Below are positions 1-64,000 of a stretch of DNA of 64,000 nucleotides, one piece after another. The position numbers were made by a program, and so were the translations under genes. Positions within the stretch are counted from its first letter, which is position 1. Every line of letters starts with the position of its first letter. Under the pieces are notes generated by a model, which had not been told where the DNA came from, ran no database searches, and saw only the letters and a list, made by a program, of their open reading frames with translations. This DNA comes from a bacterium (lineage in GTDB: Bacteria > Patescibacteriota > Minisyncoccia > Phycocordibacterales > Phycocordibacteraceae), in the NCBI GenBank assembly GCA_037200965.1, contig JBBCGK010000001.1, positions 256,001 through 320,000 of the forward strand. Direction: 5' to 3'.

Positions 1-881
1 CCAGTGTTCATGACAAGGCCCGGAATCCCCCTGATCTCGGAAATGAGGTCCTGTTTCGCGCGCAGCGCCCGGCCGCCAAACGCTTCCCTTCCCTCTTTTG
101 CCTCCTCAAGCGCGGCGGCAAAACTTGCGGCAAGCGCCGGGCTTTCGGTCCCCGGCCGGAGCCCCCGCTCCTGCCCTCCGCCGCTCATGACCGCCGAGAG
201 CGGAAGCGTCCGGTGCGCGATAAGCGCGCCGATGCCGCGCATGCCGCCGACCTTCGACGCGTCAAGCGTCACGATATCCGCATTGAAGTGCGCACGGGAG
301 AATTTCTGCGTAAGCGGAGCCTGCGTCGCATCGACATGAAGCAGCGTACGGGTACCCTTGCACGCCTCGGCGACTTCCCGCGTATTCCAGACCGTTCCCG
401 TTTCGCCGCATACCGCGTCCATGGAAATAAGCGAGGCTTCTTGGGTAAGCATCGGTGCGAGCGCTTCGATCTCGATCCTGCCGTTCCTGACCGGAAGTTC
501 TTCGACACGAATCCATTCGTCCCGCAATATCTGCATGGTCCCGGCGATCGAGGCGTGGGACGACGGCAGGTACAGAAAACGGATACTTTCCGGCTTCCTT
601 CCGGAACGGATGAGCGAGCACGCATGCCCTACGATCGCAAGCGCGTTCGCCTCGGTCGCTCCGGAAGTGAATACCACGTCGTCCGCCTTCACTTCCATAA
701 GCCGGGCGATCTTCGTGCGAGCGGCTTCGAGTATGTCTTTCGCGGCCCGTCCTTCCGCGTGCGGCGAGGACGGATTGCCGTATGCCTTCCTGGCGCGCAT
801 ATACGCGCGCGCAGCCGCGTCCGAAACCGGCGCGGCTGCGGCCCAGTCGAGATACGCGCGCTTTTTGGAGAATAAGCCCAT
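1..881 (-). CDS. Cysteine desulfurase (NifS/IscS-like class V aminotransferase). The N-terminal 293 aa are present and the C-terminus runs off the window start. It is not in the ORF track.
   Basis: Manual translation of the minus strand from the ATG at 881 gives MGLFSKKRAYLDWAAAAPVSDAAARAYMRARKAYGNPSSPHAEGRAAKDILEAARTKIARLMEV...VVFTSGATEANALAIVG...LLHVDATQAPL...DIVTLDASKVGGMRGIGAL. The SSPH, SGATEAN and HVDA motifs and the PLP lysine context (SK) match the family. Confidence 0.7.
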   Translation of the reverse strand, partial: MGLFSKKRAYLDWAAAAPVSDAAARAYMRARKAYGNPSSPHAEGRAAKDILEAARTKIARLMEVKADDVVFTSGATEANALAIVGHACSLIRSGRKPESIRFLYLPSSHASIAGTMQILRDEWIRVEELPVRNGRIEIEALAPMLTQEASLISMDAVCGETGTVWNTREVAEACKGTRTLLHVDATQAPLTQKFSRAHFNADIVTLDASKVGGMRGIGALIAHRTLPLSAVMSGGGQERGLRPGTESPALAASFAAALEEAKEGREAFGGRALRAKQDLISEIRGIPGLVMNT

Positions 882-930
882 GCGTAGGTTGTAGCACGGA
901 GCTTCGCGCGATTGCAATCGGCCTCTTTTC

Positions 931-2424
931 GTGATGTACTCTAACCCTATGGCAAGCGCTCCCCGCCCCCCGATCGTCGCCGTAATGGGACATATCGACC
1001 ACGGCAAATCTTCCCTTCTGGACTACATCCGGAAATCGAATGTCGTTGCCGGCGAAGCGGGCGGCATTACCCAGCACGTCTCCGCGTACGAAGCGGTGCA
1101 TGAGCACGAGGGCAAACCCCGCGCGATCACCTTCCTCGATACGCCGGGACACGAGGCGTTCAAGGTGCTCCGCGCGCGCGGCGCGGCCGCGGCGGACGTC
1201 GCGATACTCGTCGTCGCCGCGGACGAAGGCGTGAAACCGCAGACGCTCGACGCGCTTGCGGCGATACGCGAGGCGCAGACGCCGTTCGTCGTGGCGTTCA
1301 CGAAAATAGACAAAAACGGCGCGAACGTGGAGACCGCGAAGCATTCGCTTCTCGAGCACGAGGTATATCTCGAGGGCTTCGGCGGCGAAGTGCCGTTCGC
1401 GGCGGTCTCCTCGAAAACCGGCGAGGGCGTGCCCGAACTCCTCGACCTCGTCCTTCTCACGGCCGATCTCGCGGGACTTTCCGCGGACGCTTTCCTTCCC
1501 GCAGAAGGTTTCGTACTCGAGTCTTCGCAAGACCCCAAGCGCGGCCTTTCCGCAACGCTCATCGTTAAGGACGGTACGCTCTCGACCGGACAGTTCGTCG
1601 TCGCGGGAACCGCCTTCGCTCCCGTCCGCTTCATCGAGAACTTCCTCGGGAAACGGATCGATACCGCGGGTCCCTCCCAGCCGATACGCGTTTCCGGATT
1701 CAATTCCCTTCCCCCGGCCGGAACGCCTTTCAAGAGCGTCCAGAGCAAGAAAGAAGCGGAACAGCTTGCCGCGAAAGGCGTCACGCCCGCCAAGGCACAG
1801 CTCGCGCGCACCGGCGCGAACTCCGCGGAACTCCCGCTTATCATCAAAGCCGACGTAACAGGCAGTATCGAGGCGATCAGGCACGAGCTTTCGAAAGTAA
1901 CGCATGAGCGGGCGAATATCGTGCTCCTCTTCGCGGATGTCGGGGCCGTCGGCGAAAGCGACGTGAAGAGCGCGATAGCTTCGAAAGGAACCGTCATCGC
2001 GTTCAACGTTCCGGTCGACGCGGGGGCGCGGGAACTCGCCCTTCGCACGGGCATAGCGATAGAGAGTTTTTCCATAATCTACGATCTTGGCATGCGCATC
2101 CAGGACCTTCTTACGACCCGCGCGCCGCGCGTGACGAAGGAAGAGGAGCGCGGCACGGCGAAAGTGCTCCGCACGTTCAGCTCTTCCTCGCACAAGCAGG
2201 TGCTTGGGGTGAAGCTCGAGAGCGGCGCCTTCGCGGTTGGCGGGCTTGTTAAAATGCTCCGCCGGGATATCGAGCTCGGGCGCGGAAAGATATCGAACCT
2301 CCAGCAGGCCAGGGCCGATGTGAAGGAAATCCGCACGGAGGGAGATTTCGGCATCGAGATCGATTCGAAGACGGAAGCGGCGCCGGGCGACACCATCGTC
2401 ACGTACGAGATGGTCGAATCATAG
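931..2424 (+). CDS. infB: Translation initiation factor IF-2, short form lacking the N-terminal domains
   Basis: G1 motif AVMGHIDHGKSSLLD, G3 motif DTPGH, G4 motif TKIDK, and the C-terminal IF2 domains. It is divergent from the upstream desulfurase gene. Confidence 0.9.
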   Translation: MMYSNPMASAPRPPIVAVMGHIDHGKSSLLDYIRKSNVVAGEAGGITQHVSAYEAVHEHEGKPRAITFLDTPGHEAFKVLRARGAAAADVAILVVAADEGVKPQTLDALAAIREAQTPFVVAFTKIDKNGANVETAKHSLLEHEVYLEGFGGEVPFAAVSSKTGEGVPELLDLVLLTADLAGLSADAFLPAEGFVLESSQDPKRGLSATLIVKDGTLSTGQFVVAGTAFAPVRFIENFLGKRIDTAGPSQPIRVSGFNSLPPAGTPFKSVQSKKEAEQLAAKGVTPAKAQLARTGANSAELPLIIKADVTGSIEAIRHELSKVTHERANIVLLFADVGAVGESDVKSAIASKGTVIAFNVPVDAGARELALRTGIAIESFSIIYDLGMRIQDLLTTRAPRVTKEEERGTAKVLRTFSSSSHKQVLGVKLESGAFAVGGLVKMLRRDIELGRGKISNLQQARADVKEIRTEGDFGIEIDSKTEAAPGDTIVTYEMVES

Positions 2425-2426
2425 CC

Positions 2427-2750
2427 ATGAGCTTCAAAGTCGACCGCACTGCTTCCGAACTCACGCACCTCGCGGGCGCCTTCATCGCGGAAAACGCGAA
2501 CCGCGACACGCTCATCACGCCCACGCGCGCCGAATTGGGCTCCGACCTTAAGAACGCGACGGTGCTCGTGACCGTCTATCCCTACGAAAAGACTCCGCAA
2601 GCGCTCGCATTCCTTAACCGCAATCTCCGGGAATTCCGCCAGTTTCTCAAGGACAAGGGACATCTGACCGTTCTGCCGAACGTTTCCTTCGTAGAGGACG
2701 AAGGCGAGAAGAACCGCCAGCGCTTGGACGAGCTTTTCCGCGGCACCTAG
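2427..2750 (+). CDS. rbfA: Ribosome-binding factor A
   Basis: A 107-aa protein immediately after infB, the canonical infB-rbfA linkage. The size and conserved character fit RbfA. Confidence 0.75.
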   Translation: MSFKVDRTASELTHLAGAFIAENANRDTLITPTRAELGSDLKNATVLVTVYPYEKTPQALAFLNRNLREFRQFLKDKGHLTVLPNVSFVEDEGEKNRQRLDELFRGT

Positions 2751-2784
2751 CTCAAGGCGCGCGGGCGCGCTAGTATGCAGAAAC

Positions 2785-2856
2785 GGCCCGGTGGTGAAGG
2801 GGTAACACGACGATCTGCAAAATCGTTATGCGCGGGTTCGAGTCCCGCCCGGGCCT
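2785..2856 (+). tRNA. tRNA-Cys (anticodon GCA)
   Basis: Cloverleaf folded by hand. Acceptor ggcccgg/ccgggcc, anticodon stem acgat/atcgt with loop ctGCAaa, T-arm cgcgggttcgagtcccgcg. No encoded CCA. Confidence 0.8.
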
Positions 2857-2869
2857 CAAGTCGTATCAT

Positions 2870-2958
2870 GCCGAGGTGGCGGAATGGTAGACGCACTTCG
2901 CTTAAAACGAAGAGAGGACCTAAAAACCCTCATGTGAGTTCGAGTCTCACCCTCGGCA
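2870..2958 (+). tRNA. tRNA-Leu (anticodon TAA), class II with a long variable arm
   Basis: Acceptor gccgagg/cctcggc, anticodon stem cttcg/cgaag with loop ctTAAaa, long variable arm, T-arm gtgagttcgagtctcac. Confidence 0.8.
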
Positions 2959-3002
2959 CAGAAATCAGAAACTCCCGCATGCGCGGGAGTTTCTGATTTC
3001 TG
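2959..3002. terminator. Perfect 20-bp-stem palindromic hairpin (loop atgc) filling the space between the convergent tRNA-Leu and tRNA-Lys. Likely a bidirectional terminator or processing element.
   Basis: The sequence cagaaatcagaaactcccgc-atgc-gcgggagtttctgatttctg is an exact reverse complement. It abuts both tRNA 3' ends. There is no U-tract. Confidence 0.6.
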
Positions 3003-3075
3003 TGCGCCTACCTGGGCTCGAACCAGGGACCGTCTCCTTAAGAGGGAGCTGCTCTACCAGCTGAGCTATAGGCGC
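3003..3075 (-). tRNA. tRNA-Lys (anticodon CTT)
   Basis: The reverse complement gives gcgccta..tagctcagctggtagagc..ctCTTaa..T-arm cctggttcgagcccagg..taggcgc+a. Confidence 0.75.
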
Positions 3076-3141
3076 GTCACCGAATCGTAGCAAACGGCGA
3101 TCGTTTTTCAAAGCGAAGTACGGTAGCATCAGCTGGTGCGC

Positions 3142-3223
3142 GCCGGGGTGGTGAAACTGGTAGACACACTAGCCTTAGGAGCTAGCCCTTCACAGGATGG
3201 AGGTTCGAGTCCTCTCCCCGGCA
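3142..3223 (+). tRNA. tRNA-Leu (anticodon TAG), class II
   Basis: Acceptor gccgggg/ccccggc, anticodon stem ctagc/gctag with loop ctTAGga, long variable arm, T-loop ttcgagt. Confidence 0.8.
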
Positions 3224-3308
3224 CAACAGCTCGTCCCGCGGCCGTTTTCACGGCATCTTGACTTTTCCTACGATTCCTGTATATTGGTACGCAGTACCAA
3301 ATTGAACC

Positions 3309-4337
3309 TTGTCAGGAAAGGGCAAACTGATGAAACATGACATCAGCTCTAGCGACAGCATTAGAACTGGACTGTGGGTATCACTTCTTGCGGGACTTGT
3401 TGCCGCACTGATCGTCTACTGGGCACTTGATGATTTTGGCCCCTATATCGCAGGTGCAGGAGCTTGTGCAGCCCTCGGCATGGTAGCTGGAACGCTCAAT
3501 AAGTCGGGCTATCTCGGCTATACCCCTCCCGGGGAAGTCGGCGCAGACACGATAAACGGTGAACTGACCGGCAGGATTCGCGGGCCAGGTTATCCGTGGG
3601 CAATTCCCGGTCTTGGCGGCCAAATCCCCCTGAACGTTCAGGAGCGTAAGATTTCACCGCGTATCTTTACCGAACTCGTCGGAAAAGTACCGGTAGAAGT
3701 TGAGCTTTTGAGTACAGGCCGGATCGTCGATGCACGGAAGCACTTCCAGGCGCAACAATCTGAAGATATCCTGCTGCCCGAGTTCATCGAAACGCAGGCG
3801 CGAGCCTTCATGGGCCCGTGGAAAGACGCCGGTGGCGTAATCCTGCAGAAGGATCTGGTTGCCGAATATCTCGGGCTCCCGGCAAAGGCAGATGATCGCG
3901 GCGAACATTCGAAGCTCGAGGCAAAACTCCTCGAGTGCACTGTCGTTACCGAAGAGGACGACACGCCCGATTTGCCAAAAAGCGCCGTCAGGACGCTTAT
4001 GGCGAACGCGGGCAAAGTGCGCGAACAAGCCGCGAAATGGGGCCTCGAAATCGGCGTGATGCAAACCAGGCATTTCGACCTTCCGCAAAGCCTGAAAGAC
4101 ATCGGCGCGCTCGCGCTTATCAACATCAAGCGCGGGGAGATGATCGAGGAACTCAAGAAGCACAAGGGTATCCCCGAGCAAGATATTCTCAACTCCGTCG
4201 ACATGCTGATGAAGCTGCCGATCACAAAATCGGTCTCGGACATCCAGATCCGCGATCTCGACGCAGTGGCGGCGCACTTCGGCAAAGCAATCGCCGAATT
4301 GCTCTTCCGCTACATCAAAAACACAGGAGGCAAATAA
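3309..4337 (+). CDS. SPFH/band-7 (stomatin/flotillin-like) membrane protein
   Basis: N-terminal TM helix, then G..R.PG....PG.G..IPLNVQER...VEV..STGRIVDA..HFQ and a later ..WGLEIGVMQTRHFDLP segment matching the SPFH beta-sheet and helix pattern. Confidence 0.55.
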   Translation: MSGKGKLMKHDISSSDSIRTGLWVSLLAGLVAALIVYWALDDFGPYIAGAGACAALGMVAGTLNKSGYLGYTPPGEVGADTINGELTGRIRGPGYPWAIPGLGGQIPLNVQERKISPRIFTELVGKVPVEVELLSTGRIVDARKHFQAQQSEDILLPEFIETQARAFMGPWKDAGGVILQKDLVAEYLGLPAKADDRGEHSKLEAKLLECTVVTEEDDTPDLPKSAVRTLMANAGKVREQAAKWGLEIGVMQTRHFDLPQSLKDIGALALINIKRGEMIEELKKHKGIPEQDILNSVDMLMKLPITKSVSDIQIRDLDAVAAHFGKAIAELLFRYIKNTGGK

Positions 4338-4819
4338 TGGCTACAGCCACCACAGCAACGACAACATCCGGAACTCAAGCGAGCGATGGACAAAATCGCG
4401 GACTCCCACCCAAAGAACTCTGGCCGCGCGTTCTGAAGTGGGGCGGCCTCGGAATCGCAGCGATCATACTGATCGCTGGAGCTAAAAGTCTTTATGCTGA
4501 TCATAAGACTCAGGAACAATCACGCCAAGCCGAAGCCGCCGTCCTTGTCTGCCCGCCCGCAAACGCAAGTTTGCAGCAATGCAGGATGCTCGTCGGAACG
4601 GTGAATAAGATCGACACGAGCGCATGCTCCACGGTCGAATTCCGGCCGATACCGAAGCCGGAATACGCCAAGGCGGAGTATCTTCCCGCCGGTCTCCGTG
4701 ACGTCCGGCAAAACTATCAGCGCTGGACGGGAACGGAAGATCTCCCGGCTCATATCGACGCCTGGCGGATCGAGCCCACTGCGGGCGAAATCCCCCAAGG
4801 CTACCAGTGCCTCAACTAG
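4337..4819 (+). CDS. Membrane-anchored hypothetical protein: poly-Thr/Ala N-terminus, one TM helix, Cys-containing ectodomain. Translationally coupled (TAATG) to the SPFH gene.
   Basis: The ATG overlaps the SPFH stop by 1 nt, with aggagg 8 nt upstream. A TM segment WGGLGIAAIILIAGA is present. A terminator hairpin follows at 4842-4885. Confidence 0.5.
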   Translation: MATATTATTTSGTQASDGQNRGLPPKELWPRVLKWGGLGIAAIILIAGAKSLYADHKTQEQSRQAEAAVLVCPPANASLQQCRMLVGTVNKIDTSACSTVEFRPIPKPEYAKAEYLPAGLRDVRQNYQRWTGTEDLPAHIDAWRIEPTAGEIPQGYQCLN

Positions 4820-4901
4820 CAGCACGTACCGCTGTCAACTTATACAACCCCCTCTCCTTTGCAGGAGCCCGGGGGTTGTTTCTTAATCCGCATCCCGCCC
4901 G

Positions 4902-5177
4902 CTAGGATGTAAACTTCGGTACCGACGGAATGCCGAACGTGCCCGTAATGACGCCCAATATGCCAAACACGCCGAAAATGATGACGAGGCCGACCAAGCC
5001 CCAGAGAATGGAACTCCTTCCCTCTTCCCGCGCGGTCTCGTCCCCGGCATTCGCAACGAACTTGAAGACGCCCCAGAGGAAGATGAGAAATGCCGCCGCA
5101 GCGATAAGCATGAGGAGCGGATTCACGATCTGCACCACGACGGTCTTGAGGAAATTATTCAATACGTCCATAGGCAT
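4902..5177 (-). CDS. Small two-TM protein with VirB2/TrbC-like topology (T4SS-pilin-like), paralog 1; no signal peptide
   Basis: Helix-loop-helix core FLIFLWGVFKFVANAGDETAREEGRSSILWGLVGLVIIFGV, shared with the five upstream paralogs. Confidence 0.55.
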   Translation of the reverse strand: MPMDVLNNFLKTVVVQIVNPLLMLIAAAAFLIFLWGVFKFVANAGDETAREEGRSSILWGLVGLVIIFGVFGILGVITGTFGIPSVPKFTS

Positions 5178-5236
5178 AAGAATAACACAAAGCCCCGGCC
5201 AGCGGCCGGGGCTTTGTGTTAAAACGCCGGGAGAAA

Positions 5237-5590
5237 CTAGAAGTCTGCCTGCGGAAGCGGAGGCGTCGCGTTATTGGTCGAGAAGGTACCTACGAGGATA
5301 TTCACGAGGCCCCAGATCGAGACCATAACGAAGAAGCCGATAAGGCCGTAGAGCATGAGTTTCTTGCCCTTTTCCTTCGCGTCTTCGTCGTTCGCCCCGA
5401 TGATGAAGACCTGGAAAGCGCCCCAGATGAAGACGATGAAGGCGACGGCAAAGAGCACCGGCACCAGGACGTTATTGATGATATTGATGACCGTGGTACC
5501 CACATCGGATACGCTTGAGATAGTGGCGGCACCGGCAAGGAGCGGCGTCAAAAGTGCGATTGCGGCAAACGGCGCGAGGTATTTCTTCAT
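5237..5590 (-). CDS. VirB2/TrbC-like pilin-like protein, paralog 2, with signal peptide
   Basis: Signal peptide MKKYLAPFAAIALLTPLLAGAA, then the two-hydrophobic-helix core VLFAVAFIVFIWGAFQVFIIGANDEDAKEKGKKLMLYGLIGFFVMVSIWGLVNIL. Confidence 0.6.
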   Translation of the reverse strand: MKKYLAPFAAIALLTPLLAGAATISSVSDVGTTVINIINNVLVPVLFAVAFIVFIWGAFQVFIIGANDEDAKEKGKKLMLYGLIGFFVMVSIWGLVNILVGTFSTNNATPPLPQADF

Positions 5591-5699
5591 AATGGTGATA
5601 TTCGTATAATGGCTCCCCGGCGTTGAGCGGAGTTCCCCTTATTCTAGCTTGCCTTCGCCCCAGGGCAAGCCGCGTCCCTGATTCGTGTGGATAAGAACC

Positions 5700-6122
5700 T
5701 TAAAGGGTCGGGTAGTCGGGCCGCGCGTATCCTCCAAGGCCGAGCGTATTGGAGAGGATATTGACCAGGCCCCACAGCGAGAACATCACCACGAAACCGA
5801 TCAGCCCCCAGAGGATGAACTGCCTTCCTTCCTTGCGCTTGTCCTCGTCCGCACCGCCCACGATGAAGTAGTTGAAGACGCCCCAGAGGAATACAAGGAA
5901 GGCGATGGTAAACAGGATGGGTACGAGAATATTGTTGATGACCACGAGCACAAGATCGCCGTAGTGGCCGAAGGCGCCCGCATTAACAACCGACACCGTC
6001 GGCCCCGGGCTTATCTGCGGAGTCCCGTCTCCCGTGACAGGATCGATCGCCGCAGCCGCATAGGAACAAAGCGGCGCCCCAAGAACCAGAAGCGCGATCA
6101 GGAAAGGAAGATATCGTTTCAT
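5700..6122 (-). CDS. VirB2/TrbC-like pilin-like protein, paralog 3, with signal peptide and a variable Gly/Pro/Thr-rich segment
   Basis: Signal peptide MKRYLPFLIALLVLGAPLCSYAAA; core FLVFLWGVFNYFIVGGADEDKRKEGRQFILWGLIGFVVMFSLWGLVNIL. Confidence 0.6.
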   Translation of the reverse strand: MKRYLPFLIALLVLGAPLCSYAAAAIDPVTGDGTPQISPGPTVSVVNAGAFGHYGDLVLVVINNILVPILFTIAFLVFLWGVFNYFIVGGADEDKRKEGRQFILWGLIGFVVMFSLWGLVNILSNTLGLGGYARPDYPTL

Positions 6123-6128
6123 ACGGGA

Positions 6129-6446
6129 TTAATAAGAAGTCGGATAAGCCGGATGGCGGTACCCGCCAAGATCGAACGTGTTAACGAGTATGTTGACCAG
6201 CCCCCATACCGAAAGCATGACGAAGAATCCGACGAGGCCGTACAGGATATACGTGCGGCCCGTCTCGCGTTTCGTTTCGTCGTCCGCGCCCAGTATGAAG
6301 TATTGGAAGACGCCCCAGATGAAGACGATGAAGGCGACGGCGAAAACGAGGGGAACGGCGACATTGTTGATGAGGCCGAGAATAGTACCGGCGATGCCCT
6401 GGAGGTTGCCGCAGTTTCCTACGCACAGCGAGAATGAGAATCCCAT
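6129..6446 (-). CDS. VirB2/TrbC-like pilin-like protein, paralog 4
   Basis: Core FAVAFIVFIWGVFQYFILGADDETKRETGRTYILYGLVGFFVMLSVWGLVNIL. Lies 6 nt downstream of paralog 3. Confidence 0.55.
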   Translation of the reverse strand: MGFSFSLCVGNCGNLQGIAGTILGLINNVAVPLVFAVAFIVFIWGVFQYFILGADDETKRETGRTYILYGLVGFFVMLSVWGLVNILVNTFDLGGYRHPAYPTSY

Positions 6447-6457
6447 ATGGTTTAGTA

Positions 6458-6703
6458 TTATAGCGCGATTATGCTAAGGCCGATGCGTATCAATCCCCAG
6501 ACCCCGAACATGACCACAAGCCCGATCAGCCCCCAGAGGATGAACTGCCTTCCTTCCTTGCGCTTGTCCTCGTCCGCGCCGCCCACGATGAAGTAGTTGA
6601 AGACGCCCCAGAGGAATGCGAATCCCGCAAGCGCAAAGACGACAGGAATGACAATCCCGCCTATGATGGCTACGATCGAATTGACGAGTTCGGCAAAGGT
6701 CAT
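6458..6703 (-). CDS. VirB2/TrbC-like pilin-like protein, paralog 5. Start chosen at the internal Met (MTFAELVNS...) because the N-terminal extension shown in the ORF track overlaps the upstream gene.
   Basis: Core FAFLWGVFNYFIVGGADEDKRKEGRQFILWGLIGLVVMFGVWGLI is nearly identical to paralog 3. The ATG lies 1 nt after the stop of the upstream gene. Confidence 0.5.
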   Translation of the reverse strand: MTFAELVNSIVAIIGGIVIPVVFALAGFAFLWGVFNYFIVGGADEDKRKEGRQFILWGLIGLVVMFGVWGLIRIGLSIIAL

Positions 6704-6704
6704 A

Positions 6705-7247
6705 TCAGGTGCCAAGCGCCTGTACCGTCGCCTGGATTCCGAGCGAGATCGCCTTGGCGCCAAGGAGAATGAGCGCTCCGACGACCGTCCACAGGAGCGC
6801 CTCGCGCGCCTCCTTTATTTTTTCTTCCGCTCCCTGCGCGGTCACGAATTTGAAACCTACGTAGACGAGCATCAAGACGATGACGATGCCGCCGATCTGT
6901 ATCACGAGGTCGAGGACGGCATTGAGGAAATCCGGAATCGTCGAAAAGCCGAGAGGATTCGTAAGGCCGCTTCCGCCTCCCCCGCCGCCTGGAACCGTTC
7001 CCGCCGGACGGCATACTCCCGCCACGCAGGTATCAGTGCCGGTGCAGGCAGGCTTGCAGGCTGAACCGCCGGGAACGGTACCGGCCGCTTGGCATTTGCC
7101 GTTGACGCATGTATCGGTACCGGTGCAAGCAGGAAGGCAGGCGGAGTCGGCGGCCTGCGCAGGAGCAGGTACGAGGATAAACACCATGAGAAACGCGACC
7201 GTGGCCGGAACAATAAAATACTTGCCTGTAGCGTTCATGATTTTCAT
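6705..7247 (-). CDS. Pilin-like paralog 6: signal peptide, two tandem Cys-rich repeats (ACxPACTGTDTCVxGxCxxAGTVPGG), a Gly-rich linker, then the VirB2-like two-TM C-terminal core
   Basis: Start at MKIMNATGKYF (ATGA overlap with the stop of the SBP gene). Repeats ADSACLPACTGTDTCVNGKCQAAGTVPGG and SACKPACTGTDTCVAGVCRPAGTVPGG. C-terminal FKFVTAQGAEEKIKEAREALLWTVVGALILLGA. Confidence 0.55.
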   Translation of the reverse strand: MKIMNATGKYFIVPATVAFLMVFILVPAPAQAADSACLPACTGTDTCVNGKCQAAGTVPGGSACKPACTGTDTCVAGVCRPAGTVPGGGGGGSGLTNPLGFSTIPDFLNAVLDLVIQIGGIVIVLMLVYVGFKFVTAQGAEEKIKEAREALLWTVVGALILLGAKAISLGIQATVQALGT

Positions 7248-8542
7248 TGTATCGCCTGAGTCAGCGCGCGCTCGGCGGAAACAAGGGCTTCGCTTAGGGA
7301 TACGCGTCCGGTAATCACGTCCATAATCATAGCGCCGAATATGCGGTCCGTATCCTCGGGCGCTGGGGACAGCCATCCCCGGCTTATAAGCGCTTCGCGA
7401 TAAAAGACCGAAGCGAAAGGATCGGCGGGCTCGGTTCCAAGAAGCGACAGGCGTGCGGGCGCAAGCCCCGTGGCGCCCGCAAGCGCGGTCATAACCGCGG
7501 GATCCGCGAGCGCGACGGCGGCGCTATAGGCACCGGCGGGGTTCGGACTCCCTTTGGGGATAGCGAACGCGTAGAGGTCGCCGAACGTAATCCGGTTCAC
7601 GGCATTCCCCGTCTGCGGCAAGGCCGCGACATCGAAATCGAGATTGGGATTCGCCGCACGCAGGAACGGCGCATCGGACGCGAAGCCGATATACAGCGCG
7701 AGATCGCCGGAGACGAACGCCTGCCTTGAATCCGGGAGCGACCCGTTCCAGGTATAGGAAACTTTCGAAGGATCGGCGAACTGGGTGTAGTAGCGCACCA
7801 CGGCCTCCCCGGGAGAGACGCCGCCAAAGCTTTGCGTCTCGGCGCCAAGCGATGCCTTGAGGCCGAGTGTCGTGCGGGCCGAGAGCGGTACTCCGCTTTG
7901 GAGAAAGAGCGCGGAAAGAATAGCGCCCGCGTGGTCGACGTTGGCATAGGTTCCAAGACCGATGAGCCCGCGCTCGATGTTCCTCCCTCCGTCAAGCTGC
8001 GCCGTACGCGGCACGAGTCCGACAAGGGCCTCCCATGCCGACGGAGGAGCTACGATACCGGCGGACGAGAGAGTCGCGCGGTTGTAGTAGAGGACGAGCG
8101 GATCGACCGCGAGCGGAATGCCGTAGACCCCGTCGGACGCAAGGAAAAGCTGCCCTTCCTGCACGAACGCGTCGGTAAAGGCGCGCGCCGAAATCGAGCT
8201 GTACGGGATCGGTATAAGCTTGTCCTCAAGCGAGACGAGATGCTCCTGGCTTATGAGCACCAGGTCGGGGCCCGTACCCGACGCCAGAGCGTCGACGAGT
8301 TCCCGTTCGAAGGTCGCGGGCTGCTTGCCGACATACCGTATGCCCTTAAGCTCGGTATTCTGGCCCGTAATGTTCGCAAGAGCCGGGGCGATCTCGTCCT
8401 GAGGGAGCGTGCCCCATATCGTCACCGTCCCGATGGAGCCGGTGCCGGAGGAGCCGGTGAAGGTCGCGAAGACGAAGATGCCGATTAGCGCGAGGAGGAC
8501 AAACGCGCCGATGATTCCCGCCTGGAAAAATGAGATCTTCAT
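7244..8542 (-). CDS. Extracellular solute-binding protein (family-1 SBP-like; ABC-type sugar-binding fold) with an N-terminal membrane anchor
   Basis: Start taken at MKISFFQAGIIGAFVLLALIGIF. Motifs LISQEHLVSLEDKLIPIP and GVYGIPLAVDPLVLYYNR are typical of SBP_bac_1. Confidence 0.6.
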   Translation of the reverse strand: MKISFFQAGIIGAFVLLALIGIFVFATFTGSSGTGSIGTVTIWGTLPQDEIAPALANITGQNTELKGIRYVGKQPATFERELVDALASGTGPDLVLISQEHLVSLEDKLIPIPYSSISARAFTDAFVQEGQLFLASDGVYGIPLAVDPLVLYYNRATLSSAGIVAPPSAWEALVGLVPRTAQLDGGRNIERGLIGLGTYANVDHAGAILSALFLQSGVPLSARTTLGLKASLGAETQSFGGVSPGEAVVRYYTQFADPSKVSYTWNGSLPDSRQAFVSGDLALYIGFASDAPFLRAANPNLDFDVAALPQTGNAVNRITFGDLYAFAIPKGSPNPAGAYSAAVALADPAVMTALAGATGLAPARLSLLGTEPADPFASVFYREALISRGWLSPAPEDTDRIFGAMIMDVITGRVSLSEALVSAERALTQAIQ

Positions 8543-8543
8543 G

Positions 8544-9074
8544 TTAGGGAGCGGTAAATACGATGCCGTAGTGATGGGGGCCGGCGCTGAACTTCTTAAC
8601 CACATGGAAACCGGCGGCGGCAAAGACCGCTTCGGCCGCTTGTTCGTTCACCACGTGTGAAGGGTCCGGGCCGAGCCCCCCGTACGCTCCGGCCCAATCG
8701 ATGACCAGAAGCTTCCCTCCGGGCTTAAGAATACGGCGCAGTTCGGCCGCGACTATCGCCTTCTCTTTTATCTGAAACAGCGTGTTGGAAAGAATCGCAC
8801 CGTCGACCGCCTGATCCCGAAGCGTGGTTCCGCGCGGCTTCTCGATATCGCCCCATACGGTTTCTATGGTCCGCACCCCCTGCTCCCGCGCCGTTCCCTG
8901 AATGCGCTTCAGCACATCCTCCTGAACATCGATCGCATATACCCGCCCGTCCACCCCCACGGCGTGCGCCGCGGCAAGGGAATAGTGTCCGCTCCCCGCC
9001 CCGAGGTCCGCCACTTTCACTCCTTCCCTGAGGCCCATCTGCAGTACGTTCGTCTTCGGATCGGCGAAATTCAT
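8544..9074 (-). CDS. Class I SAM-dependent methyltransferase
   Basis: Motif I VADLGAGSGHYSL, and acidic residues after beta-2 (AIDVQED). The stop lies 1 nt before the SBP start. Start chosen at MNFADPK, with a tatact -10-like box upstream; the longer start at 9125 is also possible. Confidence 0.65.
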   Translation of the reverse strand: MNFADPKTNVLQMGLREGVKVADLGAGSGHYSLAAAHAVGVDGRVYAIDVQEDVLKRIQGTAREQGVRTIETVWGDIEKPRGTTLRDQAVDGAILSNTLFQIKEKAIVAAELRRILKPGGKLLVIDWAGAYGGLGPDPSHVVNEQAAEAVFAAAGFHVVKKFSAGPHHYGIVFTAP

Positions 9075-9194
9075 GCGATCAGTATAGCAAGAGCGCCCGC
9101 GCTGCTGGCGCATAGTCAACAGCATATAAAAACAGGCGGTCTTTCGGCCGTCCGCGCCACAAGCATTGCTTCCGGGAGCGAAACGGCCCGGCGA

Positions 9195-9587
9195 TTAATG
9201 AACGGTCGCCGCGGTGCCTTCAAGAACCACGCGCCCGGTCTTATAAAGCGACACATCGATGCTTCGTCCGGGAGCGACCGGAACCGCAAATGTTTCGAGC
9301 AGTTCCGCGGCGGGCGCATCGGTTTTGTGCCGCTCGTTAAAGCCCGTGATGCCGGCTACGAAATCCGTCGCGGCCATATCCGGGTCCTTGAGCGCTATCA
9401 CCAGCTTCGCCGCTTCCGGAGAGAAGCGGTAGAGAGTGGTCATGTGCGCTTCCATCTGCCCGCGCTCGAGCATGAGCTGGTCGGCTGATTTTTCGATGGG
9501 CGCGAGCGTGCTCGCAACGGAAGCGGGTTCCGCCTTCTTTTCGCTTGGCACAAGCCTCCGAATCAGTCCTTCAAAGGGGTTTGCCAT
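9195..9587 (-). CDS. Hypothetical protein
   Basis: 130-aa ORF with coherent codon usage and no recognisable motif. Confidence 0.4.
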   Translation of the reverse strand: MANPFEGLIRRLVPSEKKAEPASVASTLAPIEKSADQLMLERGQMEAHMTTLYRFSPEAAKLVIALKDPDMAATDFVAGITGFNERHKTDAPAAELLETFAVPVAPGRSIDVSLYKTGRVVLEGTAATVH

Positions 9588-9676
9588 CAGCTAACGGTAG
9601 CACGAACCGAAACGATGGCGAAAAGCCGCTTCAGGGTGTATAAGTAGCGCGGTTAGGAAAGAAGGAGAACAGCATC

Positions 9677-10297
9677 ATGTCCGAAGTATTCCATGTACAT
9701 ACCTTCGCAGGACTGAACGGTCCGCCCGTTCTCGTCGCCTGCTTCTGGCACCCTGTGCTCCTGACCGGAGGTATCGGGTTTTGCATGAAGCAAGCCGATG
9801 CGGAGAAAATCGCGGCGACAAAGTCCCTGCCTGAAGGAGACCGCACCAGTGTCTTGAGCGCGCTCAAGATGCTTCCGAAAAGCAGCCCGGAGTTGGCGTT
9901 CACGTTGAGGGGTCGATATACAGGGTCGTTTATCGGTCTCGTCAACGACTTCAAGCCACTCATCGGTCGCATCGTCGCCCGTCCGCACACGAAACCGGTT
10001 TTTTGGGCCATGTGGCCTCCGGACGCCGATGGGACGGCCGAAACGACACTGATGTGGTTCACCCCAAGCAAAGGTTACGAGGTCGGCGTCGTTTTTTCCG
10101 TCGAACAATTCGAAGCTCTTGTCCACGAACTCGATTCGGCCAATTTGCTCAACGACCAGCTTCGAGCTGAGTTCAAGGCGAACAAGTGGCGCGTCGAAGC
10201 GCGGCGCGGCGAAGTGTGGGAGCCTATTCGCGTCACCGGATCGCCAGCCCGCATCATCTGCATCGGCTCGATGGTTATAGAACGGGCGAAGATGTAA
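9677..10297 (+). CDS. Hypothetical protein
   Basis: Strong SD gaaggagaac 6 nt before the ATG. An intrinsic terminator follows (10320-10357). Preferred over the overlapping minus ORF 9653..10330. Confidence 0.55.
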   Translation: MSEVFHVHTFAGLNGPPVLVACFWHPVLLTGGIGFCMKQADAEKIAATKSLPEGDRTSVLSALKMLPKSSPELAFTLRGRYTGSFIGLVNDFKPLIGRIVARPHTKPVFWAMWPPDADGTAETTLMWFTPSKGYEVGVVFSVEQFEALVHELDSANLLNDQLRAEFKANKWRVEARRGEVWEPIRVTGSPARIICIGSMVIERAKM

Positions 10298-10319
10298 GTG
10301 AGTCGCTGCCTCCCTGAAG

Positions 10320-10357
10320 CCGCCGGGCATTCCTGCCCGGCGGTCTTTCTTTTTCTC
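10320..10357 (+). terminator. Rho-independent terminator
   Basis: Hairpin ccgccgggca-ttcc-tgcccggcgg followed by tctttctttttct. Confidence 0.7.
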
Positions 10358-10361
10358 CTAG

Positions 10362-10670
10362 CTATGCGAGTACGTAAATATCTATCACCGGTTCCTCATA
10401 CGGATGTACGCGTTTGATGGCCGCGATCACCTTCTCAACGAGTTCGTCTTCGCAATTCACTTCTATTCGCTCCTCTTCCACTTCCTCGGGCTTCCCCGCT
10501 TCCCCGATGGCCGGACTCGCGCCTTCCTGTGGTACAAACCTGCCGACGCCTTTGGTACTGAAACTGCAGAATGCATAGTTACCGATTTTTCCCGCACCTG
10601 CTTCTCCCATCGCTTGCCGGACCGTATCGGCAACTTCACCCGCGGGTGCCGTGACGACGATTTTCTTCAT
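10362..10670 (-). CDS. Small PII/CutA-like protein resembling the C-terminal domain of NIF3/YqfO-family proteins
   Basis: A 102-aa protein ending in the ...HPYEEPVIDIYVLA motif that is characteristic of NIF3/CutA-like folds. Confidence 0.4.
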   Translation of the reverse strand: MKKIVVTAPAGEVADTVRQAMGEAGAGKIGNYAFCSFSTKGVGRFVPQEGASPAIGEAGKPEEVEEERIEVNCEDELVEKVIAAIKRVHPYEEPVIDIYVLA

Positions 10671-10679
10671 GTATGTATG

Positions 10680-13600
10680 TTAAAGCGCCACCATCGACGC
10701 GATTGAATCGCCCTCGTAGAGCCGCATGATACGCACGCCCTGGGTCGCGCGGGAAAGCGACGGCACTTCCTTGGCGGTGATGCGGATAACCTGTCCCTTT
10801 TTAGAAACAACGACGATTTCCTCATCCGACACGTCCTTCCCGAGAAGCACTTTCGCGCCGATGATCTCGCCCGTCTTCGGTGTCACCTCTGCCGTCTTGA
10901 TGCCGGAACCTCCCCGGCCTTGCACCTTGTATTCGGAAAGCTCGGTCGACTTGCCGTATCCTTTCGACATGATGACGAGGAGGGACGCGTCCTTGGCTGC
11001 GGCCGAAATCACTTCCGCGGAAACGACCGTGTCGCCCTTGCGCACGCTCATGCCGCGCACGCCTCCGGCGGTCCGCCCCATCGCGCGCACGTCGCCCTCC
11101 TCGAAGCGGATGCTTTGGCCCTTGGCGGTTACGATCGAAACGCTGTCGCTCTCTTCGGCAAGATGCGCGGCAACGAGCTTATCGCCGTCCTTGAGGTTGA
11201 TCGCGATGATGCCCGAGCGGCGTACATCCGCGAAGGACTTTGCTTCCACTTTTTTCACAATGCCGTTTGCCGTCACGAAGAATACCGACAAGGCGTCGCG
11301 CTCGGCGCCCTTGGGGACCGGAAGTACCGAAGTCACCTTCTCGTCACCGGCAAGCGGAAGGAAGTTCATCATGCTCTTTCCCTTGGTCGCGCGCTTCCCT
11401 TCGGGGATCTCGTACATCTTGAGCTGGTATGCCTTGCCGTAGTCGGTGAAGAAGAGGAGGTCGGAGTGCGCCGAGGCCGCGAGGAAGTGCGTCACGACGT
11501 CCTCCTCCTTGGTCGAGAGGTCGACGACGCCGACGCCGCCGCGCTTCTGCGTCTTGTATTCCGACGGGTTCGTGCGCTTCACGTAGCCTCCGGCGGTGAG
11601 GACGAGGACGGACTCCTCGTCCGGCACCAGGTCTTCGACGGAGATGTTCTGAACCCCGCCTTTGACGATCTTCGTGCGGCGGTCGTCGCCGTATTTCTCG
11701 CCGATAGCGACGAGTTCCGTCTTCACGACCGCGAGGATGTTCTTTGCGGAAGAGAGTATCTTCTCGAGCTTCGCGATAAGCGCCTGGACCTCCGCCAGTT
11801 CGTCCTCGATCTTCTTGCGCTCGAGGCCCGCGAGTTTCGACAGCCGCATCTCGAGGATCGCCGCCGCCTGAAGCTCCGAAAATGCGAATTTCTTCTGGAG
11901 CGCGAGGGACGCGGCCGGGACATCGGCGGCTTTCTTGATGATCGCGATGACCTCGTCGATATGGTCGAGCGCTTTCGAAAGTCCGAGGAGGATGTGCTCG
12001 CGCGCCTTCGCCTGCCGGAGATCGAATTCGGTACGCCGCTTCACCACTACTCTCCGGTGTTCTATGAAATTCTCGAGAATGCCCTTGAGCGAAAGCGTCT
12101 GCGGCACGCCGTCGACGAGCGCAAGCATGTTGTAGTGGAAAGCGCTCTCGAGCTCGGTGTGCTTATAAATCGTATTGAGGACGGCCTGCGGGTGCGCCGT
12201 GCCTTTGAGCTCGACGACAATGCGGGTCTCAAATGACGTCGTCGACTCGTCGCGCAGGTCCCGTACGCCCTCGAGCTTCTTGTCGCGCACGAGATCGGCG
12301 ATGCGGGTGATGAGGTCGGCTTTATTGACGCGGTACGGGATCGAGGTGATGACAATTTTCGAATCCTTCTTGCCGTCGTCGACGATCTCCGCTTCGCCGC
12401 GCACCACGACCCCGCCCCGTCCGCTTATGTACGCCTGCCTGATATCGGCCTGGTTAAAGGCAACCCCCCCGAGCGGGAAATCCGGGCCTTTGACGAATTT
12501 GAGGAGGTCCTCGGTCGTCGCCTCGGGCTCGTCGATGAGGTGCACGGTCGCGTCGACCACTTCCCGCAGGTTATGGGGCGGTATTGCGGTTGCCATGCCG
12601 ACCGCGATACCGAGCGTGCCGTTAAGGAGAAGGTTCGGCACGGCGGCGGGAAGCACGGATGGCTCCTTACGGCTCGCGTCATAGTTGGGGTTCCATTCGA
12701 CCGTGTCCTTGTCGAGGTCGTTCATGATGTCCTCCGCGATGCGCGACATCTTGGCCTCGGTATTGTGGTTTATGAATCCGTTAGCGACAAAGGAGTGGCA
12801 CTCGCTTCGCACCCGGATCGAATACACAGGAGCTGGTGCCTCGTTCGTTACGGAAGCCACTACATCGAACAAATACCGGTGGCGCGAGAGTTCGCCGAAC
12901 AGCGCCTCGACCGTCGGACGCACATGCGGCAGCACGGCGGAGGCGACGAGCGGGCCATGTTCGGCAAGCGCGGTGTATCGGTCGAAATTATGCTTGCGTA
13001 CGAATCTCCCGATACCCTGATAGCTCGGCGGTGCAAGATGCGAACGCACGTATCCTGCGATGAACGGCACGTAGTCGGTAGCCGATGAGTCCTTGGAGAG
13101 CCGCGCGATCGCTTTGCCAAGCTTCGTTTTCTTGCGCGCGGAAACAAAACCGATCTCGCGCTCAAAGAGGCGGTAGTCATGGAGACCCCGTATATAGAGC
13201 TTTTCGATCGCGCGGTGGCAGTCGTGACGGCGCGTGCTTGCGATGCCAAGGCGCATAAGAACGACCTGCATTTCGTCGAGAAGCGCCGTGCTCTTAGATA
13301 CGACGCTCAATTCCGTCATTTTCGACGAGAAGCTTATGCCGCCGTCGCCTTCAAAATACGCCTGAAGGAAAGCTGCGACGACTGGCTTCGGAGACCGCAG
13401 CACCGAGAACGGGATACGCTTTTCGGGCGATTTTACCGGCGCAAGCCCTATAGCGCGCAGAAACGCAATCACATATTGCGAGTGAATCTCGATGGTGTAG
13501 TACGGCTTCTTACCATAGGAAGACGGTTCGCGCCTGAAGTGGTGCAGGCGGCAGCCAGGAAACACGCGGGCGAAGCGCTCGACGAAGGCCTGGATGAGGT

Positions 13601-14489
13601 CGGGGTCGCTGTTGCAGAACTCCAACTCCTTTTCCTTGATGGTACCTTCCGATACGAGGAGGCCGAGGATGAATGCCAGGTCTTCGGTAAGCTCCGCAGG
13701 CAGCTGCTGTACTGTAATCCGTTTGTTCGCGACTTTCGGAACAAAGGGCGTGAGGGAGAGCGGGTGTTCCGGCCACAAAAGGTCGGGGGTCCGATCCATC
13801 ACCACCACGTCGCCTTCGTCGATATCGGCAAGAAGCTTCCACGCGAAGCGGGGTACGCCAGTTGCCGGATCCTCGTGCCAGATAAGAAGCGGGTGGTTGC
13901 GGGAACCACGGATCCGGTATCCCCGATTGGTTTTGAGGGCTATCGTTGGATGAACGCCGCTATCGAACCACGCATCGGCCGAATTGATCCGGCCGTTCAT
14001 CGAAATCACCCGCGCCTCGATTTCTTCCGTGCCGTCGTCGGATAGTTCCTTGATGGGAACCAGACCCTTATCTGTCGCAACAAGCGTGTCCCCCGTGACG
14101 CAATACCGCATGGCGGCTGGCGAGTCGCCGTCGATCGAGCCGAAATTGCCCTGCCCGATCACGAGCGGATAGCGGTGCGAGAAATCCTGCGCAAGCTTCG
14201 TCATCGCGTCATAGACGCTCGCGTCGCCGTGCGGATGGTATTTGCCGAGCACGTCGCCGACGACAAGCGCGGACTTGCGGAATTTCGCGCCCGCCGTGAG
14301 CCCAAGCTCGCTCATGGCGTAAAGGATGCGGCGGTGTACCGGCTTCAGGCCGTCGCGCACGTCGGGAAGCGCGCGGGAGGTGATCACGCTCATCGCGTAA
14401 TCGACGTAGGAGGTGCGCATCTCGCCCGTGATGCTCTGCCCTATGATGCGCCCGCCAAGCGGTACGGCCGACTGTTCTTCCTTAGCCAT
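10680..14489 (-). CDS. gyrA: DNA gyrase subunit A interrupted by a 447-aa intein; the exteins total 822 aa
   Basis: N-terminus ...[13 protein letters not shown]...GKYHPHGD...SPAAMRY; the C-terminal GyrA beta-pinwheel repeats are intact. The intein lies between AAMRY and TEAKMS. Confidence 0.9.
12762..14102 (-). mobile_element. GyrA intein at the canonical gyrA-a site, with an embedded LAGLIDADG homing-endonuclease domain
   Basis: Begins CVTGDTLV (block A) and ends VANGFINHN followed by extein T (HN|T). Two LAGLIDADG motifs: [14 protein letters not shown] and [14 protein letters not shown]. Confidence 0.85.
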
Positions 14490-14504
14490 GCAAGCCTATA
14501 AAAA

Positions 14505-14861
14505 TCAGAACGGGATGATCGTCTGCGAGCTTGCGGCAGCAGGTTTCTCTTCGATCGTCGAGCTTGTGCCGCCGTCTACGATCTGGAGCGACGGTGCGGG
14601 CTTTGGGGTGCCAAATCCAGTCGCGGCACCAGCCGCACCGACAAGCTTCGAAAATGCCGATGAGCTCTCCGGGACGGCGGCGATCGCCGGGCGGCTCCCG
14701 CCGTCAAGCGGAACGGGCTTGAGCGCGAGCATGCCGCCGGATATGGTCGCGGCAAGCCAGCCGATCGCAAGGAGCGCGGTAAGTACGCCAGCACTTCCAA
14801 GGGCGATGTTTCTGCGTACGTGTTCCGGTTTGCTTCGAAGACGGTCGAGGTGTTCAAGCAT
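14505..14861 (-). CDS. Small single-TM membrane protein, hypothetical; immediately upstream of gyrA
   Basis: TM segment ALGSAGVLTALLAIGWLAATI and an Ala/Gly/Pro-rich tail. Confidence 0.4.
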   Translation of the reverse strand: MLEHLDRLRSKPEHVRRNIALGSAGVLTALLAIGWLAATISGGMLALKPVPLDGGSRPAIAAVPESSSAFSKLVGAAGAATGFGTPKPAPSLQIVDGGTSSTIEEKPAAASSQTIIPF

Positions 14862-14875
14862 AGGTTAAATAGTTA

Positions 14876-15526
14876 TTACGGGGTCACTACTATAATAGCA
14901 CCGTCGCGCGCAAGCGCATCTTTCTTTTTGATAGTCAACTTGTCCACTTTCTCCGCCGCCCCTCCCTCTTCTTTGAGGAAGGTCTCAAGCGCCTTGCCCT
15001 CCCCCATGCCGCTCCAGTGCATCGGCACGATGATGCGGGGCTCAAGCGATACGGCGAGCTTATGCGCGGCGGACGGATCAAGCACTCCGTCTCCGCCGAC
15101 CGGTACGAACAGTACGTCGATCTCCTCGATAGCCTCCCGCGCATCGGCCGGAAGCTCCGTATCCGAAAGCGCGCCGAGAAACAGGAGGCTCATACCCTCG
15201 AGATCGACCAGATATATGGTATTGACCGCTTCCGCCTGGCCTTTGGCGAGGCCGTACTTGCTCTTAGTGAGAAAGCCCTGGATCGTGACGCCCGAGTGCT
15301 CGTATTCGCCGGGTCCCGAGATAACGAACGGGACTTTCTCGCCGTAGCTTACTTCCGCCGTGCCGTTCATATCGGGATGGTTTCTCGAGACAAGCGCGAT
15401 GTCGGCGCCGAAGCGCGCGGCGGGAAGCGTCCCGCCCTTCGAGATCGGGTCGAAGGCGAGCGTAAGATCGCCGAAACTTACCTTGAAGCACTGTCCGCCA
15501 AGATGCGTGATGACCATGATGTGCAT
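14876..15526 (-). CDS. Metallo-beta-lactamase-fold metal-dependent hydrolase (UPF0173-like)
   Basis: MHIMVITHLGGQCFKVSF... and HxHxDH-type motifs (VSRNHPDMNG, VPMHWSG). The start is probably the internal Met rather than 15580. Confidence 0.55.
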   Translation of the reverse strand: MHIMVITHLGGQCFKVSFGDLTLAFDPISKGGTLPAARFGADIALVSRNHPDMNGTAEVSYGEKVPFVISGPGEYEHSGVTIQGFLTKSKYGLAKGQAEAVNTIYLVDLEGMSLLFLGALSDTELPADAREAIEEIDVLFVPVGGDGVLDPSAAHKLAVSLEPRIIVPMHWSGMGEGKALETFLKEEGGAAEKVDKLTIKKKDALARDGAIIVVTP

Positions 15527-15889
15527 AAGTATACCCTGAATTTTCCGGGATGGTACTGTTTCGGAAGGCTGTTCCATCACTCTCCCGGAAATCAGCCGGA
15601 CAAGGAGGAGCTATGGATACAGGGAACCTCTCCCGGGGAACCCATACGAGATGAAGCGACAGCGCGGTGCGGACGATCATACCGTTTACCGGCATCCTGC
15701 TGCATACGCAGAAGCCGGGGAGTTGTCTTACCAACAATCCGAACACCGCGAGAGGGGGCCTTTTGGGCCCCCTCGCCTTATTTTAAGTTATGCACATGCT
15801 GTTCACCCGAACACTTGCAGGGCAATTCTGGGTGGTATGCTGTCAAGGTTTTGGGGGACATCTCCCGAACATTAGAGGAGTCGTTTGAC

Positions 15890-16030
15890 ATGCCAGCGAA
15901 AGCGGAAATGCAGTTCGCCATCACGGCCGATGTGGCCACCGACGAAGCGAAAAGCCACCAGCACCTCGACGCCGGTCCGGACAGCCCGGCGAAGCGCGCG
16001 AAGAAGGCCGGCCAGGCTCCCACAGCGTAG
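15890..16030 (+). CDS. Small ORF (46 aa) with a Shine-Dalgarno sequence. Low confidence.
   Basis: gaggag 7 nt upstream of the ATG gives MPAKAEMQFAITADVATDEAKSHQHLDAGPDSPAKRAKKAGQAPTA. A hairpin plus T-tract lies at about 16142-16170. Confidence 0.3.
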   Translation: MPAKAEMQFAITADVATDEAKSHQHLDAGPDSPAKRAKKAGQAPTA

Positions 16031-16289
16031 GCGCAAGGCAAAGTGCGCCGCGGTTCCCGGGATTACGCGAAAGCGTTTTTCCGGGTCCCGCGGCCGCGCT
16101 CTCGCCATTTTCTCTCCTGGCATCATTCGACTCCCAATCAAAGGTCCCGTTTACGGGGCCTTTTGTTTTATTACGACATATCCACAGGGGTATTGACAAT
16201 TCAGCACGGGGTGTGCTAGGGTCCCCTAATCGGACCTGGACTGGCCAGGAAGAACCGATACAGTCATCCTCGAGAAAGGGGAAATTCCA

Positions 16290-16805
16290 ATGAAGCACCA
16301 TCACTATGGCTTTGCGCTCGCAGTTGCCGCCATGTTCACGCTCTCGGCTCCGGCCTTCGCCAATGATTCCAGCTGGACGTCGCCCGCGCACTTCAAGAAC
16401 ACGACTTCGGTCGCCGCGATCATCGACGGCTCCTCCGACGCCATCATGAAGGACACGATCACGGCCGCCATCGGCCTCGACATGACGCTCGCGCTCATCG
16501 AACACGATCCGCAGATCAATGGCTACGACGCGATCGCGCTGAACGGCGGCGCCAAGCAGACCACCGTCATCATCCACTACGTCGATCTCGACACCGTGGA
16601 CATGCCGCTGGTGATGAACGACTCCGGCAAGACCGTCGCCATGGGCCCCGCCGGCCTCGGCGCCGATTCTGACAGCCTCATCCAGAAGATCTATGATGCG
16701 GCCGCCACGCTGACCAATCAGATGCGCGCCGACTCCGCCTACCAGCTCGCTGCCGGCCTCCACACGCCGTCGCAGCTCGGGCAGTACGCCGACAAGCTGG
16801 CGTAA
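16290..16805 (+). CDS. Secreted hypothetical protein with a signal peptide
   Basis: SD aagggga, signal peptide MKHHHYGFALAVAAMFTLSAPAFA, and an intrinsic terminator at 16852-16884. Confidence 0.6.
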   Translation: MKHHHYGFALAVAAMFTLSAPAFANDSSWTSPAHFKNTTSVAAIIDGSSDAIMKDTITAAIGLDMTLALIEHDPQINGYDAIALNGGAKQTTVIIHYVDLDTVDMPLVMNDSGKTVAMGPAGLGADSDSLIQKIYDAAATLTNQMRADSAYQLAAGLHTPSQLGQYADKLA

Positions 16806-16959
16806 CTTCCCGAAGCAGACTGGGTGAAAGGTCTGCATAGTAAGTAAAACGGGCGCTCCCTCGGGAGCGCCCATTGTTTTTATGCTTGCCCTTTTTCGTG
16901 CTATGCTTGCAATGCCCGGCTCGATGTTTTATGCCGGCGGCTCATCTGAGGAGAAGAAC

Positions 16960-17079
16960 ATGACTCATTCCCGCGTCGCGACGAACATCGCCTCCGGCTT
17001 CCGCCATCCGACGTACGATGGCCGCCCGAAGGCGACGGGTCTCGACCACGAACTTGATGTCCGAATCCGAACCGGGTGA
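16960..17079 (+). CDS. Small ORF (39 aa) with a strong SD, followed by an intrinsic terminator
   Basis: gaggagaagaac-ATG gives MTHSRVATNIASGFRHPTYDGRPKATGLDHELDVRIRTG. The terminator is gggcgcc-cgggaaacc-aggcgccc plus ttttccctt at 17131-17166. Confidence 0.35.
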   Translation: MTHSRVATNIASGFRHPTYDGRPKATGLDHELDVRIRTG

Positions 17080-17314
17080 GATCTCGAATCGCTCCTGACG
17101 CGTTCCGGTCGGGAAATATCCAATACGGAAGGGCGCCCGGGAAACCAGGCGCCCTTTTCCCTTATTATCTTTAAAGAAGCCGAACTTGGCTTTTTATACG
17201 GATCTTGATAAGGTGTCGGTATCGCGAGCGCGTGATTAGTAAGCGCGAGCGGGCTAACCCTCGAGGCCCCAGGGCCGACAGTACCCGCCGCCGGACCGCG
17301 CCGCCACAATTGTC

Positions 17315-18454
17315 ATGCAAGAAGAAAAGGTTGAGGCGAAGGCCCCAAAGCCTATCGCTCCGTTTGTCATAGACCCTAGGCACGCGATGGCCCCGTTTGC
17401 GGACGCCATCCCTACCCCGCCCTCGGCCGGGGACCTGGTCGAGGGAACGATCATCGCGCTTGCGCGCGGGCGTCTCTATATCGACCTGCCCCCGTTTGGC
17501 ACCGGCCTCATCTACGGACGCGAATATCTCAATGCCGCCGATGTACTTCGCAAGGCGAACGCGGGAGATACCATCACCGCGAAAGTCGTCGACCCCGCGG
17601 GCCGCGACGGATACATCGAACTCTCCCTTAAGGAGGCGCGCCAGGCCGCGATCTGGGGCGAGGCGGAGCAGGCCATCGCCGCGGGCACTATCTATAACCT
17701 CACAGTCGAGGACGCGAACAAGGGCGGCCTCATCCTTACGTGGCAGGGCATCCAGGGCTTCCTTCCCGCTTCCCAGCTCGCGAAGGAACACTATCCGCGC
17801 GTCACCGACGGCGACAAGGACAAGATCATCGGGGAACTCAAGAAGCTCGTCGGCGTCGCGCTTCCGGTTCGTGTCATCACCGCCGACGCCCGCGAGAACA
17901 AGCTCATCTTCTCCGAACGCACCGGAAGCGAGGACCAGGAGAAGGCGTCGCTCATCGACAAGTACCAGGTCGGCGACACGGTCGAGGGCGAGATCACGGG
18001 TACCGTCGACTTCGGCATCTTCGTCAGGATCGAGCAGGGGCTCGAGGGCCTCGTGCACATCAGCGAGCTCGACTGGGGCCTTGTCGAAGACCCGCGCGCG
18101 CTCTTTAAGGTCGGCGAGAAGGTGAAGGTGAAGATCATCGAGATCAAGGAAGGCAAGGTTTCCCTCTCGATCAAGGCGCTCAAGGAAAATCCGTGGAAAA
18201 CCGCGGGCGACCGGTACCAGAAGGGCCAGGAGATCTCGGGCGTCATCATCAAATACAACAAGCACGGCGCGCTTGCCTCGATCGAGGAAGGAATCGCGGG
18301 CCTCGTGCACATCAGCGAGTTCGAGAGCCCGCAGGAGCTGCGCGACAATCTCGAGCTTGGCAAGACCTATCCGTTCAAGATCACGCTTTTCGAGCCGAAG
18401 GACCAGCGCATGACGCTTGCGTTTGCGGGTACGAAGAAGGCAGTGAAGAAATAG
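17315..18454 (+). CDS. rpsA: 30S ribosomal protein S1, short four-S1-domain form
   Basis: Repeated S1 motifs (GxV.G.V..i...G.FV.i..gveGLvHiSE). A strong terminator lies at 18466-18510. The start may be the internal Met at 17387. Confidence 0.8.
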   Translation: MQEEKVEAKAPKPIAPFVIDPRHAMAPFADAIPTPPSAGDLVEGTIIALARGRLYIDLPPFGTGLIYGREYLNAADVLRKANAGDTITAKVVDPAGRDGYIELSLKEARQAAIWGEAEQAIAAGTIYNLTVEDANKGGLILTWQGIQGFLPASQLAKEHYPRVTDGDKDKIIGELKKLVGVALPVRVITADARENKLIFSERTGSEDQEKASLIDKYQVGDTVEGEITGTVDFGIFVRIEQGLEGLVHISELDWGLVEDPRALFKVGEKVKVKIIEIKEGKVSLSIKALKENPWKTAGDRYQKGQEISGVIIKYNKHGALASIEEGIAGLVHISEFESPQELRDNLELGKTYPFKITLFEPKDQRMTLAFAGTKKAVKK

Positions 18455-18465
18455 GTTCGGGAAAA

Positions 18466-18510
18466 GAAAGCGCGAGGCACCCTTCGGGTGCCTCGCGCTT
18501 TCTTCGTTTG
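18466..18510 (+). terminator. Rho-independent terminator after rpsA
   Basis: aaagcgcgaggcaccc-ttcg-ggtgcctcgcgcttt followed by cttcgttt. Confidence 0.75.
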
Positions 18511-18592
18511 CTCCAAAGAAGTCGAAGTGAGAAACGTGCAAGGAAATGGGGCGCCGGACTCTCGTCCGGCGCCATTTCTTATGTGGCGACCC

Positions 18593-19189
18593 CTATCTCG
18601 TATTCGCCTCCATCATCGCCTTCTCGATACCTTCCTCGGCGAACAGGTGCGCGACGAGCGCGGCTTTCTTGAGCGTTTTCTTGAGAAGCGCTTCCTCGGC
18701 GGGCTTAAATTTCCCTATCACATGCTTTATCACTTTCTCCTCGCCTGATACTTTTTTCGTCTGGTTCCTTTTTCCCTGCGCCGATATGCCGATCTTGAGC
18801 TGCGCGAAGCCTTCCGTTTTAAGCGCGCGCATGATGCTCTCGACGCCCTTGTGTCCCCCGCTCCCGCGGTTAAACGTCATCTTGAGAATGCCAAGCGGCA
18901 GATCGAGATCGTCCCGCAGGACCAGGAGCGACTCCGCCGCCTTCTTCGATTTCACGAGCGCCGCCGCGGTCTTTCCCGAGAGATTCACGAAGGTTTCCGG
19001 AAGCGCGAGAACAACCTTCTCTTTCCCTATCTTCCCTTCCGAGATAAGGGCTTGCGCGCCCTTCTTCAGCTCGAACGCGTCAAACCCTTCCGTTTTCGCG
19101 ACAAGCTCGACCGCCATCCTCCCGGCGTTATGCCGCGTCTTTGCATACTCCCCTCCCGGATTTCCGAGTCCCATGAGTATCGTCGCCAT
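18593..19189 (-). CDS. pth: Peptidyl-tRNA hydrolase
   Basis: LMGLGNPGGEYAKTRHNAG signature. A palindromic hairpin lies downstream at 18544-18577. Confidence 0.9.
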   Translation of the reverse strand: MATILMGLGNPGGEYAKTRHNAGRMAVELVAKTEGFDAFELKKGAQALISEGKIGKEKVVLALPETFVNLSGKTAAALVKSKKAAESLLVLRDDLDLPLGILKMTFNRGSGGHKGVESIMRALKTEGFAQLKIGISAQGKRNQTKKVSGEEKVIKHVIGKFKPAEEALLKKTLKKAALVAHLFAEEGIEKAMMEANTR

Positions 19190-19291
19190 CAGGTGATTGT
19201 ATCACTCGCCGAGCGTTGACATCCTAGTGCCCTGCACCTACAGTCAAGGAAGAAATAGTCGGGCGCCGCCCGCATGCGAAGGATTTGAACC

Positions 19292-19678
19292 ATGTCCACC
19301 CATTTGTTGTCGGACGCCGACGCGACCGGTGCTCATAGGGCATACGAGAAGCTCCGGAGCATTCGTGACGCGATCTCGCCGCGCGTATCCCGGAGCCCGC
19401 ACGCAAGCTCTCTTTGTCTGATGCTCGAAGGTTTGCGGGCCGAGAACGGACACCTCCGCGAATTACAGCCGGGCGAAGTGGCCAATGCCTGGAGGCTCAG
19501 TCTCCTGCGCAAGCCGGACGGTTTGCCGCAACAGGTCGCGGTCTCCCTCACCGGCCTGTGCGACGGAAGCTGGAAAGCTAAGTGCTCTTCATCGGGTGCT
19601 CAGGCGAGGTTCAGCCCTGCCGAGGTCGCCGAGGCCGAGCATGCCTTCAAAGCCGCCGTCAGCGAAGCAATCGCATAA
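19292..19678 (+). CDS. Hypothetical protein
   Basis: SD aagga upstream; 128 aa; no recognisable motif. Confidence 0.4.
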   Translation: MSTHLLSDADATGAHRAYEKLRSIRDAISPRVSRSPHASSLCLMLEGLRAENGHLRELQPGEVANAWRLSLLRKPDGLPQQVAVSLTGLCDGSWKAKCSSSGAQARFSPAEVAEAEHAFKAAVSEAIA

Positions 19679-19775
19679 GCCCGTCGCGATCGTACGTCAG
19701 CGCCCCGTCAGAAACGACGGGGCGTTTGGCTTTGCGCGGAGCGAAAAACTTGCGCGCGGAAACGGCAAGCGTACA

Positions 19776-20336
19776 ATGCATGCAATGCGAGTTACCGGAG
19801 TCGTACGAGAAGTTGTCATCTTCGTCCTCCTGGCCGTCGTCATCGTTCTTCCGATCCGCTTTTTCATCGCGCAGCCTTTCGTCGTACAGGGTGAATCGAT
19901 GCATCCGACCTTCGAGAACGGCGACTATCTCATTATCGACGAGCTTTCCTATGATTTCAGCGCTCCCAGGCGCGGCGATGTCGTCGTCTTCCGCTATCCC
20001 GGGGATACTTCCGTCTTTTATATAAAGCGCATCATAGGCCTCCCCGGAGAGACCGTGCGGATCACCAAAGGCGTCGTGAACATCCAGCGCGCGGACGGAA
20101 GCGACCTCGCGCTTGAGAGTGAGCCGTACATTTCCGCCGAGGATGCCACCTATACTCTCTCAACAAGCCTCGGGCAGGGCGAGTATTTCGTCATGGGCGA
20201 CAACCGGCCGAATAGCTCCGACTCCCGCGTCTGGGGCACGCTTCCCGAGAAGGACATCATGGGCCGCGTATTCCTCCGGCTTCTTCCGGCAAGCGCGGTC
20301 GGAGCCTTTCCCGGCGCGGCAAGCGTTCCGCAATAA
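19776..20336 (+). CDS. lepB: Signal peptidase I
   Basis: TM helix, then GESMHPTF (Ser box) ... GDNRPNSSDSRVWG (box E). Start chosen at MHAMRVTG; the upstream 97 aa shown in the track are low-complexity. Confidence 0.8.
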   Translation: MHAMRVTGVVREVVIFVLLAVVIVLPIRFFIAQPFVVQGESMHPTFENGDYLIIDELSYDFSAPRRGDVVVFRYPGDTSVFYIKRIIGLPGETVRITKGVVNIQRADGSDLALESEPYISAEDATYTLSTSLGQGEYFVMGDNRPNSSDSRVWGTLPEKDIMGRVFLRLLPASAVGAFPGAASVPQ

Positions 20337-21499
20337 TGTCCATGCCGACTTCTAAGGACTCGACTACCCTTAAGGCGGAAGACGTGCTTCGGAGGGCACA
20401 CGCCGTCGGCAACTACTACGGCTTCCTTCCGCTCGCCTCGCTCACCGCGATGAAGCGCGGCGGCAATACGAAGCTTCCGTTCCCCGATACGCTCCAGTTA
20501 AATTCGCTCGACGCGACCGCGCAGATCGTCGCAACGTTTTTAAAGCAAGTGCGCGACGGCGGACTTATTCCCTCAAGCACGCAACCGCTTTTCGTCTGGC
20601 ATACGAACGCGGCAGCCGGGCGTCCCGCCCCCAAGCAGCTTCTTATACAGTTCCACGCAATCGGCGCCGACCGGGCGATCGCCGACGCGGTACTTATCCG
20701 CGCGGTGCGCGCGCTCGCGGCGGATATCCATAAAGGCGAGCTTTTGCTTCGCATCAACAGCATGGGCGACCGCGAAACCCGGAACCGCTTCAGCCGGGAA
20801 CTCGGTGTCTTCTTCAGGAAGCGCGGCGCCGCGCTCCCGACGGACTGCGTTGACTGCGCGAAGCGCGACGTGTTCGAGGCGGCGGAGCTTCTGCTTGACA
20901 GCGAACACGAAGGCGATCTTCCGACGCCGACCGATCATCTCTCCGAAGCGAGCCGCAAGCGCTTCGAGGACCTCCTCGAATACCTCGAAGCGACCGAAAC
21001 GCCCTATGACCTCGCGCCGAACCTCCTTTCCCGCGGCGCCGCGTGGTCCGAGACGTGCTTTGAGGTGCGTGCGGGCGGGCATCCGGTCGCCTGGGGTTCG
21101 CGCTATACCGACCTCACCAGGCATTTCTTCAAGGGCCAGGTTCCGGCAGTCGGTGCGGTGCTTAAAGTGAACGTGCAGGGCGGCACGACGCTTCCGGCAG
21201 CGAAAGTATCCGGCCAGCCCCGTTTCGTTTTCGTACACATCGGCGAGGAAGCCAAGCGCGCGAGCATGCTCATCGCCGACACGCTTCGCCATACGCGCAT
21301 CCCGCTCATGCAGTCGATCGGCGTCGAGTCCCTCACCGAGCAGATGCGCCTCGCGGAGCTGCTCAATCCCCGCTATCTCCTCATCATGGGCCGCAAGGAA
21401 GCGCTCGACCACTCGGTTACGCTTCGGGAGCGTTCGACCCATACTGAAACCTCGATTCCCGTCGCATCCTTAGTCGAGCGGTTGCGGGCGGTGGCGTAA
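20336..21499 (+). CDS. Histidyl-tRNA synthetase homolog (class II core plus anticodon-binding domain) with degenerate motif 2 and GGRYD motif
   Basis: LIQFHAIGAD...LRINSMG...DCVDCAKRD...YDLAPNLLSRG...ETCFEV..AGG.PVAWGSRYTDL...C-terminal PRFVFVHIGEEAK...LLIMGRKE. These are collinear with HisRS/HisZ, but RYERPQ..RYRQFHQ is replaced by TNAAAGRPAPKQLLIQFHA. Confidence 0.55.
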   Translation: MSMPTSKDSTTLKAEDVLRRAHAVGNYYGFLPLASLTAMKRGGNTKLPFPDTLQLNSLDATAQIVATFLKQVRDGGLIPSSTQPLFVWHTNAAAGRPAPKQLLIQFHAIGADRAIADAVLIRAVRALAADIHKGELLLRINSMGDRETRNRFSRELGVFFRKRGAALPTDCVDCAKRDVFEAAELLLDSEHEGDLPTPTDHLSEASRKRFEDLLEYLEATETPYDLAPNLLSRGAAWSETCFEVRAGGHPVAWGSRYTDLTRHFFKGQVPAVGAVLKVNVQGGTTLPAAKVSGQPRFVFVHIGEEAKRASMLIADTLRHTRIPLMQSIGVESLTEQMRLAELLNPRYLLIMGRKEALDHSVTLRERSTHTETSIPVASLVERLRAVA

Positions 21500-21584
21500 G
21501 TGGGGGACAAAACTGGAATACCATGATATAATGGGAGTATTGCCGCCTCATATTCCTCTCATCTGAAAACGTTATACTATTCGC

Positions 21585-21761
21585 ATGAACATCGATTCCA
21601 TAACGAAAGAGCATGAAAATAAGTGGATCGCGCTGTCCCCCGATCATAGCGAGGTGCTCGAATCCGCCGCCGACCTCATGGACCTGAAAGCCAAAGTCGG
21701 GGAGCGGGATGTCGTATACCTGAAAGTGCCCGCTTCCGGGACGTACTTCGCCTTCGCATAA
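21585..21761 (+). CDS. Small DUF5678-like protein (58 aa); not in the ORF track
   Basis: MNIDSITKEHENKWIALSPDHSEVLESAADLMDLKAKVGERDVVYLKVPASGTYFAFA. The stop lies 1 nt before the start of the next gene. Confidence 0.45.
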   Translation: MNIDSITKEHENKWIALSPDHSEVLESAADLMDLKAKVGERDVVYLKVPASGTYFAFA

Positions 21762-21762
21762 T

Positions 21763-22173
21763 ATGACGAAATGGTATCCGTATACTCCCTTCTGGCAGGG
21801 AGATTATATGGTAAAGAAGCCGCTCATCGAAGTGGAGCTTTTTCATAACGGCCAGTCAATGAAACAGATGGCTCTGCTCGACTCCGGAGCGGATATCACC
21901 ACGGTCAATGCTGAAATAGCCGCATACCTCGGCATCGATTTGAAAGACTGTGATGAGAAAGTTATAGCGGGAGTTGTCGGACAGCCGACGCCCGCCTATC
22001 TAACCGAAATGGACATGAGCGTTTCCGGCTTCCCCGAAACCGTGCGGCTCCGCCTGCTTTTCGTTCCCGGTCTCAAGATGAATATCCTGCTCGGACAAGA
22101 GGGCTTCTTCGACGCGTTCCGCGTTTCGTTTGCGAAATACGAAGATGCGATCGAGCTGTCGCATGGGCACTAA
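21763..22173 (+). CDS. Retropepsin-like aspartic protease (clan AA)
   Basis: The ALLDSGADITTV motif (D-S-G-A) and LLGQEGFF (hydrophobic-G-x-x-F flap). An alternative start at 21808 has a gggaga SD. Confidence 0.6.
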   Translation: MTKWYPYTPFWQGDYMVKKPLIEVELFHNGQSMKQMALLDSGADITTVNAEIAAYLGIDLKDCDEKVIAGVVGQPTPAYLTEMDMSVSGFPETVRLRLLFVPGLKMNILLGQEGFFDAFRVSFAKYEDAIELSHGH

Positions 22174-22283
22174 GTCTTCCGCCTGCCAGATCTCCACGGA
22201 CGGCGGCGCAGCCTTTCGCGCTTTGTAGGGAAATGCTATAACCAGCATGGCCGCGAACCATCGCGGAGAAAGGAAGGTCTTTT

Positions 22284-22754
22284 ATGGACAGGCTCCGTTC
22301 ATTCTGTTTCTTCACGGGCATTGGCATCGCTGTGACGCTCGTCGATGCCGGAACATTCTATCTGCTCACCGACCGCTTCGGTTGGGAGAAATATCTCGCG
22401 GCGCTCGCGATTCTCTCCTTGTCCGGCGCGATCGTCGGCATGATTCGGGGCGTTCTCGACCGTGATGGCGCTTCGGGCTTGGTGGCAGGACTCCTTGCCG
22501 TCATCGCCCCGGCCTGGCTGGCCTGGATGCTTCTTGCTCCAAAGACCGACGCGTTACGGGAACCTCCGATTGGAGAACGCGAAGCGATCATCGCATCGTT
22601 CGCGTTCTACCGTTTTGCATTCTATGCGCTTGCCGTGCTCAGTAGCACCCCCTGGTCCATCGCGCTCCTGTTCTCCCTCGGCACGCTCGTCGCCTTCGTG
22701 CTCATCGCAAGCTTCATATTGAAGGTGGCGGCGCAGGAAACCGCGAAGCGATGA
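22284..22754 (+). CDS. Integral membrane protein, hypothetical (four TM)
   Basis: SD aaggaagg upstream; multiple hydrophobic helices. Confidence 0.45.
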   Translation: MDRLRSFCFFTGIGIAVTLVDAGTFYLLTDRFGWEKYLAALAILSLSGAIVGMIRGVLDRDGASGLVAGLLAVIAPAWLAWMLLAPKTDALREPPIGEREAIIASFAFYRFAFYALAVLSSTPWSIALLFSLGTLVAFVLIASFILKVAAQETAKR

Positions 22755-22828
22755 GTGGGATACGTACGATCGAAAACCGGCGCGTTCGGCGGCGGGTTCC
22801 CCTCGGAACCCGCCGTTATCTTTTTTTA

Positions 22829-23851
22829 GTGAGTTCAACAAGTAAAAGCACCACCTTCCATTAATACTGGAGGCATATGGCGCATATGAGCATCGAGGAA
22901 CGCGAGCTGATACAGAAAGGGCTGTGGGAGAAGAAATCGGTGCGAGAGATCGCCCGGGAGCTCAGACGTCCGCATTCGACCGTGAGCAAGGAGATCCGAC
23001 GGAATCTCCCGCCCGAGCGGCGGGTATATACGCCCCGTCTCGCCAACGAACGAGCGCTCGAGAAACGGAAGTCCCGGGGACGGCAATCGCGCCTCAAGAG
23101 TCCCGAGCTCGGGGAGTACGTGGTCGAACACCTGAAGCTCGGCTGGTCTCCCGAGCAGATATCCAGCACCGCCCCAGAGCGAATATCGCACGAAGCCATA
23201 TACCAGTATGTATACGCACAGATACATCGCAAGGGATATGGGCATCCAAAGCCCGGGAAGGAAGACCTGCGCCCATACCTGGCGCGGCGTCACAAGCGAC
23301 GGCAGAAGATGGGGCACCGCAAATCACAAAGAGTCCTGCGCCCAACGGGCCCGAGCATTGATGAACGCCCGCTCGTTGTCGAGAAACGCACACGCCTGGG
23401 CGACTGGGAGGGCGACAGTATCGAAGGCAAGAACCATGGGCCCGGCCTCAACTCCCTGGTCGATCGCGGGAGCGGACTCCTCCTCTTGTCGAAGCTCGAG
23501 GCCAAAGATGCGGACGCGACCTGCGCAGCGGTCGCCCGCAGGCTCGCGGGGATGTGCGCCCACACCCTCACCCTCGACAACGGGCCCGAGAACCGTCCAT
23601 GGCAGGAACTTGAGACGGCAACGGGAGCCCGGGTGTACTTCGCCCACCCGTATCACTCCTGGGAGCGCGGCTCAAACGAGAACACTAATGGCTTGGTACG
23701 TCGTTTCTTCCCGAAAGGTACCGACTTCAGCCTCGTCTCCGACGAGACTGTGGCGGCAGTGGAGTATGTTCTCAATACGAGGCCTCGGAAACGGCTCGGG
23801 TATCGGACACCATTAGAAGTCTGGGGTGGTGCTTTGAGAGGTTGAATTCAC
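22829..23851 (+). mobile_element. IS30-family insertion sequence, about 1.02 kb, with imperfect 27-bp terminal inverted repeats
   Basis: IRL gtgagttcaacaagtaaaagcaccacc (22829-22855) against the reverse complement of IRR gtgaattcaacctctcaaagcaccacc (23825-23851). The transposase stop lies inside IRR, as is typical of IS30. Confidence 0.7.
22877..23845 (+). CDS. IS30-family DDE transposase
   Basis: N-terminal HTH (SIEERELIQKGLWEKKSVREIARELRR) and the DDE region ...GDWEGDSI...LTLDNGPE...HPYHSWERGSNENTNGLVRRFFPKG. Confidence 0.85.
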   Translation: MAHMSIEERELIQKGLWEKKSVREIARELRRPHSTVSKEIRRNLPPERRVYTPRLANERALEKRKSRGRQSRLKSPELGEYVVEHLKLGWSPEQISSTAPERISHEAIYQYVYAQIHRKGYGHPKPGKEDLRPYLARRHKRRQKMGHRKSQRVLRPTGPSIDERPLVVEKRTRLGDWEGDSIEGKNHGPGLNSLVDRGSGLLLLSKLEAKDADATCAAVARRLAGMCAHTLTLDNGPENRPWQELETATGARVYFAHPYHSWERGSNENTNGLVRRFFPKGTDFSLVSDETVAAVEYVLNTRPRKRLGYRTPLEVWGGALRG

Positions 23852-23901
23852 CTTTATATGAGTAGACAAAAGAACGCCGGGTATGGTAAGGTAGCCCCCA
23901 C

Positions 23902-24165
23902 ATGGTCAACGCAACACGAGTCGAAGTGGTGAAGGGAAAGAACGAGAGTACGACCTCCCTCATCCGCCGTTTCTCCCGCCGCGCGCAGGGGCTTAACATC
24001 GTGCGCGGACTCCGGAAGCTCCGCTACTACGAGCGCACCAAGTCGAAGAACGTGCAGCACAAGCGCGCGATGGTTTCGAAGGCTCGCCGCGAAAACTATA
24101 ACGAGCTCGTGAAGCTCGGCAAGATCGACCCGGCCGCGGAGAAGCTCGCGCGCAGGAAGCGCTAG
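23902..24165 (+). CDS. rpsU: 30S ribosomal protein S21
   Basis: Basic 87-aa protein; SLIRRFSRRAQGLNIVRGLRKLRYYERTKSKNVQHKRA matches the bS21 pattern. Confidence 0.6.
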   Translation: MVNATRVEVVKGKNESTTSLIRRFSRRAQGLNIVRGLRKLRYYERTKSKNVQHKRAMVSKARRENYNELVKLGKIDPAAEKLARRKR

Positions 24166-24172
24166 TTCCCGG

Positions 24173-24637
24173 ATGGGAAAGTTCGCAGTCACCAACAAGA
24201 CCCGGCGTCCCGCGCCGGTTTTGCCTTTCCTGAAGGTCGCGAAAGCAGTGCTGCCCTCTTTCGAGATTTCGCTCGCCTTCGTCGGCGAAAGCGAAGCGAG
24301 AAAAATAAATGCCGCGACGCGGGGAAAGTCATACGTTCCGAACGTCCTTTCCTATGCTGCGGGTCCCGCAAGCGGCGAGATCATCATCTGCCTTCCGGAA
24401 GCGAAACGGCAAGCGCCGTCGTACGGCATGTTGCTTCCGACATTCATCCTGTTCCTCTTTATCCACGGGCTGCTGCATTTGGAAGGACGGCGTCACGGGA
24501 CTACAATGGAGCGGTACGAGCAAGAGCTCCTCGCGCGGTTCGCGAAAGGAGTCAGGAGTTCGGCATCCCTTCATGAAACGACGCATCGCGACCGGCATCG
24601 ACATCGGCACCTACCAGGTAAAGGTGGTGGTCGTTGA
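24173..24637 (+). CDS. ybeY: Endoribonuclease YbeY (rRNA maturation factor)
   Basis: H..GLLHL.G..H metal-binding motif (FIHGLLHLEGRRHG). The 3' end overlaps the ftsA start. Confidence 0.7.
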   Translation: MGKFAVTNKTRRPAPVLPFLKVAKAVLPSFEISLAFVGESEARKINAATRGKSYVPNVLSYAAGPASGEIIICLPEAKRQAPSYGMLLPTFILFLFIHGLLHLEGRRHGTTMERYEQELLARFAKGVRSSASLHETTHRDRHRHRHLPGKGGGR

Positions 24638-25742
24638 GGCTGTCGAAGGCCCGGGCGGCTCCCTCACTCCTCGCATCATCGGCACGGGACTTGCCGAATC
24701 AAAAGGACTCCGGCATGGCTATATCGTAAATAAGGAGGACGTGGCGGAAAGCGTGCTTATCGCCAAGGCCCAGGCCGAAGCGACATCGAGAATGCCTATA
24801 AAAAGCGGGTTCCTCGCGATCGGCGGGGTTTCGCTTGACGAGACGAGGGCATCCGGGGAAACGATCATCTCGCGCGCGGACCAGGAAGTGACCGAGCTTG
24901 ATGTCGAGAAGACAATTGCGTCTGCGCGATCGGCGGCGTCCCCGGGCTTTCTCAACCGCCGCGTGCTCCACGAGATACCGCTCGAATACCGCATCGACGG
25001 GGCGAAGGTCCTTGGCGAGCCGATCGGAATGAAGGGCACCCGGCTCGAAGCGGATTATCTTTTCATAACCGCGCTCGCCCAGCATGCGGACAGCCTCGTC
25101 GCCGCGGTCGAGGATACCGATATCGAGATCATCGACCAGATGGCTTCCCCGCTCGCGGGCTCGTACGTGACTTTGACCAAGGATCAGAAGATGAAAGGCT
25201 GCGTTCTCGCGAACATCGGGGCCGAAACCGTTTCCATCGTCATCTACGATGAGGGCGTCCCGGTCTCCCTCAAAGTGTTCCCCGTCGGCTCGACCAATAT
25301 CACCGACGACATCGCGCTCCATTTCAAAATCGCGCTCGAGGACGCGGAGCGCCTCAAGCTCGGGAAGCTCGGCGGCGCGATGTATCCCCGAAAGAAAGTG
25401 GATGATCTTATCAGCGTGCGTTTCGCGCACATGTTCAGCCTCGTCGACAAGCATCTCAAAGCGACGGGGCGAAGAGGTCCCCTTCCCGCGGGCATCGTCC
25501 TCACCGGCGGCGGCTCGGGCTCGGGTACCATAAGCGACATCGCGAAGCACTCGCTCAACCTCCCGGTGCGCATAGCCGAGACGCGCATGAGCGCGGACGC
25601 GAAAGTGCGCGACGCGACCTGGGCCGTCGCCTACGGCCTCGCCCTCTGGGGCCTTACGGGCGACACGGAAGTCGCGAAGAAGCCCGCGTTCCAAAAACTT
25701 TCGGCATCGCTTGGAAAGCTTCTCGGGCAGTTCATGCCATAA
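24573..25742 (+). CDS. ftsA: Cell division protein FtsA
   Basis: Actin-fold N-terminus MKRRIATGIDIGTYQVKVVVVE, ...IVLTGGGS..., and a C-terminal amphipathic helix. Confidence 0.85.
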   Translation: MKRRIATGIDIGTYQVKVVVVEAVEGPGGSLTPRIIGTGLAESKGLRHGYIVNKEDVAESVLIAKAQAEATSRMPIKSGFLAIGGVSLDETRASGETIISRADQEVTELDVEKTIASARSAASPGFLNRRVLHEIPLEYRIDGAKVLGEPIGMKGTRLEADYLFITALAQHADSLVAAVEDTDIEIIDQMASPLAGSYVTLTKDQKMKGCVLANIGAETVSIVIYDEGVPVSLKVFPVGSTNITDDIALHFKIALEDAERLKLGKLGGAMYPRKKVDDLISVRFAHMFSLVDKHLKATGRRGPLPAGIVLTGGGSGSGTISDIAKHSLNLPVRIAETRMSADAKVRDATWAVAYGLALWGLTGDTEVAKKPAFQKLSASLGKLLGQFMP

Positions 25743-25796
25743 GGCAGCACGGGAGCGGATTGTGTCAAATTTGACGCTTTCGGTGCGCTCTGTATC

Positions 25797-27074
25797 ATGA
25801 GCCGCAAGCCTTATATTTCTCATATGTCCAAACGCGTCGAACCCGAGATCGAAACCTTCGCCCGCATCCGCGTCATCGGCGTCGGAGGTTCCGGCAACAA
25901 CGCCGTGAACCACATGATCAACTCCAAGGTGCGCGGCGTGGAATTCATCGCCGTCAACACCGACGCGCAGGATCTGCACCGCTCGCTCGCCAAGCGCAAG
26001 ATCCACATCGGCAAGAACCTCACGAGAGGCCTCGGTGCCGGCATGAATCCGGATCTCGGCAAGCGCGCGGCTGAAGAGACGCGCCAGGAAATCCAGGAGG
26101 CGCTCCAGGGTTCCGACATGGTCTTCATCACCTGCGGCATGGGCGGAGGCACGGGCACCGGAAGCGCGCCGATCGTCGCGAAGATCGCGAAGGAGATCGG
26201 CGCGCTCACGGTCGCGGTCGTCACGCGCCCGTTCGGCTTCGAGGGAGCGCAGCGCCGCGACATCGCCGACCACGGCCTCGCGGAACTTAAGAAGGAGGTG
26301 GACGCGTACATCGTGATCCCGAACGACAAGCTCCTTTCGATCGTCGAGGCGAACACGTCCGCGAAGAACGCGTTCGCGCTCGCCGACGAAATCCTTCGCC
26401 AGGCGGTCGAGGGCGTCTCCGACATCATCACGACTCCGGGCGAGATCAACACCGACTTCAACGACATCAAGGCGATCATGGAGGGTGCGGGTCCCGCGCT
26501 CATGGGCATCGGCGTCGCCGACGGCGACAAGCGCGCATCGGAAGCCGCCTCGAAGGCCGTCAATTCCCCGCTTCTCGACATTTCCATAAACGGGGCGAAG
26601 GGTATCCTCTTCGTGGTTGCGGGCTCGGACGATCTCGGCATCCTCGAAGTGCAGGAGGCCGCGAAGGTCATCAACGAGTCGGTTGATAAGAATGCCAAGG
26701 TGATCTTCGGCATGATGCGGGACGAGAAGCTCAAGAAAGGCCAGATCCGCATCATCGTCATCGCGACTGGCTTCCCGGAAGGCATGCTCGAGACGAGAAC
26801 GGCAAGCCCCGCCGAGCGCTCGCTCTTCTCCCTTCCGGCGGAGCGCCAGCAGGAGGAACGCGGCAAGATTTATAACGACCTCGCAACCCGGAAGGCCAAG
26901 GAGCCGGAAGCTGAGGAGGCGCAACCGGCCCCCGCTCCCGCGCGCAAGGAAAAGGAGGAACCGATCGTCACCGCTACTCCTTCAAAGCGCCAGGAGATTC
27001 CCGAGCCCGTACCGGACGAGAACGACGAGGCCTGGGGCGCGATCCCGAGCTTTTTGAGAAGGCATAAGAAATAG
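25797..27074 (+). CDS. ftsZ: Cell division protein FtsZ
   Basis: [13 protein letters not shown] and the tubulin signature GGGTGTG. The start could be the Met at 25824. Confidence 0.9.
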
Positions 27075-27131
27075 AGTGGTGTTTCTTCGGAGTACACCCA
27101 AAAGTTGAAAACACTACAGGCTCCCCGCGCA

Positions 27132-27470
27132 TCACGGTGCGGGGAGCCTGGTTCCGAAAGAAATGTGAAATTCGGCGTTTCTCGCCGCTCGGGCAATGGC
27201 GAGTTTCGCTTTTTGCATATCGTCGGTAAAGACTCTGATTTCCTGATGAACGGAAGGTCCACGGACAGAAAGAAGTATGTTGCCCTTCTCGTCGATGATT
27301 TTTACGGCGTTCCTGCCGGTAGATGTTTTGCCTGCCGTGATGAAACCAGGGGAAATTTTCGTAACCGACTTTTCCTTGATTACGTCCGGCAAGAACCTCC
27401 ATGCGGCTTCGATGACGGTTGGGTGGTTGCCGCCGAGCTTACCACCCCACCTCCTCTTTGTATGTGACAT
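27132..27470 (-). CDS. Hypothetical protein (112 aa)
   Basis: SD aggatgg upstream. A hairpin plus T-tract follows on the minus strand (27095-27131). Preferred over the overlapping plus ORF 27105..27467. Confidence 0.4.
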   Translation of the reverse strand: MSHTKRRWGGKLGGNHPTVIEAAWRFLPDVIKEKSVTKISPGFITAGKTSTGRNAVKIIDEKGNILLSVRGPSVHQEIRVFTDDMQKAKLAIARAARNAEFHISFGTRLPAP

Positions 27471-27609
27471 GGTTTTCCATCCTCAGACAGATAACTTGTC
27501 TCTATACTATACTACAAACCATGTGAATCTGTCAAAACAGTCCGGGTAGTGCGTCCGTGGCGACCGCCATCCACAAGACGCGGTTAGTCATCTCTGATAT
27601 CTTGTACTC

Positions 27610-28533
27610 ATGCACGACCTCATCATCATCGGCGGCGGACCCGCCGGAGTCTCCGCGGGAGTATACGCGGCGAGAAAGCAGCTCAAGACCGTGCTTGTGA
27701 CCGAAGAGATCGGCGGACAAAGCACCGTGTCGGAAGGCATCGAGAACTGGATCGGTACGGTGAAGATCCCGGGCGTGGAACTCGCGAAATCTTTCAAGAC
27801 GCATCTTGAAGCGTACAAGCGCGATCTCGTCGGGATAGTCGAGGGAGAACGGGTCGCCGGCCTCAAAAAGATCGAGGGAGGATTCGAATGTTCGACCAAG
27901 AACGGCGCATACCAGGCGCGCGCGGTCCTCATCGCCTCCGGCGCCGCGCGGAGAAAGCTTGATATTCCGGGGGCGGACAAGTTCGAGAACAAAGGCGTCA
28001 CGTACTGCGCGTCCTGCGACGGGCCGCTTTTTGCCGGAGCCGATGTGGCCGTCGTCGGGGGCGGAAACGCGGGCTTCGAGACCGCGGCGCAACTTCTCGC
28101 GTACGCGAAGTCCGTTACCCTTCTCCACCGCAGAAACGACTTCAAGGCCGACCCGGTCACGGTCGAGGCCGTCCTCAAACATCCGAACATGAAAGCCCTT
28201 ACGGGCGTCGAGCCGACGGAAGTCATGGGCGATAAGTTCGTCGCCGGGCTCAGATACCGGGACATCGCAAGCGGCGAAGAGAAAGAGCTCGCAGTCTCCG
28301 GCGTATTCGCCGAGATCGGCGTGATGCCGAACACGGATTTCGCGAAGGATGCGGTCACGCTTGATGAGGTCGGGCGCGTGAAGACCGACCCCAGGAATCA
28401 GCGCACGTCCGCCGAGGGTATCTGGGCCGCGGGAGACGTGACCGACGAGCTGTACCATCAGAACAACATCGCCGCGGGAGACGGCGTGAAGGCGCTCGAA
28501 GACATCTACGTCTGGCTCAAGACCCGCCGGTAA
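27610..28533 (+). CDS. trxB: Thioredoxin-disulfide reductase
   Basis: IIGGGPAG FAD motif, redox-active CASCDG, and VVGGGNAG NADPH motif. Confidence 0.9.
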   Translation: MHDLIIIGGGPAGVSAGVYAARKQLKTVLVTEEIGGQSTVSEGIENWIGTVKIPGVELAKSFKTHLEAYKRDLVGIVEGERVAGLKKIEGGFECSTKNGAYQARAVLIASGAARRKLDIPGADKFENKGVTYCASCDGPLFAGADVAVVGGGNAGFETAAQLLAYAKSVTLLHRRNDFKADPVTVEAVLKHPNMKALTGVEPTEVMGDKFVAGLRYRDIASGEEKELAVSGVFAEIGVMPNTDFAKDAVTLDEVGRVKTDPRNQRTSAEGIWAAGDVTDELYHQNNIAAGDGVKALEDIYVWLKTRR

Positions 28534-28542
28534 ATCCTCTTT

Positions 28543-29043
28543 CTACAACACCCTTCTCGCCTTAAGTTCCTGGAACAATGTCACCGACCGCTCGAGCCCG
28601 GAAATCTTGAGGGCATCCACGTCCTGCGACGCGGTTAATCTCTTTATCGCGATATAGGCAAAATCCTGCGGTACGCGTTTCTCGAGCTTCTTCCCGACAA
28701 GCAGCGTCTTGACCTGGCTGTCGTCGCGATAGAACCTTCCCTTCAGGAGGTCGAGTACCGTCTTGCTCATATTGTCTATATCGCGCCGTCCGTATTCTTT
28801 CTCTCCCGCGAAATACTGGATGACGAAAATGAACACTTCGCCGTCGGTCGGGAACATCTCGTTTTTCACAAGCCGGGAGTCGAGCTCCGAACCTATGATC
28901 GTCTTGAAAACGCTCAGAGACTCTTTTTCCGCTTTTCGCATAGCCGCGTCAAACCCGCTCCGGTATGCTTCCTGCGTTGCGGGAATGATCTTGCCTATGC
29001 CAAAATCGAAATCTATGGAAGTGAGCGGAAGATTTTTCGGCAT
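28543..29043 (-). CDS. RusA-family Holliday-junction resolvase (crossover junction endodeoxyribonuclease RusA-like) with an N-terminal extension
   Basis: YGRRDIDNMSKTVLDLLKGRFYRDDSQVKTLLVGKK matches the RusA catalytic-region pattern (D.DN..K...DaL....DDsqV). Confidence 0.6.
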   Translation of the reverse strand: MPKNLPLTSIDFDFGIGKIIPATQEAYRSGFDAAMRKAEKESLSVFKTIIGSELDSRLVKNEMFPTDGEVFIFVIQYFAGEKEYGRRDIDNMSKTVLDLLKGRFYRDDSQVKTLLVGKKLEKRVPQDFAYIAIKRLTASQDVDALKISGLERSVTLFQELKARRVL

Positions 29044-29045
29044 TT

Positions 29046-29216
29046 TCACTTCTTCTTCGCCTTCGCAAAGAACCGGACACCCTCCTTCGTCTTCACTTTC
29101 TGTACGGCAGCAAACGCGACAGGCTTCCCTTGTTTGGTATAGAAATTAACCACGACCGGCTCCTGCCGGGTCTTGGTCGCGATAAAGAAAACCGGGATTT
29201 TAGCGGCAACTGCCAT
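29046..29216 (-). CDS. Small basic hypothetical protein (about 56 aa) directly upstream of rusA and probably co-transcribed with it. Boundaries uncertain.
   Basis: MAVAAKIPVFFIATKTRQEPVVVNFYTKQGKPVAFAAVQKVKTKEGVRFFAKAKKK. The stop lies 2 nt before the rusA start. Confidence 0.3.
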   Translation of the reverse strand: MAVAAKIPVFFIATKTRQEPVVVNFYTKQGKPVAFAAVQKVKTKEGVRFFAKAKKK

Positions 29217-29319
29217 ATATGCAGGAAAGTATATCACATGCGGCGAACTCGCGAACGCGATTCTTGCGGTACGGTACGAGCCGTCACGTTTCTTGACCGG
29301 ATGCAAGATATAGCGTACA

Positions 29320-30942
29320 TTGTGCGTATTACGATCTATGGATAGATTCGGCTTCTTCTCGAATATTCGAGCTTTCTTTTTGCGCGTCGCGCGCGGCCTT
29401 CGCGCGCTCTGGACGCGCTTCCGCTCCCTCAAGCTCTGGCAGCAGGGGGCGATCGTCCTTGCGATAGTAGTGCTGATATTCGCGGGGCTTAGGCTCACGC
29501 ACGGGGATGCGCCCGCAAGCGCATCCGACTCAGTCCGCACCGTGACGCTCGCGTCAGTCGCGGAACTTTCGGGCGGCGGAGACTCGAGAAGCATTATCGG
29601 CAGCGTGCGCTCGGTCACCGAAGCCGACGTGCTTTCGCAGGCCGGAGGCACGATACGGGCGGTGCACACGTCGGTCGGCGCGTCCGTTCCGGCGGGCTTC
29701 GTGATCGCCGAGATCGAAAACGCGAGCGAACGCGCAAGCGTTCTTTCGGCGGAAGGCGCGTATGACGCGGCGGTCGCCGGACGCTCCATCACCGCGCTCC
29801 AGGCCGGAAACTCAGCCACCTCGTTTGAGGAAGCGAAGACGAGCGCGCGCGATACCTATCGGAGCGCCTATACCACGGTCGACACCGTCCTTACGACCAA
29901 GGTAGACCTGTTCTTCGGCGCCCCAAGCGCCTATGGTCCGCGCCTTTTGATCAACAGCATGGATTTGCAGGCTCTCTCCCGCAGGCGCGCCACCATCGAC
30001 GACATGGCGGGGCTATGGAAAACGCACCTCGCGGCGGCGGACAATACCGATCCCGAAGCGCTCCTTTCGGAAACGGACCGGGTGACCGGGACGCTGTCGG
30101 AATTCCTCGCGGATCTTGCGAGTGCCGCAAACGAGCGCGACTCGGGCGCGACCGCAGATCAGCTCGCGGCGCTCGCTTCCGCGCGCGCGAACGTCGACGG
30201 GCTGCGCGCGGCGCTTTCCGCCGCGCGCGACGCATACCGCGCGAAAGCGACGGCGGCCCAGGTCGGCGCCGAACAGTCGGTCTCGACCGGCGCGCAGACC
30301 GCGAGTGCCGACGCGGGCGTGAAGCAGGCGCTCGGGGCGCTCCGGCTCGCGCAGGCGAATCTCGAGAAGACGATCATCCGCGCTCCGATAGGCGGAACCG
30401 TAAACTTCCTGCCGGTGCGGGTCGGCGACTACGTCACCGCCCTCACCCACGTCGCGACCGTGGCACAAAACGGTGCGCTCGAGATCGTCGCCTATGTCTC
30501 GGAAGACGACCGCGCGTCGCTTGCGGTCGGCAACTCCGTGACCGTCGAAGATTCCTATACGGGAACCGTCACTTCGATCTCCCCCGCCCTTGATCCCGTG
30601 ACCAAGCAGATCGAGGTGCATGTCGGCGTCACGGGCGGCGCGAAGCTCGTGAACGGCCAGTCGGTCCGCATCGGCTTCCCCGCGCTTGCAAAGCCCTCTC
30701 TAGAGAGCGCGAAGACCCTGTCGCTTCCGCTTGCGGCCGTGAAGCTGCGCACCGATTCCCGCGTCGTCTTCGGCGTCGGCGAAGACGGGCGGCTCATCGC
30801 GCACCAGGTCGAAATAGGCGCGGTTGCGGGAGACCGCATCGAGATAACGACGCCGCTTCCCGCGGATCTCAGGATCGTCACCGACGCGCGCGGGCTCTCC
30901 GAAGGCGAGAAGGTGAACGTCGCTGTAACCGGCGCGCCCTAA
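29320..30942 (+). CDS. Efflux RND periplasmic adaptor (membrane fusion protein, HlyD family)
   Basis: N-terminal TM helix, long coiled-coil region, then a beta-barrel and MP domain (IRAPIGGTVNFLPVRVGDYV...). Followed 5 nt later by the RND pump. Confidence 0.75.
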   Translation: MCVLRSMDRFGFFSNIRAFFLRVARGLRALWTRFRSLKLWQQGAIVLAIVVLIFAGLRLTHGDAPASASDSVRTVTLASVAELSGGGDSRSIIGSVRSVTEADVLSQAGGTIRAVHTSVGASVPAGFVIAEIENASERASVLSAEGAYDAAVAGRSITALQAGNSATSFEEAKTSARDTYRSAYTTVDTVLTTKVDLFFGAPSAYGPRLLINSMDLQALSRRRATIDDMAGLWKTHLAAADNTDPEALLSETDRVTGTLSEFLADLASAANERDSGATADQLAALASARANVDGLRAALSAARDAYRAKATAAQVGAEQSVSTGAQTASADAGVKQALGALRLAQANLEKTIIRAPIGGTVNFLPVRVGDYVTALTHVATVAQNGALEIVAYVSEDDRASLAVGNSVTVEDSYTGTVTSISPALDPVTKQIEVHVGVTGGAKLVNGQSVRIGFPALAKPSLESAKTLSLPLAAVKLRTDSRVVFGVGEDGRLIAHQVEIGAVAGDRIEITTPLPADLRIVTDARGLSEGEKVNVAVTGAP

Positions 30943-30947
30943 CGCGC

Positions 30948-33900
30948 ATGACGGGATTCTGGAAATTCTTCCTGGATAAGCGGCAGTTCACGCTGCTCCT
31001 CATTTTCGTACTCATACTCGGCGGCATCTATGCCGCCGTCCGCATTCCGAAGGAATCGGCGCCGGAGGTCCAGATACCGGTCGGCATCGTGACTACCATT
31101 CTTCCCGGGGCCTCCGCCGAGGATACCGAACGGCTCGTGACCAACAAGATCGAGGACAGCGTGCTTGGCATCGAGCGCGTCTCCAAGGTCACTTCGACCT
31201 CGGGCGCCGGGCTCTCCTCGGTCACGGTCGAGTTCGACGCCTCCGCCGATATCGACAAGTCCATCCAGCTCCTCAAGGACGCGGTCGACAAGGCGAAGCC
31301 CGATCTTCCGGCCGAAGTCGAGGATCCGAGCGTCACGGACGTGAATTTCGCCGACCAGCCGATCCTGATCGCATCCGTCTCGGGCGACCTCGCGCCTGCC
31401 GAACTCACGACCCTTGGCGAGACGCTCAAGGACGAGCTTTCCCGCGTCTCCGGAGTTTCCCGCGTCGCGCTTTCGGGTACCAGGGCGCGCGAGGTGCAGG
31501 TCGTGGTCGAGCAGGCGAAGCTCCGGCAGTACGGCCTTTCGCTCTCCGATGTCACAAACGCGATCCGGGCGTCCGGCATCGCTTCCCCGATCGGCTCGAT
31601 CACGGTGCGGGGCGTCGAATACTCGGTGCGTCTTGAGGCCGGCATCACGGACACATCGGCGGTCGAGGGCGTCGCGTTTTCCGGTCCCGGCGGGACGCCG
31701 CTTCACGTGCGCGATGTCGCCCGCGTCGTCGATGGGCTCGAGAACCCCTCGACCTTTTCCCGCGTCTCAAGCGCCGGGAGTCCTTCCGCGCCCGCGCTCA
31801 CCGTTTCCGTCTTCAAGAGCCGCGGCGGCAATATTCTCGCGACCGGAAGCGCGGTGAAGGAGAAGCTCGCGGCGCTTGAGTCCTCGACGCTCTCAGGCAC
31901 CAAGACCGTGATCACGTACGACGCGGCGCACGACGTGCAGAAGGACCTTACCGAACTCACGCGTACCGGCATCGAGACCGTGATCCTCGTCATGCTCATG
32001 CTCTTCGCGACGCTCGGGTGGCGGGAATCCCTGGTTGCCGCCGTCTCGATCCCGCTTTCTTTCCTCATTTCCTTCATCGGCATGGCGGCGGCCGGAAACA
32101 CGATCAACTTCGTCTCCCTCTTCGCGCTTATCCTCGCGATCGGCATTCTGGTCGACTCCGGCATCGTCGTCGTCGAGGCTATCCATACGCGTCTCATCAA
32201 GTCCGGAAGCCGCATGCAGGCGGCGGTCGCGGCGATCCGCGAGTATGCGTGGCCCCTTATCGCAGGCACCATGACCACGGTCGCCGTGTTCATCCCCCTC
32301 TTCTTCCTCTCCGGCGTCACGGGCAAGTTCATCGCGTCGATCCCTTTCACGGTTATCTTCGTCCTTCTCGCGAGCATCTTCGTCGCGCTTGGCATCGTGC
32401 CCCTTCTCGCGACATTCCTCGTGAAGCCGGAGCTGTCGCCCCTGGAGGCGGCGCAGGAGCGCTATAACGAGGCGGCAAAGCGCTGGTACGAAGGGTTTCT
32501 CCGCCGGATTCTCGGGAACCGCAAGTACGAGAACCGCTTCATCGCGGCCATGATCGGCCTCTTTATTGTCGCGCTTCTCCTTCCGATGTTCGGAGCGGTG
32601 AAGGTCATCTTCTTCCCCGGAAGCGACTCGGATCTCGTCTATCTCTCGGTCGAGCTGCCGCAGGGAAGCGAGCTCGCCGCGACCGACCTCTCGGTTCGCG
32701 AAGTGGAGGAGATCCTCTACAAGGACCCGAACATCGCGTCGTTCGTGACCGAGGTCGGGTCGGGCTCCTATTTCGCGGGCGGCGGGTCGGGCGCGAAGCT
32801 CGCGAACATTTCCATAAATCTCAAGACCCCGCGGGATAAGTCGAGCGACGAGATACTCGAGGATCTCCGGAAGGAGCTCGCGCCGGTCACCTCCGCCAAG
32901 GTCACCGTCTCAAGCCCCGAAGGCGGGCCGCCGACCGGAACTCCGGTCGTGATCACCTTCTCCGGGAACGACCTTGCCGCGCTTACGACCGCGACCGAAG
33001 CGGCGGAGCGCGTGCTCGCGGATATTCCGGGCGCGACCAATGTGACGACGAGCACCAAAGACGACAGCGCCGAGTTCATCCTCTCGCTCGACACGGCGAA
33101 GGCCGCCGAGCTTGGCGTCTCTCCCGCGGTCGTTGCCGATACCCTCCGCACCGCCCTCTACGGCGCGAAAGCGACCGAAATCCGTACCGGAAAGGACGAT
33201 ATCGAGGTGCGCACGCTCCTTAACCTCAACCCTTCCTATAAAGACCCGAGTGAGACCACGCACGTCACCATCGACGCGGTGCGGGGGCTTTCCGTACCGG
33301 GTGCCAAAGGTCCCGTGCTCCTCTCGACTATCGCTTCGGTCGATTTCGCGGCCGCGCACGCGGCCATACGGCATGAGGACGGCACGCGCGTGACGACGCT
33401 CGGGAGCGAGCTTCGCGCAAGTGCGACCGCCGCCGACGTGTCGACCGAATTCGAGAAGCGCATGCAGGGCGTCGACCTTCCAGCGGGCGTCACGATGAAG
33501 ATCGGCGGCGAGAACGAGGATGTCGACCAGTCGTTCGCCGAGATGTTCATCGCGCTTCTCGCGGGCGTGGCGCTCATGCTCGCCATCCTCGTCCTCGAGT
33601 TCAATTCGTTCCGCCACGCGCTCTATCTCCTTTCCGTCATCCCGCTCTCGCTCATCGGCGTACTCGGAGGCCTCGCGCTCACCGGCTCCCCGCTTTCCTT
33701 CCCTTCCCTTCTCGGCGTTATCGCGCTTGCGGGCGTGATCATAAACCACGCCATCATTCTCATGGACTCGGTCGCCCGCATCGGACGGGAAAGCCCCGAG
33801 CATTCGCTCCAGGAGGTCGTCATCGAAGCCGCGTCCTCGCGCTTCCGCCCCATTATCCTCACGACCGTCGTGACCGTGGTCGGCATGATCCCGCTCTCCT

Positions 33901-34046
33901 TCGCCTCCGCGCTTTGGGGGCCGCTCGCCTTCGCGATCATGTTCGGACTTTCCTTCTCCATGATCCTCACGCTCGTCCTCATCCCCGTCCTCTATCACCG
34001 CTGGCCAGGGAGAGAGGTACGCGAGCGGTACGCCGCCCGGGGTTAG
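30948..34046 (+). CDS. RND efflux transporter permease subunit (AcrB/AcrD/AcrF family)
   Basis: 1032 aa; 12-TM architecture with two large periplasmic loops; conserved TM4 region LILAIGILVDSGIVVVE. A terminator lies at 34090-34130. Confidence 0.9.
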   Translation: MTGFWKFFLDKRQFTLLLIFVLILGGIYAAVRIPKESAPEVQIPVGIVTTILPGASAEDTERLVTNKIEDSVLGIERVSKVTSTSGAGLSSVTVEFDASADIDKSIQLLKDAVDKAKPDLPAEVEDPSVTDVNFADQPILIASVSGDLAPAELTTLGETLKDELSRVSGVSRVALSGTRAREVQVVVEQAKLRQYGLSLSDVTNAIRASGIASPIGSITVRGVEYSVRLEAGITDTSAVEGVAFSGPGGTPLHVRDVARVVDGLENPSTFSRVSSAGSPSAPALTVSVFKSRGGNILATGSAVKEKLAALESSTLSGTKTVITYDAAHDVQKDLTELTRTGIETVILVMLMLFATLGWRESLVAAVSIPLSFLISFIGMAAAGNTINFVSLFALILAIGILVDSGIVVVEAIHTRLIKSGSRMQAAVAAIREYAWPLIAGTMTTVAVFIPLFFLSGVTGKFIASIPFTVIFVLLASIFVALGIVPLLATFLVKPELSPLEAAQERYNEAAKRWYEGFLRRILGNRKYENRFIAAMIGLFIVALLLPMFGAVKVIFFPGSDSDLVYLSVELPQGSELAATDLSVREVEEILYKDPNIASFVTEVGSGSYFAGGGSGAKLANISINLKTPRDKSSDEILEDLRKELAPVTSAKVTVSSPEGGPPTGTPVVITFSGNDLAALTTATEAAERVLADIPGATNVTTSTKDDSAEFILSLDTAKAAELGVSPAVVADTLRTALYGAKATEIRTGKDDIEVRTLLNLNPSYKDPSETTHVTIDAVRGLSVPGAKGPVLLSTIASVDFAAAHAAIRHEDGTRVTTLGSELRASATAADVSTEFEKRMQGVDLPAGVTMKIGGENEDVDQSFAEMFIALLAGVALMLAILVLEFNSFRHALYLLSVIPLSLIGVLGGLALTGSPLSFPSLLGVIALAGVIINHAIILMDSVARIGRESPEHSLQEVVIEAASSRFRPIILTTVVTVVGMIPLSFASALWGPLAFAIMFGLSFSMILTLVLIPVLYHRWPGREVRERYAARG

Positions 34047-34133
34047 GGACGAACGCTATTGACGGCACACGCAGGGGGTGTATAGTGCATGCACTACACC
34101 TGAGCGGCATCCTAAACGGGTGCCGCTCGCTGT

Positions 34134-34757
34134 TTATCTCATTCGCAAACGCTCCCGCAGATATTCGAAGTCGCGAAAGTTACTTCCGGCAAATTGTTTG
34201 AGTTCTTTTGCCGTGCGGGGCCCGCGGGAAAGCACCAGCACTTCTTTCCCTCGCTCCTTAAGATGCTTCAAGACCGGCAGGAAATCACCGTCACCGGAAA
34301 GAATTAGCGCGCGATCCAGAGATTCTTCTTCCTTCATGAGACGGAATGTCATGTCCACATCGCAGTTGGCTTTACGGCGCGTGCTGCCGTCTTCCTGTTC
34401 GTATGACTTCACTGGCTTGAGGAAGAGCGTATAGCCGAATTCTTCGAGTTTCCGATAGAACCGCACGCGCTTGAGATGTCGATTGATCAGGACAATATTG
34501 GCATCATCTAATATATCCGCTCCGTCTTTGAGCAAACCGATGAGATAGTTCTCCAGCGCCGTTATCGGAACGGTCTCGGCAGCCAGATAATCATAAGGAA
34601 AGTTATGCAGTTCGACGCCGCCGAAATAGTGCGCTTGAATGACTCCGTACTTCTCTTTCAGATAGGCCAGGAGCTTTTCATAGTCTATTTTCCACCCCAA
34701 GCTCTTCTCTCCTCCATAGAAGAGGTTCGAGGCATCAATGAATGCAATGCTTCGCAT
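34134..34757 (-). CDS. NYN-domain (LabA-like, PIN-related) protein
   Basis: AFIDASNLFY...CDVDM...LILSGDGDF..VL..L...GKEVLV. Confidence 0.7.
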   Translation of the reverse strand: MRSIAFIDASNLFYGGEKSLGWKIDYEKLLAYLKEKYGVIQAHYFGGVELHNFPYDYLAAETVPITALENYLIGLLKDGADILDDANIVLINRHLKRVRFYRKLEEFGYTLFLKPVKSYEQEDGSTRRKANCDVDMTFRLMKEEESLDRALILSGDGDFLPVLKHLKERGKEVLVLSRGPRTAKELKQFAGSNFRDFEYLRERLRMR

Positions 34758-34881
34758 GCGCCCATTTTATCACTCATGATGTTTCCACACCCCGCATGAC
34801 GCACGTCGCGGCATAACAAGAATAAACGAAGGGCCATGCGCTGCGCATGGCCCTTCGTTTTGCGAGTGATTACCCTGGCGG

Positions 34882-35019
34882 CTAGAGATTGTCAGCCGCT
34901 TTATCCGCCTCTTTCTGCGCGTCGTCGGCGTGCTCCTGTTTCCCCGCAGCTTCGCGCTCGTCGCCCGCCTGTTCCTCGTGTTCTTGCGCGCGTTCGTTCA
35001 AGTTATCTGCATCAGCCAT
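34882..35019 (-). CDS. Small acidic ORF (45 aa); not in the ORF track. Low confidence.
   Basis: MADADNLNERAQEHEEQAGDEREAAGKQEHADDAQKEADKAADNL. A hairpin plus T-tract follows immediately on the minus strand (34806-34850). Confidence 0.3.
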   Translation of the reverse strand: MADADNLNERAQEHEEQAGDEREAAGKQEHADDAQKEADKAADNL

Positions 35020-35074
35020 GGTGGTTGATCGGTTATGGGTACCAGTCCTTTATACCGGTCCCCTGCTGAAGCGA

Positions 35075-35419
35075 TTATGAAGGCGTATGGTGCGAGTGCC
35101 TGTGCTCCGCGCTTGCCTCGCCTTCCCCGGGCATCTTTCTTCCCTTGGCTTCGTAGTATCCCTCGAAATAGCCCTCGCGGTGCCCTTCGCGTGTCGCGAA
35201 CGTGTAGAGCGCATAGGCGAATATGAGGATGCCGATGAAGCTCGGGAACGCGGTCTGGAAGCACAGGATAAGCGCGATGCCGAGGATGCTGAGCGTAATA
35301 AGGACGGGGTTGCTGAGGATCCGCGGTCCCGCCCGCCACTCTTTGTACTCGCTCTCGAGCCGCTCGAATTCCTCGCCGCCGAGCCTTTTTAGATCGCTCA
35401 TTGTCTTATTCGTTTTCAT
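35075..35419 (-). CDS. Two-TM membrane protein, hypothetical
   Basis: Hydrophobic segments LITLSILGIALILCF and FIGILIFAYALYTF; charged termini. Confidence 0.45.
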   Translation of the reverse strand: MKTNKTMSDLKRLGGEEFERLESEYKEWRAGPRILSNPVLITLSILGIALILCFQTAFPSFIGILIFAYALYTFATREGHREGYFEGYYEAKGRKMPGEGEASAEHRHSHHTPS

Positions 35420-35448
35420 GGTGCGTGTTTGGTTAGTGACTTAAAGCG

Positions 35449-35778
35449 CTAGAACAGGACAAATGCGAGATTGACCGCGCACAAGACGATGCTGAAGAGG
35501 AGCGCCGCAAGAATCCCGTCCACCCTGAATCCCGGCACCACCATGGAGACGAGAAGTATGATGACCGCGTTTATGACAAGGGAGAAGAGCCCGAGCGTAA
35601 GGATGTTCACCGGAAGCGTAAGGAGGGTGAGGATGGGCTTGAGAAATATGTTCAGAAGCCCGAGCACGACCGCGACGATAAGCGCGGTTCCGAACCCCGC
35701 TACCGCGACTCCCGGAAGAAGGAACGCGGCGACGATAATGGCAAGGCCCGAAATGAGCCAGTGGATGAGTAGAAGCAT
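35449..35778 (-). CDS. YvlD/DUF360-family membrane protein (phage holin-4 superfamily)
   Basis: MLLLIHWLISGLAIIVAAFLLPGV...LNIFLKPILTLLTLPVNILTLGLFSLVINA pattern. Confidence 0.6.
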   Translation of the reverse strand: MLLLIHWLISGLAIIVAAFLLPGVAVAGFGTALIVAVVLGLLNIFLKPILTLLTLPVNILTLGLFSLVINAVIILLVSMVVPGFRVDGILAALLFSIVLCAVNLAFVLF

Positions 35779-36005
35779 GAATGGGTATTAGAAATAAGGA
35801 CGCGCGGAGCCGCGTGCGAGCAGCCCGTAGAACAAGAGTACGGAAATCAAAATAACGGCGATCTCAAGGGGAGATGATGGGGCGATAAACCGAAATCGGG
35901 AACTTGAACTACAAAACAAAGACCGCCCTGTCAGCAGAGTTTCCGAAAGGACGGACCCTGCGACAAGGCGGTTTATGGGCAGGAACGCCCGCGCAATACT
36001 CTCCG

Positions 36006-36440
36006 TCAGCGCAGGCGCTTCGCCAGGCCGATTGCAGCCTTGCGAACTTCCGGCGTCAAATTGAGATCGAGGAAGTCTCGATACGACACCCATTTTAACG
36101 CCGAATGCTCATCGCTGAGCTTTTTTATTCCGCCGACGAGTCGGCACACGCTAAACAACACAACATACGGCAGACCCTTGTACGCGCCGTCGCCGATAAC
36201 GTAGCTGTCTGCGAAGCATTGAAGCTCGACGGGGGTAACGAAATACCCCGTCTCTTCGATTACCTCGCGTTCCTGCGCATGAGCGATGTCTTGGCCTTGA
36301 TCGAGTTTGCCACCCGGACATTCCCAGAGGCCAGCGTGATGGCTCTCGTTGGCCGATCGTCGTATGGCGAGCAGTCTTCCGTCATGGCGCTTTACGAAAG
36401 CGCGGGTGACGAGGACCACGCGCGGACGTGGTGAGGGCAT
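36006..36440 (-). CDS. NUDIX hydrolase
   Basis: Nudix box GLWECPGGKLDQGQDIAHAQEREVIEETG. Confidence 0.8.
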   Translation of the reverse strand: MPSPRPRVVLVTRAFVKRHDGRLLAIRRSANESHHAGLWECPGGKLDQGQDIAHAQEREVIEETGYFVTPVELQCFADSYVIGDGAYKGLPYVVLFSVCRLVGGIKKLSDEHSALKWVSYRDFLDLNLTPEVRKAAIGLAKRLR

Positions 36441-36515
36441 GGTGCAAGCGTCCTTCGGCGCTGATTAGAACATCCCGCAATACAATGGCATAAGGATTAT
36501 ATAACGCAAGCGCTG

Positions 36516-36587
36516 TGACCCCGACGGGAATCGGACCCGTGTTTGGTCCTTGAAAGGGACCTGTCCTAACCATTAGACGACGGGGCC
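36516..36587 (-). tRNA. tRNA-Glu (anticodon TTC)
   Basis: The reverse complement gives ggccccg..D gtct/ggac..anticodon stem ggtcc/ggacc with loop ctTTCaa..T-arm acggg-tccgatt-cccgt..cggggtc+a. The T-loop is slightly unusual (TCCGATT). Confidence 0.65.
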
Positions 36588-36645
36588 GTCTTCTAACCTG
36601 CGTATCCTAGCATTTTACCGCCTAAATGCTAGAATCCTTGGCGTT

Positions 36646-36731
36646 GGAGGCGTCGGATAGTGGTTTATTCCAGCGGTTTCGAAAACCGCCATACCGCAAG
36701 GTATCGTGAGTTCGAATCTCACCGCCTCCGC
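36646..36731 (+). tRNA. tRNA-Ser (anticodon CGA), class II
   Basis: Acceptor ggaggcg/cgcctcc, anticodon stem gcggt/accgc with loop ttCGAaa, long variable arm, T-arm gtgagttcgaatctcac. Confidence 0.8.
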
Positions 36732-36871
36732 AAATCGAAGCGGGAAAGAAGTTGAAGAAGCCACAGGCGTATATTTCAAAGATAGAACGAGGCGAGCGCG
36801 GCGTTGATGCAGTCGAGCTCGCGGAGTTCGCAAAGGTTTACGGAAAACCGATGGATTATTTTATCAGGTAA
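36731..36871 (+). pseudogene. N-terminally truncated XRE-family (Cro/C1-type) HTH gene remnant abutting the tRNA-Ser 3' end
   Basis: The in-frame translation ...LKKPQAYISKIERGERGVDAVELAEFAKVYGKPMDYFIR* covers only helix 3 onward of an HTH_3 domain. No start codon or helix 1-2 precedes it. The frame runs into the tRNA. Confidence 0.5.
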
Positions 36872-36883
36872 CGTTTCATCATT

Positions 36884-37171
36884 ATGGAAGCAGAAGCACA
36901 AAAAGAGGTTTCAGAAAAGAAAAAATTTATAGATTTGAAACCGAACAAGCTTTCAATGGTTCTTCTTGCCGTGAGCGTAGTGGTTATATTTGTCTACGAC
37001 CACTCTGACGTTATTGGCTTGCTTGGTTTTCTGTTGGGCTGGCTGGTCGCCGTCATTTTTTTGGAAAGATTGGCTCGATTTATTTTCTCAAAGGTTTCTA
37101 GGGGGACTGCTCTCAACATCGCGCTGGTTGTGTATCTCATCATTTTCTTTCTCGTGCGCGGCGGCTTCTAA
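36884..37171 (+). CDS. Small membrane protein, hypothetical (AT-rich island)
   Basis: 95 aa, two TM helices; GC content markedly below the window average. Confidence 0.4.
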   Translation: MEAEAQKEVSEKKKFIDLKPNKLSMVLLAVSVVVIFVYDHSDVIGLLGFLLGWLVAVIFLERLARFIFSKVSRGTALNIALVVYLIIFFLVRGGF

Positions 37172-37183
37172 GGAAGTTCGCGC

Positions 37184-37636
37184 ATGGTACTTTTCTTTCG
37201 CAGTAAAAATGAGCTGCTGTATTTTTTCTTAGGAATAATCTTCATTGCGCTTCCCGTAGGGATCGCGCTTGAGTACGTGGGAGTTAGTTTAGACGTTTAT
37301 GAAATGGCCGCGCTCGGTGCTTTTGGTGCGCTGCTTATTGTGCTACTCGACAAATTCCTTGCCCGAAGAAAAATGGAGCGGATCGCCCTTTTTTGGGTAG
37401 AGCGACAAGCACACGATTTGGCGGAAGCATCAAAACGCTACCCGATAAAAAATAAGCCGGATAATTCCGCAGCCTTTGATACACACTTGGCGTATTTCAA
37501 CGAACTTAGCGATATATCAAAAAGGGAGGGCATGAAGAAATTCAAACTCTCTGAAAAAGACTGGCATGACTTCCTCGGCTATATGATAATGAAGTCAAAA
37601 AATGACAAGACCAAACCGCAGCCTGCGCGACATTGA
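37184..37636 (+). CDS. Membrane-anchored hypothetical protein (AT-rich island)
   Basis: 150 aa with two N-terminal TM helices and a soluble C-terminus. Confidence 0.4.
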   Translation: MVLFFRSKNELLYFFLGIIFIALPVGIALEYVGVSLDVYEMAALGAFGALLIVLLDKFLARRKMERIALFWVERQAHDLAEASKRYPIKNKPDNSAAFDTHLAYFNELSDISKREGMKKFKLSEKDWHDFLGYMIMKSKNDKTKPQPARH

Positions 37637-38168
37637 GTACGAAATCGTAAACCAGATATACCTCTGCGAAATCTGTTTTGATGTCTGTAAGGCAGTACCG
37701 AAACTACCCGGGCGCGGAAGCGATTTTTTGCCTTTCTATTACAACCTCAACTTTTCAAAGGGTGTTATCTCGCTCCACAGTTTATTGCTCTCAAACTCGC
37801 CAGGCGAGCTATCGATAAGAAACTTCCTCGCTCAATACAAAGCAGACTATTCACGCGAAGACACCGCAGAAATTGAGGCAAAAGTCGCTTCCATTGCCGA
37901 TGCGTTCAAAAAGGTTCTTCCTCTCTCATTGCGGCATAAGGTCGCCGCGCACATTGACCAAGAATTCAAGCACGCCAATTTTACAAGTGCGTATATCGTC
38001 CCCGATGCGGCAGAAAAGTATGCAGAAATTGTGCGCAAACTGAAAGATGCCATTTTTGCTTTTACAAATTACGCGCAAGACGATTACCCGCACGGCAGGA
38101 TTTTAGAGCAGTCAAAGACGGCAATTGAGCAAATAATTTCGGAATCTGATGAGACGTATCGTCTTTGA
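37602..38168 (+). CDS. Hypothetical protein, possibly HEPN/abortive-infection-like (R-x5-H motif)
   Basis: 188 aa and all-alpha in character. Contains SLRHKVAAHID, which fits the HEPN R-x(4-6)-H signature. Low GC. Confidence 0.3.
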   Translation: MTRPNRSLRDIEYEIVNQIYLCEICFDVCKAVPKLPGRGSDFLPFYYNLNFSKGVISLHSLLLSNSPGELSIRNFLAQYKADYSREDTAEIEAKVASIADAFKKVLPLSLRHKVAAHIDQEFKHANFTSAYIVPDAAEKYAEIVRKLKDAIFAFTNYAQDDYPHGRILEQSKTAIEQIISESDETYRL

Positions 38169-38635
38169 GTTATGGGGAGCCAGTCCTGCCGTTTTATAAT
38201 GTTTCCTAAAACGACGGGGCTGGCTGTGCGCGGACTGGGTGGGTGGGCCAAGCACATACAAACATGACTGCGCCCTAGCGCAGACCGCAGTGTATTGCGC
38301 CTCGGATCGCCTTTTGATTACGGAGCAAGGGGCTTCAATGTGGATACTTTGTTGCCCCTTGTGGAGTTTTCAAAACGCGACGCAAACCAAAAACTTCCTT
38401 TCCTCTTTTTCGCCTTTCGGCGGAGGGGTGGGGGGAGGAGCCGGAGAAAGAAATGCAAGGAAACTTTTGGGTTTGACCGCGCGAGTCCGCGAGCGCGGCC
38501 GAGGCGCGTTCAGGTCAGGTGGGTTCGCGCAAAGGTGATACACTCACCGCCCAGTACCGATATTCGAACTTGACAAAAGCTCTTTTACTAAAAAGAACAG
38601 CCCGATTTAACGGACTGCAGTTGAAAAGATTTATC

Positions 38636-39190
38636 TCAATTATGAAGCTGAATGTTGATAACCACTTTCTTCGGCACTTTGCCGTAGATGGCTTCAAGAT
38701 AAAACCGACTGATATCCATCCAGATACCTAGCCAGAGCGTGAACACAAGCTTTTCGCGATTCAGGCCGAGATAGGTCGGCTCGAGCGAGACAGGGTCGTA
38801 ACCGAGGCAATATTCGTCTGGCCTTTCACCGCCAATGGATCTGGTAGTGATTCCCGACTTCCAGAAGTGATGGAACCTCAATTCTCCTTCTTCCTCTTTC
38901 CAAAGTCGGAAGTGCCCGATTCGGTCCTTATTAACTCCGCCTTCCCATTCTTTCTCTTCCTGGCGCTCTGCATCCTTAATGGTGACCTCACCTTGGCCGG
39001 GAGAGTACCCCGATACGTCTTCACCAGAAGACCTTGTACGGGAGCGATATTTCATTTGAATACGTTTCGATTCTTTGAGTCCGGAGCCGTATTTAACAAC
39101 CCTTCGTGCCGCCTCTCGATTCTCGTCGATCCGTGCGATAATTTTCTCAAGAGCGGCATTTACCGCCATTCGCTCTGTATTCGATGTCAT
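38636..39190 (-). CDS. Hypothetical protein (AT-rich island)
   Basis: 184-aa ORF with no recognisable motif. Confidence 0.4.
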   Translation of the reverse strand: MTSNTERMAVNAALEKIIARIDENREAARRVVKYGSGLKESKRIQMKYRSRTRSSGEDVSGYSPGQGEVTIKDAERQEEKEWEGGVNKDRIGHFRLWKEEEGELRFHHFWKSGITTRSIGGERPDEYCLGYDPVSLEPTYLGLNREKLVFTLWLGIWMDISRFYLEAIYGKVPKKVVINIQLHN

Positions 39191-39320
39191 CCAGGTTCTC
39201 CGAGGTTGAAGTTACTACCTATCCGAATACTTTATATAAGGAGCGACTGGCTCGGTCAAACATCCTCTTCAGGGGCCTGTTTCAAATCAGGAAATGTTAA
39301 AGTAAGCGGACTTATAGCCT

Positions 39321-40007
39321 ATGAACCTCCAAATCGAGCACCTAAAAGGCAAAACGGACTTGCTGCAAAAGAAACTCGGCCATCCTGACTATCGCGCTAT
39401 CTACGGCACGGGCTGTATAACGCAGCCTGATGTGTGTCTGATTTTGATGAACCCAACGGCGAGAAACGTTTCAGTACATAAACAATGGAAAGGACTCAGG
39501 GCTTCGTGGCTCGGGACAAAAAACATATGGAAACTCCTGTACCAGCTCGGTTTCCTAGACAAACAGACTTTTACAGCCACTCAAGACAAAAAGCCTCGGG
39601 ACTGGGATGATGCATTTGCGAGGAGTTTGTATACGAAGCTTGCCGAAAAGAAAGTGTTTCTAACAAACCTGGGCCGGTCCACCCAGCCGGATGCGAGGCC
39701 CCTTCCGAATTCCGTATTCGCGGCGTGCGCTCCCCTGATGGAAGAAGAGATCGATTTCATCAGGCCGAACGTAGTGATTACGTTCGGAAATCAGGTGAGC
39801 TCTGTTTTGTTGCAACGGCCGATAAAGGTTTCGGAAGTGAGGAGAAAGCCGTTTGAGCTTAAGACGAAAGGCGGCGTTTATACGACGTACGCGACCTATT
39901 ACCCCGTGGGGATGGGCATTATGAACATGGGTAAGGCGGCGGAGGATATCAAATGGATTCTTTCAAAGCATTCCATCAAAGAACTCCCGGCAAAGCTCCG
40001 CGCCTGA
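39321..40007 (+). CDS. Uracil-DNA glycosylase-superfamily protein (family 4/6-like)
   Basis: GTGCITQPDVCLILMNPTARN resembles the UDG motif A (GxGxxx + hydrophobic + GE/NP), and VVITFGNQ and YYPVG resemble motif B. Confidence 0.45.
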   Translation: MNLQIEHLKGKTDLLQKKLGHPDYRAIYGTGCITQPDVCLILMNPTARNVSVHKQWKGLRASWLGTKNIWKLLYQLGFLDKQTFTATQDKKPRDWDDAFARSLYTKLAEKKVFLTNLGRSTQPDARPLPNSVFAACAPLMEEEIDFIRPNVVITFGNQVSSVLLQRPIKVSEVRRKPFELKTKGGVYTTYATYYPVGMGIMNMGKAAEDIKWILSKHSIKELPAKLRA

Positions 40008-40021
40008 GGTATGCTTGAACC

Positions 40022-40726
40022 ATGTCGGAACCCATACGCATAGGAAATACAGCCTTGGAATTTATACTCGATGTCCCTGACAGGCCGACGACTGCGGCCG
40101 TCGTCTTTTTGCCCGGTATAAGCGGCGGAGCCTTTTCGGATCGTTTCCAGCCTCTGGTAGAAGCCTGTTTGGAAGCGGGTTTCGCGATAGCCCGGGTGAG
40201 CGCATGGAAAGACGCGAAAGACGTCGAGCAAAGGAATTTGAACGGCATTTACCGGGACCTTGGCGAGGTAACTACCTACCTACACGCCCAGGGATATAGT
40301 TCCCTGTTCGGCATCGGAAAAAGCTTCGGCGGCGCCGTAATGCTTACATTCCCTTCCACTCATATCCGCAGGAAAGTGCTGTGGGCTCCCGCGATAGGGG
40401 TTGCGGAAGACGGCGCCACCATAGACGCGTACATGTCTGCTGCGCTTGGCTCCCTGCGTTCGCTGCTGGATTTAACGGTGGACAGGGCATATTTGGAGAA
40501 GAAAGATACGCCTGCGCTTATTATTCACGGCACGGCCGATGCCAATATCCCCTTCTCGAACTCGGAGAGGCTCGTTTCAATGCTCCCGAACGCCAGACTC
40601 CTTTCGATTGAAGGAGCCGATCATTCGTATAGCGAAAAGAAGCACGAAGAGGCCGTCATCCTGGCTACAGTGAATTTTCTTACCGAGACCCAAATACTTC
40701 CTCCAAGCTTTCAACCACTCCCGTGA
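40022..40726 (+). CDS. Alpha/beta hydrolase (dienelactone-hydrolase-like)
   Basis: Nucleophile elbow GIGKSFGG, and HGTAD near the C-terminus. Confidence 0.65.
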   Translation: MSEPIRIGNTALEFILDVPDRPTTAAVVFLPGISGGAFSDRFQPLVEACLEAGFAIARVSAWKDAKDVEQRNLNGIYRDLGEVTTYLHAQGYSSLFGIGKSFGGAVMLTFPSTHIRRKVLWAPAIGVAEDGATIDAYMSAALGSLRSLLDLTVDRAYLEKKDTPALIIHGTADANIPFSNSERLVSMLPNARLLSIEGADHSYSEKKHEEAVILATVNFLTETQILPPSFQPLP

Positions 40727-40767
40727 CGCCACACCGTATAGCGCCGCAGGCGCGCTATACTCTTTCC

Positions 40768-41463
40768 ATGAAAACTGAAAAATTGATCGGGTGGCTCCTG
40801 ATCGCCGGTGCGGTTTTGATCTTTATTCCGTACATCCTCCTTACGATACTCTTCCAGTACCCCGACATCCTCCGCGAAGCTCCGGGAGTCATCCTCACCC
40901 GCTTCCATGATGGCGGCGCGGCGCTCATCCTGTTGTGGTGGGCGTTCGCGCTTGCCGGCCTTCCGCTTCTCGCCGCCTATGTGGCGCTCGGGCAGAAACT
41001 CGAAACAAAATCCCCTCTCGTGCGGATCGCCACCACCCTCGGCGTCATTTCCGGAGCCGTGCAGATCGCCGGGCTCCTGCGCTGGACATTCGCGGTCCCG
41101 GGCATCGCCGCCACGTTCGTCGAGAGCCAGAGCGAAGCGGCGCGGGAAGCCGCGATCGTTGTCTTTCAGACGCTCCATCAGTATGGCGGCGTTGCGATCG
41201 GGGAGTGCCTCGGGCAGCTCCTGACCATCGCATGGATCGCCCTTATGTCGTTCGTCTTCGACCGCCTCCGCCTTATGCCCCGCTGGGTCACCTGGCTCGG
41301 CTACGCCGCTGCGGCGATCTATCTCCTCGCGCAAGCGGAGCTCCTGGGAACGGTGATTCCGGGCTTCCCCGTATGGGACCTCGCGGGCTTTATCGGCAGC
41401 ACGCTCTGGCTTGTCTGGCTCCTGGTGATCGGCGTGCGGTTCCTGAAGCTCAAGATCGATTGA
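40768..41463 (+). CDS. DUF4386-family membrane protein
   Basis: MKTEKLIGWLLIAGAVLIFIPYILLTILFQYPDIL... and a multi-TM pattern typical of DUF4386. The track ORF begins at 40723. Confidence 0.55.
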   Translation: MKTEKLIGWLLIAGAVLIFIPYILLTILFQYPDILREAPGVILTRFHDGGAALILLWWAFALAGLPLLAAYVALGQKLETKSPLVRIATTLGVISGAVQIAGLLRWTFAVPGIAATFVESQSEAAREAAIVVFQTLHQYGGVAIGECLGQLLTIAWIALMSFVFDRLRLMPRWVTWLGYAAAAIYLLAQAELLGTVIPGFPVWDLAGFIGSTLWLVWLLVIGVRFLKLKID

Positions 41464-41503
41464 ATACGGTATACTTCGCGCATTAACCAAACTCTTTCTT
41501 CCC

Positions 41504-41977
41504 ATGAACAACGCACTAACCGGATGGATCGTAGCGCTCGTGGTGGTTGTCGCCGCAGCGGCTTTTTATTTCTGGTCTCCGACGATGCGGCCACCAGCAG
41601 GGCCTCAAGAAACAAATACGCCTGCGCAGCATGAAAACACCGGTGATCCCCTTATGTCGGGGCTCTGGCAAAGCACGATCGATGCGAAGTTCACCCGCGA
41701 GATACGTCCAGATGGCGTGATGATCGACCGATATGAGGGGGATATGGGCGCGGGTACGGGCGGCGAGTGGTCGGTAATCGATCCTGAGGGCGAGCCGGTG
41801 CTCAAAGACCGGGCAGGCGCGCTTTCGGGTATGACCGTCATTAAGGTCGTATGGGACGGCGGCGTCGAAACCACGTATTTCGCGGTCAACAAACTCGACG
41901 AGCATTCGCTTACGACGACCGATCTTTCGGGCCAGGGCGCCGTGACGGTGTATACGAAAATTAGCACTCTTCCCTAG
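41504..41977 (+). CDS. Membrane-anchored hypothetical protein
   Basis: N-terminal TM helix IVALVVVVAAAAFYFW followed by a soluble domain. Confidence 0.4.
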   Translation: MNNALTGWIVALVVVVAAAAFYFWSPTMRPPAGPQETNTPAQHENTGDPLMSGLWQSTIDAKFTREIRPDGVMIDRYEGDMGAGTGGEWSVIDPEGEPVLKDRAGALSGMTVIKVVWDGGVETTYFAVNKLDEHSLTTTDLSGQGAVTVYTKISTLP

Positions 41978-42061
41978 GTATACCGAGATAGGTTTGACAT
42001 CCAGGTCCGCTCGCGTACAGTTTCCCCCAGACGTGGGAAACCCAGACGGAAGGAGATTGAC

Positions 42062-42787
42062 ATGCAAGCAGTGCTTTCGGATACCCAAGCCCGCCGCTTG
42101 CGGAAGGCCGGGGATGTGCTGACCAGAACGAGTACGAAGAAGCTCCGCGATCAGGTAGCCGCGCAAGAAAAGCTTCTCCGGCAACGACAGGAGCGGGAGC
42201 GGCAGGAACGGCTTCGGACCGAGCGCGAACGCCGGGAATATGAAATTCGCTGGCAGGCGCGCCGCGCCAAGGCACGCACCGGGCTCGCAAACCTGCTCGA
42301 ACTCGCGCAATCGCCGGACATGCAGCGCCTGATCGCGCTCAACAAGGAGCCTGGGGCGTGCGGAAGCTTCACCTTCTACGGGGCTTCGCGGCCAAGCGGA
42401 GACGATTGGCCCAATATCCCCGATGACCGCTTCGAACGACGGGATGTCAGGGTCGTTTTCTTTGCTACAGGCATAGACATCGATTTCGGGGCAAGATACA
42501 ATGGCGATATGTCTTGTATTTCGATCTACTTCAACGAAGTACCAAGCAAAGGCGCCGAGCCTGCGTTTCTGGTCGCCTGGGATGAACGCACTCCCTATCG
42601 TACCTATGATTCGTTTTTGGACGCTTTCATCCGAGACACCGGGGACGATGACGCAGTCTTGGCGCTCAAGGTATCGCAACGTAAGCATGCCTGGTTCCCA
42701 GACTTGATCGCCGGGCAAGTAGTCGTCGACTGCGCTGACAAGCGCAAGCTCGGCTACTTCCTCAAACGAGCTTTGGCAACTATCTGA
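42062..42787 (+). CDS. Hypothetical protein with an N-terminal Arg/Glu-rich coiled-coil
   Basis: Strong SD ggaaggagattgac upstream; 241 aa. Confidence 0.5.
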   Translation: MQAVLSDTQARRLRKAGDVLTRTSTKKLRDQVAAQEKLLRQRQERERQERLRTERERREYEIRWQARRAKARTGLANLLELAQSPDMQRLIALNKEPGACGSFTFYGASRPSGDDWPNIPDDRFERRDVRVVFFATGIDIDFGARYNGDMSCISIYFNEVPSKGAEPAFLVAWDERTPYRTYDSFLDAFIRDTGDDDAVLALKVSQRKHAWFPDLIAGQVVVDCADKRKLGYFLKRALATI

Positions 42788-42879
42788 CCGGGAGCAGGCG
42801 ACTCATCCCCGGCCGCAACGCGGCCGGGGATGTTCTTTTTTGCTATACTGGCATTCTTATCCCCGCTCATAAAAAACCT

Positions 42880-43275
42880 ATGAACCGAGTCGCGCACTTC
42901 GAAATACACGCAACCGATCCCGAGAAAGCCGCCACATTCTATACCGACGTCTTCGGCTGGGACATCAAGAAATGGGAAGGAGGTCAGATGGAATACTGGA
43001 TGGTGATGACGGGCAAGCAGGAAGAGGCGGGCGGCATCAACGGCGGTATAACGCGCCGCATGGGCGCGGCTCCGGAGAACGGAGCGGCCGTGACGAGCTT
43101 CGTCTGCACGGTCGTCGTCGATTCGTACGACGCATACCACGAGAAGATCATAGCCGCCGGAGGGACCGTCGCGCTTCCGAAAATGGCGCTCCTTGGGATG
43201 GCCTGGCAGGGATACTATAAGGACATCGACGGGAATATCTTCGGGCTCCATCAGGCCGACGCGAACGCGAAATAA
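42880..43275 (+). CDS. VOC-family (glyoxalase/bleomycin-resistance) protein
   Basis: MNRVAHFEIHATDPEKAATFYTDVFGW... paired beta-alpha-beta-beta-beta modules. Confidence 0.7.
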   Translation: MNRVAHFEIHATDPEKAATFYTDVFGWDIKKWEGGQMEYWMVMTGKQEEAGGINGGITRRMGAAPENGAAVTSFVCTVVVDSYDAYHEKIIAAGGTVALPKMALLGMAWQGYYKDIDGNIFGLHQADANAK

Positions 43276-43290
43276 TCCAGGAATTGAAAA

Positions 43291-43327
43291 GGAAATCGGG
43301 GTCCTCGGACCCCGATTTCCTTTTTCC
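43291..43327. terminator. Bidirectional Rho-independent terminator between the VOC gene and the convergent P-type ATPase
   Basis: ggaaatcggggtcc-tcg-gaccccgatttcc flanked by aaaa on one side and ttttt on the other. Confidence 0.75.
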
Positions 43328-45924
43328 TAGCGTGCCATGCGCGAGCGGAATACCCACTTCGCAAGCTCGATGGCGGTGATATTGAGAAGCGCGACGCCAA
43401 GGACGCCTATAAGCCACGGAAGCGGAAGCGGCACCGTATCGAGAATCCCCTGGAGGAACGGAACATAGAGCCCGAGGAATACGAGCGCGAGGCCGAAACC
43501 GACGCCAGCGAGCATCGCCGGGTTCCCGAAGAACGGATAGGTGAGTACGCTCTTCGTGAGGCTCCGGAGGGCGAACGCGGAGAAAAGCGTGTAGCTCGCG
43601 AAGCTGGCGAAAATGAAAGTGCGCACGATATCTCCCGGGTACCCTGCGGCAAGAAGGCCCCAATAGAGGATGAAAAGGAAGGCGCTCGTCGCGATGCCGA
43701 TAAAGAGGATGAGGAAGCTCATGAGCGGGTCAAAGAGCGCCCCGCGCCCCTGCGCGGGGCGCATGCCAGCATCCTTCTCCTTTTCGAAGGCGAAGGCGAT
43801 CGCCGGGAAGCTGTCGGAGAAGAAATTCACCCAGAGTATCTGGAGGGCCGTAAGCGGGATGACGAGACCGGCAAGGAGCGCGCCGCCGATAAGGAACAGC
43901 TCGTTGGCCGTGTCCGAAAGAAGATATACGAGCGTCTTGCGGAGATTCCCCCTGATCCTTCTTCCCTCCTCGACCGCCGCCGCGATGGTCTCGAAATTAT
44001 CGTCGAGAAGCACGAGGTCGGCGACATCGCGCGCGACCGCGGTGCCGGAACCCATGGCGATCCCGATATCCGCCTGCCGGATGCCAGGCGCGTCGTTCAC
44101 GCCGTCGCCGGTCATGGCGACCGATTTCCCGGCCGCCTGGAACGCCTTCACGATCCGCATCTTATCAAGCGGCGATACGCGCGCGACGACCTCAAGGGTC
44201 GGGAGACGGAGCGCGAGTTCCGCATCCGAGAGATTCCGCAACTCGACGGCATCAAGAACGCCGTCCCCGGAAATGCGCATGCCGGCGGCGCGCGCGACCG
44301 ATACGGCAGTCCCCCGGTGGTCGCCCGTCACGAGCACCACGCGGATGCCCGCCTCCTCGACAAGCGCGAGCGCCGCCGGGACATTCGGGCGGATCGGGTC
44401 ATGAAGCGTCACAAGCCCGAGAAACGACAGCTCCGCAGGCACGATATCCTTAAACGAAACTTCCTCGCCCGCCCCGAGTTCCCGCGACGCAATGCCAAGC
44501 ACGAGCGCGCCCGCGCCTGCTTCGGTATTGATCCGCTCCAGGAGGCGCGCCCGTTCGGAAGCGTTAAGCGCCGAGCGGGCAAGGAGGATATCCGGCGCTC
44601 CGACGAACACGAGCTGGCGACGGTCACCCTCTTTGACGACGGACGCCGAGAATTTATTGACCGCGTTAAACGGCAGCGCCTCCTTTACCTCCCGGGCCGC
44701 GATGAGGGCGGACACGTCGACGCCGCGAAGCGCGGCCGAGCGCACGAGCGACGCTTCGATGATGCGCCCGTCGATGCGCCACTCCTCCGGAGGATCCGAC
44801 GGGTTTTCGACAAGCACGTTCGCATTTTCAAGCGCGAGCCGGAGGAGGCCCGATTCGTCCGTACCGGGCTCGGGTATGAGCGCGCCGATTTCCATGCGCG
44901 CGGTGGTGAGGGTGCCGGTCTTGTCGGTGAGTATCACGTCCGCGCTCCCGAGTGCCTCGGCGGCGGCAAGCCTGCGCACGACCCCCTTGCGGCGCGCCAT
45001 GCGCTGGACGCCGATCGCGAGAATGACCGTCATCGCGATCGGCAGACCCTCGGGTACCGCCGACACGGCGATCGCGACCGCCGTCACGAACATCGCCGCA
45101 AGCGGCTCCCCCGCATAAATGCCCGCGAGGAATATAAGAAGGGTGACGACGCCAAGCGCGAGACTCGCGCGCAGGCTGAACGCCCGCACTGCCGCCTGAA
45201 GCGGCGTCTCTTCGTTCTCGGTGCCGCCGACAAGTTCGGCGATCTTCCCGAGTTCGGTCATGGCCCCCGTACGGCAGACAAGCGCGGTGCCGACGCCCTG
45301 GGTTATAAGGGTCCCGGCGAACGCCATCGAGCGCTGGTCGCCAAGTCCCGCATCCGCCGCTCCCGCCTCCGTAGTCTTTCCGGAGGGAAGCGCTTCGCCC
45401 GTGAGTACCGCCTCGTCAGCCTGCAGGTCGTTTACGAACACCAGCCTCGCGTCCGCCGGGACGCGGTCGCCCTGCGCAAGCCGGATAAGATCGCCCGGCA
45501 CGAGCTCCGTGGCGTCGATCTCCCGCTCCCTGCCGTCCCGTATCACCCGCGCCCTCTGGCGCAGATAGGTCTTAAGCTCGGCAAGCGCCCGTTCGGCCTT
45601 GTGTTCCTGATAATAGCCAAGCCCCGCGTTCACGATAACCGCGGCCAGAATGAACAGGGAGCCTTTGTAGTCGCCGATGACGGTCGTGACGGCTGAGGCG
45701 GCGAGCAGGAGGAGCACGAACGGGCTTTTGAACTGTCCGATGAGAGTCAAAAGCCACGGCGCCCTGAACTCCTTCTCAAGAATATTCGGCCCGAAGCGCC
45801 GGGCGCGCTCGAGCGCCTCCCGGTCGGAAAGGCCTTCTTCAAGGTCGCTTGAAAGAAGGGCGGCGACATCCTCGATGGGAAGCGCCTGATACGGCTCTTT
45901 GGGCGTCCCGAGGAGGGAAGTCAT
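43327..45924 (-). CDS. Cation-transporting P-type ATPase (P2-type, Ca2+/Mg2+-like)
   Basis: DKTGTLT phosphorylation site, TGDHRGTA and GDGVNDAP motifs, and ten TM segments. Start taken at MTSLLGTPKEP. Confidence 0.9.
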   Translation of the reverse strand: MTSLLGTPKEPYQALPIEDVAALLSSDLEEGLSDREALERARRFGPNILEKEFRAPWLLTLIGQFKSPFVLLLLAASAVTTVIGDYKGSLFILAAVIVNAGLGYYQEHKAERALAELKTYLRQRARVIRDGREREIDATELVPGDLIRLAQGDRVPADARLVFVNDLQADEAVLTGEALPSGKTTEAGAADAGLGDQRSMAFAGTLITQGVGTALVCRTGAMTELGKIAELVGGTENEETPLQAAVRAFSLRASLALGVVTLLIFLAGIYAGEPLAAMFVTAVAIAVSAVPEGLPIAMTVILAIGVQRMARRKGVVRRLAAAEALGSADVILTDKTGTLTTARMEIGALIPEPGTDESGLLRLALENANVLVENPSDPPEEWRIDGRIIEASLVRSAALRGVDVSALIAAREVKEALPFNAVNKFSASVVKEGDRRQLVFVGAPDILLARSALNASERARLLERINTEAGAGALVLGIASRELGAGEEVSFKDIVPAELSFLGLVTLHDPIRPNVPAALALVEEAGIRVVLVTGDHRGTAVSVARAAGMRISGDGVLDAVELRNLSDAELALRLPTLEVVARVSPLDKMRIVKAFQAAGKSVAMTGDGVNDAPGIRQADIGIAMGSGTAVARDVADLVLLDDNFETIAAAVEEGRRIRGNLRKTLVYLLSDTANELFLIGGALLAGLVIPLTALQILWVNFFSDSFPAIAFAFEKEKDAGMRPAQGRGALFDPLMSFLILFIGIATSAFLFILYWGLLAAGYPGDIVRTFIFASFASYTLFSAFALRSLTKSVLTYPFFGNPAMLAGVGFGLALVFLGLYVPFLQGILDTVPLPLPWLIGVLGVALLNITAIELAKWVFRSRMAR

Positions 45925-46352
45925 ATGGGGAACAGTATACGCGAACGACAGGCTCGCGCGCCCAAAAGCGCGGCATAAACAGGGAAGTCGGAGCGGGGAA
46001 ATTGCGGGAGGGAAGTCGGACAAGGGGATTGCATTGTGTCTCGTTAGAAAGGCTATGTGCTGTCACATAGGGACTGCTGCTGCGTGCATCCAAAAAGGGT
46101 CTTGATCACCGCAGCCGAGCGATAGAGAGCCTATCCGGGACTATTTGACAGTATATGAAGATTGTATAGTTATCCACAGGTGCCGTTTACGAGATAAAAT
46201 CTAGATAAAATCTCGGTTAGGCAAGTTTTGTGTTTTGAGGTCATAAAATTATGACACGACTCCCCTGCTCCGCTGCTTCGTTTCAGCAAAATTATGTATC
46301 TCGTATCAAGAACTTATCGAGATCTGTATTCTTGAGTGTTTCAAATATACGG

Positions 46353-47030
46353 ATGCATTCGCGCTTTGAATACCTAAAGAACGAGGCGGTGAAGTTGCGC
46401 AAACGTGGAAAATCGTTGAGAGCCATCGAAGGCCTGCTTGACGTTCCTCGTTCGACACTCAGCGGGTGGCTTAAGAACGTTTCCCTGAGTGCGAAACATA
46501 AAGCGTCCCTCGAGAGGAAATGGAGGCTGGCGCTCACGATCGCAAGAACCGAAGCGGTCCGTTGGCACAATACCCAGAGAAACAAGAGACTGGAAGAAGC
46601 CGCTGAGGCAGCAGAAAAGACTCTTCAAAAGATAGGAGACGACTCAGAAATGCTTGAGCTCGCACTCGCTATGCTCTATCTCGGAGAAGGCGGAAAGACA
46701 AAGACGTCTCTTACTCTTGGAAACTCAGATCCGCTCATCGTGCGGTTTTATGTCAACGCGCTTGAGCGTTTATACGGAATCGCCAAAAGCAGGCTGCGGG
46801 CCGAGTTGCATTTGCGCGCGGATCAGGACGAAAACAAGTTAAAAAGATTCTGGTCGAAAGCGACCGGAATTCCCTTGAGACGTTTTGTATACAGCGTAAA
46901 GGATCAGCGCACTTTGGGCCGCGCGACCTATCCCGGGTATAAGGGCGTTTGTGCGGTATCCGGCGGGGGTGTGGCAATCCAGAGAAAATTAATGTATCTT
47001 GCTAAAGCATTTACAAAACGACATTCGTAA
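46353..47030 (+). CDS. HTH plus LAGLIDADG homing-endonuclease-like protein, paralog 1. The track ORF starts at 46251.
   Basis: HTH LRKRGKSLRAIEGLLDVPRSTLSGWL, LAGLIDADG-type motif LALAMLYLGEGGKT, then LGNSDPLIVRFYVNALERL. The stop lies 2 nt before tRNA-Val. Confidence 0.65.
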   Translation: MHSRFEYLKNEAVKLRKRGKSLRAIEGLLDVPRSTLSGWLKNVSLSAKHKASLERKWRLALTIARTEAVRWHNTQRNKRLEEAAEAAEKTLQKIGDDSEMLELALAMLYLGEGGKTKTSLTLGNSDPLIVRFYVNALERLYGIAKSRLRAELHLRADQDENKLKRFWSKATGIPLRRFVYSVKDQRTLGRATYPGYKGVCAVSGGGVAIQRKLMYLAKAFTKRHS

Positions 47031-47032
47031 AT

Positions 47033-47105
47033 GCGCGGTTAGCTCAATTGGTAGAGCACCTCGTTGACGTCGAGGGGGTAGTAGGTTCGAATCCTACACC
47101 GCGCA
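47033..47105 (+). tRNA. tRNA-Val (anticodon GAC)
   Basis: Acceptor gcgcggt/accgcgc, D-arm tagctcaattggtagagc, anticodon stem cctcg/cgagg with loop ttGACgt, T-arm gtaggttcgaatcctac. Confidence 0.8.
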
Positions 47106-47106
47106 C

Positions 47107-47964
47107 TTGATGCCTAAGACTATCGTTCTCTATCACGCCAACTGCCCCGACGGTTTCGGTGCCGCCTATTCGGCCTGGAAGAAGTTCGGTAACGAAGCGA
47201 TATACATTCCCGTGCGGCACGGCAAGCCCGTGCCGGAGCACCTTGCAGGCTCGGAACTCTATCTGCTCGATTTCACGTACGAGCGGCAGGAGATGGACGC
47301 GCTCAAGGCACTCGCCTCGCGCATCGTCGTACTCGACCACCATGAAGGGGTGCGCGATGTCGTCGAGAGCATACCCGAACATATCTTCGACTCGAAACGT
47401 TCGGGTGCGACGATCGCCTGGAGCTATTTCCACCCTGCCGAGCCCGTACCGGAGTTCCTCGAAATCGTCGCGAAGGCCGATCTCTATCTCCCGCTTGCAG
47501 ACGACGAGCGCGCGATCATCTCGTACGCGTACGCGCAGCCGTTCACGTTTAAGAACTGGGATTCGTTCGTCTCCCTCGTCGGGAATCCCGAAGAACGGGC
47601 GAAGCTTGTCGCCCGTGGTCTCGCCTATACCGAGCATTTCCAGCTCTTAGCGGCACAGATCGCGGAGCGCGCGGAACTCGTCTCGTTTGAAGGACACGAA
47701 GTGTATTTCGTCTCCGCTCCCCGGCTCTTCGCGACCGAGGTCGGCCATTTGCTGAATACGACACAGCCGCCGTTCGCTCTCATAGCTCGCGCGGAGCCTG
47801 ATGGAAGCCTGCGCGTCTCGATGCGCGCGGATACGACCGTCGACGTTTCGGCCATAGCCCGAAAATACGGCGGCAACGGGCATCCGGGCGCGGCCTCATT
47901 TTCAATCGACCGAAACGCTCCCCTTCCCTGGACGCCGATCAAGCATGAAGATTCTCGCGATTGA
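47107..47964 (+). CDS. nrnA: DHH-family phosphoesterase (NrnA-like oligoribonuclease / pAp phosphatase)
   Basis: HANCPDGFGAAY, DHH (VLDHHEG) and GGNGHPGAASF (GGGH) motifs. The ATG is at 47110, 4 nt after tRNA-Val. Confidence 0.75.
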   Translation: MMPKTIVLYHANCPDGFGAAYSAWKKFGNEAIYIPVRHGKPVPEHLAGSELYLLDFTYERQEMDALKALASRIVVLDHHEGVRDVVESIPEHIFDSKRSGATIAWSYFHPAEPVPEFLEIVAKADLYLPLADDERAIISYAYAQPFTFKNWDSFVSLVGNPEERAKLVARGLAYTEHFQLLAAQIAERAELVSFEGHEVYFVSAPRLFATEVGHLLNTTQPPFALIARAEPDGSLRVSMRADTTVDVSAIARKYGGNGHPGAASFSIDRNAPLPWTPIKHEDSRD

Positions 47965-49120
47965 AACAAGCTGCGACGAGACGGCGGTCTCGATACTTGA
48001 GTGCGAAGGAGATGAGCGGAGCGCGCGCTTCACGATTCTCGGAAACGCGCTCCTGTCGCAGATAGACCTGCATCAACAGTATGGCGGCGTCTTCCCCGCC
48101 CTTGCCAAGCGCGAGCATGCGAAGAATCTGGTACCGCTTCTCGAAGCCGCGCTCGAGGAAGCGGAACTCCTGCGCGAAGACGCTCAGGCAATGCCGCAGG
48201 ACGTTCACGACCGTATCGCGAAACTTCTCGAACGCGAGCCCGGGCTCTCGGAACTCTTTTTCGAATTCATACGGGAAGCGGAAACGCCCGGTATCGATGC
48301 TATCGCGGTCACGGCCGGTCCCGGACTCGAGCCAGCGCTATGGGTGGGAGTGAATTTCGCATCCGCGCTCGCGCTCGCGTGGGGCAAGCCCCTGATACCG
48401 GCAAATCACATGGAGGGACACGTGCTCTCCGCCCTGGCGGAAAGTAAAGATGAAAGGCTTCTGATCGAAGACGTATCGCTTCCGCTCCTCGCGCTCCTTA
48501 TCTCCGGCGGACATACCGAGCTCGTACTCATGAAAAGCTGGCTCGAATACGAGCTCATAGGACAAACGCGCGACGACGCGGTCGGCGAGGCGTTTGATAA
48601 GGCGGCGCGTATGCTCGGCCTCCCCTATCCCGGCGGCCCCGAAATTTCAAAGCTCGCCGACATAGCGCGCCGCGACTCTTCTCCGAATCCGTTCTCGCTT
48701 CCCCGTCCCATGCTCAAGGATCCGCATTGCGACTTTTCCTTCTCGGGCCTTAAGACTTCCGTGCTGTATCTCCTCAAAGGAATGCAGGAAGTTTCGGAAG
48801 TCGAGAAGCAGCAGATCGCACGCGAGTTCGAGGACGCGGTAGGCGAGGTACTGTGGGCAAAGACCGCGCGGGCGCTTGAAGAGACGGGAGCCAAGGTCTT
48901 GGTACTTGGCGGCGGAGTCTCGAATAACAAGCACATACGGAAGCTCTTCGCGGAAAAGATAACGGATGAATATCCGAATGTCTCGCTCCACCTCCCTACC
49001 GCGAGTCTCACAACCGACAATGCCGTCATGATCGGACTCGCGGGCTTCTATCGCTTCCTTCGCGGCGAGCGGGCGCTCCCCGGCGAACTCCGGGCGAACG
49101 GCAACCTCTCGCTTGTATAA
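47945..49120 (+). CDS. tsaD: tRNA N6-adenosine threonylcarbamoyltransferase
   Basis: MKILAIETSCDETAVSIL, and metal-binding H..GH (HMEGHV). Confidence 0.9.
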   Translation: MKILAIETSCDETAVSILECEGDERSARFTILGNALLSQIDLHQQYGGVFPALAKREHAKNLVPLLEAALEEAELLREDAQAMPQDVHDRIAKLLEREPGLSELFFEFIREAETPGIDAIAVTAGPGLEPALWVGVNFASALALAWGKPLIPANHMEGHVLSALAESKDERLLIEDVSLPLLALLISGGHTELVLMKSWLEYELIGQTRDDAVGEAFDKAARMLGLPYPGGPEISKLADIARRDSSPNPFSLPRPMLKDPHCDFSFSGLKTSVLYLLKGMQEVSEVEKQQIAREFEDAVGEVLWAKTARALEETGAKVLVLGGGVSNNKHIRKLFAEKITDEYPNVSLHLPTASLTTDNAVMIGLAGFYRFLRGERALPGELRANGNLSLV

Positions 49121-49156
49121 AAACCGTACCGCCTGGGTCGAGGCGGTACGGGAATC

Positions 49157-49324
49157 ATCGATTGTTGCGCACGGCGAGGAACCGATTGTCCGAATTCCAG
49201 TCGCCATCCCAGTTGTTCAGGTCGAGCTTCCAGTTGCCGTTGTCGTCGTTCCAGAGGATCGGGACGTTGCGATCATCGCCAACCTGGGCCGATATCGTGC
49301 GAAATACCGTCAGTACCACCATCC
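49157..49324 (-). pseudogene. Duplicated fragment of the C-terminal module of the downstream lipoprotein (a 55-aa ORF or remnant)
   Basis: The minus-strand translation MVVLTVFRTISAQVGDDRNVPILWNDDNGNWKLDLNNWDGDWNSDNRFLAVRNNR parallels the lipoprotein C-terminus ...GQSAQVGGDRYVPILWRGVGGRWGLGLRYWDGVWGSGNLFLAVRN. Nucleotide similarity 49160-49300 against 49640-49770. Confidence 0.5.
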
Positions 49325-49638
49325 ATTGAAAGCCTTAGCTGGTCTCTGGATTGAATCTTGTTTGGGATCTAAAATCCGCCAGTATTTTGCACCAACAGTC
49401 CTTTGATTTTGGACAAGCCCCGAGACGCGCTCCGGAAAACCATGGCCGTCCGGATTCCGGCCTAGCGAGGGTTGCGGACAGGTAGCCCGAAGCCGTGGCC
49501 GCAGGAAACTGTTCACCCGTCTTCTGCAGTATACAAAACAAAACTCGCGGACGCTTTCCAGGAAAGCAGTCCGCGAGGGTCCAAGGGCACGAGGAGTCAA
49601 AGCGCAGGGAATGCGCAAAGGATTCCAGGGCCCAAGGG

Positions 49639-50172
49639 TTAGTTGCGCACGGCGAGGAACAGATTGCCCGAACCCCAGACGCCATCCCAGTAGCGCAGGC
49701 CGAGCCCCCAGCGGCCGCCGACGCCGCGCCAGAGGATCGGGACGTAGCGATCACCGCCAACCTGGGCCGACTGGCCAAGACACACGGTCCAGTACGTGGG
49801 CGGACCGAGGTCGAAGTCCCGGCGATTCTTCGCGAGCGCCGCGCCGTAGGCGAGGCACTCTTCGAGATTTGCGGGCCGCAGGCTGTGGGCGCGCATCTCG
49901 TCGACCGCAGTCTTCGAGGAGATCGAACGGTTGAACGAGACGATCACCATGGTCTCGACGCGCTTCGTCTTCCCTTGGACCGGGAAGGCCGTTGCGGTAA
50001 TGGCGTCGTTGACCCAGTCGTAGTGCCCGGCCGCGATCATCTTCTCGTGGCTCTGGGTACTGTCGACGGTGATCTGGCGGTTTTCCGTCTTCCCCGACCC
50101 GCCGCCACACGCGCCGAGCGTGAACGCAAGCAACAATGCGGCGATCGCGCCGCTTATCGACCTATTGCGCAT
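49639..50172 (-). CDS. Lipoprotein, hypothetical
   Basis: Start at MRNRSISGAIAALLLAFTLGACGGG (lipobox LGAC). The track ORF extends to 50214. Confidence 0.55.
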   Translation of the reverse strand: MRNRSISGAIAALLLAFTLGACGGGSGKTENRQITVDSTQSHEKMIAAGHYDWVNDAITATAFPVQGKTKRVETMVIVSFNRSISSKTAVDEMRAHSLRPANLEECLAYGAALAKNRRDFDLGPPTYWTVCLGQSAQVGGDRYVPILWRGVGGRWGLGLRYWDGVWGSGNLFLAVRN

Positions 50173-50316
50173 GAATATGGCCCTCCTTTCAGTTAGCCAT
50201 GGATGGTGCGGCACCGTGCCGCGACATCTGTGTAAAATATATACATATTTGGTTAGTTGTCAAGTCTACCGGCCCGGATTCCCAAAACAAGCTTATATTT
50301 GCTATAGTTTTCGGTA

Positions 50317-52497
50317 ATGGACGAGAAATTCAGGAAACCATACAGCCCGGCCGATACCGAAACCCGCATCTATAAAAGATGGGAGGAAAGCGGGTATTTC
50401 AATCCTGATAACCTGCCCGGCAACCGCACGGAAGACTTCACCATCGTGCTCCCTCCCCCGAATGTCACGGGCGTCCTCCATATCGGCCATGCGTACGAGG
50501 ATTCCCTTCAGGATGCCGCCATCAGGTATGAGCGGATGCGCGGAAAGAAAGCGCTCTGGCTCCCGGGCACGGACTCGGCCGCGATAGCGACGCAGGCGAG
50601 GGTCGAAAAGAACATCCAGAAGGACGAGGGCAAGAGCCGCCACGATATCGGGCGCGAAGAACTCGTACGAAGAGTGAAGGAGTTTGCCAAGGCGAGCGAG
50701 GGAACCATCCTCTCGCAGGTACGGCGCATGGGAGCCTCTCTGGACTGGTCGCGCTACGCATACACGCTCGACGATGCCCGCACGAATGCAGTCACGACCG
50801 CCTTCGTCCGCATGTACGAGGCGGGCCTCATCTATCGCGGCAACCGCATCGTCAACTGGGATCCGAAGGGCCAGACCACCATTTCCGACGATGAGATCGT
50901 CCACGAGGAGCGCAAAGCGAAACTCTATACCTTCCGCTACGGCAAGGACTTCCCTATCCCGGTCGCGACGACCCGACTCGAGACGAAAGTCGGCGATGTC
51001 GCGGTCGCCGTGCATCCGGACGACGCGAGATACAAGAAATTCGTCGGGAAGGAATACGATGCGGTCTTCTGCGACGTGCCGGTGCATATCAAGGTGGTTG
51101 CGGACACAGCGGTAGAGCCGGAATTCGGGACCGGGGCGCTCGGGGTCACCCCCGCGCACAGCATGATCGACTGGGAAATCGCCGAGCGGCACGGACTTCC
51201 GAAGGACAGAATTGTGATAAACGAATACGCAAAGATGGCGGTCGAAGGACGGCTGAAGGGACTCAAGGTTGCCGACGCGCGCGAGACGGTCGCCGAGTGG
51301 CTCCGAAACGAAGGGCTCATGGAAAAGGAGGAAGATATCGTGCAGAACGTCGCGACTGCCGAGCGCACCGGCGGCATCATCGAGCCCCTGCCGAAGCTGC
51401 AGTGGTTCATGGCGGTCGACAAAGAGTTCGCGATTCCCCATTCGGAAATCCCGGGCATCGCCTCAGGGAGCGCGACGACCCTCAAGAAACTCATGCGCGC
51501 GGCGGTCGAGAGCGGCGGGGTCTCCATGCCGCAGGAGAACTTCCGGAAGGTGTACTTCCACTGGATCGACAACCTCCATGACTGGTGCATCAGCCGGCAG
51601 ATTTGGTTCGGCCACCGCATCCCCATCTGGTACAAGGACGGCGGGACGTATTGCGGCATTTCGGCCCCGGAAGGCGCGGGCTGGGAACAGGACCCGGACG
51701 TACTCGATACGTGGTTCTCGTCCGCCCTGTGGACCTTCTCGACGCTTGGCTGGCCGCAAGAAACGAGCGACTTGCGCACGTTCCATCCGACCGCCTTCAT
51801 GTCGCCGGCCTATGAAATACTCTCGCTCTGGGTTTCGAGAATGATACTCATGAGCGCCTTCCATTTGGGACAGGTACCGTTTCGTACCGTCCTTATACAT
51901 GGCCTCGTGCGCGACAAGCAGGGCCGCAAGTTCAGCAAGTCGCTTGCGAACGGCATAGACCCCCTCGACCTTATCGAGAAATACGGCGCGGACGCGCTTC
52001 GCATGGGACTTCTGGTCGGCACCGCGATTGGGGGCGACATCCGCTTCGACGAAGACAAGGTGAAGGGATACAAGCATTTCGCGAACAAGCTCTGGAACAT
52101 CGCGCGGTTCATTCTCGAAAACACCGGGAAGCTCGGGGATGTCTCGGCTGCAACTTTCTCGAAGGAAGACGAGGCGCTCCTCGCCGAATGCGGCGAGCTT
52201 GCGAAGGACGTGACGAAAGACCTCGACGAATACCGCTTCTATCTCGCCGCCGAGAAGCTCTACCACTACGCCTGGCACCGCCTCGCCGACGAAATACTCG
52301 AGCAGTCGAAACCGCTCCTGAATGGAGATGACGAAGCCGCCCGCAAGAGCCGCGCCCGGCTTCTTCTTGCGCTCCTTGACCGGATACTCCGGCTTCTCCA
52401 TCCGTTCATGCCGTTCGTCACCGAAGAAATCTGGTTCTCGCTCCCGAAAAGCCCGGATAGGGAGGAAATGCTGATGATCGCATCGTGGCCCTCCTGA
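50317..52497 (+). CDS. valS: Valyl-tRNA synthetase, compact form lacking the C-terminal coiled-coil
   Basis: HIGH motif PNVTGVLHIGHA, the editing domain, and KMSKS as KFSKSL. Confidence 0.9.
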   Translation: MDEKFRKPYSPADTETRIYKRWEESGYFNPDNLPGNRTEDFTIVLPPPNVTGVLHIGHAYEDSLQDAAIRYERMRGKKALWLPGTDSAAIATQARVEKNIQKDEGKSRHDIGREELVRRVKEFAKASEGTILSQVRRMGASLDWSRYAYTLDDARTNAVTTAFVRMYEAGLIYRGNRIVNWDPKGQTTISDDEIVHEERKAKLYTFRYGKDFPIPVATTRLETKVGDVAVAVHPDDARYKKFVGKEYDAVFCDVPVHIKVVADTAVEPEFGTGALGVTPAHSMIDWEIAERHGLPKDRIVINEYAKMAVEGRLKGLKVADARETVAEWLRNEGLMEKEEDIVQNVATAERTGGIIEPLPKLQWFMAVDKEFAIPHSEIPGIASGSATTLKKLMRAAVESGGVSMPQENFRKVYFHWIDNLHDWCISRQIWFGHRIPIWYKDGGTYCGISAPEGAGWEQDPDVLDTWFSSALWTFSTLGWPQETSDLRTFHPTAFMSPAYEILSLWVSRMILMSAFHLGQVPFRTVLIHGLVRDKQGRKFSKSLANGIDPLDLIEKYGADALRMGLLVGTAIGGDIRFDEDKVKGYKHFANKLWNIARFILENTGKLGDVSAATFSKEDEALLAECGELAKDVTKDLDEYRFYLAAEKLYHYAWHRLADEILEQSKPLLNGDDEAARKSRARLLLALLDRILRLLHPFMPFVTEEIWFSLPKSPDREEMLMIASWPS

Positions 52498-52516
52498 CAT
52501 GCGTTAGAATGGGTAC

Positions 52517-53224
52517 ATGACGGCTGAAGCCTTCGGCTATGCGTTCCTTGGAGGCGTCCTCCCCGCCCTCCTCTGGCTTTATTTCCTCCTCCGGGAAGAT
52601 TCCCGCTGCCCGGAGCCCAAGCTCATGATTCTGGTCGCTTTCTTCGCGGGCATGATCGCCGTGCCGCTCGTGCTTCCCCTGGAGCGCTTCGCATCCCTTC
52701 ATCTTGATCCGGGGCTTCCCGTGGTCGTGGCATGGGCTGCGATCGAGGAGGTCATAAAATACCTTGCCGCGGCCGTGGCGGTTTTATGGCGGTGGCGGAC
52801 CGTGAACGAATCCCCCGATCTCGTGATCTACATGCTGACCGCCGCACTCGGCTTCGCGGCGCTTGAAAACGCGCTCTTCCTCGTCGCCCCGATAGCGTCC
52901 GGACACTTCGTCGACAGCCTCATCACCGGGAACTTGCGTTTCGTGGGATCGACGATACTTCACGTCATCGCCTCGTCCTCGATCGGTTTCGCGCTCGCCT
53001 TCTCGTACAAGTCGAGCCGGGCGGTGCGCATGCTCGCCTCGACCGCCGGACTTATCCTCGCGATCACGTTGCACACCCTCTTCAATGTACTTATAATCGC
53101 CAAAGAGGTTTCCCACGTCCTCGCCGCGTTCTTCACCGTGTGGAGCGCCGCGGTCGTCTTTTTCGCCCTCTTCGAGATACTGAAATACCTGCGGTATCGC
53201 AATTTACCAAGAAACTCCTGCTAA
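52517..53224 (+). CDS. PrsW-family intramembrane metalloprotease
   Basis: IEEVIKY (EExxK), FAALENALF (FxxxE) and HVIASSSIGFA (Hxxx..G) motifs in a multi-TM protein. Confidence 0.6.
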   Translation: MTAEAFGYAFLGGVLPALLWLYFLLREDSRCPEPKLMILVAFFAGMIAVPLVLPLERFASLHLDPGLPVVVAWAAIEEVIKYLAAAVAVLWRWRTVNESPDLVIYMLTAALGFAALENALFLVAPIASGHFVDSLITGNLRFVGSTILHVIASSSIGFALAFSYKSSRAVRMLASTAGLILAITLHTLFNVLIIAKEVSHVLAAFFTVWSAAVVFFALFEILKYLRYRNLPRNSC

Positions 53225-53230
53225 CCACCT

Positions 53231-53731
53231 ATGATCACCAAGAAACGCTCCTTCTTCGAACGCCTTTCCGGTTCCGTCTCGGCCGGAAGCGACTTCGACT
53301 CTTTCGACGATGAGCTCCCGCAGGGAGAAACGGCGCGACCCGCGACCCGCGAGATCGGTGCCGCGCGCGGCGCGATCTATCAGACCGAAGAAGAGCCGGC
53401 GGAAGGCCAGCTTCCCGTCGACGTATACCAGACGCCGAGCGAAATCATGCTCCGGGCGTTCGTCGCCGGGGTCCGCGCCGAGGACCTCAACGTTTCCATA
53501 AGCCGCGACATGGTCGTGATCGAGGGCGCGCGCTCCGCGCGCGAGCAGATTTCTGACTCGGACTATTTCAATCAGGAGCTCTTCTGGGGATCGTTCGCAC
53601 GCAAGGTCCTGCTCCCGCAGGAAGTCGACGTGGACGGCTCTTCGGCAAGCGCGAAGGATGGACTTTTGACTATCACCCTTCCCAAGCTCGACAAGGCCCG
53701 CCAGACGAAACTCAAGGTTAAGTCTTCCTAG
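53231..53731 (+). CDS. Hsp20/alpha-crystallin-family small heat-shock protein
   Basis: The alpha-crystallin domain ends in GLLTITLPK. Confidence 0.75.
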   Translation: MITKKRSFFERLSGSVSAGSDFDSFDDELPQGETARPATREIGAARGAIYQTEEEPAEGQLPVDVYQTPSEIMLRAFVAGVRAEDLNVSISRDMVVIEGARSAREQISDSDYFNQELFWGSFARKVLLPQEVDVDGSSASAKDGLLTITLPKLDKARQTKLKVKSS

Positions 53732-53746
53732 AAAAGCAGCCCGGTA

Positions 53747-54826
53747 TCAAAGCGCCTCCGCCCGAAGCGGAGGCGCTTTGCTTACCGTTTCGACCTTGAA
53801 GCGTATCCGCCCGATCACCCGCCCGTCAGCCGTCTCGACTCCCACCCGCCAGCTTCCCGGAGCGAGATCGCTCTTGGCCGAATACCCGCGGTATCCGCCG
53901 TCGCGCCCGCCAAGGATCGGAAAGGAAATGCGGCTTTCCGTGATCCACTTCTCTTCCCGCTCATCGTAATGCTCCCAGCGGTGGACGATCGTAGTCGAGA
54001 GCTTCACGGGAGCGAAGACGGCGCTAAAGGCATACAGCGTTTCACCGGGAAGCATGTGCTCGACCGGAGCGAAGCCAAGCGATTCCCGCCAGGTCCGCGG
54101 CTCCGCTTCGCCCGCGTATCCTGCGGGGCCGCGGGAGACGGAGTGATAGGTTCCCGCGCTCTGGAGCGCGAGCGGGAGCGGCGGCAGGATATTCGTGAAA
54201 TAAAAGAGGTTGACGACCGCGAGTATCGCGAGCGCGCCTCCCCGGATTCGCCAGCGTTCGGCTAGGAAGCGCGTGCGGCCGATAAGGCGGAGGAGGATAA
54301 GAAATAGCGCGAAGAGCACGGCCGCGATGAGCCCCGAAAGCAGGAATGTCGAAGTTCCCATCAAGCCCGTGAATACCGGAACGGCGAGGATGGCGTAGGA
54401 ATAGAGGCCGAAGAACAGGAGGAGCGTCGTAAAGACGAGACGGTCGTGGTATTTGCCGAACACTTCGTTCCCGAGGAAAATCAACGCCAACAGAAAAAGG
54501 AATGGCCAAGATGCGGAAAGATCCGCGCTTCTCGCATAAAAGATAAGGAACCCGCTCCACATGCCGCCGAGCGCGAACTGGGTCAGAAGCGGCAGGACGA
54601 AACGGAAGCGCGGGAGCGGCCTTCCACCCCCGGCCCTCGTCTCGAAGAAATGCAGAAGCGCGATCGAGGCGGCGGCGAGCGCGATATAGCCTACGAACAG
54701 AGCCTGCGTCTGCGGCAGGTCGATGCGGCTGAAGAACACGTTGTCGGCGACGAAGCCCGCGACCATCGCCGCGGCGGACAGATGCCGCTCGTACTTCTGT
54801 ATCCAAGCGAAGAGCGGACGGAACAT
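53747..54826 (-). CDS. Multi-pass membrane protein, hypothetical, with a soluble C-terminal domain
   Basis: About eight TM helices. The start at 54826 lies 1-2 nt from the tRNA-Phe 3' end, so an internal start is possible. A bidirectional terminator hairpin lies at 53741-53778. Confidence 0.5.
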   Translation of the reverse strand: MFRPLFAWIQKYERHLSAAAMVAGFVADNVFFSRIDLPQTQALFVGYIALAAASIALLHFFETRAGGGRPLPRFRFVLPLLTQFALGGMWSGFLIFYARSADLSASWPFLFLLALIFLGNEVFGKYHDRLVFTTLLLFFGLYSYAILAVPVFTGLMGTSTFLLSGLIAAVLFALFLILLRLIGRTRFLAERWRIRGGALAILAVVNLFYFTNILPPLPLALQSAGTYHSVSRGPAGYAGEAEPRTWRESLGFAPVEHMLPGETLYAFSAVFAPVKLSTTIVHRWEHYDEREEKWITESRISFPILGGRDGGYRGYSAKSDLAPGSWRVGVETADGRVIGRIRFKVETVSKAPPLRAEAL

Positions 54827-54827
54827 G

Positions 54828-54899
54828 TGCCTGGGACAGGACTTGAACCTGCAACCCCTTCCGCTTCAAGGAAATGCTCTACCATTGAGCTACCCAGGC
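54828..54899 (-). tRNA. tRNA-Phe (anticodon GAA)
   Basis: The reverse complement gives gcctggg..tagctcaatggtagagc..stem ttcc/ggaa with loop tTGAAGc..T-arm caggttcaagtcctg..cccaggc+a. Confidence 0.75.
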
Positions 54900-54920
54900 A
54901 ATACGGGGCATAATACCAGA

Positions 54921-55616
54921 TTAATATCCTTCTTTCACGCCCTCAATCATACCCATCAAATAGTGGAACTTTGGAGTATCATTGACCTGAATCTGAAGGG
55001 TCCCCCACGGCAAACGGTTGTATGGGCGGATTCCCTTGCTGGCACCGGTAATTAGGTAGCTGCTTTTGAAAAAACGTTCCTTGGGAAGTCTTGTAATGCT
55101 GGCCCAATAACGGAGCGCTTCGGCCTCATTGATGTGCGGGTAGAGACGCATAACGAGACGTATCTTCTCAACAGGAATTTCCATAACTTCCCGTAAAAAA
55201 CGCAGGAATACCCGTATCATCTCCGGATCTGAATTAACGAAACTGATAGTGTGGCACATGCGCGCCTTGCCATCCACCACCTTAAGTCTTTTGTACCCTT
55301 CCGCCCAATAAAGAAGAGCGCCAGCAAATAGCAGGTTTGCCTTGGAAAACTTCGGGACAACCGTTCTTCCTTCCCGCGCGGCATTGCGCGCTCGACGTTC
55401 CGCGTGAACGGTTTGCATCTTGTTTCTTTTTAAGAACGCGTCCGTCACTCCAAGACGGACTCGGGCCTTAAGGCGTGCGTTCGCTTTGTCTGAAAGTACT
55501 AAGTCGCGAAGCCATAGTGACAGCGTCGATTTCGCTACCGGAACTTCCTTCCGAATTTCGTTGTAACTCTTGCCCGCTATCCGCAGTCTGACCGCCCGGT
55601 CTCGAAACGGGTTCAT
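54921..55616 (-). CDS. HTH plus LAGLIDADG homing-endonuclease-like protein, paralog 2
   Basis: HTH LRIAGKSYNEIRKEVPVAKSTLSLWL, LLFAGALLYWAEGYK, then FVNSDPEMIRVFLRFLREV. The stop lies 21 nt upstream of the tRNA-Phe 5' end on the same strand. Confidence 0.65.
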   Translation of the reverse strand: MNPFRDRAVRLRIAGKSYNEIRKEVPVAKSTLSLWLRDLVLSDKANARLKARVRLGVTDAFLKRNKMQTVHAERRARNAAREGRTVVPKFSKANLLFAGALLYWAEGYKRLKVVDGKARMCHTISFVNSDPEMIRVFLRFLREVMEIPVEKIRLVMRLYPHINEAEALRYWASITRLPKERFFKSSYLITGASKGIRPYNRLPWGTLQIQVNDTPKFHYLMGMIEGVKEGY

Positions 55617-55697
55617 CGATCCTATTTTACTCTAGCCGGTTCGATTATCGCACACTATCTTTGTGGATAGAAAACTGATCTTCTATCCACTTAAACC

Positions 55698-56159
55698 CTA
55701 CGGCACCGCGACGCAGACGCCCGTTTCGGCGTTGCAGAATACCCCGCCGCAGTTCTGGCACTCCATCTTATACACCGAATATTTCCCGGAACCGATGAGC
55801 GCGAGACCGAAGGATGCGGCCGCAAGAAGAAGCTCGAACTCGATGCCCGAGAATCCGTGCGCCGCGCCGACGAGCGCGGCCGCGACTATCATTTCAATCC
55901 CGAAGAGGACGCCGAAGGCGCGCGTCGCGATACCGAGAATAAGCGCGAGACCGCCGATCACCTCAAGCCAGCCGATGAAGTACGCGACCCAGGGCCAGAA
56001 CCCGAGCGTGCCGAAGAAAACGGCAACCTGCGAGATGTTCTCCACTTTGTCCCAGCCATGGACGAGGAAGATGAGGCCGACCACGAGCCGTATGAGGAGA
56101 AGGCCGAAAGACCGCTTATAAAAGAACCTGCCCGCGCCATTGAGGGTGTCGATAAGCAT
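55698..56159 (-). CDS. DoxX-family membrane protein
   Basis: LLIRLVVGLIFLVHGWDKV... four-TM DoxX pattern. Confidence 0.65.
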   Translation of the reverse strand: MLIDTLNGAGRFFYKRSFGLLLIRLVVGLIFLVHGWDKVENISQVAVFFGTLGFWPWVAYFIGWLEVIGGLALILGIATRAFGVLFGIEMIVAAALVGAAHGFSGIEFELLLAAASFGLALIGSGKYSVYKMECQNCGGVFCNAETGVCVAVP

Positions 56160-56209
56160 GCCGTGAAGCTATGAGGATAATGCCGGAAATTATAGCACTG
56201 GTTTTTGAG

Positions 56210-56282
56210 TGTCCCCACCCGGAATCGAACCAGGATCGGAGGCTTAGGAAGCCCCTGTTCTATCCAATTGAACTATGGGGAC
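56210..56282 (-). tRNA. tRNA-Arg (anticodon CCT)
   Basis: The reverse complement gives gtcccca..tagttcaattggatagaac..stem ggggc/gcctc with loop ttCCTaa..T-arm cctggttcgattccggg..tggggac+a. Confidence 0.75.
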
Positions 56283-56288
56283 GCAAGA

Positions 56289-56921
56289 TTATACTAGCCG
56301 TTTACCTGATTCTGCGCCAATAAGACCTATGGCACTTTGCACGAATAAGCGTTCCTGTATCCCCGACGACACCCGAACTCGGCACATTCCGTACGGCAAT
56401 TTCCCTTTCTTTTTCCCTTTGATTATTTCAATCCTGGTAATCTTTGCGATCGGCAACCCGGTAACTCGAGCCCAGAATATCTTCGCTCTTTGAACAGGGA
56501 TATCATCATGAAGCCGGAGAGAAAGCGAGAGTCTTGCTGATGCAATGTTAAGCGTACGAAGACAGCGGAGGAAAGTACATATAAGAGATGGATCTGAATT
56601 TATCAATGAAAAGTCCTTTTTCGTACCTTCACCCCAATAAATGCCAATAAGGAGAAACAAGAGATCTCTATTTGAAAGCCTCCCCAAAGCTGACGACGAG
56701 CGCTCCAGGATACTTTCGCGTCGAGCTTGGGAGCGCTCTCGTGAACCTCCTTGTTTCCCCCTAAGCAGCGCCTGAAATTCGGGAAGGACTGAAACATGCT
56801 GAACGTAGCGCAGCACGGTTGTTTTGGAGGTTCCTGTTTCTTTAGAAATTTCCGGAATACTTTTGCCTTTTTTTCGTAAATGTACAACTCGGTTACGCTG
56901 TTGCTCGGATATTTTTCTCAT
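56289..56921 (-). CDS. HTH plus LAGLIDADG homing-endonuclease-like protein, paralog 3
   Basis: HTH LRKKGKSIPEISKETGTSKTTVLRYV, LLFLLIGIYWGEGTK, then LINSDPSLICTFLRCLRTL. The stop lies 6 nt upstream of the tRNA-Arg 5' end. Confidence 0.65.
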   Translation of the reverse strand: MRKISEQQRNRVVHLRKKGKSIPEISKETGTSKTTVLRYVQHVSVLPEFQALLRGKQGGSRERSQARRESILERSSSALGRLSNRDLLFLLIGIYWGEGTKKDFSLINSDPSLICTFLRCLRTLNIASARLSLSLRLHDDIPVQRAKIFWARVTGLPIAKITRIEIIKGKKKGKLPYGMCRVRVSSGIQERLFVQSAIGLIGAESGKRLV

Positions 56922-57024
56922 ATACTTAAATATACCTGACTACCTATTAGTATAGAGATGCTTTATCCACTTTCTGGAAGCAAAGATCCGGCCTTGGAAT
57001 GGGTGTTTTTGCTCACCGCGCCCT

Positions 57025-57285
57025 CTAGCCCGCAATTCCCAGGAGCGAAGAAAGTTTCTCCTTGTCGAATCCGACGACCATCTCTTCGCCGATGTAGATA
57101 ACCGGCACGCCCATCTGTCCGCTCTTGTCGATCATCTCCTGGCGCTTCTGGAGGTCAGTCGCGACGTTGTAATCGGTGAAGGCGATGCCGTGCTCCTTGA
57201 AAAAATCCTTGCTCATCTGGCAGAAATGGCAGGTGGGTGTGCTGTAGATGGTAACGGTCTTTTGGGCTGGTGCTGGTGTATCCAT
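57025..57285 (-). CDS. Glutaredoxin-like protein (NrdH/Grx family)
   Basis: TVTIYSTPTCHFCQMSKDFF (CxxC) in a thioredoxin fold, with ..GVPVIYIGEEMVVGFD. Confidence 0.7.
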   Translation of the reverse strand: MDTPAPAQKTVTIYSTPTCHFCQMSKDFFKEHGIAFTDYNVATDLQKRQEMIDKSGQMGVPVIYIGEEMVVGFDKEKLSSLLGIAG

Positions 57286-57333
57286 GGTTATTTCGTTATA
57301 GCCCTAGTATAGCATTTTCGGTTATCAACAGCC

Positions 57334-57873
57334 TTAGTCCGGTGTTTTCTCGAAGTGCTGCCAGTCCTTCGGGTTCCAGTCGCCACCCCACTTCCAGCCA
57401 CAGGACTTGAAGATAGCGGCAATATCCTCCGTTATCGTACCCGGTACCGATATGTCATACACGGCGCCGGAAGGAGCAACTGCGCCGTCGATGCCGATAT
57501 AGGGATTGAGAAGCGGATTCAGGTCGATGGCACGCCCATAGGAGTGATTCGAGAGCCTCTTCGTTTCGCCGTAAATTACCCGGTAACTGAATGCGGAAGT
57601 GTTATTCGCCGCCATCGAAGCGTCGTCGTCCCAGTTGTAATGCGTGATCGGGATAATTTGGTGGATAGGAAACCGCCTCTTGAAAAGCTCCTCGAAGATT
57701 TCCCGCATCTCCCTTGCGACATCCTTGTGCACTATCAGCTGCCCTTCATGCTTATTTCCGTCGAAAGAAATATGGGGCACAGAAATAATACTGAGCTCCT
57801 CTTTAATTTCGTCCGGAATCTCCTTGCCGCGCAAGGCCTCTTCGAGTGTCACGGGTAGTTTAGATGAAATCAT
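57334..57873 (-). CDS. M15-family zinc metallopeptidase (VanY/D-Ala-D-Ala carboxypeptidase-like, LAS superfamily)
   Basis: SNHSYGRAIDLNP (SxHxxGxAxD) and WKWGGDW...DWQHFE (His ligand). Confidence 0.7.
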   Translation of the reverse strand: MISSKLPVTLEEALRGKEIPDEIKEELSIISVPHISFDGNKHEGQLIVHKDVAREMREIFEELFKRRFPIHQIIPITHYNWDDDASMAANNTSAFSYRVIYGETKRLSNHSYGRAIDLNPLLNPYIGIDGAVAPSGAVYDISVPGTITEDIAAIFKSCGWKWGGDWNPKDWQHFEKTPD

Positions 57874-57962
57874 ACAGGCGCATGTCGGTCACTTGCTTTT
57901 TATATATCATCTGGTATGGTGGCCGCGCTAACCGCTTACCAAATATACCCCTTACTACCCCC

Positions 57963-59507
57963 ATGTATAAATTCCTTACCGGCACGGCCATCGCGTTCTT
58001 GCTGCTCGCCCCCTCCCTCTCGCCCGCCCAGGCGCAAAGTGCTACATCGACCCCCTTCGGCTACTTCCAGCTTCCGGTAACGCAGAGCCCCGCTATGGCG
58101 GGGAACACGACGGAATTGACGCTGCAAGTAACGAAAAAGACGGTATCGGACCTGATCGCCATGCTCGATTCCGCACGCGCGGCGCACATGCATCTGTATA
58201 TCCATTTCGTGGACAACGGGCCCCGCGCCAATAATCCTGACGGCAGCCTCTCGCTTGCGGGCTATAAACAGGACATGAGCGCATTCTGCCAGCAGACTGC
58301 GTCGAGCACGCCTAACTGCCCGAACCTGTCCTCGTACGTTCAGGATGGGACGCTTCTGGGCTTCCACCTCTTTGAGTATTCGCTCGACCCGACTCCGGCG
58401 CAGGTGACTGAAGGCTATCCGACGCTCGACTACATGAAACAGGGCGCCGCCCACGTAAAGACGCTCTGGCCAGCGGTACCTATGGTCATCGATAGCTCGA
58501 ACCCATGCCTTCTTACCAAGCAGACATGGTCGTCAAACGACGTTTCTTCCGTACTCATCACGTTCTTCACGGCGAAACAGGATGATTTCGCAGCAGGAGC
58601 GAACAGATTCCAGAAAAATATCGCGTGCATGCAACAGGTACACCTCGGCTACGCATGGATCATCAACCCGTTCGGCGGTACCCAGCAGGCGACGTACGAG
58701 AACAATCTGCCTAACTATCGCCACTATCTCGAGACGGTACTGCTCTCGCCCGGCGCGGCGATAGCCAACCTCGTCTGGCGCTACTGGCCCAACACCGGCG
58801 CTACCGTCACCAACGGCGCCAAGGTGTTTCCAAACTTCTGGAATGAGGAGGTGAACCCCGGCGTTACCGAGACGATCGAGGAAATCGAGCGTTGCGCGAA
58901 GGCTCCCTCGGCGGCTAACTGCCCGTCAGCCACATCCCAGGCGCACGCGCCGACCTGTAAATTGTCCGCATCGCCAAGCACAGTCGCGCCCGGCAAGCAG
59001 ACGACGCTTAGCTGGACGAGCACGGACGCGACGGGCGGTACCTGGGTACAAAATAGCGCGGCGAACGCACTCGGACTCTCCGGGGACGGCGTTTTGGCAA
59101 ACGGCTCCATGGCCGTGCGAGTAGACGCGGCGGCAGGCACCACCACGCCGGTACTCACGGTCTATGACGCGTACGGGGACCGCGCGTCCTGCTCGACTTC
59201 CGTTACCGTCACCGCTAGCAGCACGCCTCCGAGCGGTCCTGCCGGCTTCATTACGAGCTTTATGGCGTCGCCTTCGCAGGTAGCGCCCGGCGGCTGGACG
59301 TATCTTATGTGGAATACGGAAAATGCCGCATCGTGCCAGCTGCAATCGATCGTCGGCGGTACCGTGCGATCGTCGATCCGAGCCGACCTCAATACAGGCG
59401 ACCCGTTCGACACCTCCCTTACACAGACGACGACCTATCGCCTCGCCTGCACGATGCTTGACGGCGCGACCGCTACCAAAGATGCCGTTGTAACGGTCGT
59501 TCCCTAA
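57963..59507 (+). CDS. Secreted hypothetical protein with C-terminal Ig-like/beta-sandwich repeats
   Basis: Start at the signal peptide MYKFLTGTAIAFLLLAPSLSPAQA. The C-terminal third is Thr/Ser-rich with repeated TLSWTSTDA/YLMWNTENA-type strands. The track ORF begins at 57864. Confidence 0.55.
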   Translation: MYKFLTGTAIAFLLLAPSLSPAQAQSATSTPFGYFQLPVTQSPAMAGNTTELTLQVTKKTVSDLIAMLDSARAAHMHLYIHFVDNGPRANNPDGSLSLAGYKQDMSAFCQQTASSTPNCPNLSSYVQDGTLLGFHLFEYSLDPTPAQVTEGYPTLDYMKQGAAHVKTLWPAVPMVIDSSNPCLLTKQTWSSNDVSSVLITFFTAKQDDFAAGANRFQKNIACMQQVHLGYAWIINPFGGTQQATYENNLPNYRHYLETVLLSPGAAIANLVWRYWPNTGATVTNGAKVFPNFWNEEVNPGVTETIEEIERCAKAPSAANCPSATSQAHAPTCKLSASPSTVAPGKQTTLSWTSTDATGGTWVQNSAANALGLSGDGVLANGSMAVRVDAAAGTTTPVLTVYDAYGDRASCSTSVTVTASSTPPSGPAGFITSFMASPSQVAPGGWTYLMWNTENAASCQLQSIVGGTVRSSIRADLNTGDPFDTSLTQTTTYRLACTMLDGATATKDAVVTVVP

Positions 59508-59619
59508 GTAGAGCCGACCTCACCTTCATGGTCGAAAACGGAGAGCCTGACTATCCCGACCTAAAGACGCAAAGAACACCACCCCCGAGTCAAAAGTGCT
59601 CGGGGTTTTGGTTTCTCGC

Positions 59620-60147
59620 TCAGCTTGTATGAATTCGTGATTTAAGTCTTTCCATATAATCGTCCTTTTCCTCGCGATATCGGTCATAGTCGTTCGCATA
59701 CCTCTTATAAAGGTTCCGTTTGAGTTCGGAGTAATCCGTCACTTCCTTCGGATGCGCTCGCAGGTAATCGCGGAGTTCAAGCATTTCTTCGACGTGATGG
59801 TGGCTACGCTGGAATACATGCACATTGGAGAGCAGCGTATCGTCCTTCATTTTTCTGAAAAGAATCGCACCCGGCATCACGAAAGCACCCGCGTAATCGT
59901 AGCCAGCAGTTGCCATTTCGGCGCGATGAATATCCGCTGACCCGACATCGTCAACGAGTATGAGAATATCTATCACCGGCTTGCCGTCCATGCCGGGGAT
60001 CGAGGTACTTCCGATGTGTTGGATATCCGTGGCATCAGAACCAAAAATCCGCCAGAGAACCGTTGCGGCCGCCTTAAATTCCTGCGGCCAGTCCGGGTCG
60101 TAGGGAACGATTTCGTACTGACGCTTTGCGTACGAATATTTATCCAT
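59620..60147 (-). CDS. GrpB-family (UPF0157) protein
   Basis: IVPYDPDWPQEF...IQHIGSTSIPGM..KPVIDILILV pattern of GrpB nucleotidyltransferase-fold proteins. Confidence 0.7.
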   Translation of the reverse strand: MDKYSYAKRQYEIVPYDPDWPQEFKAAATVLWRIFGSDATDIQHIGSTSIPGMDGKPVIDILILVDDVGSADIHRAEMATAGYDYAGAFVMPGAILFRKMKDDTLLSNVHVFQRSHHHVEEMLELRDYLRAHPKEVTDYSELKRNLYKRYANDYDRYREEKDDYMERLKSRIHTS

Positions 60148-60453
60148 CAGCCTATTTTAACTCGGCAGTGCTGCATCATACCAACAAACCCATCAGTCAC
60201 TCAAACTAGCGCTTGAGGATTGTGCCCCATCATGGTCGTGAACTAACCATAGTCAAGCTCCACAAGGATTCCTTGGCGACTTCCCCGCCAAGAGACCGAG
60301 GCGTCTCGATCTATCGCCATTTTGCGAGCTTATTGACAACATACATATTATATGATATGTACATATTAATCCCGGTTCTGGTGAACTGGTCGTCCTTCGG
60401 GATAAGGAGGTTGAGTCCTACCTCAGCAAGGGACTCGTTCAATGGAGGGTCAC

Positions 60454-60873
60454 ATGACCTTGTCAGTAAATCAGTCTTTCGTCCTCAGCGGTCCGACCAA
60501 GGAACAGCTCAAGGACTCGCTCTTTTCACCAACGTACCAAGGAGGGCGCGGCGCTTATCACGCAAAACTCCTTACCTTCACGTCAGATGGGAGATTTACG
60601 GATCACGAAGTCAGTATCAAATCCGTACAAACTCTCAACAAGCTTGGAACCCACTTCTACATTACGGGGTGGGCGCATTCCAAGACCAAGGACGGAAGGG
60701 ACGATGCGGGGAGCTCCCGAGTCGTTCACCTTCTTTATCGTACTGACTCTCGCAAGGGAGGAATCAGTTTCGATGAGAACGCGCCGTCGTCGCACTGCCT
60801 GTCGTTCAGGAAGCCGGAAGAATCCAGATGGAAAGATTGCCGGCCTGATATACAAGCAGCGCTTGAGACATAG
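60454..60873 (+). CDS. Hypothetical protein
   Basis: SD ggaggg before the internal ATG (MTLSVNQ...). The track ORF starts at 60442. Confidence 0.4.
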   Translation: MTLSVNQSFVLSGPTKEQLKDSLFSPTYQGGRGAYHAKLLTFTSDGRFTDHEVSIKSVQTLNKLGTHFYITGWAHSKTKDGRDDAGSSRVVHLLYRTDSRKGGISFDENAPSSHCLSFRKPEESRWKDCRPDIQAALET

Positions 60874-60961
60874 CGCACCGCCCTTTACCGCCCCACTGCA
60901 ATTCGGCAGTGGGGTTTTGATTTTGGCGTTAGCCTCTCGGTCACCTTGCTTAACACTAGTA

Positions 60962-61035
60962 TGGTGCGGGATACGAGAATCGAACTCGTGCCTCAACCTT
61001 GGGAAGGTCGCGTCCTGCCACTAAACCAATCCCGC
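60962..61035 (-). tRNA. tRNA-Gly (anticodon CCC) with a genomically encoded 3' CCA
   Basis: The reverse complement gives gcgggat..tggtttagtggcaggac..stem cgacc/ggttg with loop ttCCCaa..T-arm cacgagttcgattctcgt..atcccgc+a+cca. Confidence 0.7.
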
Positions 61036-61039
61036 ATTC

Positions 61040-61396
61040 TTAAAACCAATCCAAGATACGCTGCCAGAGGCTCTTCGCCGGAGGAGTCTCTGTCGCGTTT
61101 TTGGGCGGCACCACGATGATAACCTCCTCGCCCGGGCGTGCAACCCCGAAGGATTTTCGTATAGCGGCCTCCTGCCCTCTTGGAGTATCGAGCGCGTCGA
61201 GGCTTGTTGTAAGTGCGGCTTTGCGCTTCTCGAGCGCCGCGTATTCGGCCCTGGTCTCCCCGGCCGCCTTCCAGGCTATCTCCGCCTTCTGCGCAAGCGA
61301 CACCACGAGCGTCCCAAGCCATACCGCGACAAGCGCCAGAAACGCGACGAGCAGTCCCTGTTTCCAGTCGATCGTGCGTGAGGAGCGGAGCGCCAT
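61040..61396 (-). CDS. FtsB/DivIC-like septum-formation initiator (single TM plus coiled-coil)
   Basis: TM helix LLVAFLALVAVWLGTLVV, a coiled-coil segment (EYAALEKRKAALTTSLDAL), and a C-terminal ...VVPP motif. Sits upstream of lepA. Confidence 0.5.
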   Translation of the reverse strand: MALRSSRTIDWKQGLLVAFLALVAVWLGTLVVSLAQKAEIAWKAAGETRAEYAALEKRKAALTTSLDALDTPRGQEAAIRKSFGVARPGEEVIIVVPPKNATETPPAKSLWQRILDWF

Positions 61397-61414
61397 AGGA
61401 CTCCAGTATAGCGC

Positions 61415-63217
61415 TTATCGGTCGCTTCCCTGCACCATTTTCATGAACACCTCTTCCGGAATATTTACCTTCCCCGTACCGTGCTCCTTGAGCTTCTTCT
61501 TTCCCTTCTTCTGCTTCTGAAGAAGCTTGTTCTTGCGCGATACGTCGCCGCCATAGAGCCCTGCCGTCACGTCCTTCCTCATCGCCGAGAGCGAGCGCGA
61601 AGCGATGATGCGTCCGAGTGCCCGCGCCTGAATTTTCGCGACGAACTGTTGTTTGGGAAGTATGTCGTGGAGCTTTTCGACCATCTTCTCCCCTTCCTCC
61701 TGTACCCGCCTCCTTGAAATCACGCGCGCGAACGCAGGCACCGGCTCCTCCGCGACGAGGATGTCGAGCCGTACGACATCCGCCGGACGCTCGTCGAGGA
61801 ATTCATACGAGAGCGACGCATACCCCGACGATACGCTCTTTACCCGGTCGAAAAAGCCGCGCATGAGTTCCCGAAGCGGCATCTCGGCCGTCATCTCGAT
61901 GCGCCCGTCGTCATAGCCGATGGTACCGGTCGTGTTCGCCTCATGCTCGTGAAAAAGCTGCACCAATGCGCTCACCGCATCCGGCGGCATAAGCACTATC
62001 ACCTTCACCCACGGCTCTTCGATGAGCTCGATATCCCCGAAGTCGGGAAAGCGCGAAGGAGTATACACGACTTCCCTGCCCTTGCGGGTCGTGACCGCGT
62101 ACGCGATGGTCGGGATGGTGACGATAAGGGCGAGCGAGAACTCGCGCTTCAAACGTTCGGAAATGATCTCGAGGTGGAGCATGCCGAGGAATCCGCACCG
62201 GAAACCCCGGCCGAGCACTCCGGACGACTCCTCCTCAAACGAAAGCGAGGAATCGGTGAGCCGGAGGCGCTCGAGCGCCTGGCGAAGCAAGGGAAGGTCA
62301 TCCTGACTCTCGGGGTATACCGAGGCCCAGACGACCGGCCGGGGCCGCTCGAAGCCTCCCAGGGCCGGGAGAAGGCCTCTTGGAACCCCTATCGTATCTC
62401 CCACCGCCACCACCCCCGGCTCCTTGACCCCGGTGATCACATACCCGATCTCGCCGGGGCCGAGCATCTCGGCAGGAGTTTCGTCGGGCGCGAAGATGCC
62501 GACTTCAAGCGCGGTGAAGGTATTCCCCGCTGCATGGAATAGAAGCGGCTGTCCTTTCTTCAGGGTTCCGTCGAAGACGCGCAGATAGACGGTGACGCCG
62601 CGATGCGTCGAATATGAAAAGTCGAAGATGGTCGCGCGCGGTTCGTCCGCGACCGCGGCGCGCGGCGGAGGCACCCGGTCGACGACCGCCCCGAGAAGCT
62701 CGTCAACCCCCTCGCCGCTTTTGCCGGAGACCGCGAGTACCGTGTCCGGAGAAACCGCAAGGAGTTTCGCGAGCTCCTGCTTCACTTCCGGCACGCGCGC
62801 GTACGGTGAATCGATCTTCGAGACGACCGGTATGATCGTACAGCCCGCGTTCTTCGCCATCGCGAGCGTTGTCAGAGTTTGCGCCTGGACACCCTGCGTC
62901 GAGTCGACGAGGAGGAGAACGCCTTCGACCGCGGAGAGCGCCCGCGACACTTCGTATGAGAAGTCGATATGCCCCGGCGTGTCGATGAGGTTCAAAACAT
63001 AACTCGTTCCGTTCTTTTCGTACTTCATCCGCACCGGCTGCATCTTGATCGTGATGCCGCGCTCGCGCTCGAGGTCCATGCGGTCGAGCACCTGGTCCCG
63101 CATCTTGCGCGTCTCTATGGTGTGGGTGGCCTCAAGAAGCCGGTCGGCAAGCGTCGACTTACCGTGGTCCACGTGTGCCACGATGCTGAAGTTCCTCAGA
63201 TTATATAATTGTGCCAT
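61415..63217 (-). CDS. lepA: Elongation factor 4 (LepA)
   Basis: NFSIVAHVDHGKSTLADRL, DTPGHIDF, and the LepA-specific C-terminal domain. Confidence 0.9.
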   Translation of the reverse strand: MAQLYNLRNFSIVAHVDHGKSTLADRLLEATHTIETRKMRDQVLDRMDLERERGITIKMQPVRMKYEKNGTSYVLNLIDTPGHIDFSYEVSRALSAVEGVLLLVDSTQGVQAQTLTTLAMAKNAGCTIIPVVSKIDSPYARVPEVKQELAKLLAVSPDTVLAVSGKSGEGVDELLGAVVDRVPPPRAAVADEPRATIFDFSYSTHRGVTVYLRVFDGTLKKGQPLLFHAAGNTFTALEVGIFAPDETPAEMLGPGEIGYVITGVKEPGVVAVGDTIGVPRGLLPALGGFERPRPVVWASVYPESQDDLPLLRQALERLRLTDSSLSFEEESSGVLGRGFRCGFLGMLHLEIISERLKREFSLALIVTIPTIAYAVTTRKGREVVYTPSRFPDFGDIELIEEPWVKVIVLMPPDAVSALVQLFHEHEANTTGTIGYDDGRIEMTAEMPLRELMRGFFDRVKSVSSGYASLSYEFLDERPADVVRLDILVAEEPVPAFARVISRRRVQEEGEKMVEKLHDILPKQQFVAKIQARALGRIIASRSLSAMRKDVTAGLYGGDVSRKNKLLQKQKKGKKKLKEHGTGKVNIPEEVFMKMVQGSDR

Positions 63218-64000
63218 TGCGCCTTCGCTGTTGAATATTGCTTAATACCTTATTCGCGTCGGAAACCCTCTTTTGGTGCGTCAGAAAAGGCTTAAGCAAA
63301 AAGATGAGCACCTCAAGTGAGCTTGATTCGTTGACCGAGACTCTCCATACGTTCTGTTTCCATATCCATCCGTAATCATTGTCGCCCTTTCGCGCGATAA
63401 TACGGGACTTGCTGCGAATACCAGAGCGAAGAAATAACTTGTGGATATCGGCAAGAATTGCTTGATCGTAGGCGTCAATCTTGAACCTTCCCTTTCCTTG
63501 ATTCAAGCCAAACGTGCCCTCCGCGTCAATATAGCCAGCCGCGAAAGCCCATAGTAGCGTTTCGTTCGAAGAAAGCCAGCGGCGCATTCCGGGCGGATAC
63601 TTTCCGAGCAGAAATGTAAAGGATCGATTGAGATAACAGTTCAGGTGGGCGCTTCGGGAATTACGAGAAATAGTAACAGTACCGTACTGGCAAAACAGCT
63701 CCTTAAAAAGTCTCTCCTGCGCTAGATGGGTGGTGTGACAACGAACAACAACTGTTTCTGACACACCCGGTGGGACATACGCGTTCAAATCTCCATATTT
63801 GAAACCGAGCAGATATGCTTTATCAATGTCTGATCCGCTAAAGTCCTTCCTTGGATACTTAGTTTGCGCAGCGCTCTTACTTTTTAGAGAAATGTCTGCT
63901 TCAATAAGGCGATTTCTGATCGTTATTGAGGTGCAACCGTATTTTTGTGCAATTTTCGCCGGACTCCATTTCCTATGAAGATATAGTTTCTCTAAATCGG
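63201..64000 (-). CDS. HTH plus double-LAGLIDADG homing-endonuclease-like protein, paralog 4. The N-terminus lies beyond the window end. It overlaps the lepA start region by 17 nt.
   Basis: Upstream of the track start, the same frame continues to the window edge: ...WSPAKIAQKYGCTSITIRNRLIEADISL (HTH) ...KAYLLGFKYGDL (motif 1) ... LLWAFAAGYIDAEGTF (motif 2). Confidence 0.55.
   Translation of the reverse strand, partial: DLEKLYLHRKWSPAKIAQKYGCTSITIRNRLIEADISLKSKSAAQTKYPRKDFSGSDIDKAYLLGFKYGDLNAYVPPGVSETVVVRCHTTHLAQERLFKELFCQYGTVTISRNSRSAHLNCYLNRSFTFLLGKYPPGMRRWLSSNETLLWAFAAGYIDAEGTFGLNQGKGRFKIDAYDQAILADIHKLFLRSGIRSKSRIIARKGDNDYGWIWKQNVWRVSVNESSSLEVLIFLLKPFLTHQKRVSDANKVLSNIQQRRRNGTII

What the first reader, a model, noticed from the sequence alone, without database searches (positions are those of the whole stretch)
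4902..9074. Operon of a methyltransferase, a solute-binding protein and six tandem VirB2/TrbC-like pilin-like paralogs
Six consecutive minus-strand genes encode 80-180-aa proteins sharing a hydrophobic helix, a short charged loop (GADEDKRKEGR-like) and a second hydrophobic helix (LWGLIGxxVMxxxWGLVNIL). Four of them have signal peptides and variable inserts. This is the topology of T4SS pilins (VirB2/TrbC; it resembles the Pfam T4SS_pilin family that is abundant in CPR genomes). The genes are tightly coupled, with 1-nt gaps and an ATGA overlap, to an upstream membrane-anchored family-1 solute-binding protein and a class I SAM methyltransferase. No VirB4, VirD4 or other T4SS core gene is present in the window. 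The array may therefore encode diversified surface or cell-contact filaments or a novel membrane system. This is a candidate for an undescribed surface system.
Basis: partly seen in the sequence, partly recalled or inferred. Interest (0 to 1): 0.75.

Follow-up and report, generated by a model that had tools for sequence, protein, structure and literature searches.

The report
Conserved six-pilin operon in Kaiserbacteria
This is a conserved chromosomal operon of an ultra-small (CPR/Patescibacteria) bacterium that couples a methyltransferase and a membrane-anchored sugar-type binding protein to six distinct VirB2-like "secretion-system pilin" genes; arrays like it are already described in this phylum and their function is still unknown.

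Summary
Eight minus-strand genes (4902-9074) encode a class I SAM methyltransferase, a TM-anchored family-1 solute-binding protein (SBP) and six two-helix hairpin proteins. All six pass Pfam's own threshold for T4SS_pilin (PF18895).

The source is a 960-kb Patescibacteria contig related to Ca. Kaiserbacteria. VirB2-like pilin arrays are already published for this phylum, including an essential six-pilin cluster in Southlakia. The kind is therefore not new.

The organisation is, as far as I could find, undescribed:
- In 83 related loci the order MTase-SBP-pilins is always kept. 63 of 68 complete arrays have exactly six genes.
- The cassette sits at a fixed site between gyrA and rbfA-infB, away from virB4.
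- The six genes are position-specific orthologues (88-100% same-position best hits). They are fixed, non-redundant subunits, not a variable repertoire.
- An internal sigma-70 promoter with a DnaA-box-like TATCCACA motif drives genes 5-6.
- A 33%-identical SBP in an Andersenbacteria-like contig keeps the same linkage.

Best reading: major and minor subunits of a heteromeric pilus or conduit for the T4SS-like machine encoded elsewhere. Function is inferred, not shown. No T4SS core gene lies in the window.

The parts
9075..9121 (-). 5' control region of the operon. It holds a conserved TGTTGAyT box (9114-9121), a GC-rich inverted repeat, and an extended -10 (TGCTATACT, 9081-9089) that ends 6 nt before the MTase ATG. 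This arrangement predicts a leaderless mRNA.
   Evidence: Sequence read. The same layout (TGTTGATT, 10-bp hairpin, TGnTATTTT, 6-7 nt, ATG) is seen in most of 81 loci. The hairpin covaries: 8 of 10 pairs change on both sides, and 0 of 500 shuffles reach the observed score. The window's own copy of the hairpin is imperfect.
8544..9074 (-). Class I SAM-dependent methyltransferase, 176 aa, cytoplasmic (no TM helix or signal peptide). First gene of the cassette.
   Evidence: Pfam Methyltransf_31/11/25, E=1e-17 to 1e-14. The nearest solved structure is 3dh0, an uncharacterised SAM MTase (E=3e-20). Phosphoethanolamine N-MTs follow at E=1e-8. An MTase lies directly upstream of the SBP in all related loci.
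7244..8542 (-). Family-1 solute-binding protein, 432 aa. It is anchored by a conserved N-terminal TM helix and is not a lipoprotein. No ABC permease or ATPase gene is adjacent.
   Evidence: SBP_bac_8 E=5e-21 and SBP_bac_1 E=2e-16. The AF2 model has pTM 0.79, a helix at 5-29 and a two-lobe fold. The best structural matches are oligosaccharide-binding proteins at E~1e-20. Orthologues are 49-58% identical over the full length. 12 of the first 27 residues are at least 90% conserved.
6705..7247 (-). Pilin position 1 (p6), 180 aa. It has a signal peptide, two Cys-rich CxxxCx5Cx4C repeats, a Gly-rich linker, an LTNPLG motif and the hairpin. This is the paralogue closest to TrbC/VirB2.
   Evidence: PF18895 41.4 bits; TrbC 25.0 bits, E=2e-5, below the gathering score. 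The start overlaps the SBP stop as ATGA. Position-1 orthologues have a signal peptide in 56 of 63 loci, a median N-extension of 92 aa and a median of 4 Cys. 5 of 6 sampled orthologues hit TrbC.
6458..6703 (-). Pilin position 2 (p5), 81 aa. A bare hairpin without a signal peptide.
   Evidence: PF18895 30.8 bits. The gap after p6 is 1 nt. Position-2 orthologues have a median length of 89 aa, and only 1 of 63 has a signal-peptide-like N-terminus.
6129..6446 (-). Pilin position 3 (p4), 105 aa. It has no signal peptide in this genome.
   Evidence: PF18895 36.2 bits. Hydropathy shows two helices only. About half of the orthologues carry a signal peptide.
5700..6122 (-). Pilin position 4 (p3), 140 aa. 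A signal peptide, a ~30-aa ectodomain and the hairpin. Across genomes this is the most variable position.
   Evidence: PF18895 33.3 bits. Orthologue lengths range from 95 to 466 aa, with C-terminal extensions up to 383 aa. It shares 112 nt at 95.5% identity with p5.
5591..5699 (-). Internal promoter region in front of position 5. It holds a TTATCCACA (DnaA-box consensus) at 5686-5694, a -35 TTGCCC at 5663-5668 and a -10 TAGAAT at 5641-5646.
   Evidence: Promoter scan and sequence. This gap is at least 40 nt in 63 of 63 loci, median 85 nt. An alignment of 63 loci shows conserved cTATCCACA, TTGACC-17-TACAAT and a second GTTATCCACTTA in the short 5' UTR. 51 of 60 loci have an exact TATCCACA, and 52 of 60 have TTGAnn-N16-18-TAnnAT.
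5237..5590 (-). Pilin position 5 (p2), 117 aa. A classic prepilin layout: signal peptide, hairpin and a ~20-aa C-tail. Candidate major subunit.
   Evidence: PF18895 43.1 bits, the best of the six. It is the most conserved position, with 75% core identity between genomes. Length is constant at 117-136 aa, and 60 of 63 orthologues have a signal peptide. It has its own promoter. The AF2 model gives helices 5-21, 27-64 and 69-106 at pLDDT 74.5.
5183..5221 (-). 18-bp GC-rich hairpin between positions 5 and 6. It is followed by TGTTATTCT, an extended -10-like sequence, 7 nt before the ATG at 5171. It looks like a terminator plus a leaderless-promoter module. It is specific to this lineage.
   Evidence: Terminator scan and sequence. 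In most loci this junction is ~3 nt; only 3 of 63 are 40 nt or more.
4902..5177 (-). Pilin position 6 (p1), 91 aa (89 aa if the ATG at 5171 is used). A bare hairpin without a signal peptide.
   Evidence: PF18895 34.6 bits. NCBIfam NF045849 (Mbov_0395 pilin-like conjugal transfer protein) 41.9 bits, above its cut-off of 40. Core identity between genomes is 73%.
4844..4879 (.). Terminator-like hairpin (ACAACCCCC...GGGGGTTGT) shared with the convergent plus-strand gene. It marks the 3' end of the cassette.
   Evidence: Sequence read. The 80 nt after position 6 fold strongly in the 63 loci (median -29 kcal/mol).

Best explanation
**What it is.** The cassette is a vertically inherited core operon of a Kaiserbacteria-like Patescibacterium. 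It encodes six non-redundant VirB2-like (PF18895) membrane hairpin proteins, an extracytoplasmic oligosaccharide-type binding protein and a cytoplasmic SAM methyltransferase.

**Proposed working (inferred).**
- The six hairpins insert into the membrane with both ends outside and the short charged loop inside.
- They co-assemble into one heteromeric pilus or envelope-spanning conduit. The VirB4-type (MPF-FATA-like) T4SS encoded elsewhere in the genome uses this structure.
- Position 5 is the abundant major subunit. It has a signal peptide, a constant length, the highest conservation and its own sigma-70 promoter.
- Positions 2 and 6 (bare hairpins) and positions 1, 3 and 4 (variable ectodomains, Cys-rich at position 1) are low-copy accessory subunits, at the base or the tip.
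- They are made from a translationally coupled, probably leaderless MTase-SBP-pos1-4 message.
- The TM-anchored SBP probably docks to this assembly through its conserved TM helix. It would supply glycan recognition of a host surface or a host-derived ligand.
- The MTase probably modifies the only cytoplasm-exposed part of the pilins, the Lys/Arg/Glu-rich loop that would line the lumen, or an associated lipid.

**Shown:** family membership, gene order, positional orthology, promoter conservation, the SBP fold. **Inferred:** filament or conduit formation, dependence on the T4SS, and the roles of the SBP and the MTase.
For: **Family.**
- All six genes are above the PF18895 gathering score.
- 144 of 144 orthologues hit PF18895.
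- Position-1 proteins also reach TrbC/VirB2, and one passes its gathering score.
- p1 passes the NCBIfam cut-off for a pilin-like conjugal transfer protein.

**Conservation.**
- MTase-SBP-array is present in every one of 83 related loci. 63 of 68 complete arrays have exactly six genes.
- The best hit in another genome is at the same position in 100/94/94/88/100/100% of comparisons for positions 1-6.
- Core identity is 55-75% at the same position against 21-48% between positions.
- Signal peptides and extensions are position-specific.
- The site is fixed: gyrA lies upstream in 47 of 48 loci and infB downstream in 35 of 39.
- The linkage survives at 33% SBP and 36% MTase identity in an Andersenbacteria-like contig.

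**Co-assembly.** In that distant lineage one array gene has become a single polypeptide of 5-6 tandem hairpins. This shows that hairpins work side by side.

**Expression architecture.**
- Start/stop overlaps or 1-nt gaps run from the MTase to position 2.
- A conserved TTGACC-17-TACAAT promoter lies before position 5 in 52 of 60 loci.

**Literature.**
- Six essential VirB2-like pilins lie within the Southlakia T4SS cluster.
- VirB4 is present in 5 of 6 cassette-bearing Kaiserbacteria genomes.
- PF18895 proteins are among the most highly expressed secreted proteins of cultured Paceibacteria.

**SBP.** Oligosaccharide-binding fold and a conserved TM anchor.
Against: - No T4SS core gene lies in the 64-kb window or in the annotated flanks of four related loci. 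The link to VirB4 is by genome co-occurrence only. It was not checked in this genome.
- No pilus has been seen for any PF18895 protein.
- A sequence search of PDB chains finds no solved pilin.
- Three of the six proteins lack a signal peptide, unlike canonical VirB2.
- A tight operon with an SBP has no precedent in known T4SSs.
- The roles proposed for the SBP and the MTase rest on gene order alone.
- The 'major subunit' call rests on promoter logic, not on expression data from this organism.
Confidence: 0.55

Rival explanations
1. The six hairpins (12 TM helices) form a T4SS-independent, membrane-embedded hetero-oligomer. Together with the TM-anchored SBP it acts as a new SBP-dependent uptake or signalling device for a host-derived glycan. 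The pilin fold would be re-used as a channel or ring subunit, not as a filament.
For: - The number is fixed at six and each position is kept.
- The SBP and the first pilins are translationally coupled.
- No ABC permease or ATPase gene lies next to the SBP, and no T4SS gene lies within the window.
- The SBP's TM helix is as conserved as its globular domain.
- Single-chain proteins of 5-8 hairpins exist and sit in the same cassette. That is easier to reconcile with a membrane complex than with extraction of subunits into a pilus.
Against: - The family is homologous to TrbC/VirB2 and to conjugal-transfer pilin-like proteins.
- Positions 5-6 have a separate strong promoter, which implies unequal stoichiometry.
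- Positions 1 and 4 carry large, variable, Cys-rich ectodomains. Elsewhere a PKD-repeat giant is fused to the hairpin. These features point to surface display.
- In Southlakia the equivalent six pilins lie inside the T4SS cluster.
- No SBP-dependent transporter built of 2-TM subunits is known.
Confidence: 0.2
2. The array is a repertoire of interchangeable alternative pilins. It would serve host-range or antigenic variation, as suggested for Patescibacteria arrays by analogy with Bartonella and Anaplasma. One or a few would be used at a time.
For: - This is the published suggestion for these arrays.
- Positions 1 and 4 vary greatly in length and ectodomain between genomes.
- A 112-nt gene-conversion tract links p3 and p5 in this genome.
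Against: - Each position is orthologous across 63 species-level genomes, with 88-100% same-position best hits.
- Copy number is fixed at six in 63 of 68 complete arrays.
- Each position has its own conserved architecture, including signal peptide presence.
- Within-genome identity (21-48%) equals between-genome cross-position identity, so the duplications are ancient with no turnover.
- No silent-cassette or invertible-promoter structure was seen.
Confidence: 0.1
3. The pilin genes, the SBP and the MTase are functionally unrelated neighbours. They would be kept together only by operon inertia in a compact genome, with the MTase a housekeeping enzyme and the SBP belonging to a distant ABC importer.
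For: - The MTase and the SBP have generic family hits only.
- The surrounding genes are housekeeping (gyrA, infB, rbfA).
- Patescibacteria genomes are compact.
Against: - The order MTase-SBP-pilins, with overlapping or 1-nt junctions, is kept in all 83 loci.
- It persists at 33-36% protein identity in a distant lineage.
- Other flanking genes between gyrA and the MTase change from locus to locus.
Confidence: 0.1

Closest known systems
VirB2-like pilin arrays of Patescibacteria. Examples are the essential six-pilin cluster in the T4SS locus SEML1_0006-0019 of Ca. Southlakia epibionticum ML1, the 'Sec-secreted array' of TM7x, and the 441 arrays reported in 383 assemblies.
   Same: - Same Pfam family (PF18895, with or without PF04956).
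- Tandem array in a monoderm CPR genome.
- Six genes, as in Southlakia.
- Low identity between paralogues. The published mean is 25% and maximum 54%. Here it is 21-48%.
- No relaxase context.
   Different: - This array is not in the virB4 cluster. It lies between gyrA and rbfA-infB.
- It is fused into one operon with a SAM-MTase and a TM-anchored family-1 SBP. Neither is mentioned in the papers I read.
- Arrays were reported as most abundant in Microgenomatia and Saccharimonadia. This one is universal in a Paceibacteria lineage.
- Positional orthology argues against the published 'variation' idea.
- Orthology to the Southlakia six was not tested.
VirB2/TrbC/TraA conjugative pilins of Gram-negative T4SSs (Pfam PF04956)
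   Same: - Small proteins with two hydrophobic helices joined by a short basic loop.
- A signal peptide in three of the six.
- Position-1 proteins give significant TrbC matches.
   Different: - These systems usually have a single pilin gene next to virB3/virB4. Here there are six fixed paralogues far from any virB gene.
- Three of the six lack signal peptides.
- The envelope is monoderm.
- There is no sequence match to any solved pilin.
- Cyclisation or acetylation enzymes (TraF, TraX) are absent from the cassette; a SAM-MTase is present instead. This last point rests on my knowledge of those systems.
Mbov_0395 / MMCAP2_0565 family pilin-like conjugal transfer proteins of Mycoplasma ICEs (NCBIfam NF045849)
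   Same: An 80-aa two-helix protein of a wall-less or monoderm bacterium. p1 scores 41.9 bits against a cut-off of 40, and the other five score 23-37 bits.
   Different: - That family is an ICE-borne single gene.
- This is a chromosomal, syntenic, six-gene core operon. No integrase or relaxase is nearby.
Major and minor pilin sets of type IV pili and type II secretion pseudopili (an analogy of logic, not homology; from general knowledge)
   Same: - A fixed set of paralogous subunits with distinct conserved roles.
- One abundant major subunit with its own expression signal.
- Minor subunits with variable ectodomains.
   Different: - An unrelated fold and assembly machinery (PilD-processed N-terminal helix against a two-helix hairpin).
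- No prepilin peptidase motif is present here.
Family-1 (MalE-type) oligosaccharide-binding proteins of ABC importers, e.g. CpMnBP1, T. maritima MalE and GacH
   Same: Same fold (Foldseek E~1e-20, TM 0.65-0.74) and same Pfam families.
   Different: - Sequence identity is only 15-20%.
- It is TM-anchored with a conserved anchor.
- It has no cognate permease or ATPase gene nearby.
- It is always co-transcribed with pilin genes.

Membership tests
Pfam PF18895 T4SS_pilin | Whole-protein score at or above the curated gathering score (26.6 bits) | tested here: met
   The six proteins score 34.6, 43.1, 33.3, 36.2, 30.8 and 41.4 bits. 144 of 144 orthologues match at E<=1e-3.
Pfam PF04956 TrbC/VirB2 pilin | Score at or above the gathering score (27.9 bits) | tested here: inconclusive
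   p6 scores 25.0 bits (E=2e-5), below the cut-off. p2 scores 13.5 bits. 20 of 144 orthologues match at E<=1e-3. One position-1 orthologue (L024) scores 28.2 bits, above the cut-off.
NCBIfam NF045849 Mbov_0395 pilin-like conjugal transfer protein | Score at or above the curated cut-off (40 bits) | tested here: inconclusive
   p1 scores 41.9 bits and passes. The other five score 23.5-37.5 bits and are below the cut-off.
VirB2-type T4SS pilin (functional class) | Topology: cleavable signal peptide, two TM helices and a short charged connecting loop | tested here: inconclusive
   All six have two helices and a charged loop. A signal-peptide-like N-terminus is present in p2, p3 and p6 only. This rests on a hydropathy heuristic, since no SignalP or DeepTMHMM was available.
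VirB2-type T4SS pilin (functional class) | Encoded with, or in the same genome as, the VirB4 ATPase and the VirB3/VirB6 channel components | tested here: not met
   None was found among the window ORFs scanned or in the annotated flanks of L001-L004. The rest of the 960-kb contig could not be read. Published Table S1 lists VirB4 as present in 5 of 6 cassette-bearing Kaiserbacteria genomes.
VirB2-type T4SS pilin (functional class) | Polymerises into an extracellular pilus, with stoichiometric phospholipid | not testable with these tools
   This needs cryo-EM or cryo-ET, or purification. The monomer model is a plain helical hairpin, and fold searches do not discriminate.
Patescibacterial VirB2 array (Quinonero-Coronel et al. 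2025) | 2-11 PF18895/PF04956 genes in tandem, or separated by one non-pilin gene, in a Patescibacteria genome | tested here: met
   Six consecutive PF18895 genes. The source is contig JBBCBH010010897.1 of GCA_037975565.1. The closest SBP and pilin homologues are annotated as Ca. Kaiserbacteria or Paceibacterota.
ABC-importer solute-binding protein, family 1 | SBP_bac_1 or SBP_bac_8 domain and a two-lobe fold | tested here: met
   Pfam scores of 61-76 bits. AF2 model with pTM 0.79. Foldseek matches to oligosaccharide SBPs at E~1e-20.
ABC-importer solute-binding protein, family 1 | Genomic association with cognate permease (MalF/G-type) and ATPase genes | tested here: not met
   No such gene is adjacent in the window or in the annotated related loci. 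The neighbours are always the MTase and the pilins. The rest of the genome was not searched.
Class I SAM-dependent methyltransferase | Rossmann-type SAM-binding domain (Methyltransf_11/25/31) | tested here: met
   E=1e-17 to 1e-14. PDB entry 3dh0 matches at E=3e-20. No equivalog-level NCBIfam model reaches its cut-off, so the substrate is unknown.

The most novel reading that the evidence does not exclude
The MTase-SBP-six-hairpin cassette is a self-contained host-tapping device. In this reading the TM-anchored oligosaccharide-type binding protein captures a host-surface or host-derived glycan. It hands the glycan to, or gates, a heteromeric tube built from six fixed VirB2-derived subunits. 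The lumen-lining loops of that tube are tuned by a dedicated methyltransferase. Production of the major subunit is tied to the cell cycle through DnaA boxes. This would be a new class of SBP-coupled conduit derived from conjugative pilins. It would also give a concrete mechanism for how Paceibacteria extract nutrients from their hosts.
Probability: 0.12. Interest if true: 0.85.

Novelty: new variant of a known kind. Interest (0 to 1): 0.5.

Why it matters
The T4SS-like machine and its pilin array are essential in the only genetically tractable Patescibacterium, and their function is 'completely unknown' (PMC11665869).

This locus adds three testable constraints:
- The six pilins are fixed, position-specific subunits. 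That points to one heteromeric structure and not to a variation repertoire.
- In a large Paceibacteria lineage they are strictly co-transcribed with a sugar-type binding protein and a methyltransferase. This nominates a ligand-recognition partner and a modification partner.
- One subunit pair has its own conserved promoter with a DnaA-box-like operator. This gives a handle on regulation and predicts which protein is the major subunit.

None of these establishes function. Together they turn a vague 'pilin array' into a defined eight-gene module with specific experiments.

Tried and rejected
2. **Sequence and profile search of PDB chains.** I used the position-5 profile and p6. No solved pilin was found.
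3. **RNAalifold on the MTase-upstream hairpin.** It failed because MAFFT put the stems out of register. Counting a hand-specified helix showed covariation.
4. **Rfam at a permissive threshold over 4700-9700.** There was only one sub-threshold chance hit.
5. **PADLOC defence models.** The only hit was a generic MTase-domain match. A defence-system reading is rejected.
6. **Mobile-element reading.** It is rejected because the cassette lies at a fixed gyrA/infB site in dozens of species.
7. **Multi-hairpin proteins as a 'Rosetta-stone' fusion of the six paralogues.** This is rejected. In L085 the 6-hairpin protein is one array gene with internal repeats. It sits among the other array genes that were called.
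8. **Finding VirB4 in this genome.** This was not possible. I had no VirB4 query sequence.
9. **Long position-4 proteins in Kaiserbacteria as multi-hairpin proteins.** They are not. Each has one hairpin plus a long extension.

Full report
**Observation**

The minus strand between 4902 and 9074 carries eight consecutive ORFs. Candidate starts and junctions were read from the sequence.

| Gene | Coordinates | Length |
|---|---|---|
| MTase | 8544-9074 | 176 aa |
| SBP | 7244-8542 | 432 aa |
| p6 | 6705-7247 | 180 aa |
| p5 | 6458-6703 | 81 aa |
| p4 | 6129-6446 | 105 aa |
| p3 | 5700-6122 | 140 aa |
| p2 | 5237-5590 | 117 aa |
| p1 | 4902-5177 | 91 aa |

- The junctions are TAA-C-ATG (1 nt), an ATGA overlap, TGA-T-ATG (1 nt), then gaps of 11, 6, 109 and 59 nt.
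- The six small proteins align over a core of helix, charged loop and helix (A1).
- By hydropathy, p2, p3 and p6 have an extra N-terminal signal-peptide-like segment. p1, p4 and p5 do not.

**Family assignment**

- All six exceed Pfam's gathering score for PF18895 T4SS_pilin, at 30.8-43.1 bits against 26.6.
- p6 also matches TrbC/VirB2 (PF04956) at E=2e-5, but below that family's cut-off.
- p1 passes the NCBIfam cut-off for the Mbov_0395 pilin-like conjugal transfer family.
- The SBP is SBP_bac_8/SBP_bac_1. The first gene is a generic class I SAM methyltransferase.

**Source and literature**

- p3 is encoded on the 960,259-bp contig JBBCBH010010897.1 of GCA_037975565.1.
- The SBP and p2 have full-length homologues at 53-84% identity. 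These are annotated as Ca. Kaiserbacteria, Paceibacterota or Minisyncoccia.
- Quinonero-Coronel et al. 2025 searched Patescibacteria with exactly these two Pfam models (PMC12102498).
  - They found VirB2-like pilins in 1,948 assemblies.
  - The pilin gene lay near virB4 in 1,135 of them.
  - They reported 441 arrays of 2-11 pilin genes in 383 assemblies.
- They cite the essential pilin series in the T4SS cluster of Ca. Southlakia epibionticum (PMC10633639).
- The kind of feature is therefore already described.
- Neither paper mentions a solute-binding protein or a methyltransferase next to the pilins.
- Searches for Kaiserbacteria with pilin, or VirB2 with Paceibacteria, found nothing more specific.

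**Conservation of the cassette**

- Three SBP homologues looked up on long contigs all showed gyrA, then MTase-SBP-(5-6 PF18895 genes), then rbfA-infB.
- A scan of one genome per species with the SBP alignment returned 80 loci.
- I built an HMM from the six window proteins and iterated it once on the hits. With it, every locus shows MTase, SBP and pilin genes in that order on one strand.
- Of 68 loci with sequence beyond the array, 63 have exactly six pilin ORFs, two have seven, two have five and one has three.
- gyrA lies upstream in 47 of 48 loci with enough flank. infB lies downstream in 35 of 39.
- This is a vertically inherited core locus, not a mobile element.

**The six genes are position-specific orthologues**

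- For positions 1-6, counted from the SBP, the best BLAST hit in another genome is at the same position in 100, 94, 94, 88, 100 and 100% of about 3,900 comparisons each.
- Median core identity is 64/65/67/55/75/73% at the same position, against 21-48% between positions. The between-position values within a genome equal those between genomes.
- Each position has its own architecture:

| Position | Window gene | Architecture across 63 loci |
|---|---|---|
| 1 | p6 | Signal peptide in 56 of 63; long, variable, Cys-rich N-ectodomain (median 92 aa) |
| 2 | p5 | Bare hairpin, about 89 aa |
| 3 | p4 | Intermediate; signal peptide in about half |
| 4 | p3 | Highly variable, 95-466 aa; C-terminal extensions up to 383 aa |
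| 5 | p2 | Signal peptide in 60 of 63; constant 117-136 aa |
| 6 | p1 | Bare hairpin, about 91 aa |

- Position-1 proteins are the ones that reach TrbC/VirB2. 5 of 6 sampled match, and one is above the cut-off.
- A repertoire maintained for antigenic or host-range variation would not show fixed number, fixed order and ancient orthology. This argues for six non-redundant subunits.

**Transcription architecture**

- Median junctions over 63 loci are 1, 1, 19, 9, 85 and 3 nt. These are, in order, SBP/1, 1/2, 2/3, 3/4, 4/5 and 5/6. The 4/5 gap is at least 40 nt in all 63.
- Aligned, that gap holds a canonical TTGACC-17-TACAAT promoter. A conserved cTATCCACA lies about 20 nt upstream of the -35.
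- A second GTTATCCACTTA lies in the ~25-nt 5' UTR.
  - 51 of 60 loci have an exact TATCCACA, at a median of 79 nt before the ATG.
  - 52 of 60 have the promoter pattern.
- The window's copy is TTATCCACA (5686-5694), TTGCCC-16-TAGAAT.
- TTATCCACA is the textbook DnaA-box consensus (my knowledge). Whether DnaA binds here is untested.
- The motif occurs 6 times in the window against 0.48 expected. Most copies lie upstream of gene starts.
- At the 5' end of the operon most loci share the following order of elements: TGTTGATT, a 10-bp GC hairpin, TGnTATTTT, 6-7 nt, ATG.
  - The hairpin covaries.
  - The extended -10 so close to the ATG predicts a leaderless MTase message.
- In the window only, an 18-bp hairpin and a similar TGTTATTCT-7 nt-ATG module separate positions 5 and 6.
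- The predicted units are therefore MTase-SBP-pos1-4, translationally coupled, and pos5(-6), separately and probably more strongly expressed.
- In cultured Paceibacteria, PF18895 proteins are among the five most highly expressed signal-peptide genes of unknown function (PMC10936435).

**Depth of the linkage and multi-hairpin proteins**

- A profile of the six window proteins finds 25,410 cluster representatives at E<=1e-3 in 1.84 billion proteins.
- Among the top hits are single polypeptides with 2-8 tandem hairpins. They are real continuous ORFs.
- One is P0277, 501 aa with six hairpins. Its 90%-identity cluster mate is annotated Ca. Andersenbacteria.
- P0277 lies in the order S1, Lactamase_B_3, gyrA, MTase, SBP, three pilins, the six-hairpin gene, then further pilins.
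- A five-hairpin relative lies in another MTase-SBP-pilin cassette.
- The MTase and SBP there are only 36% and 33% identical to the window's. The linkage and the gyrA site are therefore old.
- The multi-hairpin protein is one array gene with internal repeats, not a fusion of the six. It still shows that hairpins function side by side.
- Elsewhere a PF18895 hairpin is fused to a 1,627-aa PKD-repeat protein. This points to surface display.

**SBP and MTase**

- The SBP model has pLDDT 77 and pTM 0.79. It has a TM helix at 5-29 and a two-lobe fold.
- Its nearest structures bind manno-, malto- and sophoro-oligosaccharides (E~1e-20, TM 0.65-0.74, 15-20% identity). The sequence profile search gives the same picture.
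- 12 of its first 27 residues are at least 90% conserved. That is unusual for a passive anchor and suggests intramembrane contacts. This is inference.
- The MTase has no TM helix and no signal peptide. Its nearest solved relatives are uncharacterised SAM MTases, then phosphoethanolamine and phospholipid N-methyltransferases at weak E-values.
- Its target is unknown. The pilins' cytoplasmic Lys/Arg/Glu-rich loop and a membrane lipid are the two candidates I can name. Both are speculative.

**Link to a T4SS**

- None of the window ORFs scanned matches VirB4, VirB6 or VirD4. They match a P-type ATPase, AcrB/HlyD, FtsA, S1, signal peptidase I, PrsW and others.
- The annotated flanks of related loci also lack T4SS genes.
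- I could not read the rest of the contig.
- Table S1 of PMC12102498 lists VirB4 as present in 5 of 6 Kaiserbacteria genomes that I showed to carry the cassette. That paper places virB4 near dnaA in Paceibacteria.
- The T4SS link therefore rests on homology, genome co-occurrence and the Southlakia precedent.

**What did not help**

- The p2 model is a plain hairpin with helices at 27-64 and 69-106.
- PDB sequence searches find no pilin.
- Rfam and PADLOC scans are negative.

**Verdict**

- The feature is a member of the published class of Patescibacterial VirB2-like pilin arrays, so it is not a new kind of system.
- As far as I could find, four points are not described:
  - the strictly conserved eight-gene MTase-SBP-six-pilin operon at a housekeeping site away from virB4;
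  - its positional orthology;
  - its split transcription with a DnaA-box-like operator;
  - its persistence into a distant lineage.
- I rate it a new variant of a known kind, with moderate interest of 0.5.
- Function remains inferred. My best reading is a heteromeric major/minor pilin assembly for the T4SS-like machine, at confidence 0.55.

Noticed in passing
window 5686-5693, 16179-16186, 38339-38346, 46171-46178, 55662-55669, 63440-63447: The 8-mer TATCCACA, the core of the DnaA-box consensus TTATCCACA, occurs 6 times against 0.48 expected. The largest count in 100 shuffles was 2. Most copies lie 45-110 nt upstream of a gene start in the same orientation, often just upstream of a -35-like hexamer. 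It may be the site of a global regulator. The binder is unknown.
   Followed up: partly
window 9075-9121, and the equivalent position in most of L005-L084: A conserved module lies upstream of the MTase: TGTTGATT, a 10-bp GC hairpin with compensatory changes, an extended -10 (TGnTATTTT), then ATG 6-7 nt later. It suggests a leaderless mRNA and a structured element whose role is unclear. It could be an upstream terminator overlapping the promoter, or a regulatory hairpin.
   Followed up: partly
window 5781-5892 (p3) and 6506-6617 (p5): 112 nt are 95.5% identical between the position-4 and position-2 genes. The tract encodes the identical stretch FNYFIVGGADEDKRKEGRQFILWGLIG. This is far above the usual ~46% protein identity between these positions. 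It is probably a recent gene-conversion tract specific to this genome.
   Followed up: partly
window 5183-5221: A perfect 18-bp hairpin with 11 GC pairs is inserted between pilin genes 5 and 6. Most relatives have only ~3 nt there. In this genome it would make gene 5 a monocistronic unit flanked by a promoter and a terminator.
   Followed up: partly
window 10680-14489 (minus strand): GyrA is 1,269 aa. It carries an intein with a LAGLIDADG homing-endonuclease domain (Pfam Intein_splicing and LAGLIDADG_3 in the record's precomputed hits). The GyrA proteins of related loci are 816-830 aa and lack the intein.
   Followed up: no
L085 9751-11256; L086 5679-7016; proteins P0247, P0249, P0264, P0267, P0327, P0388: Single polypeptides exist with 5-8 tandem PF18895 hairpins (10-16 predicted TM helices). 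At least two sit inside MTase-SBP-pilin cassettes of an Andersenbacteria-like lineage. Some repeats within one protein are nearly identical, which suggests internal amplification.
   Followed up: partly
L087 4561-9444: A 1,627-aa protein combines a PF18895 hairpin with many PKD repeats. It lies next to two multi-hairpin PF18895 genes and secE-nusG. Here the pilin hairpin may be used as an anchor for a giant surface protein.
   Followed up: no
window 7244-8542 (SBP residues 1-27): The signal-anchor helix of the SBP is as conserved as its globular domain. F14, A18, G21 and F25 are invariant in 30 sequences at 52-77% identity. This hints at specific contacts within the membrane.
   Followed up: no
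window 36001-40000 and 56001-58000; 22877-23845: Two stretches have a G+C content of ~0.49 against ~0.59 for the rest of the window. There is also an IS30-like gene (HTH_38 plus a weak rve match). These may be horizontally acquired islands in an otherwise syntenic chromosome.
   Followed up: no
window 3309-4819 (plus strand): A weak SPFH/Band 7-like gene (342 aa as listed; the record aa) is followed by a 160-aa membrane-anchored protein with no family. Both converge on the end of the pilin array. A Band_7 gene occupies the same place in L003, but not in most other loci.
   Followed up: partly

Follow-up and report, generated by a model that had tools for sequence, protein, structure and literature searches.

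A VirB2/TrbC-like pilin with a duplicated N-terminal four-cysteine module, encoded first in a conserved six-gene array of Patescibacteria

Introduction

Patescibacteria are ultrasmall, mostly uncultured bacteria, many of which are attached to host cells. The VirB2, TraA and TrbC pilins of type IV secretion systems (T4SSs) are made as propilins with long leaders, and processing of the termini in the VirB2 family includes cleavage and cyclisation. We know of no protein of the Pfam family PF18895 (T4SS_pilin) for which pilus formation has been demonstrated by experiment.

Tandem arrays of VirB2-like pilin genes have been described in Patescibacteria: a survey counted 441 of them, each with 2-11 genes, distributed over 383 assemblies (PMC12102498). 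Southlakia epibionticum ML1 has six VirB2-like pilins (reviewed in PMC12857230), and Tn-seq identified predicted pilin subunits of the T4SS cluster of this species, the only one that is genetically tractable, as essential for epibiotic growth (PMC10633639). Cys-rich or other N-terminal pilin domains are not mentioned in these three papers on patescibacterial pilin arrays, and a full-text literature search for VirB2 together with 'cysteine-rich' and Patescibacteria returned nothing.

Here we describe a pilin gene, pilin-1, located in a 64-kb stretch of patescibacterial DNA (the window, i.e. the whole stretch that was analysed). In a preliminary description the product of this gene had been presented as a pilin-like paralog, in which a signal peptide, a tandem Cys-rich repeat and a poly-Gly linker precede a two-helix core.

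Results

Parts of the pilin-1 protein

The pilin-1 gene occupies positions 6705..7247 of the minus strand (as do all other features for which coordinates are given below), and its open reading frame translates into a protein of 180 aa, a VirB2/TrbC-like T4SS pilin with an N-terminal extension containing Cys modules. Four parts can be distinguished: a Sec-type signal peptide, two repeats of 27 aa, a run of six glycines and a two-helix hairpin. The M1 codon (7245-7247) overlaps the stop codon of the upstream gene in the sequence ATGA. The identical sequence is found in NCBI as the MAG protein WDN10_01640, encoded on a 960-kb contig, for which the annotated start is M4 instead of the M1 used here, an immaterial difference.

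The predicted signal peptide (aa 1-32, 7152..7247) was recognised from the hydropathy profile and an A-x-A motif. K2 and K9 make its n-region basic, residues 11-25 are hydrophobic (Kyte-Doolittle value 2.7), and the segment closes with A-Q-A, a site of the signal-peptidase-I type, which places the predicted cleavage after A30-Q31-A32. Pilin-1 orthologs have N-termini equivalent to this segment. The first Cys module (aa 36-62, 7062..7142, ACLPACTGTDTCVNGKCQAAGTVPGGS) contains C37, C41, C47 and C52 and ends in the linker AAGTVPGGS, the second (aa 63-89, 6981..7061, ACKPACTGTDTCVAGVCRPAGTVPGGG) contains C64, C68, C74 and C79 and ends in PAGTVPGGG. The six-Gly run (G87-G92, 6972..6989), whose first three residues, G87-G89, are at the same time the last three residues of repeat 2, connects the modules with the core as a flexible hinge; in the AlphaFold2 (AF2) model the pLDDT of residues 88-91 is below 50. 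Both the signal peptide and the poly-Gly linker were thus found where the preliminary description had placed them.

Directly before the first helix there is an L-T-N-P-L motif (aa 95-99, 6951..6965), which marks the junction between extension and core. In an alignment of 101 sequences no substitution is seen at L95, P98 or L99, and N97 is conserved in at least 90%. The hydrophobic helix 1 (aa 104-136, 6840..6938), defined by hydropathy and by AF2 with pLDDT above 90, lies within the PF18895 match described below, and helix 2 (aa 141-179, 6711..6827) was likewise modelled with pLDDT above 90. The loop region between the helices, K133-R148, contains four K/R residues (K133, K143, K145 and R148).

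Family assignment of the core

By sequence HMM and context, which are the basis of the assignment, the core is classified as a VirB2/TrbC-type type IV secretion pilin. Residues 103-167 of pilin-1 score 42.0 bits with Pfam PF18895 (cut-off 26.6, E=1e-10), and PF04956 (TrbC/VirB2) gives 26.1 bits, just under its cut-off of 27.9. Pilin-1 is the array member nearest to canonical TrbC/VirB2, and the only one to come near the PF04956 threshold. Pilin-1 also has the sequence layout of a T4SS pilin, a signal peptide with a predicted cleavage site followed by two hydrophobic helices with a short charged loop between them. Structural comparison was less informative: the best Foldseek match in the PDB was VirB2 of the A. 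tumefaciens T-pilus, which at E=1.6 was not significant, and a PDB sequence-profile search with the pilin was empty.

Two other assignments were rejected. The prepilin motif of type IV pilus pilins, G/(F,M)-T-L-(I,L)-E, is absent, and no type IV pilus family was among the Pfam matches. The pilin-like two-helix core of the preliminary description therefore stands in the sense of a T4SS pilin, not in that of a type IV pilus pilin. The NCBIfam model NF045849 (Mbov_0395 family pilin-like conjugal transfer protein, from a Mycoplasma ICE) matched pilins 1, 2 and 4 weakly (E 2e-5 to 1e-8), with 24-34 bits against a curated cut-off of 40.

The two Cys modules are an old duplication

The preliminary description had pointed out two repeats of about 27 aa with four cysteines each, and this observation proved correct. 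The copies are identical at 21 of 27 amino acid and 56 of 81 nucleotide positions, and their cysteines have the same spacing, C-x3-C-x5-C-x4-C. The internal-repeat alignment score of the extension was 124, as compared with 30.8 +/- 5.6 (maximum 60) in 500 composition-preserving shuffles of the extension only, which corresponds to z=16.5. The codon differences between the copies are 11 synonymous and 6 nonsynonymous, and the NG86 method gave dN 0.235, dS 1.157 and dN/dS 0.20. The two modules are an ancient duplication that purifying selection has maintained at the protein level, and not an artefact of slippage. Tandem Repeats Finder did not report any DNA-level repeat between positions 6600 and 7400, because at 69% nucleotide identity the copies are too diverged. 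AF2 predicted short beta strands at residues 63-66, 73-75 and 78-80, around a hairpin formed by the C3-x4-C4 segment, with pLDDT of about 65-74.

The pilin array and its neighbourhood

Pilin-1 is followed head to tail by five other PF18895 genes, and the window contains no further gene of this family. The ATG of pilin-2 (81 aa, 6458..6703) lies 1 nt past the stop of pilin-1; its product has neither signal peptide nor extension. Pilin-3 (105 aa, 6129..6446) carries an N-terminal C-x3-C pair, pilin-4 (140 aa, 5700..6122) a signal peptide and a Cys-free extension, pilin-5 (117 aa, 5237..5590) a signal peptide, and pilin-6 (91 aa, 4902..5177) is without signal peptide. Pairwise identity among the six pilins ranges from 17 to 59%, and pilin-1 is 17-33% identical to the other five.

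The upstream gene whose stop codon overlaps the start of pilin-1 encodes a membrane-anchored family-1 (MalE-like) solute-binding protein (SBP; 7244..8542). It was identified by Pfam SBP_bac_8 (5e-21), and it also matches the maltose-binding-like structure MBP1 (PDB 4r9f, 1.8e-7). The pilin array is translationally coupled to this gene. Farther upstream, a class I SAM methyltransferase (8544..9125, NCBIfam and Pfam methyltransferase matches) ends 1 nt ahead of the SBP start and probably belongs to the same operon as the SBP and the pilins.

None of the scanned ORFs of the 64-kb window encodes T4SS machinery (VirB4, VirB6, VirD4, TrsD). In two relatives, the sequence up to 10 kb from the array was likewise free of such genes. 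The other scanned ORFs of the window are mostly housekeeping genes, such as IF-2, an intein-containing GyrA, S1, LepB, FtsA and FtsZ; thioredoxin reductase, HlyD/AcrB, a P-type ATPase, an aminoacyl-tRNA synthetase, TsaD and LepA are also among them.

Conservation of the locus in relatives

At E<=1e-3 pilin-1 has 421 homologs, which come from Kaiserbacteria, Paceibacterota and Patescibacteria MAGs. Scanning of species-representative genomes yielded 80 related loci of Paceibacteria/Kaiserbacteria, and in all 80 an array of 5-6 PF18895 genes on one strand begins with a pilin gene of the query type. The gene immediately upstream, on the same strand, encodes an SBP homolog in 78 of the 78 loci with enough upstream sequence to be scored, and the methyltransferase was found at 78 of the 80 loci. 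The gene order shared by the window and its relatives is GyrA, methyltransferase, SBP, six pilins and then two unknown genes on the opposite strand, beyond which RbfA and IF-2 follow, also in conserved order.

Positional orthology was assessed with 55 six-gene arrays. The best match of pilin-1 and of pilin-6 was at its own position in 55 of 55 cases, that of pilin-2 in 43 and that of pilin-5 in 47, while the positional match of pilins 3 and 4 was ambiguous. Judged by these sequence comparisons, the array is a set of conserved positional orthogroups, and consequently not a recent lineage-specific amplification. On the same ground we rejected the idea that the paralogs were recently amplified for antigenic variation. 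Thus, in calling pilin-1 a pilin-like paralog the preliminary description was right insofar as five further PF18895 genes stand in tandem with it. Pilin-1 is, however, more than a common paralog to which a domain was added: it represents a distinct orthogroup, which comes first in 80 of 80 related loci.

Variability of the N-terminal extension

We compared the extensions of 69 non-redundant pilin-1 orthologs, taking the core from the NPL motif onward. Mean identity is 58% in the core and 20% in the mature N-terminal extension, whose length varies between 14 and 236 aa. The extensions are rich in G, S, T, P and N, and short tandem repeats are frequent in them.

Cysteines were counted in the signal-trimmed ortholog set. 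Nineteen extensions have no Cys, 6 have two, 21 have four, 2 have six, 13 have eight, 3 have ten and 5 have twelve. Among the 50 orthologs with Cys every count is even (binomial p about 2e-15), and 39 of these counts are divisible by four. Even counts, which are usually multiples of four, argue for extracytoplasmic, disulfide-bonded modules of about four cysteines, and in the ortholog sequences this parity points to one to three copies of such modules. Orthologs with 0, 1, 2 or 3 modules occur, the query belonging to the two-module class. The 19 of 69 orthologs devoid of Cys indicate that the modules are dispensable for the function of the core.

N-terminal Cys pairs at the position seen in the query occur in about 70% of pilin-1 orthologs. 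Extensions with at least four Cys were found at position 1 in 75% and at position 4 in 16% of the six-gene arrays, and at none of the other positions; these counts are rough, they include signal peptides and some untranslated sequence, and serve only for comparison between positions. Pilins at positions 2 and 6 have neither extension nor signal peptide. Similar fusion proteins in related genomes, which the preliminary description had suggested looking for, thus do exist: Cys modules recur in the first-position pilins of PF18895 arrays.

Similar Cys repeats in other proteins

The particular subtype of the query modules, C-x-P-x-C-x5-C-x4-C, is rare in pilins. A loose version was present in one of the 119 closest homologs (P0068, CSPACTGGQSCVN...), and the subtype was also found on a third-position and a fourth-position pilin of two other genomes. 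When only the segment with the two repeats was used as phmmer query, 1.84 billion representative proteins yielded 14 matches. Reading of the sequences led us to reject most of these, in which the AAGTVPGG linker was aligned with Cys-free actinobacterial AAGTYPGTGTV repeats. Real Cys repeats were present in three of the matches, namely a hypothetical protein of Verticillium (CRK16432), a protein of an archaeal MAG (HOW29785) and an unnamed ENA protein. UniRef names a member of the CRK16432 cluster 'EGF-like domain-containing'.

Strict copies of C-x-P-x-C-x5-C-x4-C number 27 in CRK16432 and four in HOW29785. The consensus of these 31 units is CxPACxxxxTCVNGVCVP, and the query units agree with it at 10-11 of 18 positions. 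The repeats of the two proteins share with the query the Cys spacing and several residues (C-x-P-x-C-x5-C-x-N-G-x-C), and the whole-protein phmmer E value of 1.9e-18 is a sum over many repeats. Unlike pilin-1, both are long, multi-repeat secreted proteins without a pilin core. The motif is too short to distinguish homology from convergence, and the likeness of these sequences may reflect either.

Pfam gave nothing significant with the query module; DUF7107 (E=0.17) and Stig1 (E=0.38) were sub-threshold, so that the Pfam search of the repeat, proposed in the preliminary description, did not place it in a family. CRK16432 does not match any Pfam family either. The only Pfam family of HOW29785 is BmKX (PF09132, 37 bits vs 24), and this model did not match pilin-1 at E<=1. 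The resemblance to knottin or EGF-like domains, which had been suggested for the repeats, was not borne out: the 27-aa unit has four cysteines and not six, and neither an EGF nor a knottin model matched.

Discussion

The reading that we favour, and that we think somewhat more probable than all others taken together, is that pilin-1 is the first-position subunit of a conserved six-gene VirB2/TrbC-like operon of a Patescibacterium of the Paceibacteria/Kaiserbacteria type, in which it carries outward-facing Cys modules. Pilin-1 would be exported by the Sec pathway and then cut after AQA32, and the hairpin would be inserted into the membrane with the K/R-rich loop in the cytoplasm and both termini outside. 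The K/R-rich loop taken together with an exported N-terminus of disulfide type suggests just this N-out, loop-in, C-out topology, which is that of VirB2-family propilins. In each four-Cys module two disulfides would lock a small beta-hairpin knob, sitting on the AGTVPGG linker, and the Gly6 hinge would tie both knobs to the core. Should the core polymerise like VirB2, the knobs would coat the exterior of a T4SS-type filament; without polymerisation they would stand on the cell surface. In the solved VirB2 pili both termini point outward and the turn or loop is in the lumen, hence in a filament of this architecture the modules would be displayed on the surface.

The outward, fast-evolving layer would be the part that meets the environment or the host cell, and it may diversify by duplication and loss of modules. 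Our analysis suggests that the extension most likely serves species-specific contact or adhesion, or forms a protease-resistant coat.

The preliminary description went further and suggested an adhesin tip or receptor-binding subunit, which is speculation. According to this version the other five pilins would make up the filament, pilin-1 would enter it as a specialised minor or tip subunit, with one or a few copies at its far end, and the Cys knobs would act as a receptor-binding adhesin. Several properties of pilin-1 would agree with such a role: it is the main member of the array with a large Cys-rich extension, it forms an orthogroup of its own with 17-33% identity to the other five pilins of the window, its first place in the operon is invariant, and a hypervariable extension suits a receptor interface. 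We nevertheless consider the tip role unlikely. In characterised T4SS pili the tip protein is of the VirB5 type and is not a VirB2 paralog (PMC12857230), pilin-1 is of all array members the closest to canonical TrbC/VirB2, and the existence of 19 Cys-free orthologs among 69, together with extensions as short as 14 aa, would be odd for an obligatory adhesin. A contact surface would be in keeping with the predicted outward orientation and with the hypervariability of the extension, which do not distinguish between a tip or minor subunit and a subunit of the shaft.

It is also conceivable, though in our opinion improbable, that there is no filament, and the two-helix proteins stay in the cytoplasmic membrane as a channel, a complex or anchors, in which case pilin-1 would be a display stalk, perhaps acting with the SBP. 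The detachment of the array from T4SS machinery in the window and in two relatives, the constant coupling to the gene of a membrane-anchored SBP, and the two array members that lack signal peptides and extensions would all be compatible with a membrane-bound arrangement, as would the fact that T4SSs of the Gram-positive type are normally without pili (PMC10633639). On the other hand, at the family level the sequence matches conjugative-system pilins, PF18895 genes are found beside virB4 in 1135 of 1948 assemblies (PMC12102498), and the presence of six conserved, distinct subunits suggests a heteromeric assembly.

Still less probable, and in our estimate quite unlikely, is that the Cys segment is a pro-region, which is removed at the L-x-N-P-L motif, so that the modules would be transient and function e.g. 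in chaperoning or targeting. The motif, with L95, P98 and L99 invariant and N97 nearly so, does fall right at the junction of extension and core, and canonical VirB2-family propilins are extensively processed at their termini. However, pilin-1 already has a normal Sec signal with an AxA site at its extreme N-terminus, the Cys parity and the dN/dS of 0.20 speak for a folded extracytoplasmic domain under selection, and the length range of 14-236 aa is easier to reconcile with a variable domain on display than with a leader. Finally, the view that the repeat is a low-complexity or assembly artefact without function, to which the richness of the region in G, T, P and A and the purely compositional nature of several database matches (to the Cys-free AAGTYPGTGTV repeats) might have given some credit, has practically no probability left: it is refuted by the shuffle test (z=16.5), by dN/dS 0.20, by the identical Cys spacing of the two copies and by the recurrence of Cys modules with perfect parity in orthologs, and the C-x-P-x-C-x5-C-x4-C unit is found 27 times in the Verticillium and four times in the archaeal MAG protein. 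Low complexity and lack of conservation in homologs, which the preliminary description had named as the outcome that would speak against the repeat, were thus not what we found.

Returning to the outward display of Cys modules by the first subunit of the operon, one can envisage a larger role for the whole locus. The methyltransferase, the SBP and the six pilins could constitute a self-standing surface apparatus, common to Paceibacteria and separate from the T4SS ATPase cluster, in which a heteromeric filament or conduit would be formed, the modules of pilin-1 would set host or partner specificity, and the SBP would capture host-derived sugar. We regard this as a tentative proposal with a rather low chance of being correct. 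If true, host recognition and nutrient acquisition would for the first time become accessible at the molecular level in the largest class of Patescibacteria, which is uncultured. The finding as written has a modest pay-off, since the family and the arrays were known. It does show that the six pilins of the Paceibacteria/Kaiserbacteria array form a fixed set of positional orthogroups and not a pool of interchangeable variants, that one subunit of the array bears species-variable, putative surface modules of disulfide type, and that a sugar-type SBP is always co-encoded. The locus offers specific residues and genes for tests of host specificity, and the number and type of pilin-1 modules can be used as a simple marker in comparing populations.

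It is instructive to set pilin-1 beside the systems to which it is most similar. With the VirB2, TrbC and TraA pilins of the A. tumefaciens T-pilus, RP4 and F it shares a signal-bearing precursor, two hydrophobic helices and a short basic loop, and the relationship is supported by a Pfam match at the clan level, PF18895 being above and PF04956 just below threshold. The canonical pilins are about 65-75 aa long in mature form, have no extra domain, and some of them are cyclised, whereas pilin-1 has a 64-aa extension of disulfide type, is encoded in a six-gene array of a monoderm-type Patescibacterium, and does not lie beside T4SS genes. Members of the Mbov_0395 family (NF045849) are, like pilin-1, small two-helix proteins, and belong to a conjugation system of a monoderm, but they lack a Cys extension.

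The major pilins of type IV pili consist of a conserved alpha-1 helix and a hypervariable, disulfide-bonded D-region. They resemble pilin-1 by analogy, in that a conserved hydrophobic packing element is combined with an exposed hypervariable region stabilised by disulfides. There is no homology between them: type IV pilus pilins have a class III prepilin motif and another fold, and their variable part is C-terminal.

The patescibacterial arrays already published are the closest counterparts. Like the array described here, they are tandem sets of 2-11 divergent PF18895/PF04956 genes, and in S. epibionticum their number is also six. The published arrays have been described as part of the T4SS cluster or close to it, with virB4 nearby in many cases, and they were read as reflecting host-range variation. 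Unlike these, our array stands apart from T4SS genes in the window and in two relatives, is coupled to an SBP gene and is made up of positional orthogroups. Its pilin-1 carries Cys modules, a feature absent from the accounts of the published arrays. The Cys-module extension is common in databases and undescribed in the literature that we searched. With the pilin family and its arrays already on record, the novelty is a modest one, and it lies in the duplicated four-Cys module appended to a VirB2-type pilin.

Array positions and pilin roles

Comparison with the related Paceibacteria/Kaiserbacteria loci (L003-L082) showed that the six tandem pilins (window 4902-7247, minus strand), numbered pilin-1 to pilin-6 by their order in the array, form positional orthogroups. 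At positions 1 and 6 the match held in all 55 of the 55 arrays, and the signal peptide and the N-terminal extension were consistently absent at positions 2 and 6. The correspondence by position, together with the bare positions 2 and 6, suggests that the six pilins would have six distinct roles and would not be interchangeable variants.

Cys modules and sequons on pilins of related arrays

In some pilin-1 orthologs the core is followed by a long C-terminal extension with Cys-rich repeats (L076 9665-11011, L012 9779-10933); in the L076 protein there are three copies of an approximately 40-aa unit with six Cys each. The decoration thus seems to extend to the C-terminus of pilin-1 orthologs, which is predicted to face outward. 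The C-x-P-x-C-x5-C-x4-C subtype, which is the module subtype of the two repeats in our pilin-1, was seen in other species near the C-terminus of a third-position pilin (L047 10540-11073) and at the N-terminus of a fourth-position pilin (L056 10340-10711), and this distribution suggests that Cys modules shuffle among array members. In many pilin-1 orthologs an N-x-T sequon, which could be a glycosylation or processing site, immediately precedes the invariant NPL motif at the junction of extension and core (N-(V/I/M)-T-L-(I/V)-N-P-L). Pilin-1 of the window reads LTNPL and does not have the sequon.

Genes and signals flanking the array

The gene directly 5' of pilin-1 encodes a membrane-anchored MalE-like solute-binding protein (7244-8542, minus strand), it overlaps the pilin-1 start in an ATGA, i.e. 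the two genes are translationally coupled. It occupies the same place in 78 of 78 related genomes (loci L003-L082). In the window and in two relatives, no gene for an ABC permease or ATPase was next to it. Between pilin-5 and pilin-6 there is a strong hairpin (5183-5221, minus strand; 18-bp stem, 11 G-C pairs), which resembles a terminator or an attenuator, though its T tail is poor. Such an element could determine how strongly pilin-6, the last pilin, is expressed relative to the others. Just 3' of pilin-6, convergent with the array, lie an SPFH/Band_7-like protein gene (3309-4337, plus strand) and, beside it, an unknown gene (4340-4819, plus strand); a similar pair follows the array on the contig of P0068, a pilin-1 homolog in one relative.

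Other features of the window

The GC content falls to 0.49-0.55 between approximately 34800 and 40000, against a background of approximately 0.59. This stretch, which may be an acquired island, adjoins a tRNA gene (36516-36587) and contains NYN and UDG-family genes and several ORFs without Pfam match. GyrA (10680-14489, minus strand) carries an insertion resembling an intein that includes a homing-endonuclease-type segment; the protein is 1269 aa long, whereas in two relatives of identical synteny it has 823 aa.

What the first reader, a model, noticed from the sequence alone, without database searches (positions are those of the whole stretch)
12762..14102. GyrA intein with a LAGLIDADG endonuclease at the conserved gyrA-a site
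The 1269-aa GyrA ORF contains a 447-aa insertion. Its boundaries are AAMRY|CVTGDTLV at the N-terminal side and VANGFINHN|TEAKMS at the C-terminal side. This is the classic gyrA-a insertion point next to the active-site Tyr. It has Cys1, a terminal His-Asn, and a +1 Thr. Internally it carries two LAGLIDADG motifs ([14 protein letters not shown] and [14 protein letters not shown]). An active, homing-competent intein in an essential gene is a marker of horizontal exchange. It is also the second class of LAGLIDADG element in this window, alongside the HE-like paralogs.
Basis: partly seen in the sequence, partly recalled or inferred. Interest (0 to 1): 0.55.

Follow-up and report, generated by a model that had tools for sequence, protein, structure and literature searches.

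The report
LAGLIDADG intein in a CPR bacterium's gyrA
The gyrase A gene of this uncultured ultra-small (Patescibacteria/CPR) bacterium is interrupted, right after its catalytic tyrosine, by an intact self-splicing intein carrying a homing endonuclease; it is a real mobile element but an ordinary new member of a well-known class.

Summary
ORF 10680..14489 (-) encodes a 1269-aa GyrA. Residues 130-576 (window 12762..14102) are a 447-aa in-frame insertion between AAMRY and TEAKM.

It is a canonical class-1 intein. It has Cys1, block B S-R-N-H, block F His, terminal His-Asn and +1 Thr. It is homologous to the Mycobacterium xenopi GyrA intein (E=6e-23) and sits at the same gyrA-a site.

It encloses a two-motif LAGLIDADG endonuclease (E152, D253). 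The AlphaFold model has pLDDT 95.5 and resembles endonuclease-bearing inteins (TliVMA, PI-PfuI, PI-SceI).

The spliced exteins align colinearly with intein-less GyrA. All 79 closest Paceibacteria orthologs with the junction covered have an empty site, in a syntenic neighbourhood.

The nearest intein is 57% identical (Ca. Jorgensenbacteria) and sits in a GyrA only 52% identical. The intein's GC3 is 0.69 against 0.82 for the exteins. This patchy, incongruent distribution indicates horizontal gain by homing.

Splicing and endonuclease activity are inferred, not shown. GyrA inteins are long known, and CPR examples are already deposited, annotated only as GyrA.

The parts
10680..14489 (-). gyrA precursor ORF, 1269 aa including the intein; NCBI MEJ0053418.1, annotated only as 'DNA gyrase subunit A'
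14103..14489 (-). N-extein, GyrA residues 1-129. It ends in AAMRY; Tyr129 (codon 14103-14105) is the catalytic tyrosine and the -1 residue of the intein.
12762..14102 (-). Intein, 447 aa
13788..14102 (-). N-terminal splicing (Hint) half, intein 1-105. Block A is CVTGD (14088-14102). Block B is S67-R-N-H70-PLL (13884-13904).
   Evidence: Homology to Mxe GyrA residues 3-109; TIGR01445; conservation; coordinates
13698..13787 (-). Linker, intein 106-135, mostly coil in the model; carries the conserved LWP motif
13143..13697 (-). LAGLIDADG endonuclease core, intein 136-320, with two alpha-beta-beta-alpha-beta-beta-alpha halves
   Evidence: Pfam LAGLIDADG_3, two stretches; DSSP pattern of the model; Foldseek hits to PI-PfuI, I-DmoI, I-SceI
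13638..13679 (-). LAGLIDADG motif 1, [14 protein letters not shown]; putative catalytic E152 followed by G153
   Evidence: E/D in 47 of 47 and G in 45 of 47 aligned family members
13335..13376 (-). LAGLIDADG motif 2, [14 protein letters not shown]; putative catalytic D253 followed by G254
   Evidence: D in 47 of 48 and G in 48 of 48
12882..13142 (-). Helical region, intein 321-407, with family-invariant TDYVPF and HNFDRY (12975-12992) motifs. It is probably an accessory DNA-binding or packing module (inferred).
12762..12881 (-). C-terminal splicing half, intein 408-447. Blocks F/G are [22 protein letters not shown], with H436, H446 and N447.
   Evidence: Homology to Mxe GyrA residues 142-199; TIGR01443; conservation
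10680..12761 (-). C-extein, GyrA residues 577-1269 plus the stop codon. It begins with +1 Thr (12759-12761), the nucleophile for trans-esterification.

Best explanation
This is a genuine class-1 intein with a nested two-motif LAGLIDADG homing endonuclease. It is inserted at the gyrA-a site, between the catalytic Tyr129 and Thr, of the single gyrA seen in this window. The host is a Patescibacteria (Paceibacteria-type CPR) genome.

Inferred mechanism, using standard intein chemistry. The 1269-aa precursor is translated. Cys1 performs an N-S acyl shift on the Tyr129-Cys peptide bond, helped by block B Ser67/His70. The thioester is transferred to the hydroxyl of Thr+1. Asn447 then cyclises, helped by His446 and block F His436, and releases the intein. 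An O-N shift leaves a native Tyr-Thr bond and an 822-aa functional GyrA. Because the -1 residue is the DNA-cleaving tyrosine itself, unspliced protein should be inactive, so splicing is under strong selection.

The freed 447-aa protein is predicted to be a monomeric PI-type endonuclease with E152 and D253 as metal ligands. It would cut the uninterrupted gyrA sequence ...GCC ATG CGG TAT|ACC GAG GCC AAG... in intein-less alleles. Recombinational repair from the occupied allele would then copy the intein in (homing). The intein reached this lineage horizontally rather than being ancestral.

Shown here: sequence anatomy, fold, site, absence from orthologs, and incongruent distribution. Inferred: splicing activity (about 0.9), present-day endonuclease activity (about 0.55), and the route of transfer.
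For: The coordinates are exact and the ORF is intact. Pfam and NCBIfam intein and LAGLIDADG_3 models score above their cutoffs. Both splicing halves are homologous to the Mxe GyrA intein 1AM2 at E=6e-23.

The AF2 model has pLDDT 95.5 and pTM 0.94. Its best structural matches are endonuclease-bearing inteins: TliVMA 7QSS (TM 0.69/0.71), then PI-PfuI, PI-PkoII, PI-SceI, I-DmoI and Mxe GyrA.

All catalytic positions are conserved in a 48-sequence family alignment. The window copy departs from a >=85% consensus at only 3 conservative positions.

The spliced exteins are colinear with intein-less GyrA structures. Of the closest species-level relatives, 79 of 79 with the junction covered (62-80% GyrA identity) have an empty AA[MY]RY|TEA site. 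The S1 / MBL-fold / gyrA / SBP neighbourhood is the same in those relatives.

In the extein NJ tree the window is nested among empty-site taxa. The tree implies 2 gains against at least 10 precise losses. The closest intein (57%, Ca. Jorgensenbacteria PIP29913.1) lies in a GyrA only 52% identical, whereas a 66%-identical GyrA (L081) carries a 56% intein. Intein GC3 is 0.69 against 0.82 for the exteins.
Against: There is no biochemical evidence for splicing or DNA cleavage. LAGLIDADG domains can lose activity while keeping their motifs.

The relatives search used one pattern spanning the empty junction and ranked by tblastn, so occupied alleles may be under-sampled. Two points offset this: 26 of the 79 empty loci do not match that pattern, and an exhaustive intein search found nothing above 57% identity.

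The extein tree is an unbootstrapped NJ tree. Across 19 occupied GyrAs, intein and extein identities are positively correlated (Spearman 0.60), so part of the distribution could be vertical.

The intein's GC3 of 0.69 lies at the low end of, but within, the range for host genes in the window (0.69-0.84). No closely related donor was found: the best match is 34% identical in viral contigs and 26% in cultured phages.
Confidence: 0.9

Rival explanations
1. The intein splices, but its endonuclease is no longer active. This would be the late stage of the homing cycle: the element persists only because precise deletion from an essential active-site codon is hard.
For: Nothing in the data demonstrates cleavage. 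No near-identical copies exist in other genomes that would indicate very recent spread; the best match is 57%. The protein is the sole member of its 90% cluster.
Against: Both catalytic acidic residues, and essentially every family-conserved position in the endonuclease core, are intact. The domain folds with pLDDT above 90. The element is not fixed in the clade, since all close relatives are empty, which is the stage at which an active endonuclease is expected. Mini-inteins such as Mxe GyrA show that dead endonucleases tend to be deleted.
Confidence: 0.35
2. The 447 aa are a native, lineage-specific GyrA insertion domain, not a mobile intein.
For: The segment is in frame and uninterrupted within an essential gene.
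Against: It is absent from 79 of 79 closest orthologs. It matches intein and LAGLIDADG models and the Mxe GyrA intein. It splits the invariant AAMRY-TE active-site motif. The same element occurs at the same site in unrelated phyla.
Confidence: 0.01
3. The arrangement is an assembly chimera: an intein-bearing gyrA fragment from another organism joined into this contig.
For: The intein's GC3 is lower than that of the flanking exteins. The source is a metagenome-assembled genome.
Against: Both junctions fall exactly at codon boundaries, giving a continuous ORF. N- and C-exteins show the same about 80% identity to the same relatives. Flanking synteny is preserved on both sides. The contig is 960 kb.
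Confidence: 0.02
4. Besides being selfish, the intein acts as a conditional post-translational switch on gyrase (for example, redox or metal control of Cys1), as proposed for some mycobacterial inteins.
For: The insertion lies at the catalytic Tyr, so the splicing rate gates gyrase activity. The literature describes conditional splicing of DnaB inteins (PMC7360933, listed). Surveys note that inteins cluster in replication proteins (PMC4760082).
Against: No feature specific to regulation was found. The sporadic distribution argues against a conserved host function.
Confidence: 0.1

Closest known systems
Mycobacterial gyrA-a inteins: the Mxe GyrA mini-intein (PDB 1AM2, 4OZ6) and, from my own knowledge, endonuclease-containing ones such as M. 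leprae GyrA
   Same: The insertion point is identical (AAMRY|C...HN|TE). Both have Cys1, penultimate His, terminal Asn and +1 Thr. Both splicing halves are homologous (E=6e-23).
   Different: Mxe is a 198-aa mini-intein without an endonuclease. The host phylum is Actinobacteria rather than Patescibacteria. The whole protein scores 1104 bits on NCBIfam NF038098 'GyrA_w_intein', below its 1850 cutoff.
GyrA inteins already deposited from CPR genomes: Ca. Jorgensenbacteria PIP29913.1 (P0086) and Ca. Daviesbacteria KKR81261.1 (P0008 cluster)
   Same: Same site, same length class (436-447 aa), same domain order, and the same invariant motifs, including HNFDRY and SFVANGF[IV]NHN.
   Different: They are only 57% and 47% identical. 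They sit in GyrAs that are more distant (52% for P0086) than many intein-less relatives. In the databases they are named simply 'DNA gyrase subunit A'.
Structurally characterised LAGLIDADG inteins: TliVMA (7QSS), PI-PfuI (1DQ3), PI-PkoII (2CW7), PI-SceI (1VDE)
   Same: The Hint splicing domain is split by a two-motif LAGLIDADG endonuclease. Whole-model TM is about 0.5-0.7.
   Different: Sequence identity is 10-22%, and the host genes differ (V-ATPase, RNR, PolB). This family has its own helical 321-407 module with the NFDR motif.
PhoH-inserted LAGLIDADG inteins
   Same: This is the next-closest sequence family, about 26-30% identical over the full intein length.
   Different: The host protein and insertion site differ, and block F has Asp where GyrA inteins have Ser.
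LAGLIDADG homing endonucleases in CPR rRNA introns (e.g. I-ShaI; PMC11270868)
   Same: Same enzyme superfamily and same host radiation. Homing was inferred from a sporadic distribution.
   Different: They are intron-encoded, mostly single-domain homodimers, and are not fused to a protein-splicing domain.

Membership tests
Class-1 intein (Hint fold, four-step protein splicing) | N-terminal nucleophile Cys/Ser at position 1 (block A) | tested here: met
   Cys1 is at codon 14100-14102. Cys is found in 42 of 42 aligned homologs.
Class-1 intein (Hint fold, four-step protein splicing) | Block B T/S-x-x-H | tested here: met
   S67-R-N-H70. H70 is present in every aligned sequence, and position 67 is T or S in all.
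Class-1 intein (Hint fold, four-step protein splicing) | Block F His, penultimate His, terminal Asn, and +1 Cys/Ser/Thr | tested here: met
   H436, H446, N447 and Thr+1 are present. TIGR01443 scores above its cutoff.
Class-1 intein (Hint fold, four-step protein splicing) | Hint fold | tested here: met
   The AF2 model has pLDDT 95.5. Foldseek matches 1AM2, DnaB and RecA mini-inteins and large inteins. This is a predicted structure, not a solved one.
Class-1 intein (Hint fold, four-step protein splicing) | In-frame insertion at a conserved host site, absent from orthologs, whose removal restores a colinear host protein | tested here: met
   79 of 79 orthologs are empty. The alignment to 4DDQ is colinear.
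Class-1 intein (Hint fold, four-step protein splicing) | Demonstrated protein splicing | not testable with these tools
   Requires expression and SDS-PAGE or mass spectrometry.
gyrA-a intein allele | Insertion between the catalytic Tyr and the following Thr of GyrA | tested here: met
   AAMRY|C...HN|TEAKM in the window. The same junction occurs in all GyrA-type homologs.
gyrA-a intein allele | Sequence homology to known gyrA-a inteins | tested here: met
   Mxe GyrA matches at E=6e-23.
NCBIfam NF038098 GyrA_w_intein (protein-level 'exception' model) | Whole-protein score at or above the 1850-bit cutoff | tested here: not met
   The score is 1104 bits. The protein is therefore outside that narrow, curated protein family, although it shows the same kind of arrangement.
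LAGLIDADG homing endonuclease, two-motif monomeric (PI-type) | Two LAGLIDADG helices, each ending in an acidic residue followed by Gly | tested here: met
   E152-G153 and D253-G254 are conserved across the family.
LAGLIDADG homing endonuclease, two-motif monomeric (PI-type) | Pseudo-symmetric alpha-beta-beta-alpha-beta-beta-alpha fold, twice | tested here: met
   The DSSP order is H140-152/E/E/H167-180/E/E/H209-217 and H239-253/E/E/H272-284/E/E/H307-316. Foldseek matches I-DmoI, I-SceI and PI-PfuI. Pfam LAGLIDADG_3 scores 66 bits.
LAGLIDADG homing endonuclease, two-motif monomeric (PI-type) | Site-specific cleavage of the intein-less allele, and homing | not testable with these tools
   Only indirect evidence is available: the sporadic, incongruent distribution.

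The most novel reading that the evidence does not exclude
This would be a currently active homing lineage circulating among Patescibacteria, ultra-small episymbionts with reduced recombination and repair gene sets, possibly shuttled by large phages that carry their own gyrase A genes with an intein at the same site. Five viral contigs show ..A.RY|C.. junctions. If so, the endonuclease would be a new PI-enzyme specific for the universally conserved gyrA active-site DNA. The genome's several LAGLIDADG_3-type genes (three tRNA-adjacent HTH paralogs sharing the intein's first motif block) might then be related free-standing or domesticated derivatives.
Probability: 0.3. Interest if true: 0.4.

Novelty: new member of a known kind. 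Interest (0 to 1): 0.2.

Why it matters
Practically, it matters for annotation. The public record (MEJ0053418.1) and its CPR relatives are labelled plain 'DNA gyrase subunit A', so the mature protein length, the active site and any phylogenetic use of gyrA need the intein removed.

Biologically, it adds a documented case of a selfish protein-splicing element being gained by a Patescibacteria lineage whose closest relatives all lack it. This complements the known abundance of LAGLIDADG elements in CPR rRNA genes.

As a resource, it offers a divergent full-length relative of the widely used Mxe GyrA intein, and a candidate rare-cutting endonuclease. None of this changes current understanding of inteins.

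Tried and rejected
1. I looked for further copies of the intein in the window. phmmer against all six-frame ORFs found only the gyrA copy.

2. I tested whether R432, where many relatives have D/E, marks a defect. The column is variable (D/P/E/R/A), so this was rejected.

3. I looked for a close donor. The metagenome contig scan gave at most 56% identity. The exhaustive search of 1.84 billion representatives gave at most 57%. IMG/VR gave at most 34% and cultured phages about 25%, in helicase, terminase or RecA genes. No donor was identified.

4. NCBIfam GyrA_w_intein membership failed the cutoff.

5. In the first protein search many hits were 730-760 aa long. Inspection showed truncated or partial gene calls, not short GyrAs. 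Full-length forms (1230-1290 aa) appeared.

6. I tried using intein-versus-extein identity alone as a test of transfer. It is only suggestive, because the two are positively correlated overall (Spearman 0.60). The specific P0086/L081 reversal and the tree-based count are the informative parts.

7. Compositional evidence is real but modest. The intein's GC3 (0.69) equals the lowest host gene in the window.

8. The native-domain and assembly-chimera readings were considered and rejected (see rival explanations).
Full report
**Observation**

The window contains one long ORF on the minus strand, 10680..14489, ATG to TAA, 1269 aa. Translating it and locating the quoted strings puts Cys1 of the insertion at GyrA residue 130 (codon 14100-14102). 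The last Asn is at residue 576 (codon 12762-12764) and the following Thr at codon 12759-12761. The two LAGLIDADG-like strings are at intein residues 142-155 and 243-256.

**What it is: sequence evidence**

- Pfam finds DNA_topoisoIV split into two stretches, six GyrA C-terminal blades, Intein_splicing (42.9 bits for the intein alone, cutoff 35.8) and LAGLIDADG_3 (66 bits, cutoff 22.5, two stretches).
- NCBIfam finds gyrA equivalogs above cutoff for the exteins. It also finds intein_Nterm (38-42 bits, cutoff 24.5) and intein_Cterm (17.5-18.4 bits, cutoff 15.6).
- The curated 'intein-containing DNA gyrase subunit A' model NF038098 matches end to end, but at 1104 bits it is below its 1850 cutoff.
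- Against PDB sequences the best hit is the Mycobacterium xenopi GyrA intein 1AM2 (E=6e-23). It aligns to intein 2-105 and 390-447, the two splicing halves.
- The middle of the intein aligns to the endonuclease domains of V-ATPase inteins and PI-PkoII.

**What it is: structure**

An AlphaFold2 model built on a 48-sequence alignment is very confident (mean pLDDT 95.5, pTM 0.94). Its order is beta-rich Hint half, linker, two alpha-beta-beta-alpha-beta-beta-alpha units, a five-helix region, then the beta-rich Hint half. Foldseek against the PDB returns endonuclease-bearing inteins first:
- TliVMA 7QSS, E=1.5e-24, TM 0.69/0.71
- PI-PfuI, PI-PkoII, PhoVMA, PI-SceI
- then free LAGLIDADG enzymes (I-Tsp061I, I-DmoI, I-SceI) and mini-inteins including Mxe GyrA

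**Integrity**

In the family alignment the following are conserved: Cys1, block B [ST]67-x-N-H70, E/D152-G153, D253-G254, block F H436, H446 and N447. The window copy deviates from positions that are at least 85% conserved among GyrA-type homologs at only three sites, all conservative: L283M, F285L and N309D. R432, which looked odd next to D/E in close relatives, lies in a variable column. There is no frameshift, stop or truncation.

**Host gene and site**

Joining the exteins in silico gives an 822-aa protein. Its first 498 residues align in a single ungapped stretch across the junction with B. subtilis GyrA 4DDQ (E=4e-171): 'DSAAAMRYTEARMSKI' against '[16 protein letters not shown]'. They also align with S. 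aureus, M. tuberculosis and E. coli GyrA structures. From established knowledge of GyrA, the Tyr in AAMRY is the DNA-cleaving tyrosine (E. coli Tyr122). The intein's -1 residue is therefore the catalytic residue, which is the gyrA-a site of the mycobacterial inteins. Every GyrA-type homolog of the intein recovered here has the same junction, A[AMY]RY|C...HN|TE.

**Organism and relatives**

The protein is in NCBI as MEJ0053418.1, 'MAG: DNA gyrase subunit A [bacterium]', on a 960-kb contig of GCA_037975565.1. It is the only member of its 90% cluster.

A scan of one genome per GTDB species with the spliced extein returned 80 loci. These are all Patescibacteria (Paceibacterota, Nomura-, Kaiser-, Adler- and Vogelbacteria, with some labelled Saccharibacteria) at 62-80% identity.

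In all 79 loci where the junction is covered, the N- and C-extein probes abut with zero gap and read AA[MY]RYTEA[KR]. One of the six search patterns (MRYTEAKM) spans the junction and could favour empty alleles. However, 26 of the 79 loci do not match it (AAYRY......TEARM...TEAKI) and are empty as well.

The neighbourhood is conserved in these relatives: S1-domain protein, MBL-fold protein, small ORF, gyrA, solute-binding protein. They are therefore true orthologous loci. The target DNA around the junction is highly conserved: 46-54 of 60 bases are identical between the window's spliced site and L001-L009.

**Distribution and history**

- The word-indexed search found 85 relatives of the intein. 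The best were 51-54% identical. All the closer ones were in GyrA, from Patescibacteria, Niyogibacteria, Ktedonobacteraceae, Acidobacteria, Armatimonadetes, Actinobacteria and Campylobacterales MAGs. A PhoH-inserted family followed at about 28%.
- The exhaustive HMMER search of 1.84 billion cluster representatives found 209 proteins at E<=1e-30. The best was 57% identical (P0086, a 1288-aa GyrA of Ca. Jorgensenbacteria, PIP29913.1).
- Another cluster contains Ca. Daviesbacteria GyrA from the 2015 groundwater genomes.
- Metagenome contigs gave five full occupied gyrA loci, L081-L085, with 48-56% intein identity.
- In an NJ tree of 84 exteins the window is nested within the L001-L009 clade, all of which are empty. 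The only other occupied ingroup tip, L081, is sister to the empty L033.
- On that tree, presence in the common ancestor would require at least 10 independent precise losses, against 2 gains.
- The window's closest intein (P0086, 57%) sits in a GyrA only 52% identical to the window's. L081, whose GyrA is 66% identical, has a 56% intein.
- Intein GC3 is 0.69 against 0.82 for the exteins. This is about 5 standard errors by my own two-proportion calculation on the counts, and synonymous-codon fit to host usage is poorer. However, 0.69 is also the lowest value seen among ten host genes in the window.

Together these results favour horizontal acquisition by homing. Caveats are that the tree is unbootstrapped and that intein and extein identities correlate overall (Spearman 0.60). 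Some vertical inheritance, or preferential transfer among relatives, is therefore likely too.

**Possible vectors**

IMG/VR contigs contain many related LAGLIDADG inteins, but at 34% identity or less. Five of the 80 loci (L100, L101, L105, L110, L115; three are on contigs of 260-320 kb) carry the intein at an ..A.RY|C.. junction of a GyrA-like gene. The same site is therefore occupied in apparently viral gyrase genes. None of these is close to the window's intein. Cultured phages hold only about 25% relatives, in helicase, terminase and RecA genes.

**Mechanism**

The splicing pathway (N-S shift at Cys1, trans-esterification to Thr+1, Asn447 cyclisation, O-N shift) and the homing pathway (cleavage of the empty allele, then recombinational copying) are inferred from the standard chemistry of class-1 inteins and LAGLIDADG enzymes. 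All required residues are present. Because the catalytic Tyr is the -1 residue and gyrase is essential, efficient splicing is strongly expected. Endonuclease activity is plausible, given intact motifs and an element that is not fixed in the clade, but it is unproven.

**Comparison with what is known**

GyrA inteins have been known since the 1990s in mycobacteria (own knowledge). A 2015 survey counted 50 GyrA inteins in Actinobacteria, Aquificae, Chloroflexi and Proteobacteria (PMC4760082). CPR bacteria are known for LAGLIDADG endonucleases in rRNA introns (PMC11270868). Full-text searches found no paper describing GyrA inteins in CPR/Patescibacteria, but such proteins are already deposited.

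This is therefore a new, fairly divergent member (57% identity or less to anything sampled) of a known kind. It is not a new kind.

**Verdict**

Interest is low (0.2).

Noticed in passing
window 46251..47030 (+), 54921..55616 (-), 56289..56921 (-): Three paralogous ORFs of 210-259 aa, 25-30% identical to each other, each with an N-terminal resolvase-type HTH. Each lies directly beside a tRNA gene: tRNA-Val at 47033, tRNA-Phe at 54827-54899 and tRNA-Arg at 56209-56282. They share a single LAGLIDADG-like block plus an 'NSDP' motif with the intein's first endonuclease motif (hhalign prob 71%, E=3.6e-5; HMM hit to GyrA aa 271-311). Their function and the reason for the tRNA adjacency are unexplained.
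   Followed up: partly
window 63204..63998 (-), running off the window end: An ORF fragment with an HTH-like N-terminus and a Pfam LAGLIDADG_3 domain (30 bits; motif AAGYIDAEG), immediately upstream of and slightly overlapping lepA (61415..63217). It has no intein splicing blocks, so it looks like a free-standing LAGLIDADG protein. It is not detectably similar to the three paralogs.
   Followed up: partly
L082 (metagenome contig ERZ1292623...length-65130), GyrA ORF at locus 4404-9435: This related GyrA carries two inteins only 12 residues apart. One is a 390-aa intein (Pfam Intein_splicing 69.8 bits, no LAGLIDADG hit) at GQGNWG|C...FVHN|SIDGD. The other is the gyrA-a LAGLIDADG intein at AAMRY|C...HN|TEA.
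   Followed up: partly
L100, L101, L105, L110, L115 (IMG/VR contigs; three of 260-320 kb): Contigs classified as viral encode GyrA-like proteins interrupted at the same ..A.RY|C.. site by LAGLIDADG inteins 27-34% identical to the window's. These may be phage-borne gyrA-a inteins. The viral nature of the contigs was not checked.
   Followed up: partly
window about 4900..6800: A run of repeated protein-coding modules. Adjacent ORF segments are 40-80% identical to each other on both strands in six-frame translation. The 250-aa ORF 5685..6437 has no Pfam hit.
   Followed up: no
window 8623..10680, between gyrA and the solute-binding protein gene: This stretch is about 1 kb longer than the equivalent spacer in relative L003. 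It holds ORFs (e.g. 9677..10297 (+), 206 aa, no Pfam hit) with no tblastn match in any of the 80 related loci. The small ORF 10362..10670 just downstream of gyrA is found only in L002.
   Followed up: no
Homologous-protein output: Many intein-containing GyrA entries in the protein collection are truncated at about 730-760 aa even on long contigs (e.g. P0008 on a 40-kb contig, P0039 on a 697-kb contig with a frameshifted tail). Intein-bearing gyrA genes therefore seem to be often broken or mis-called in metagenome gene predictions.
   Followed up: partly
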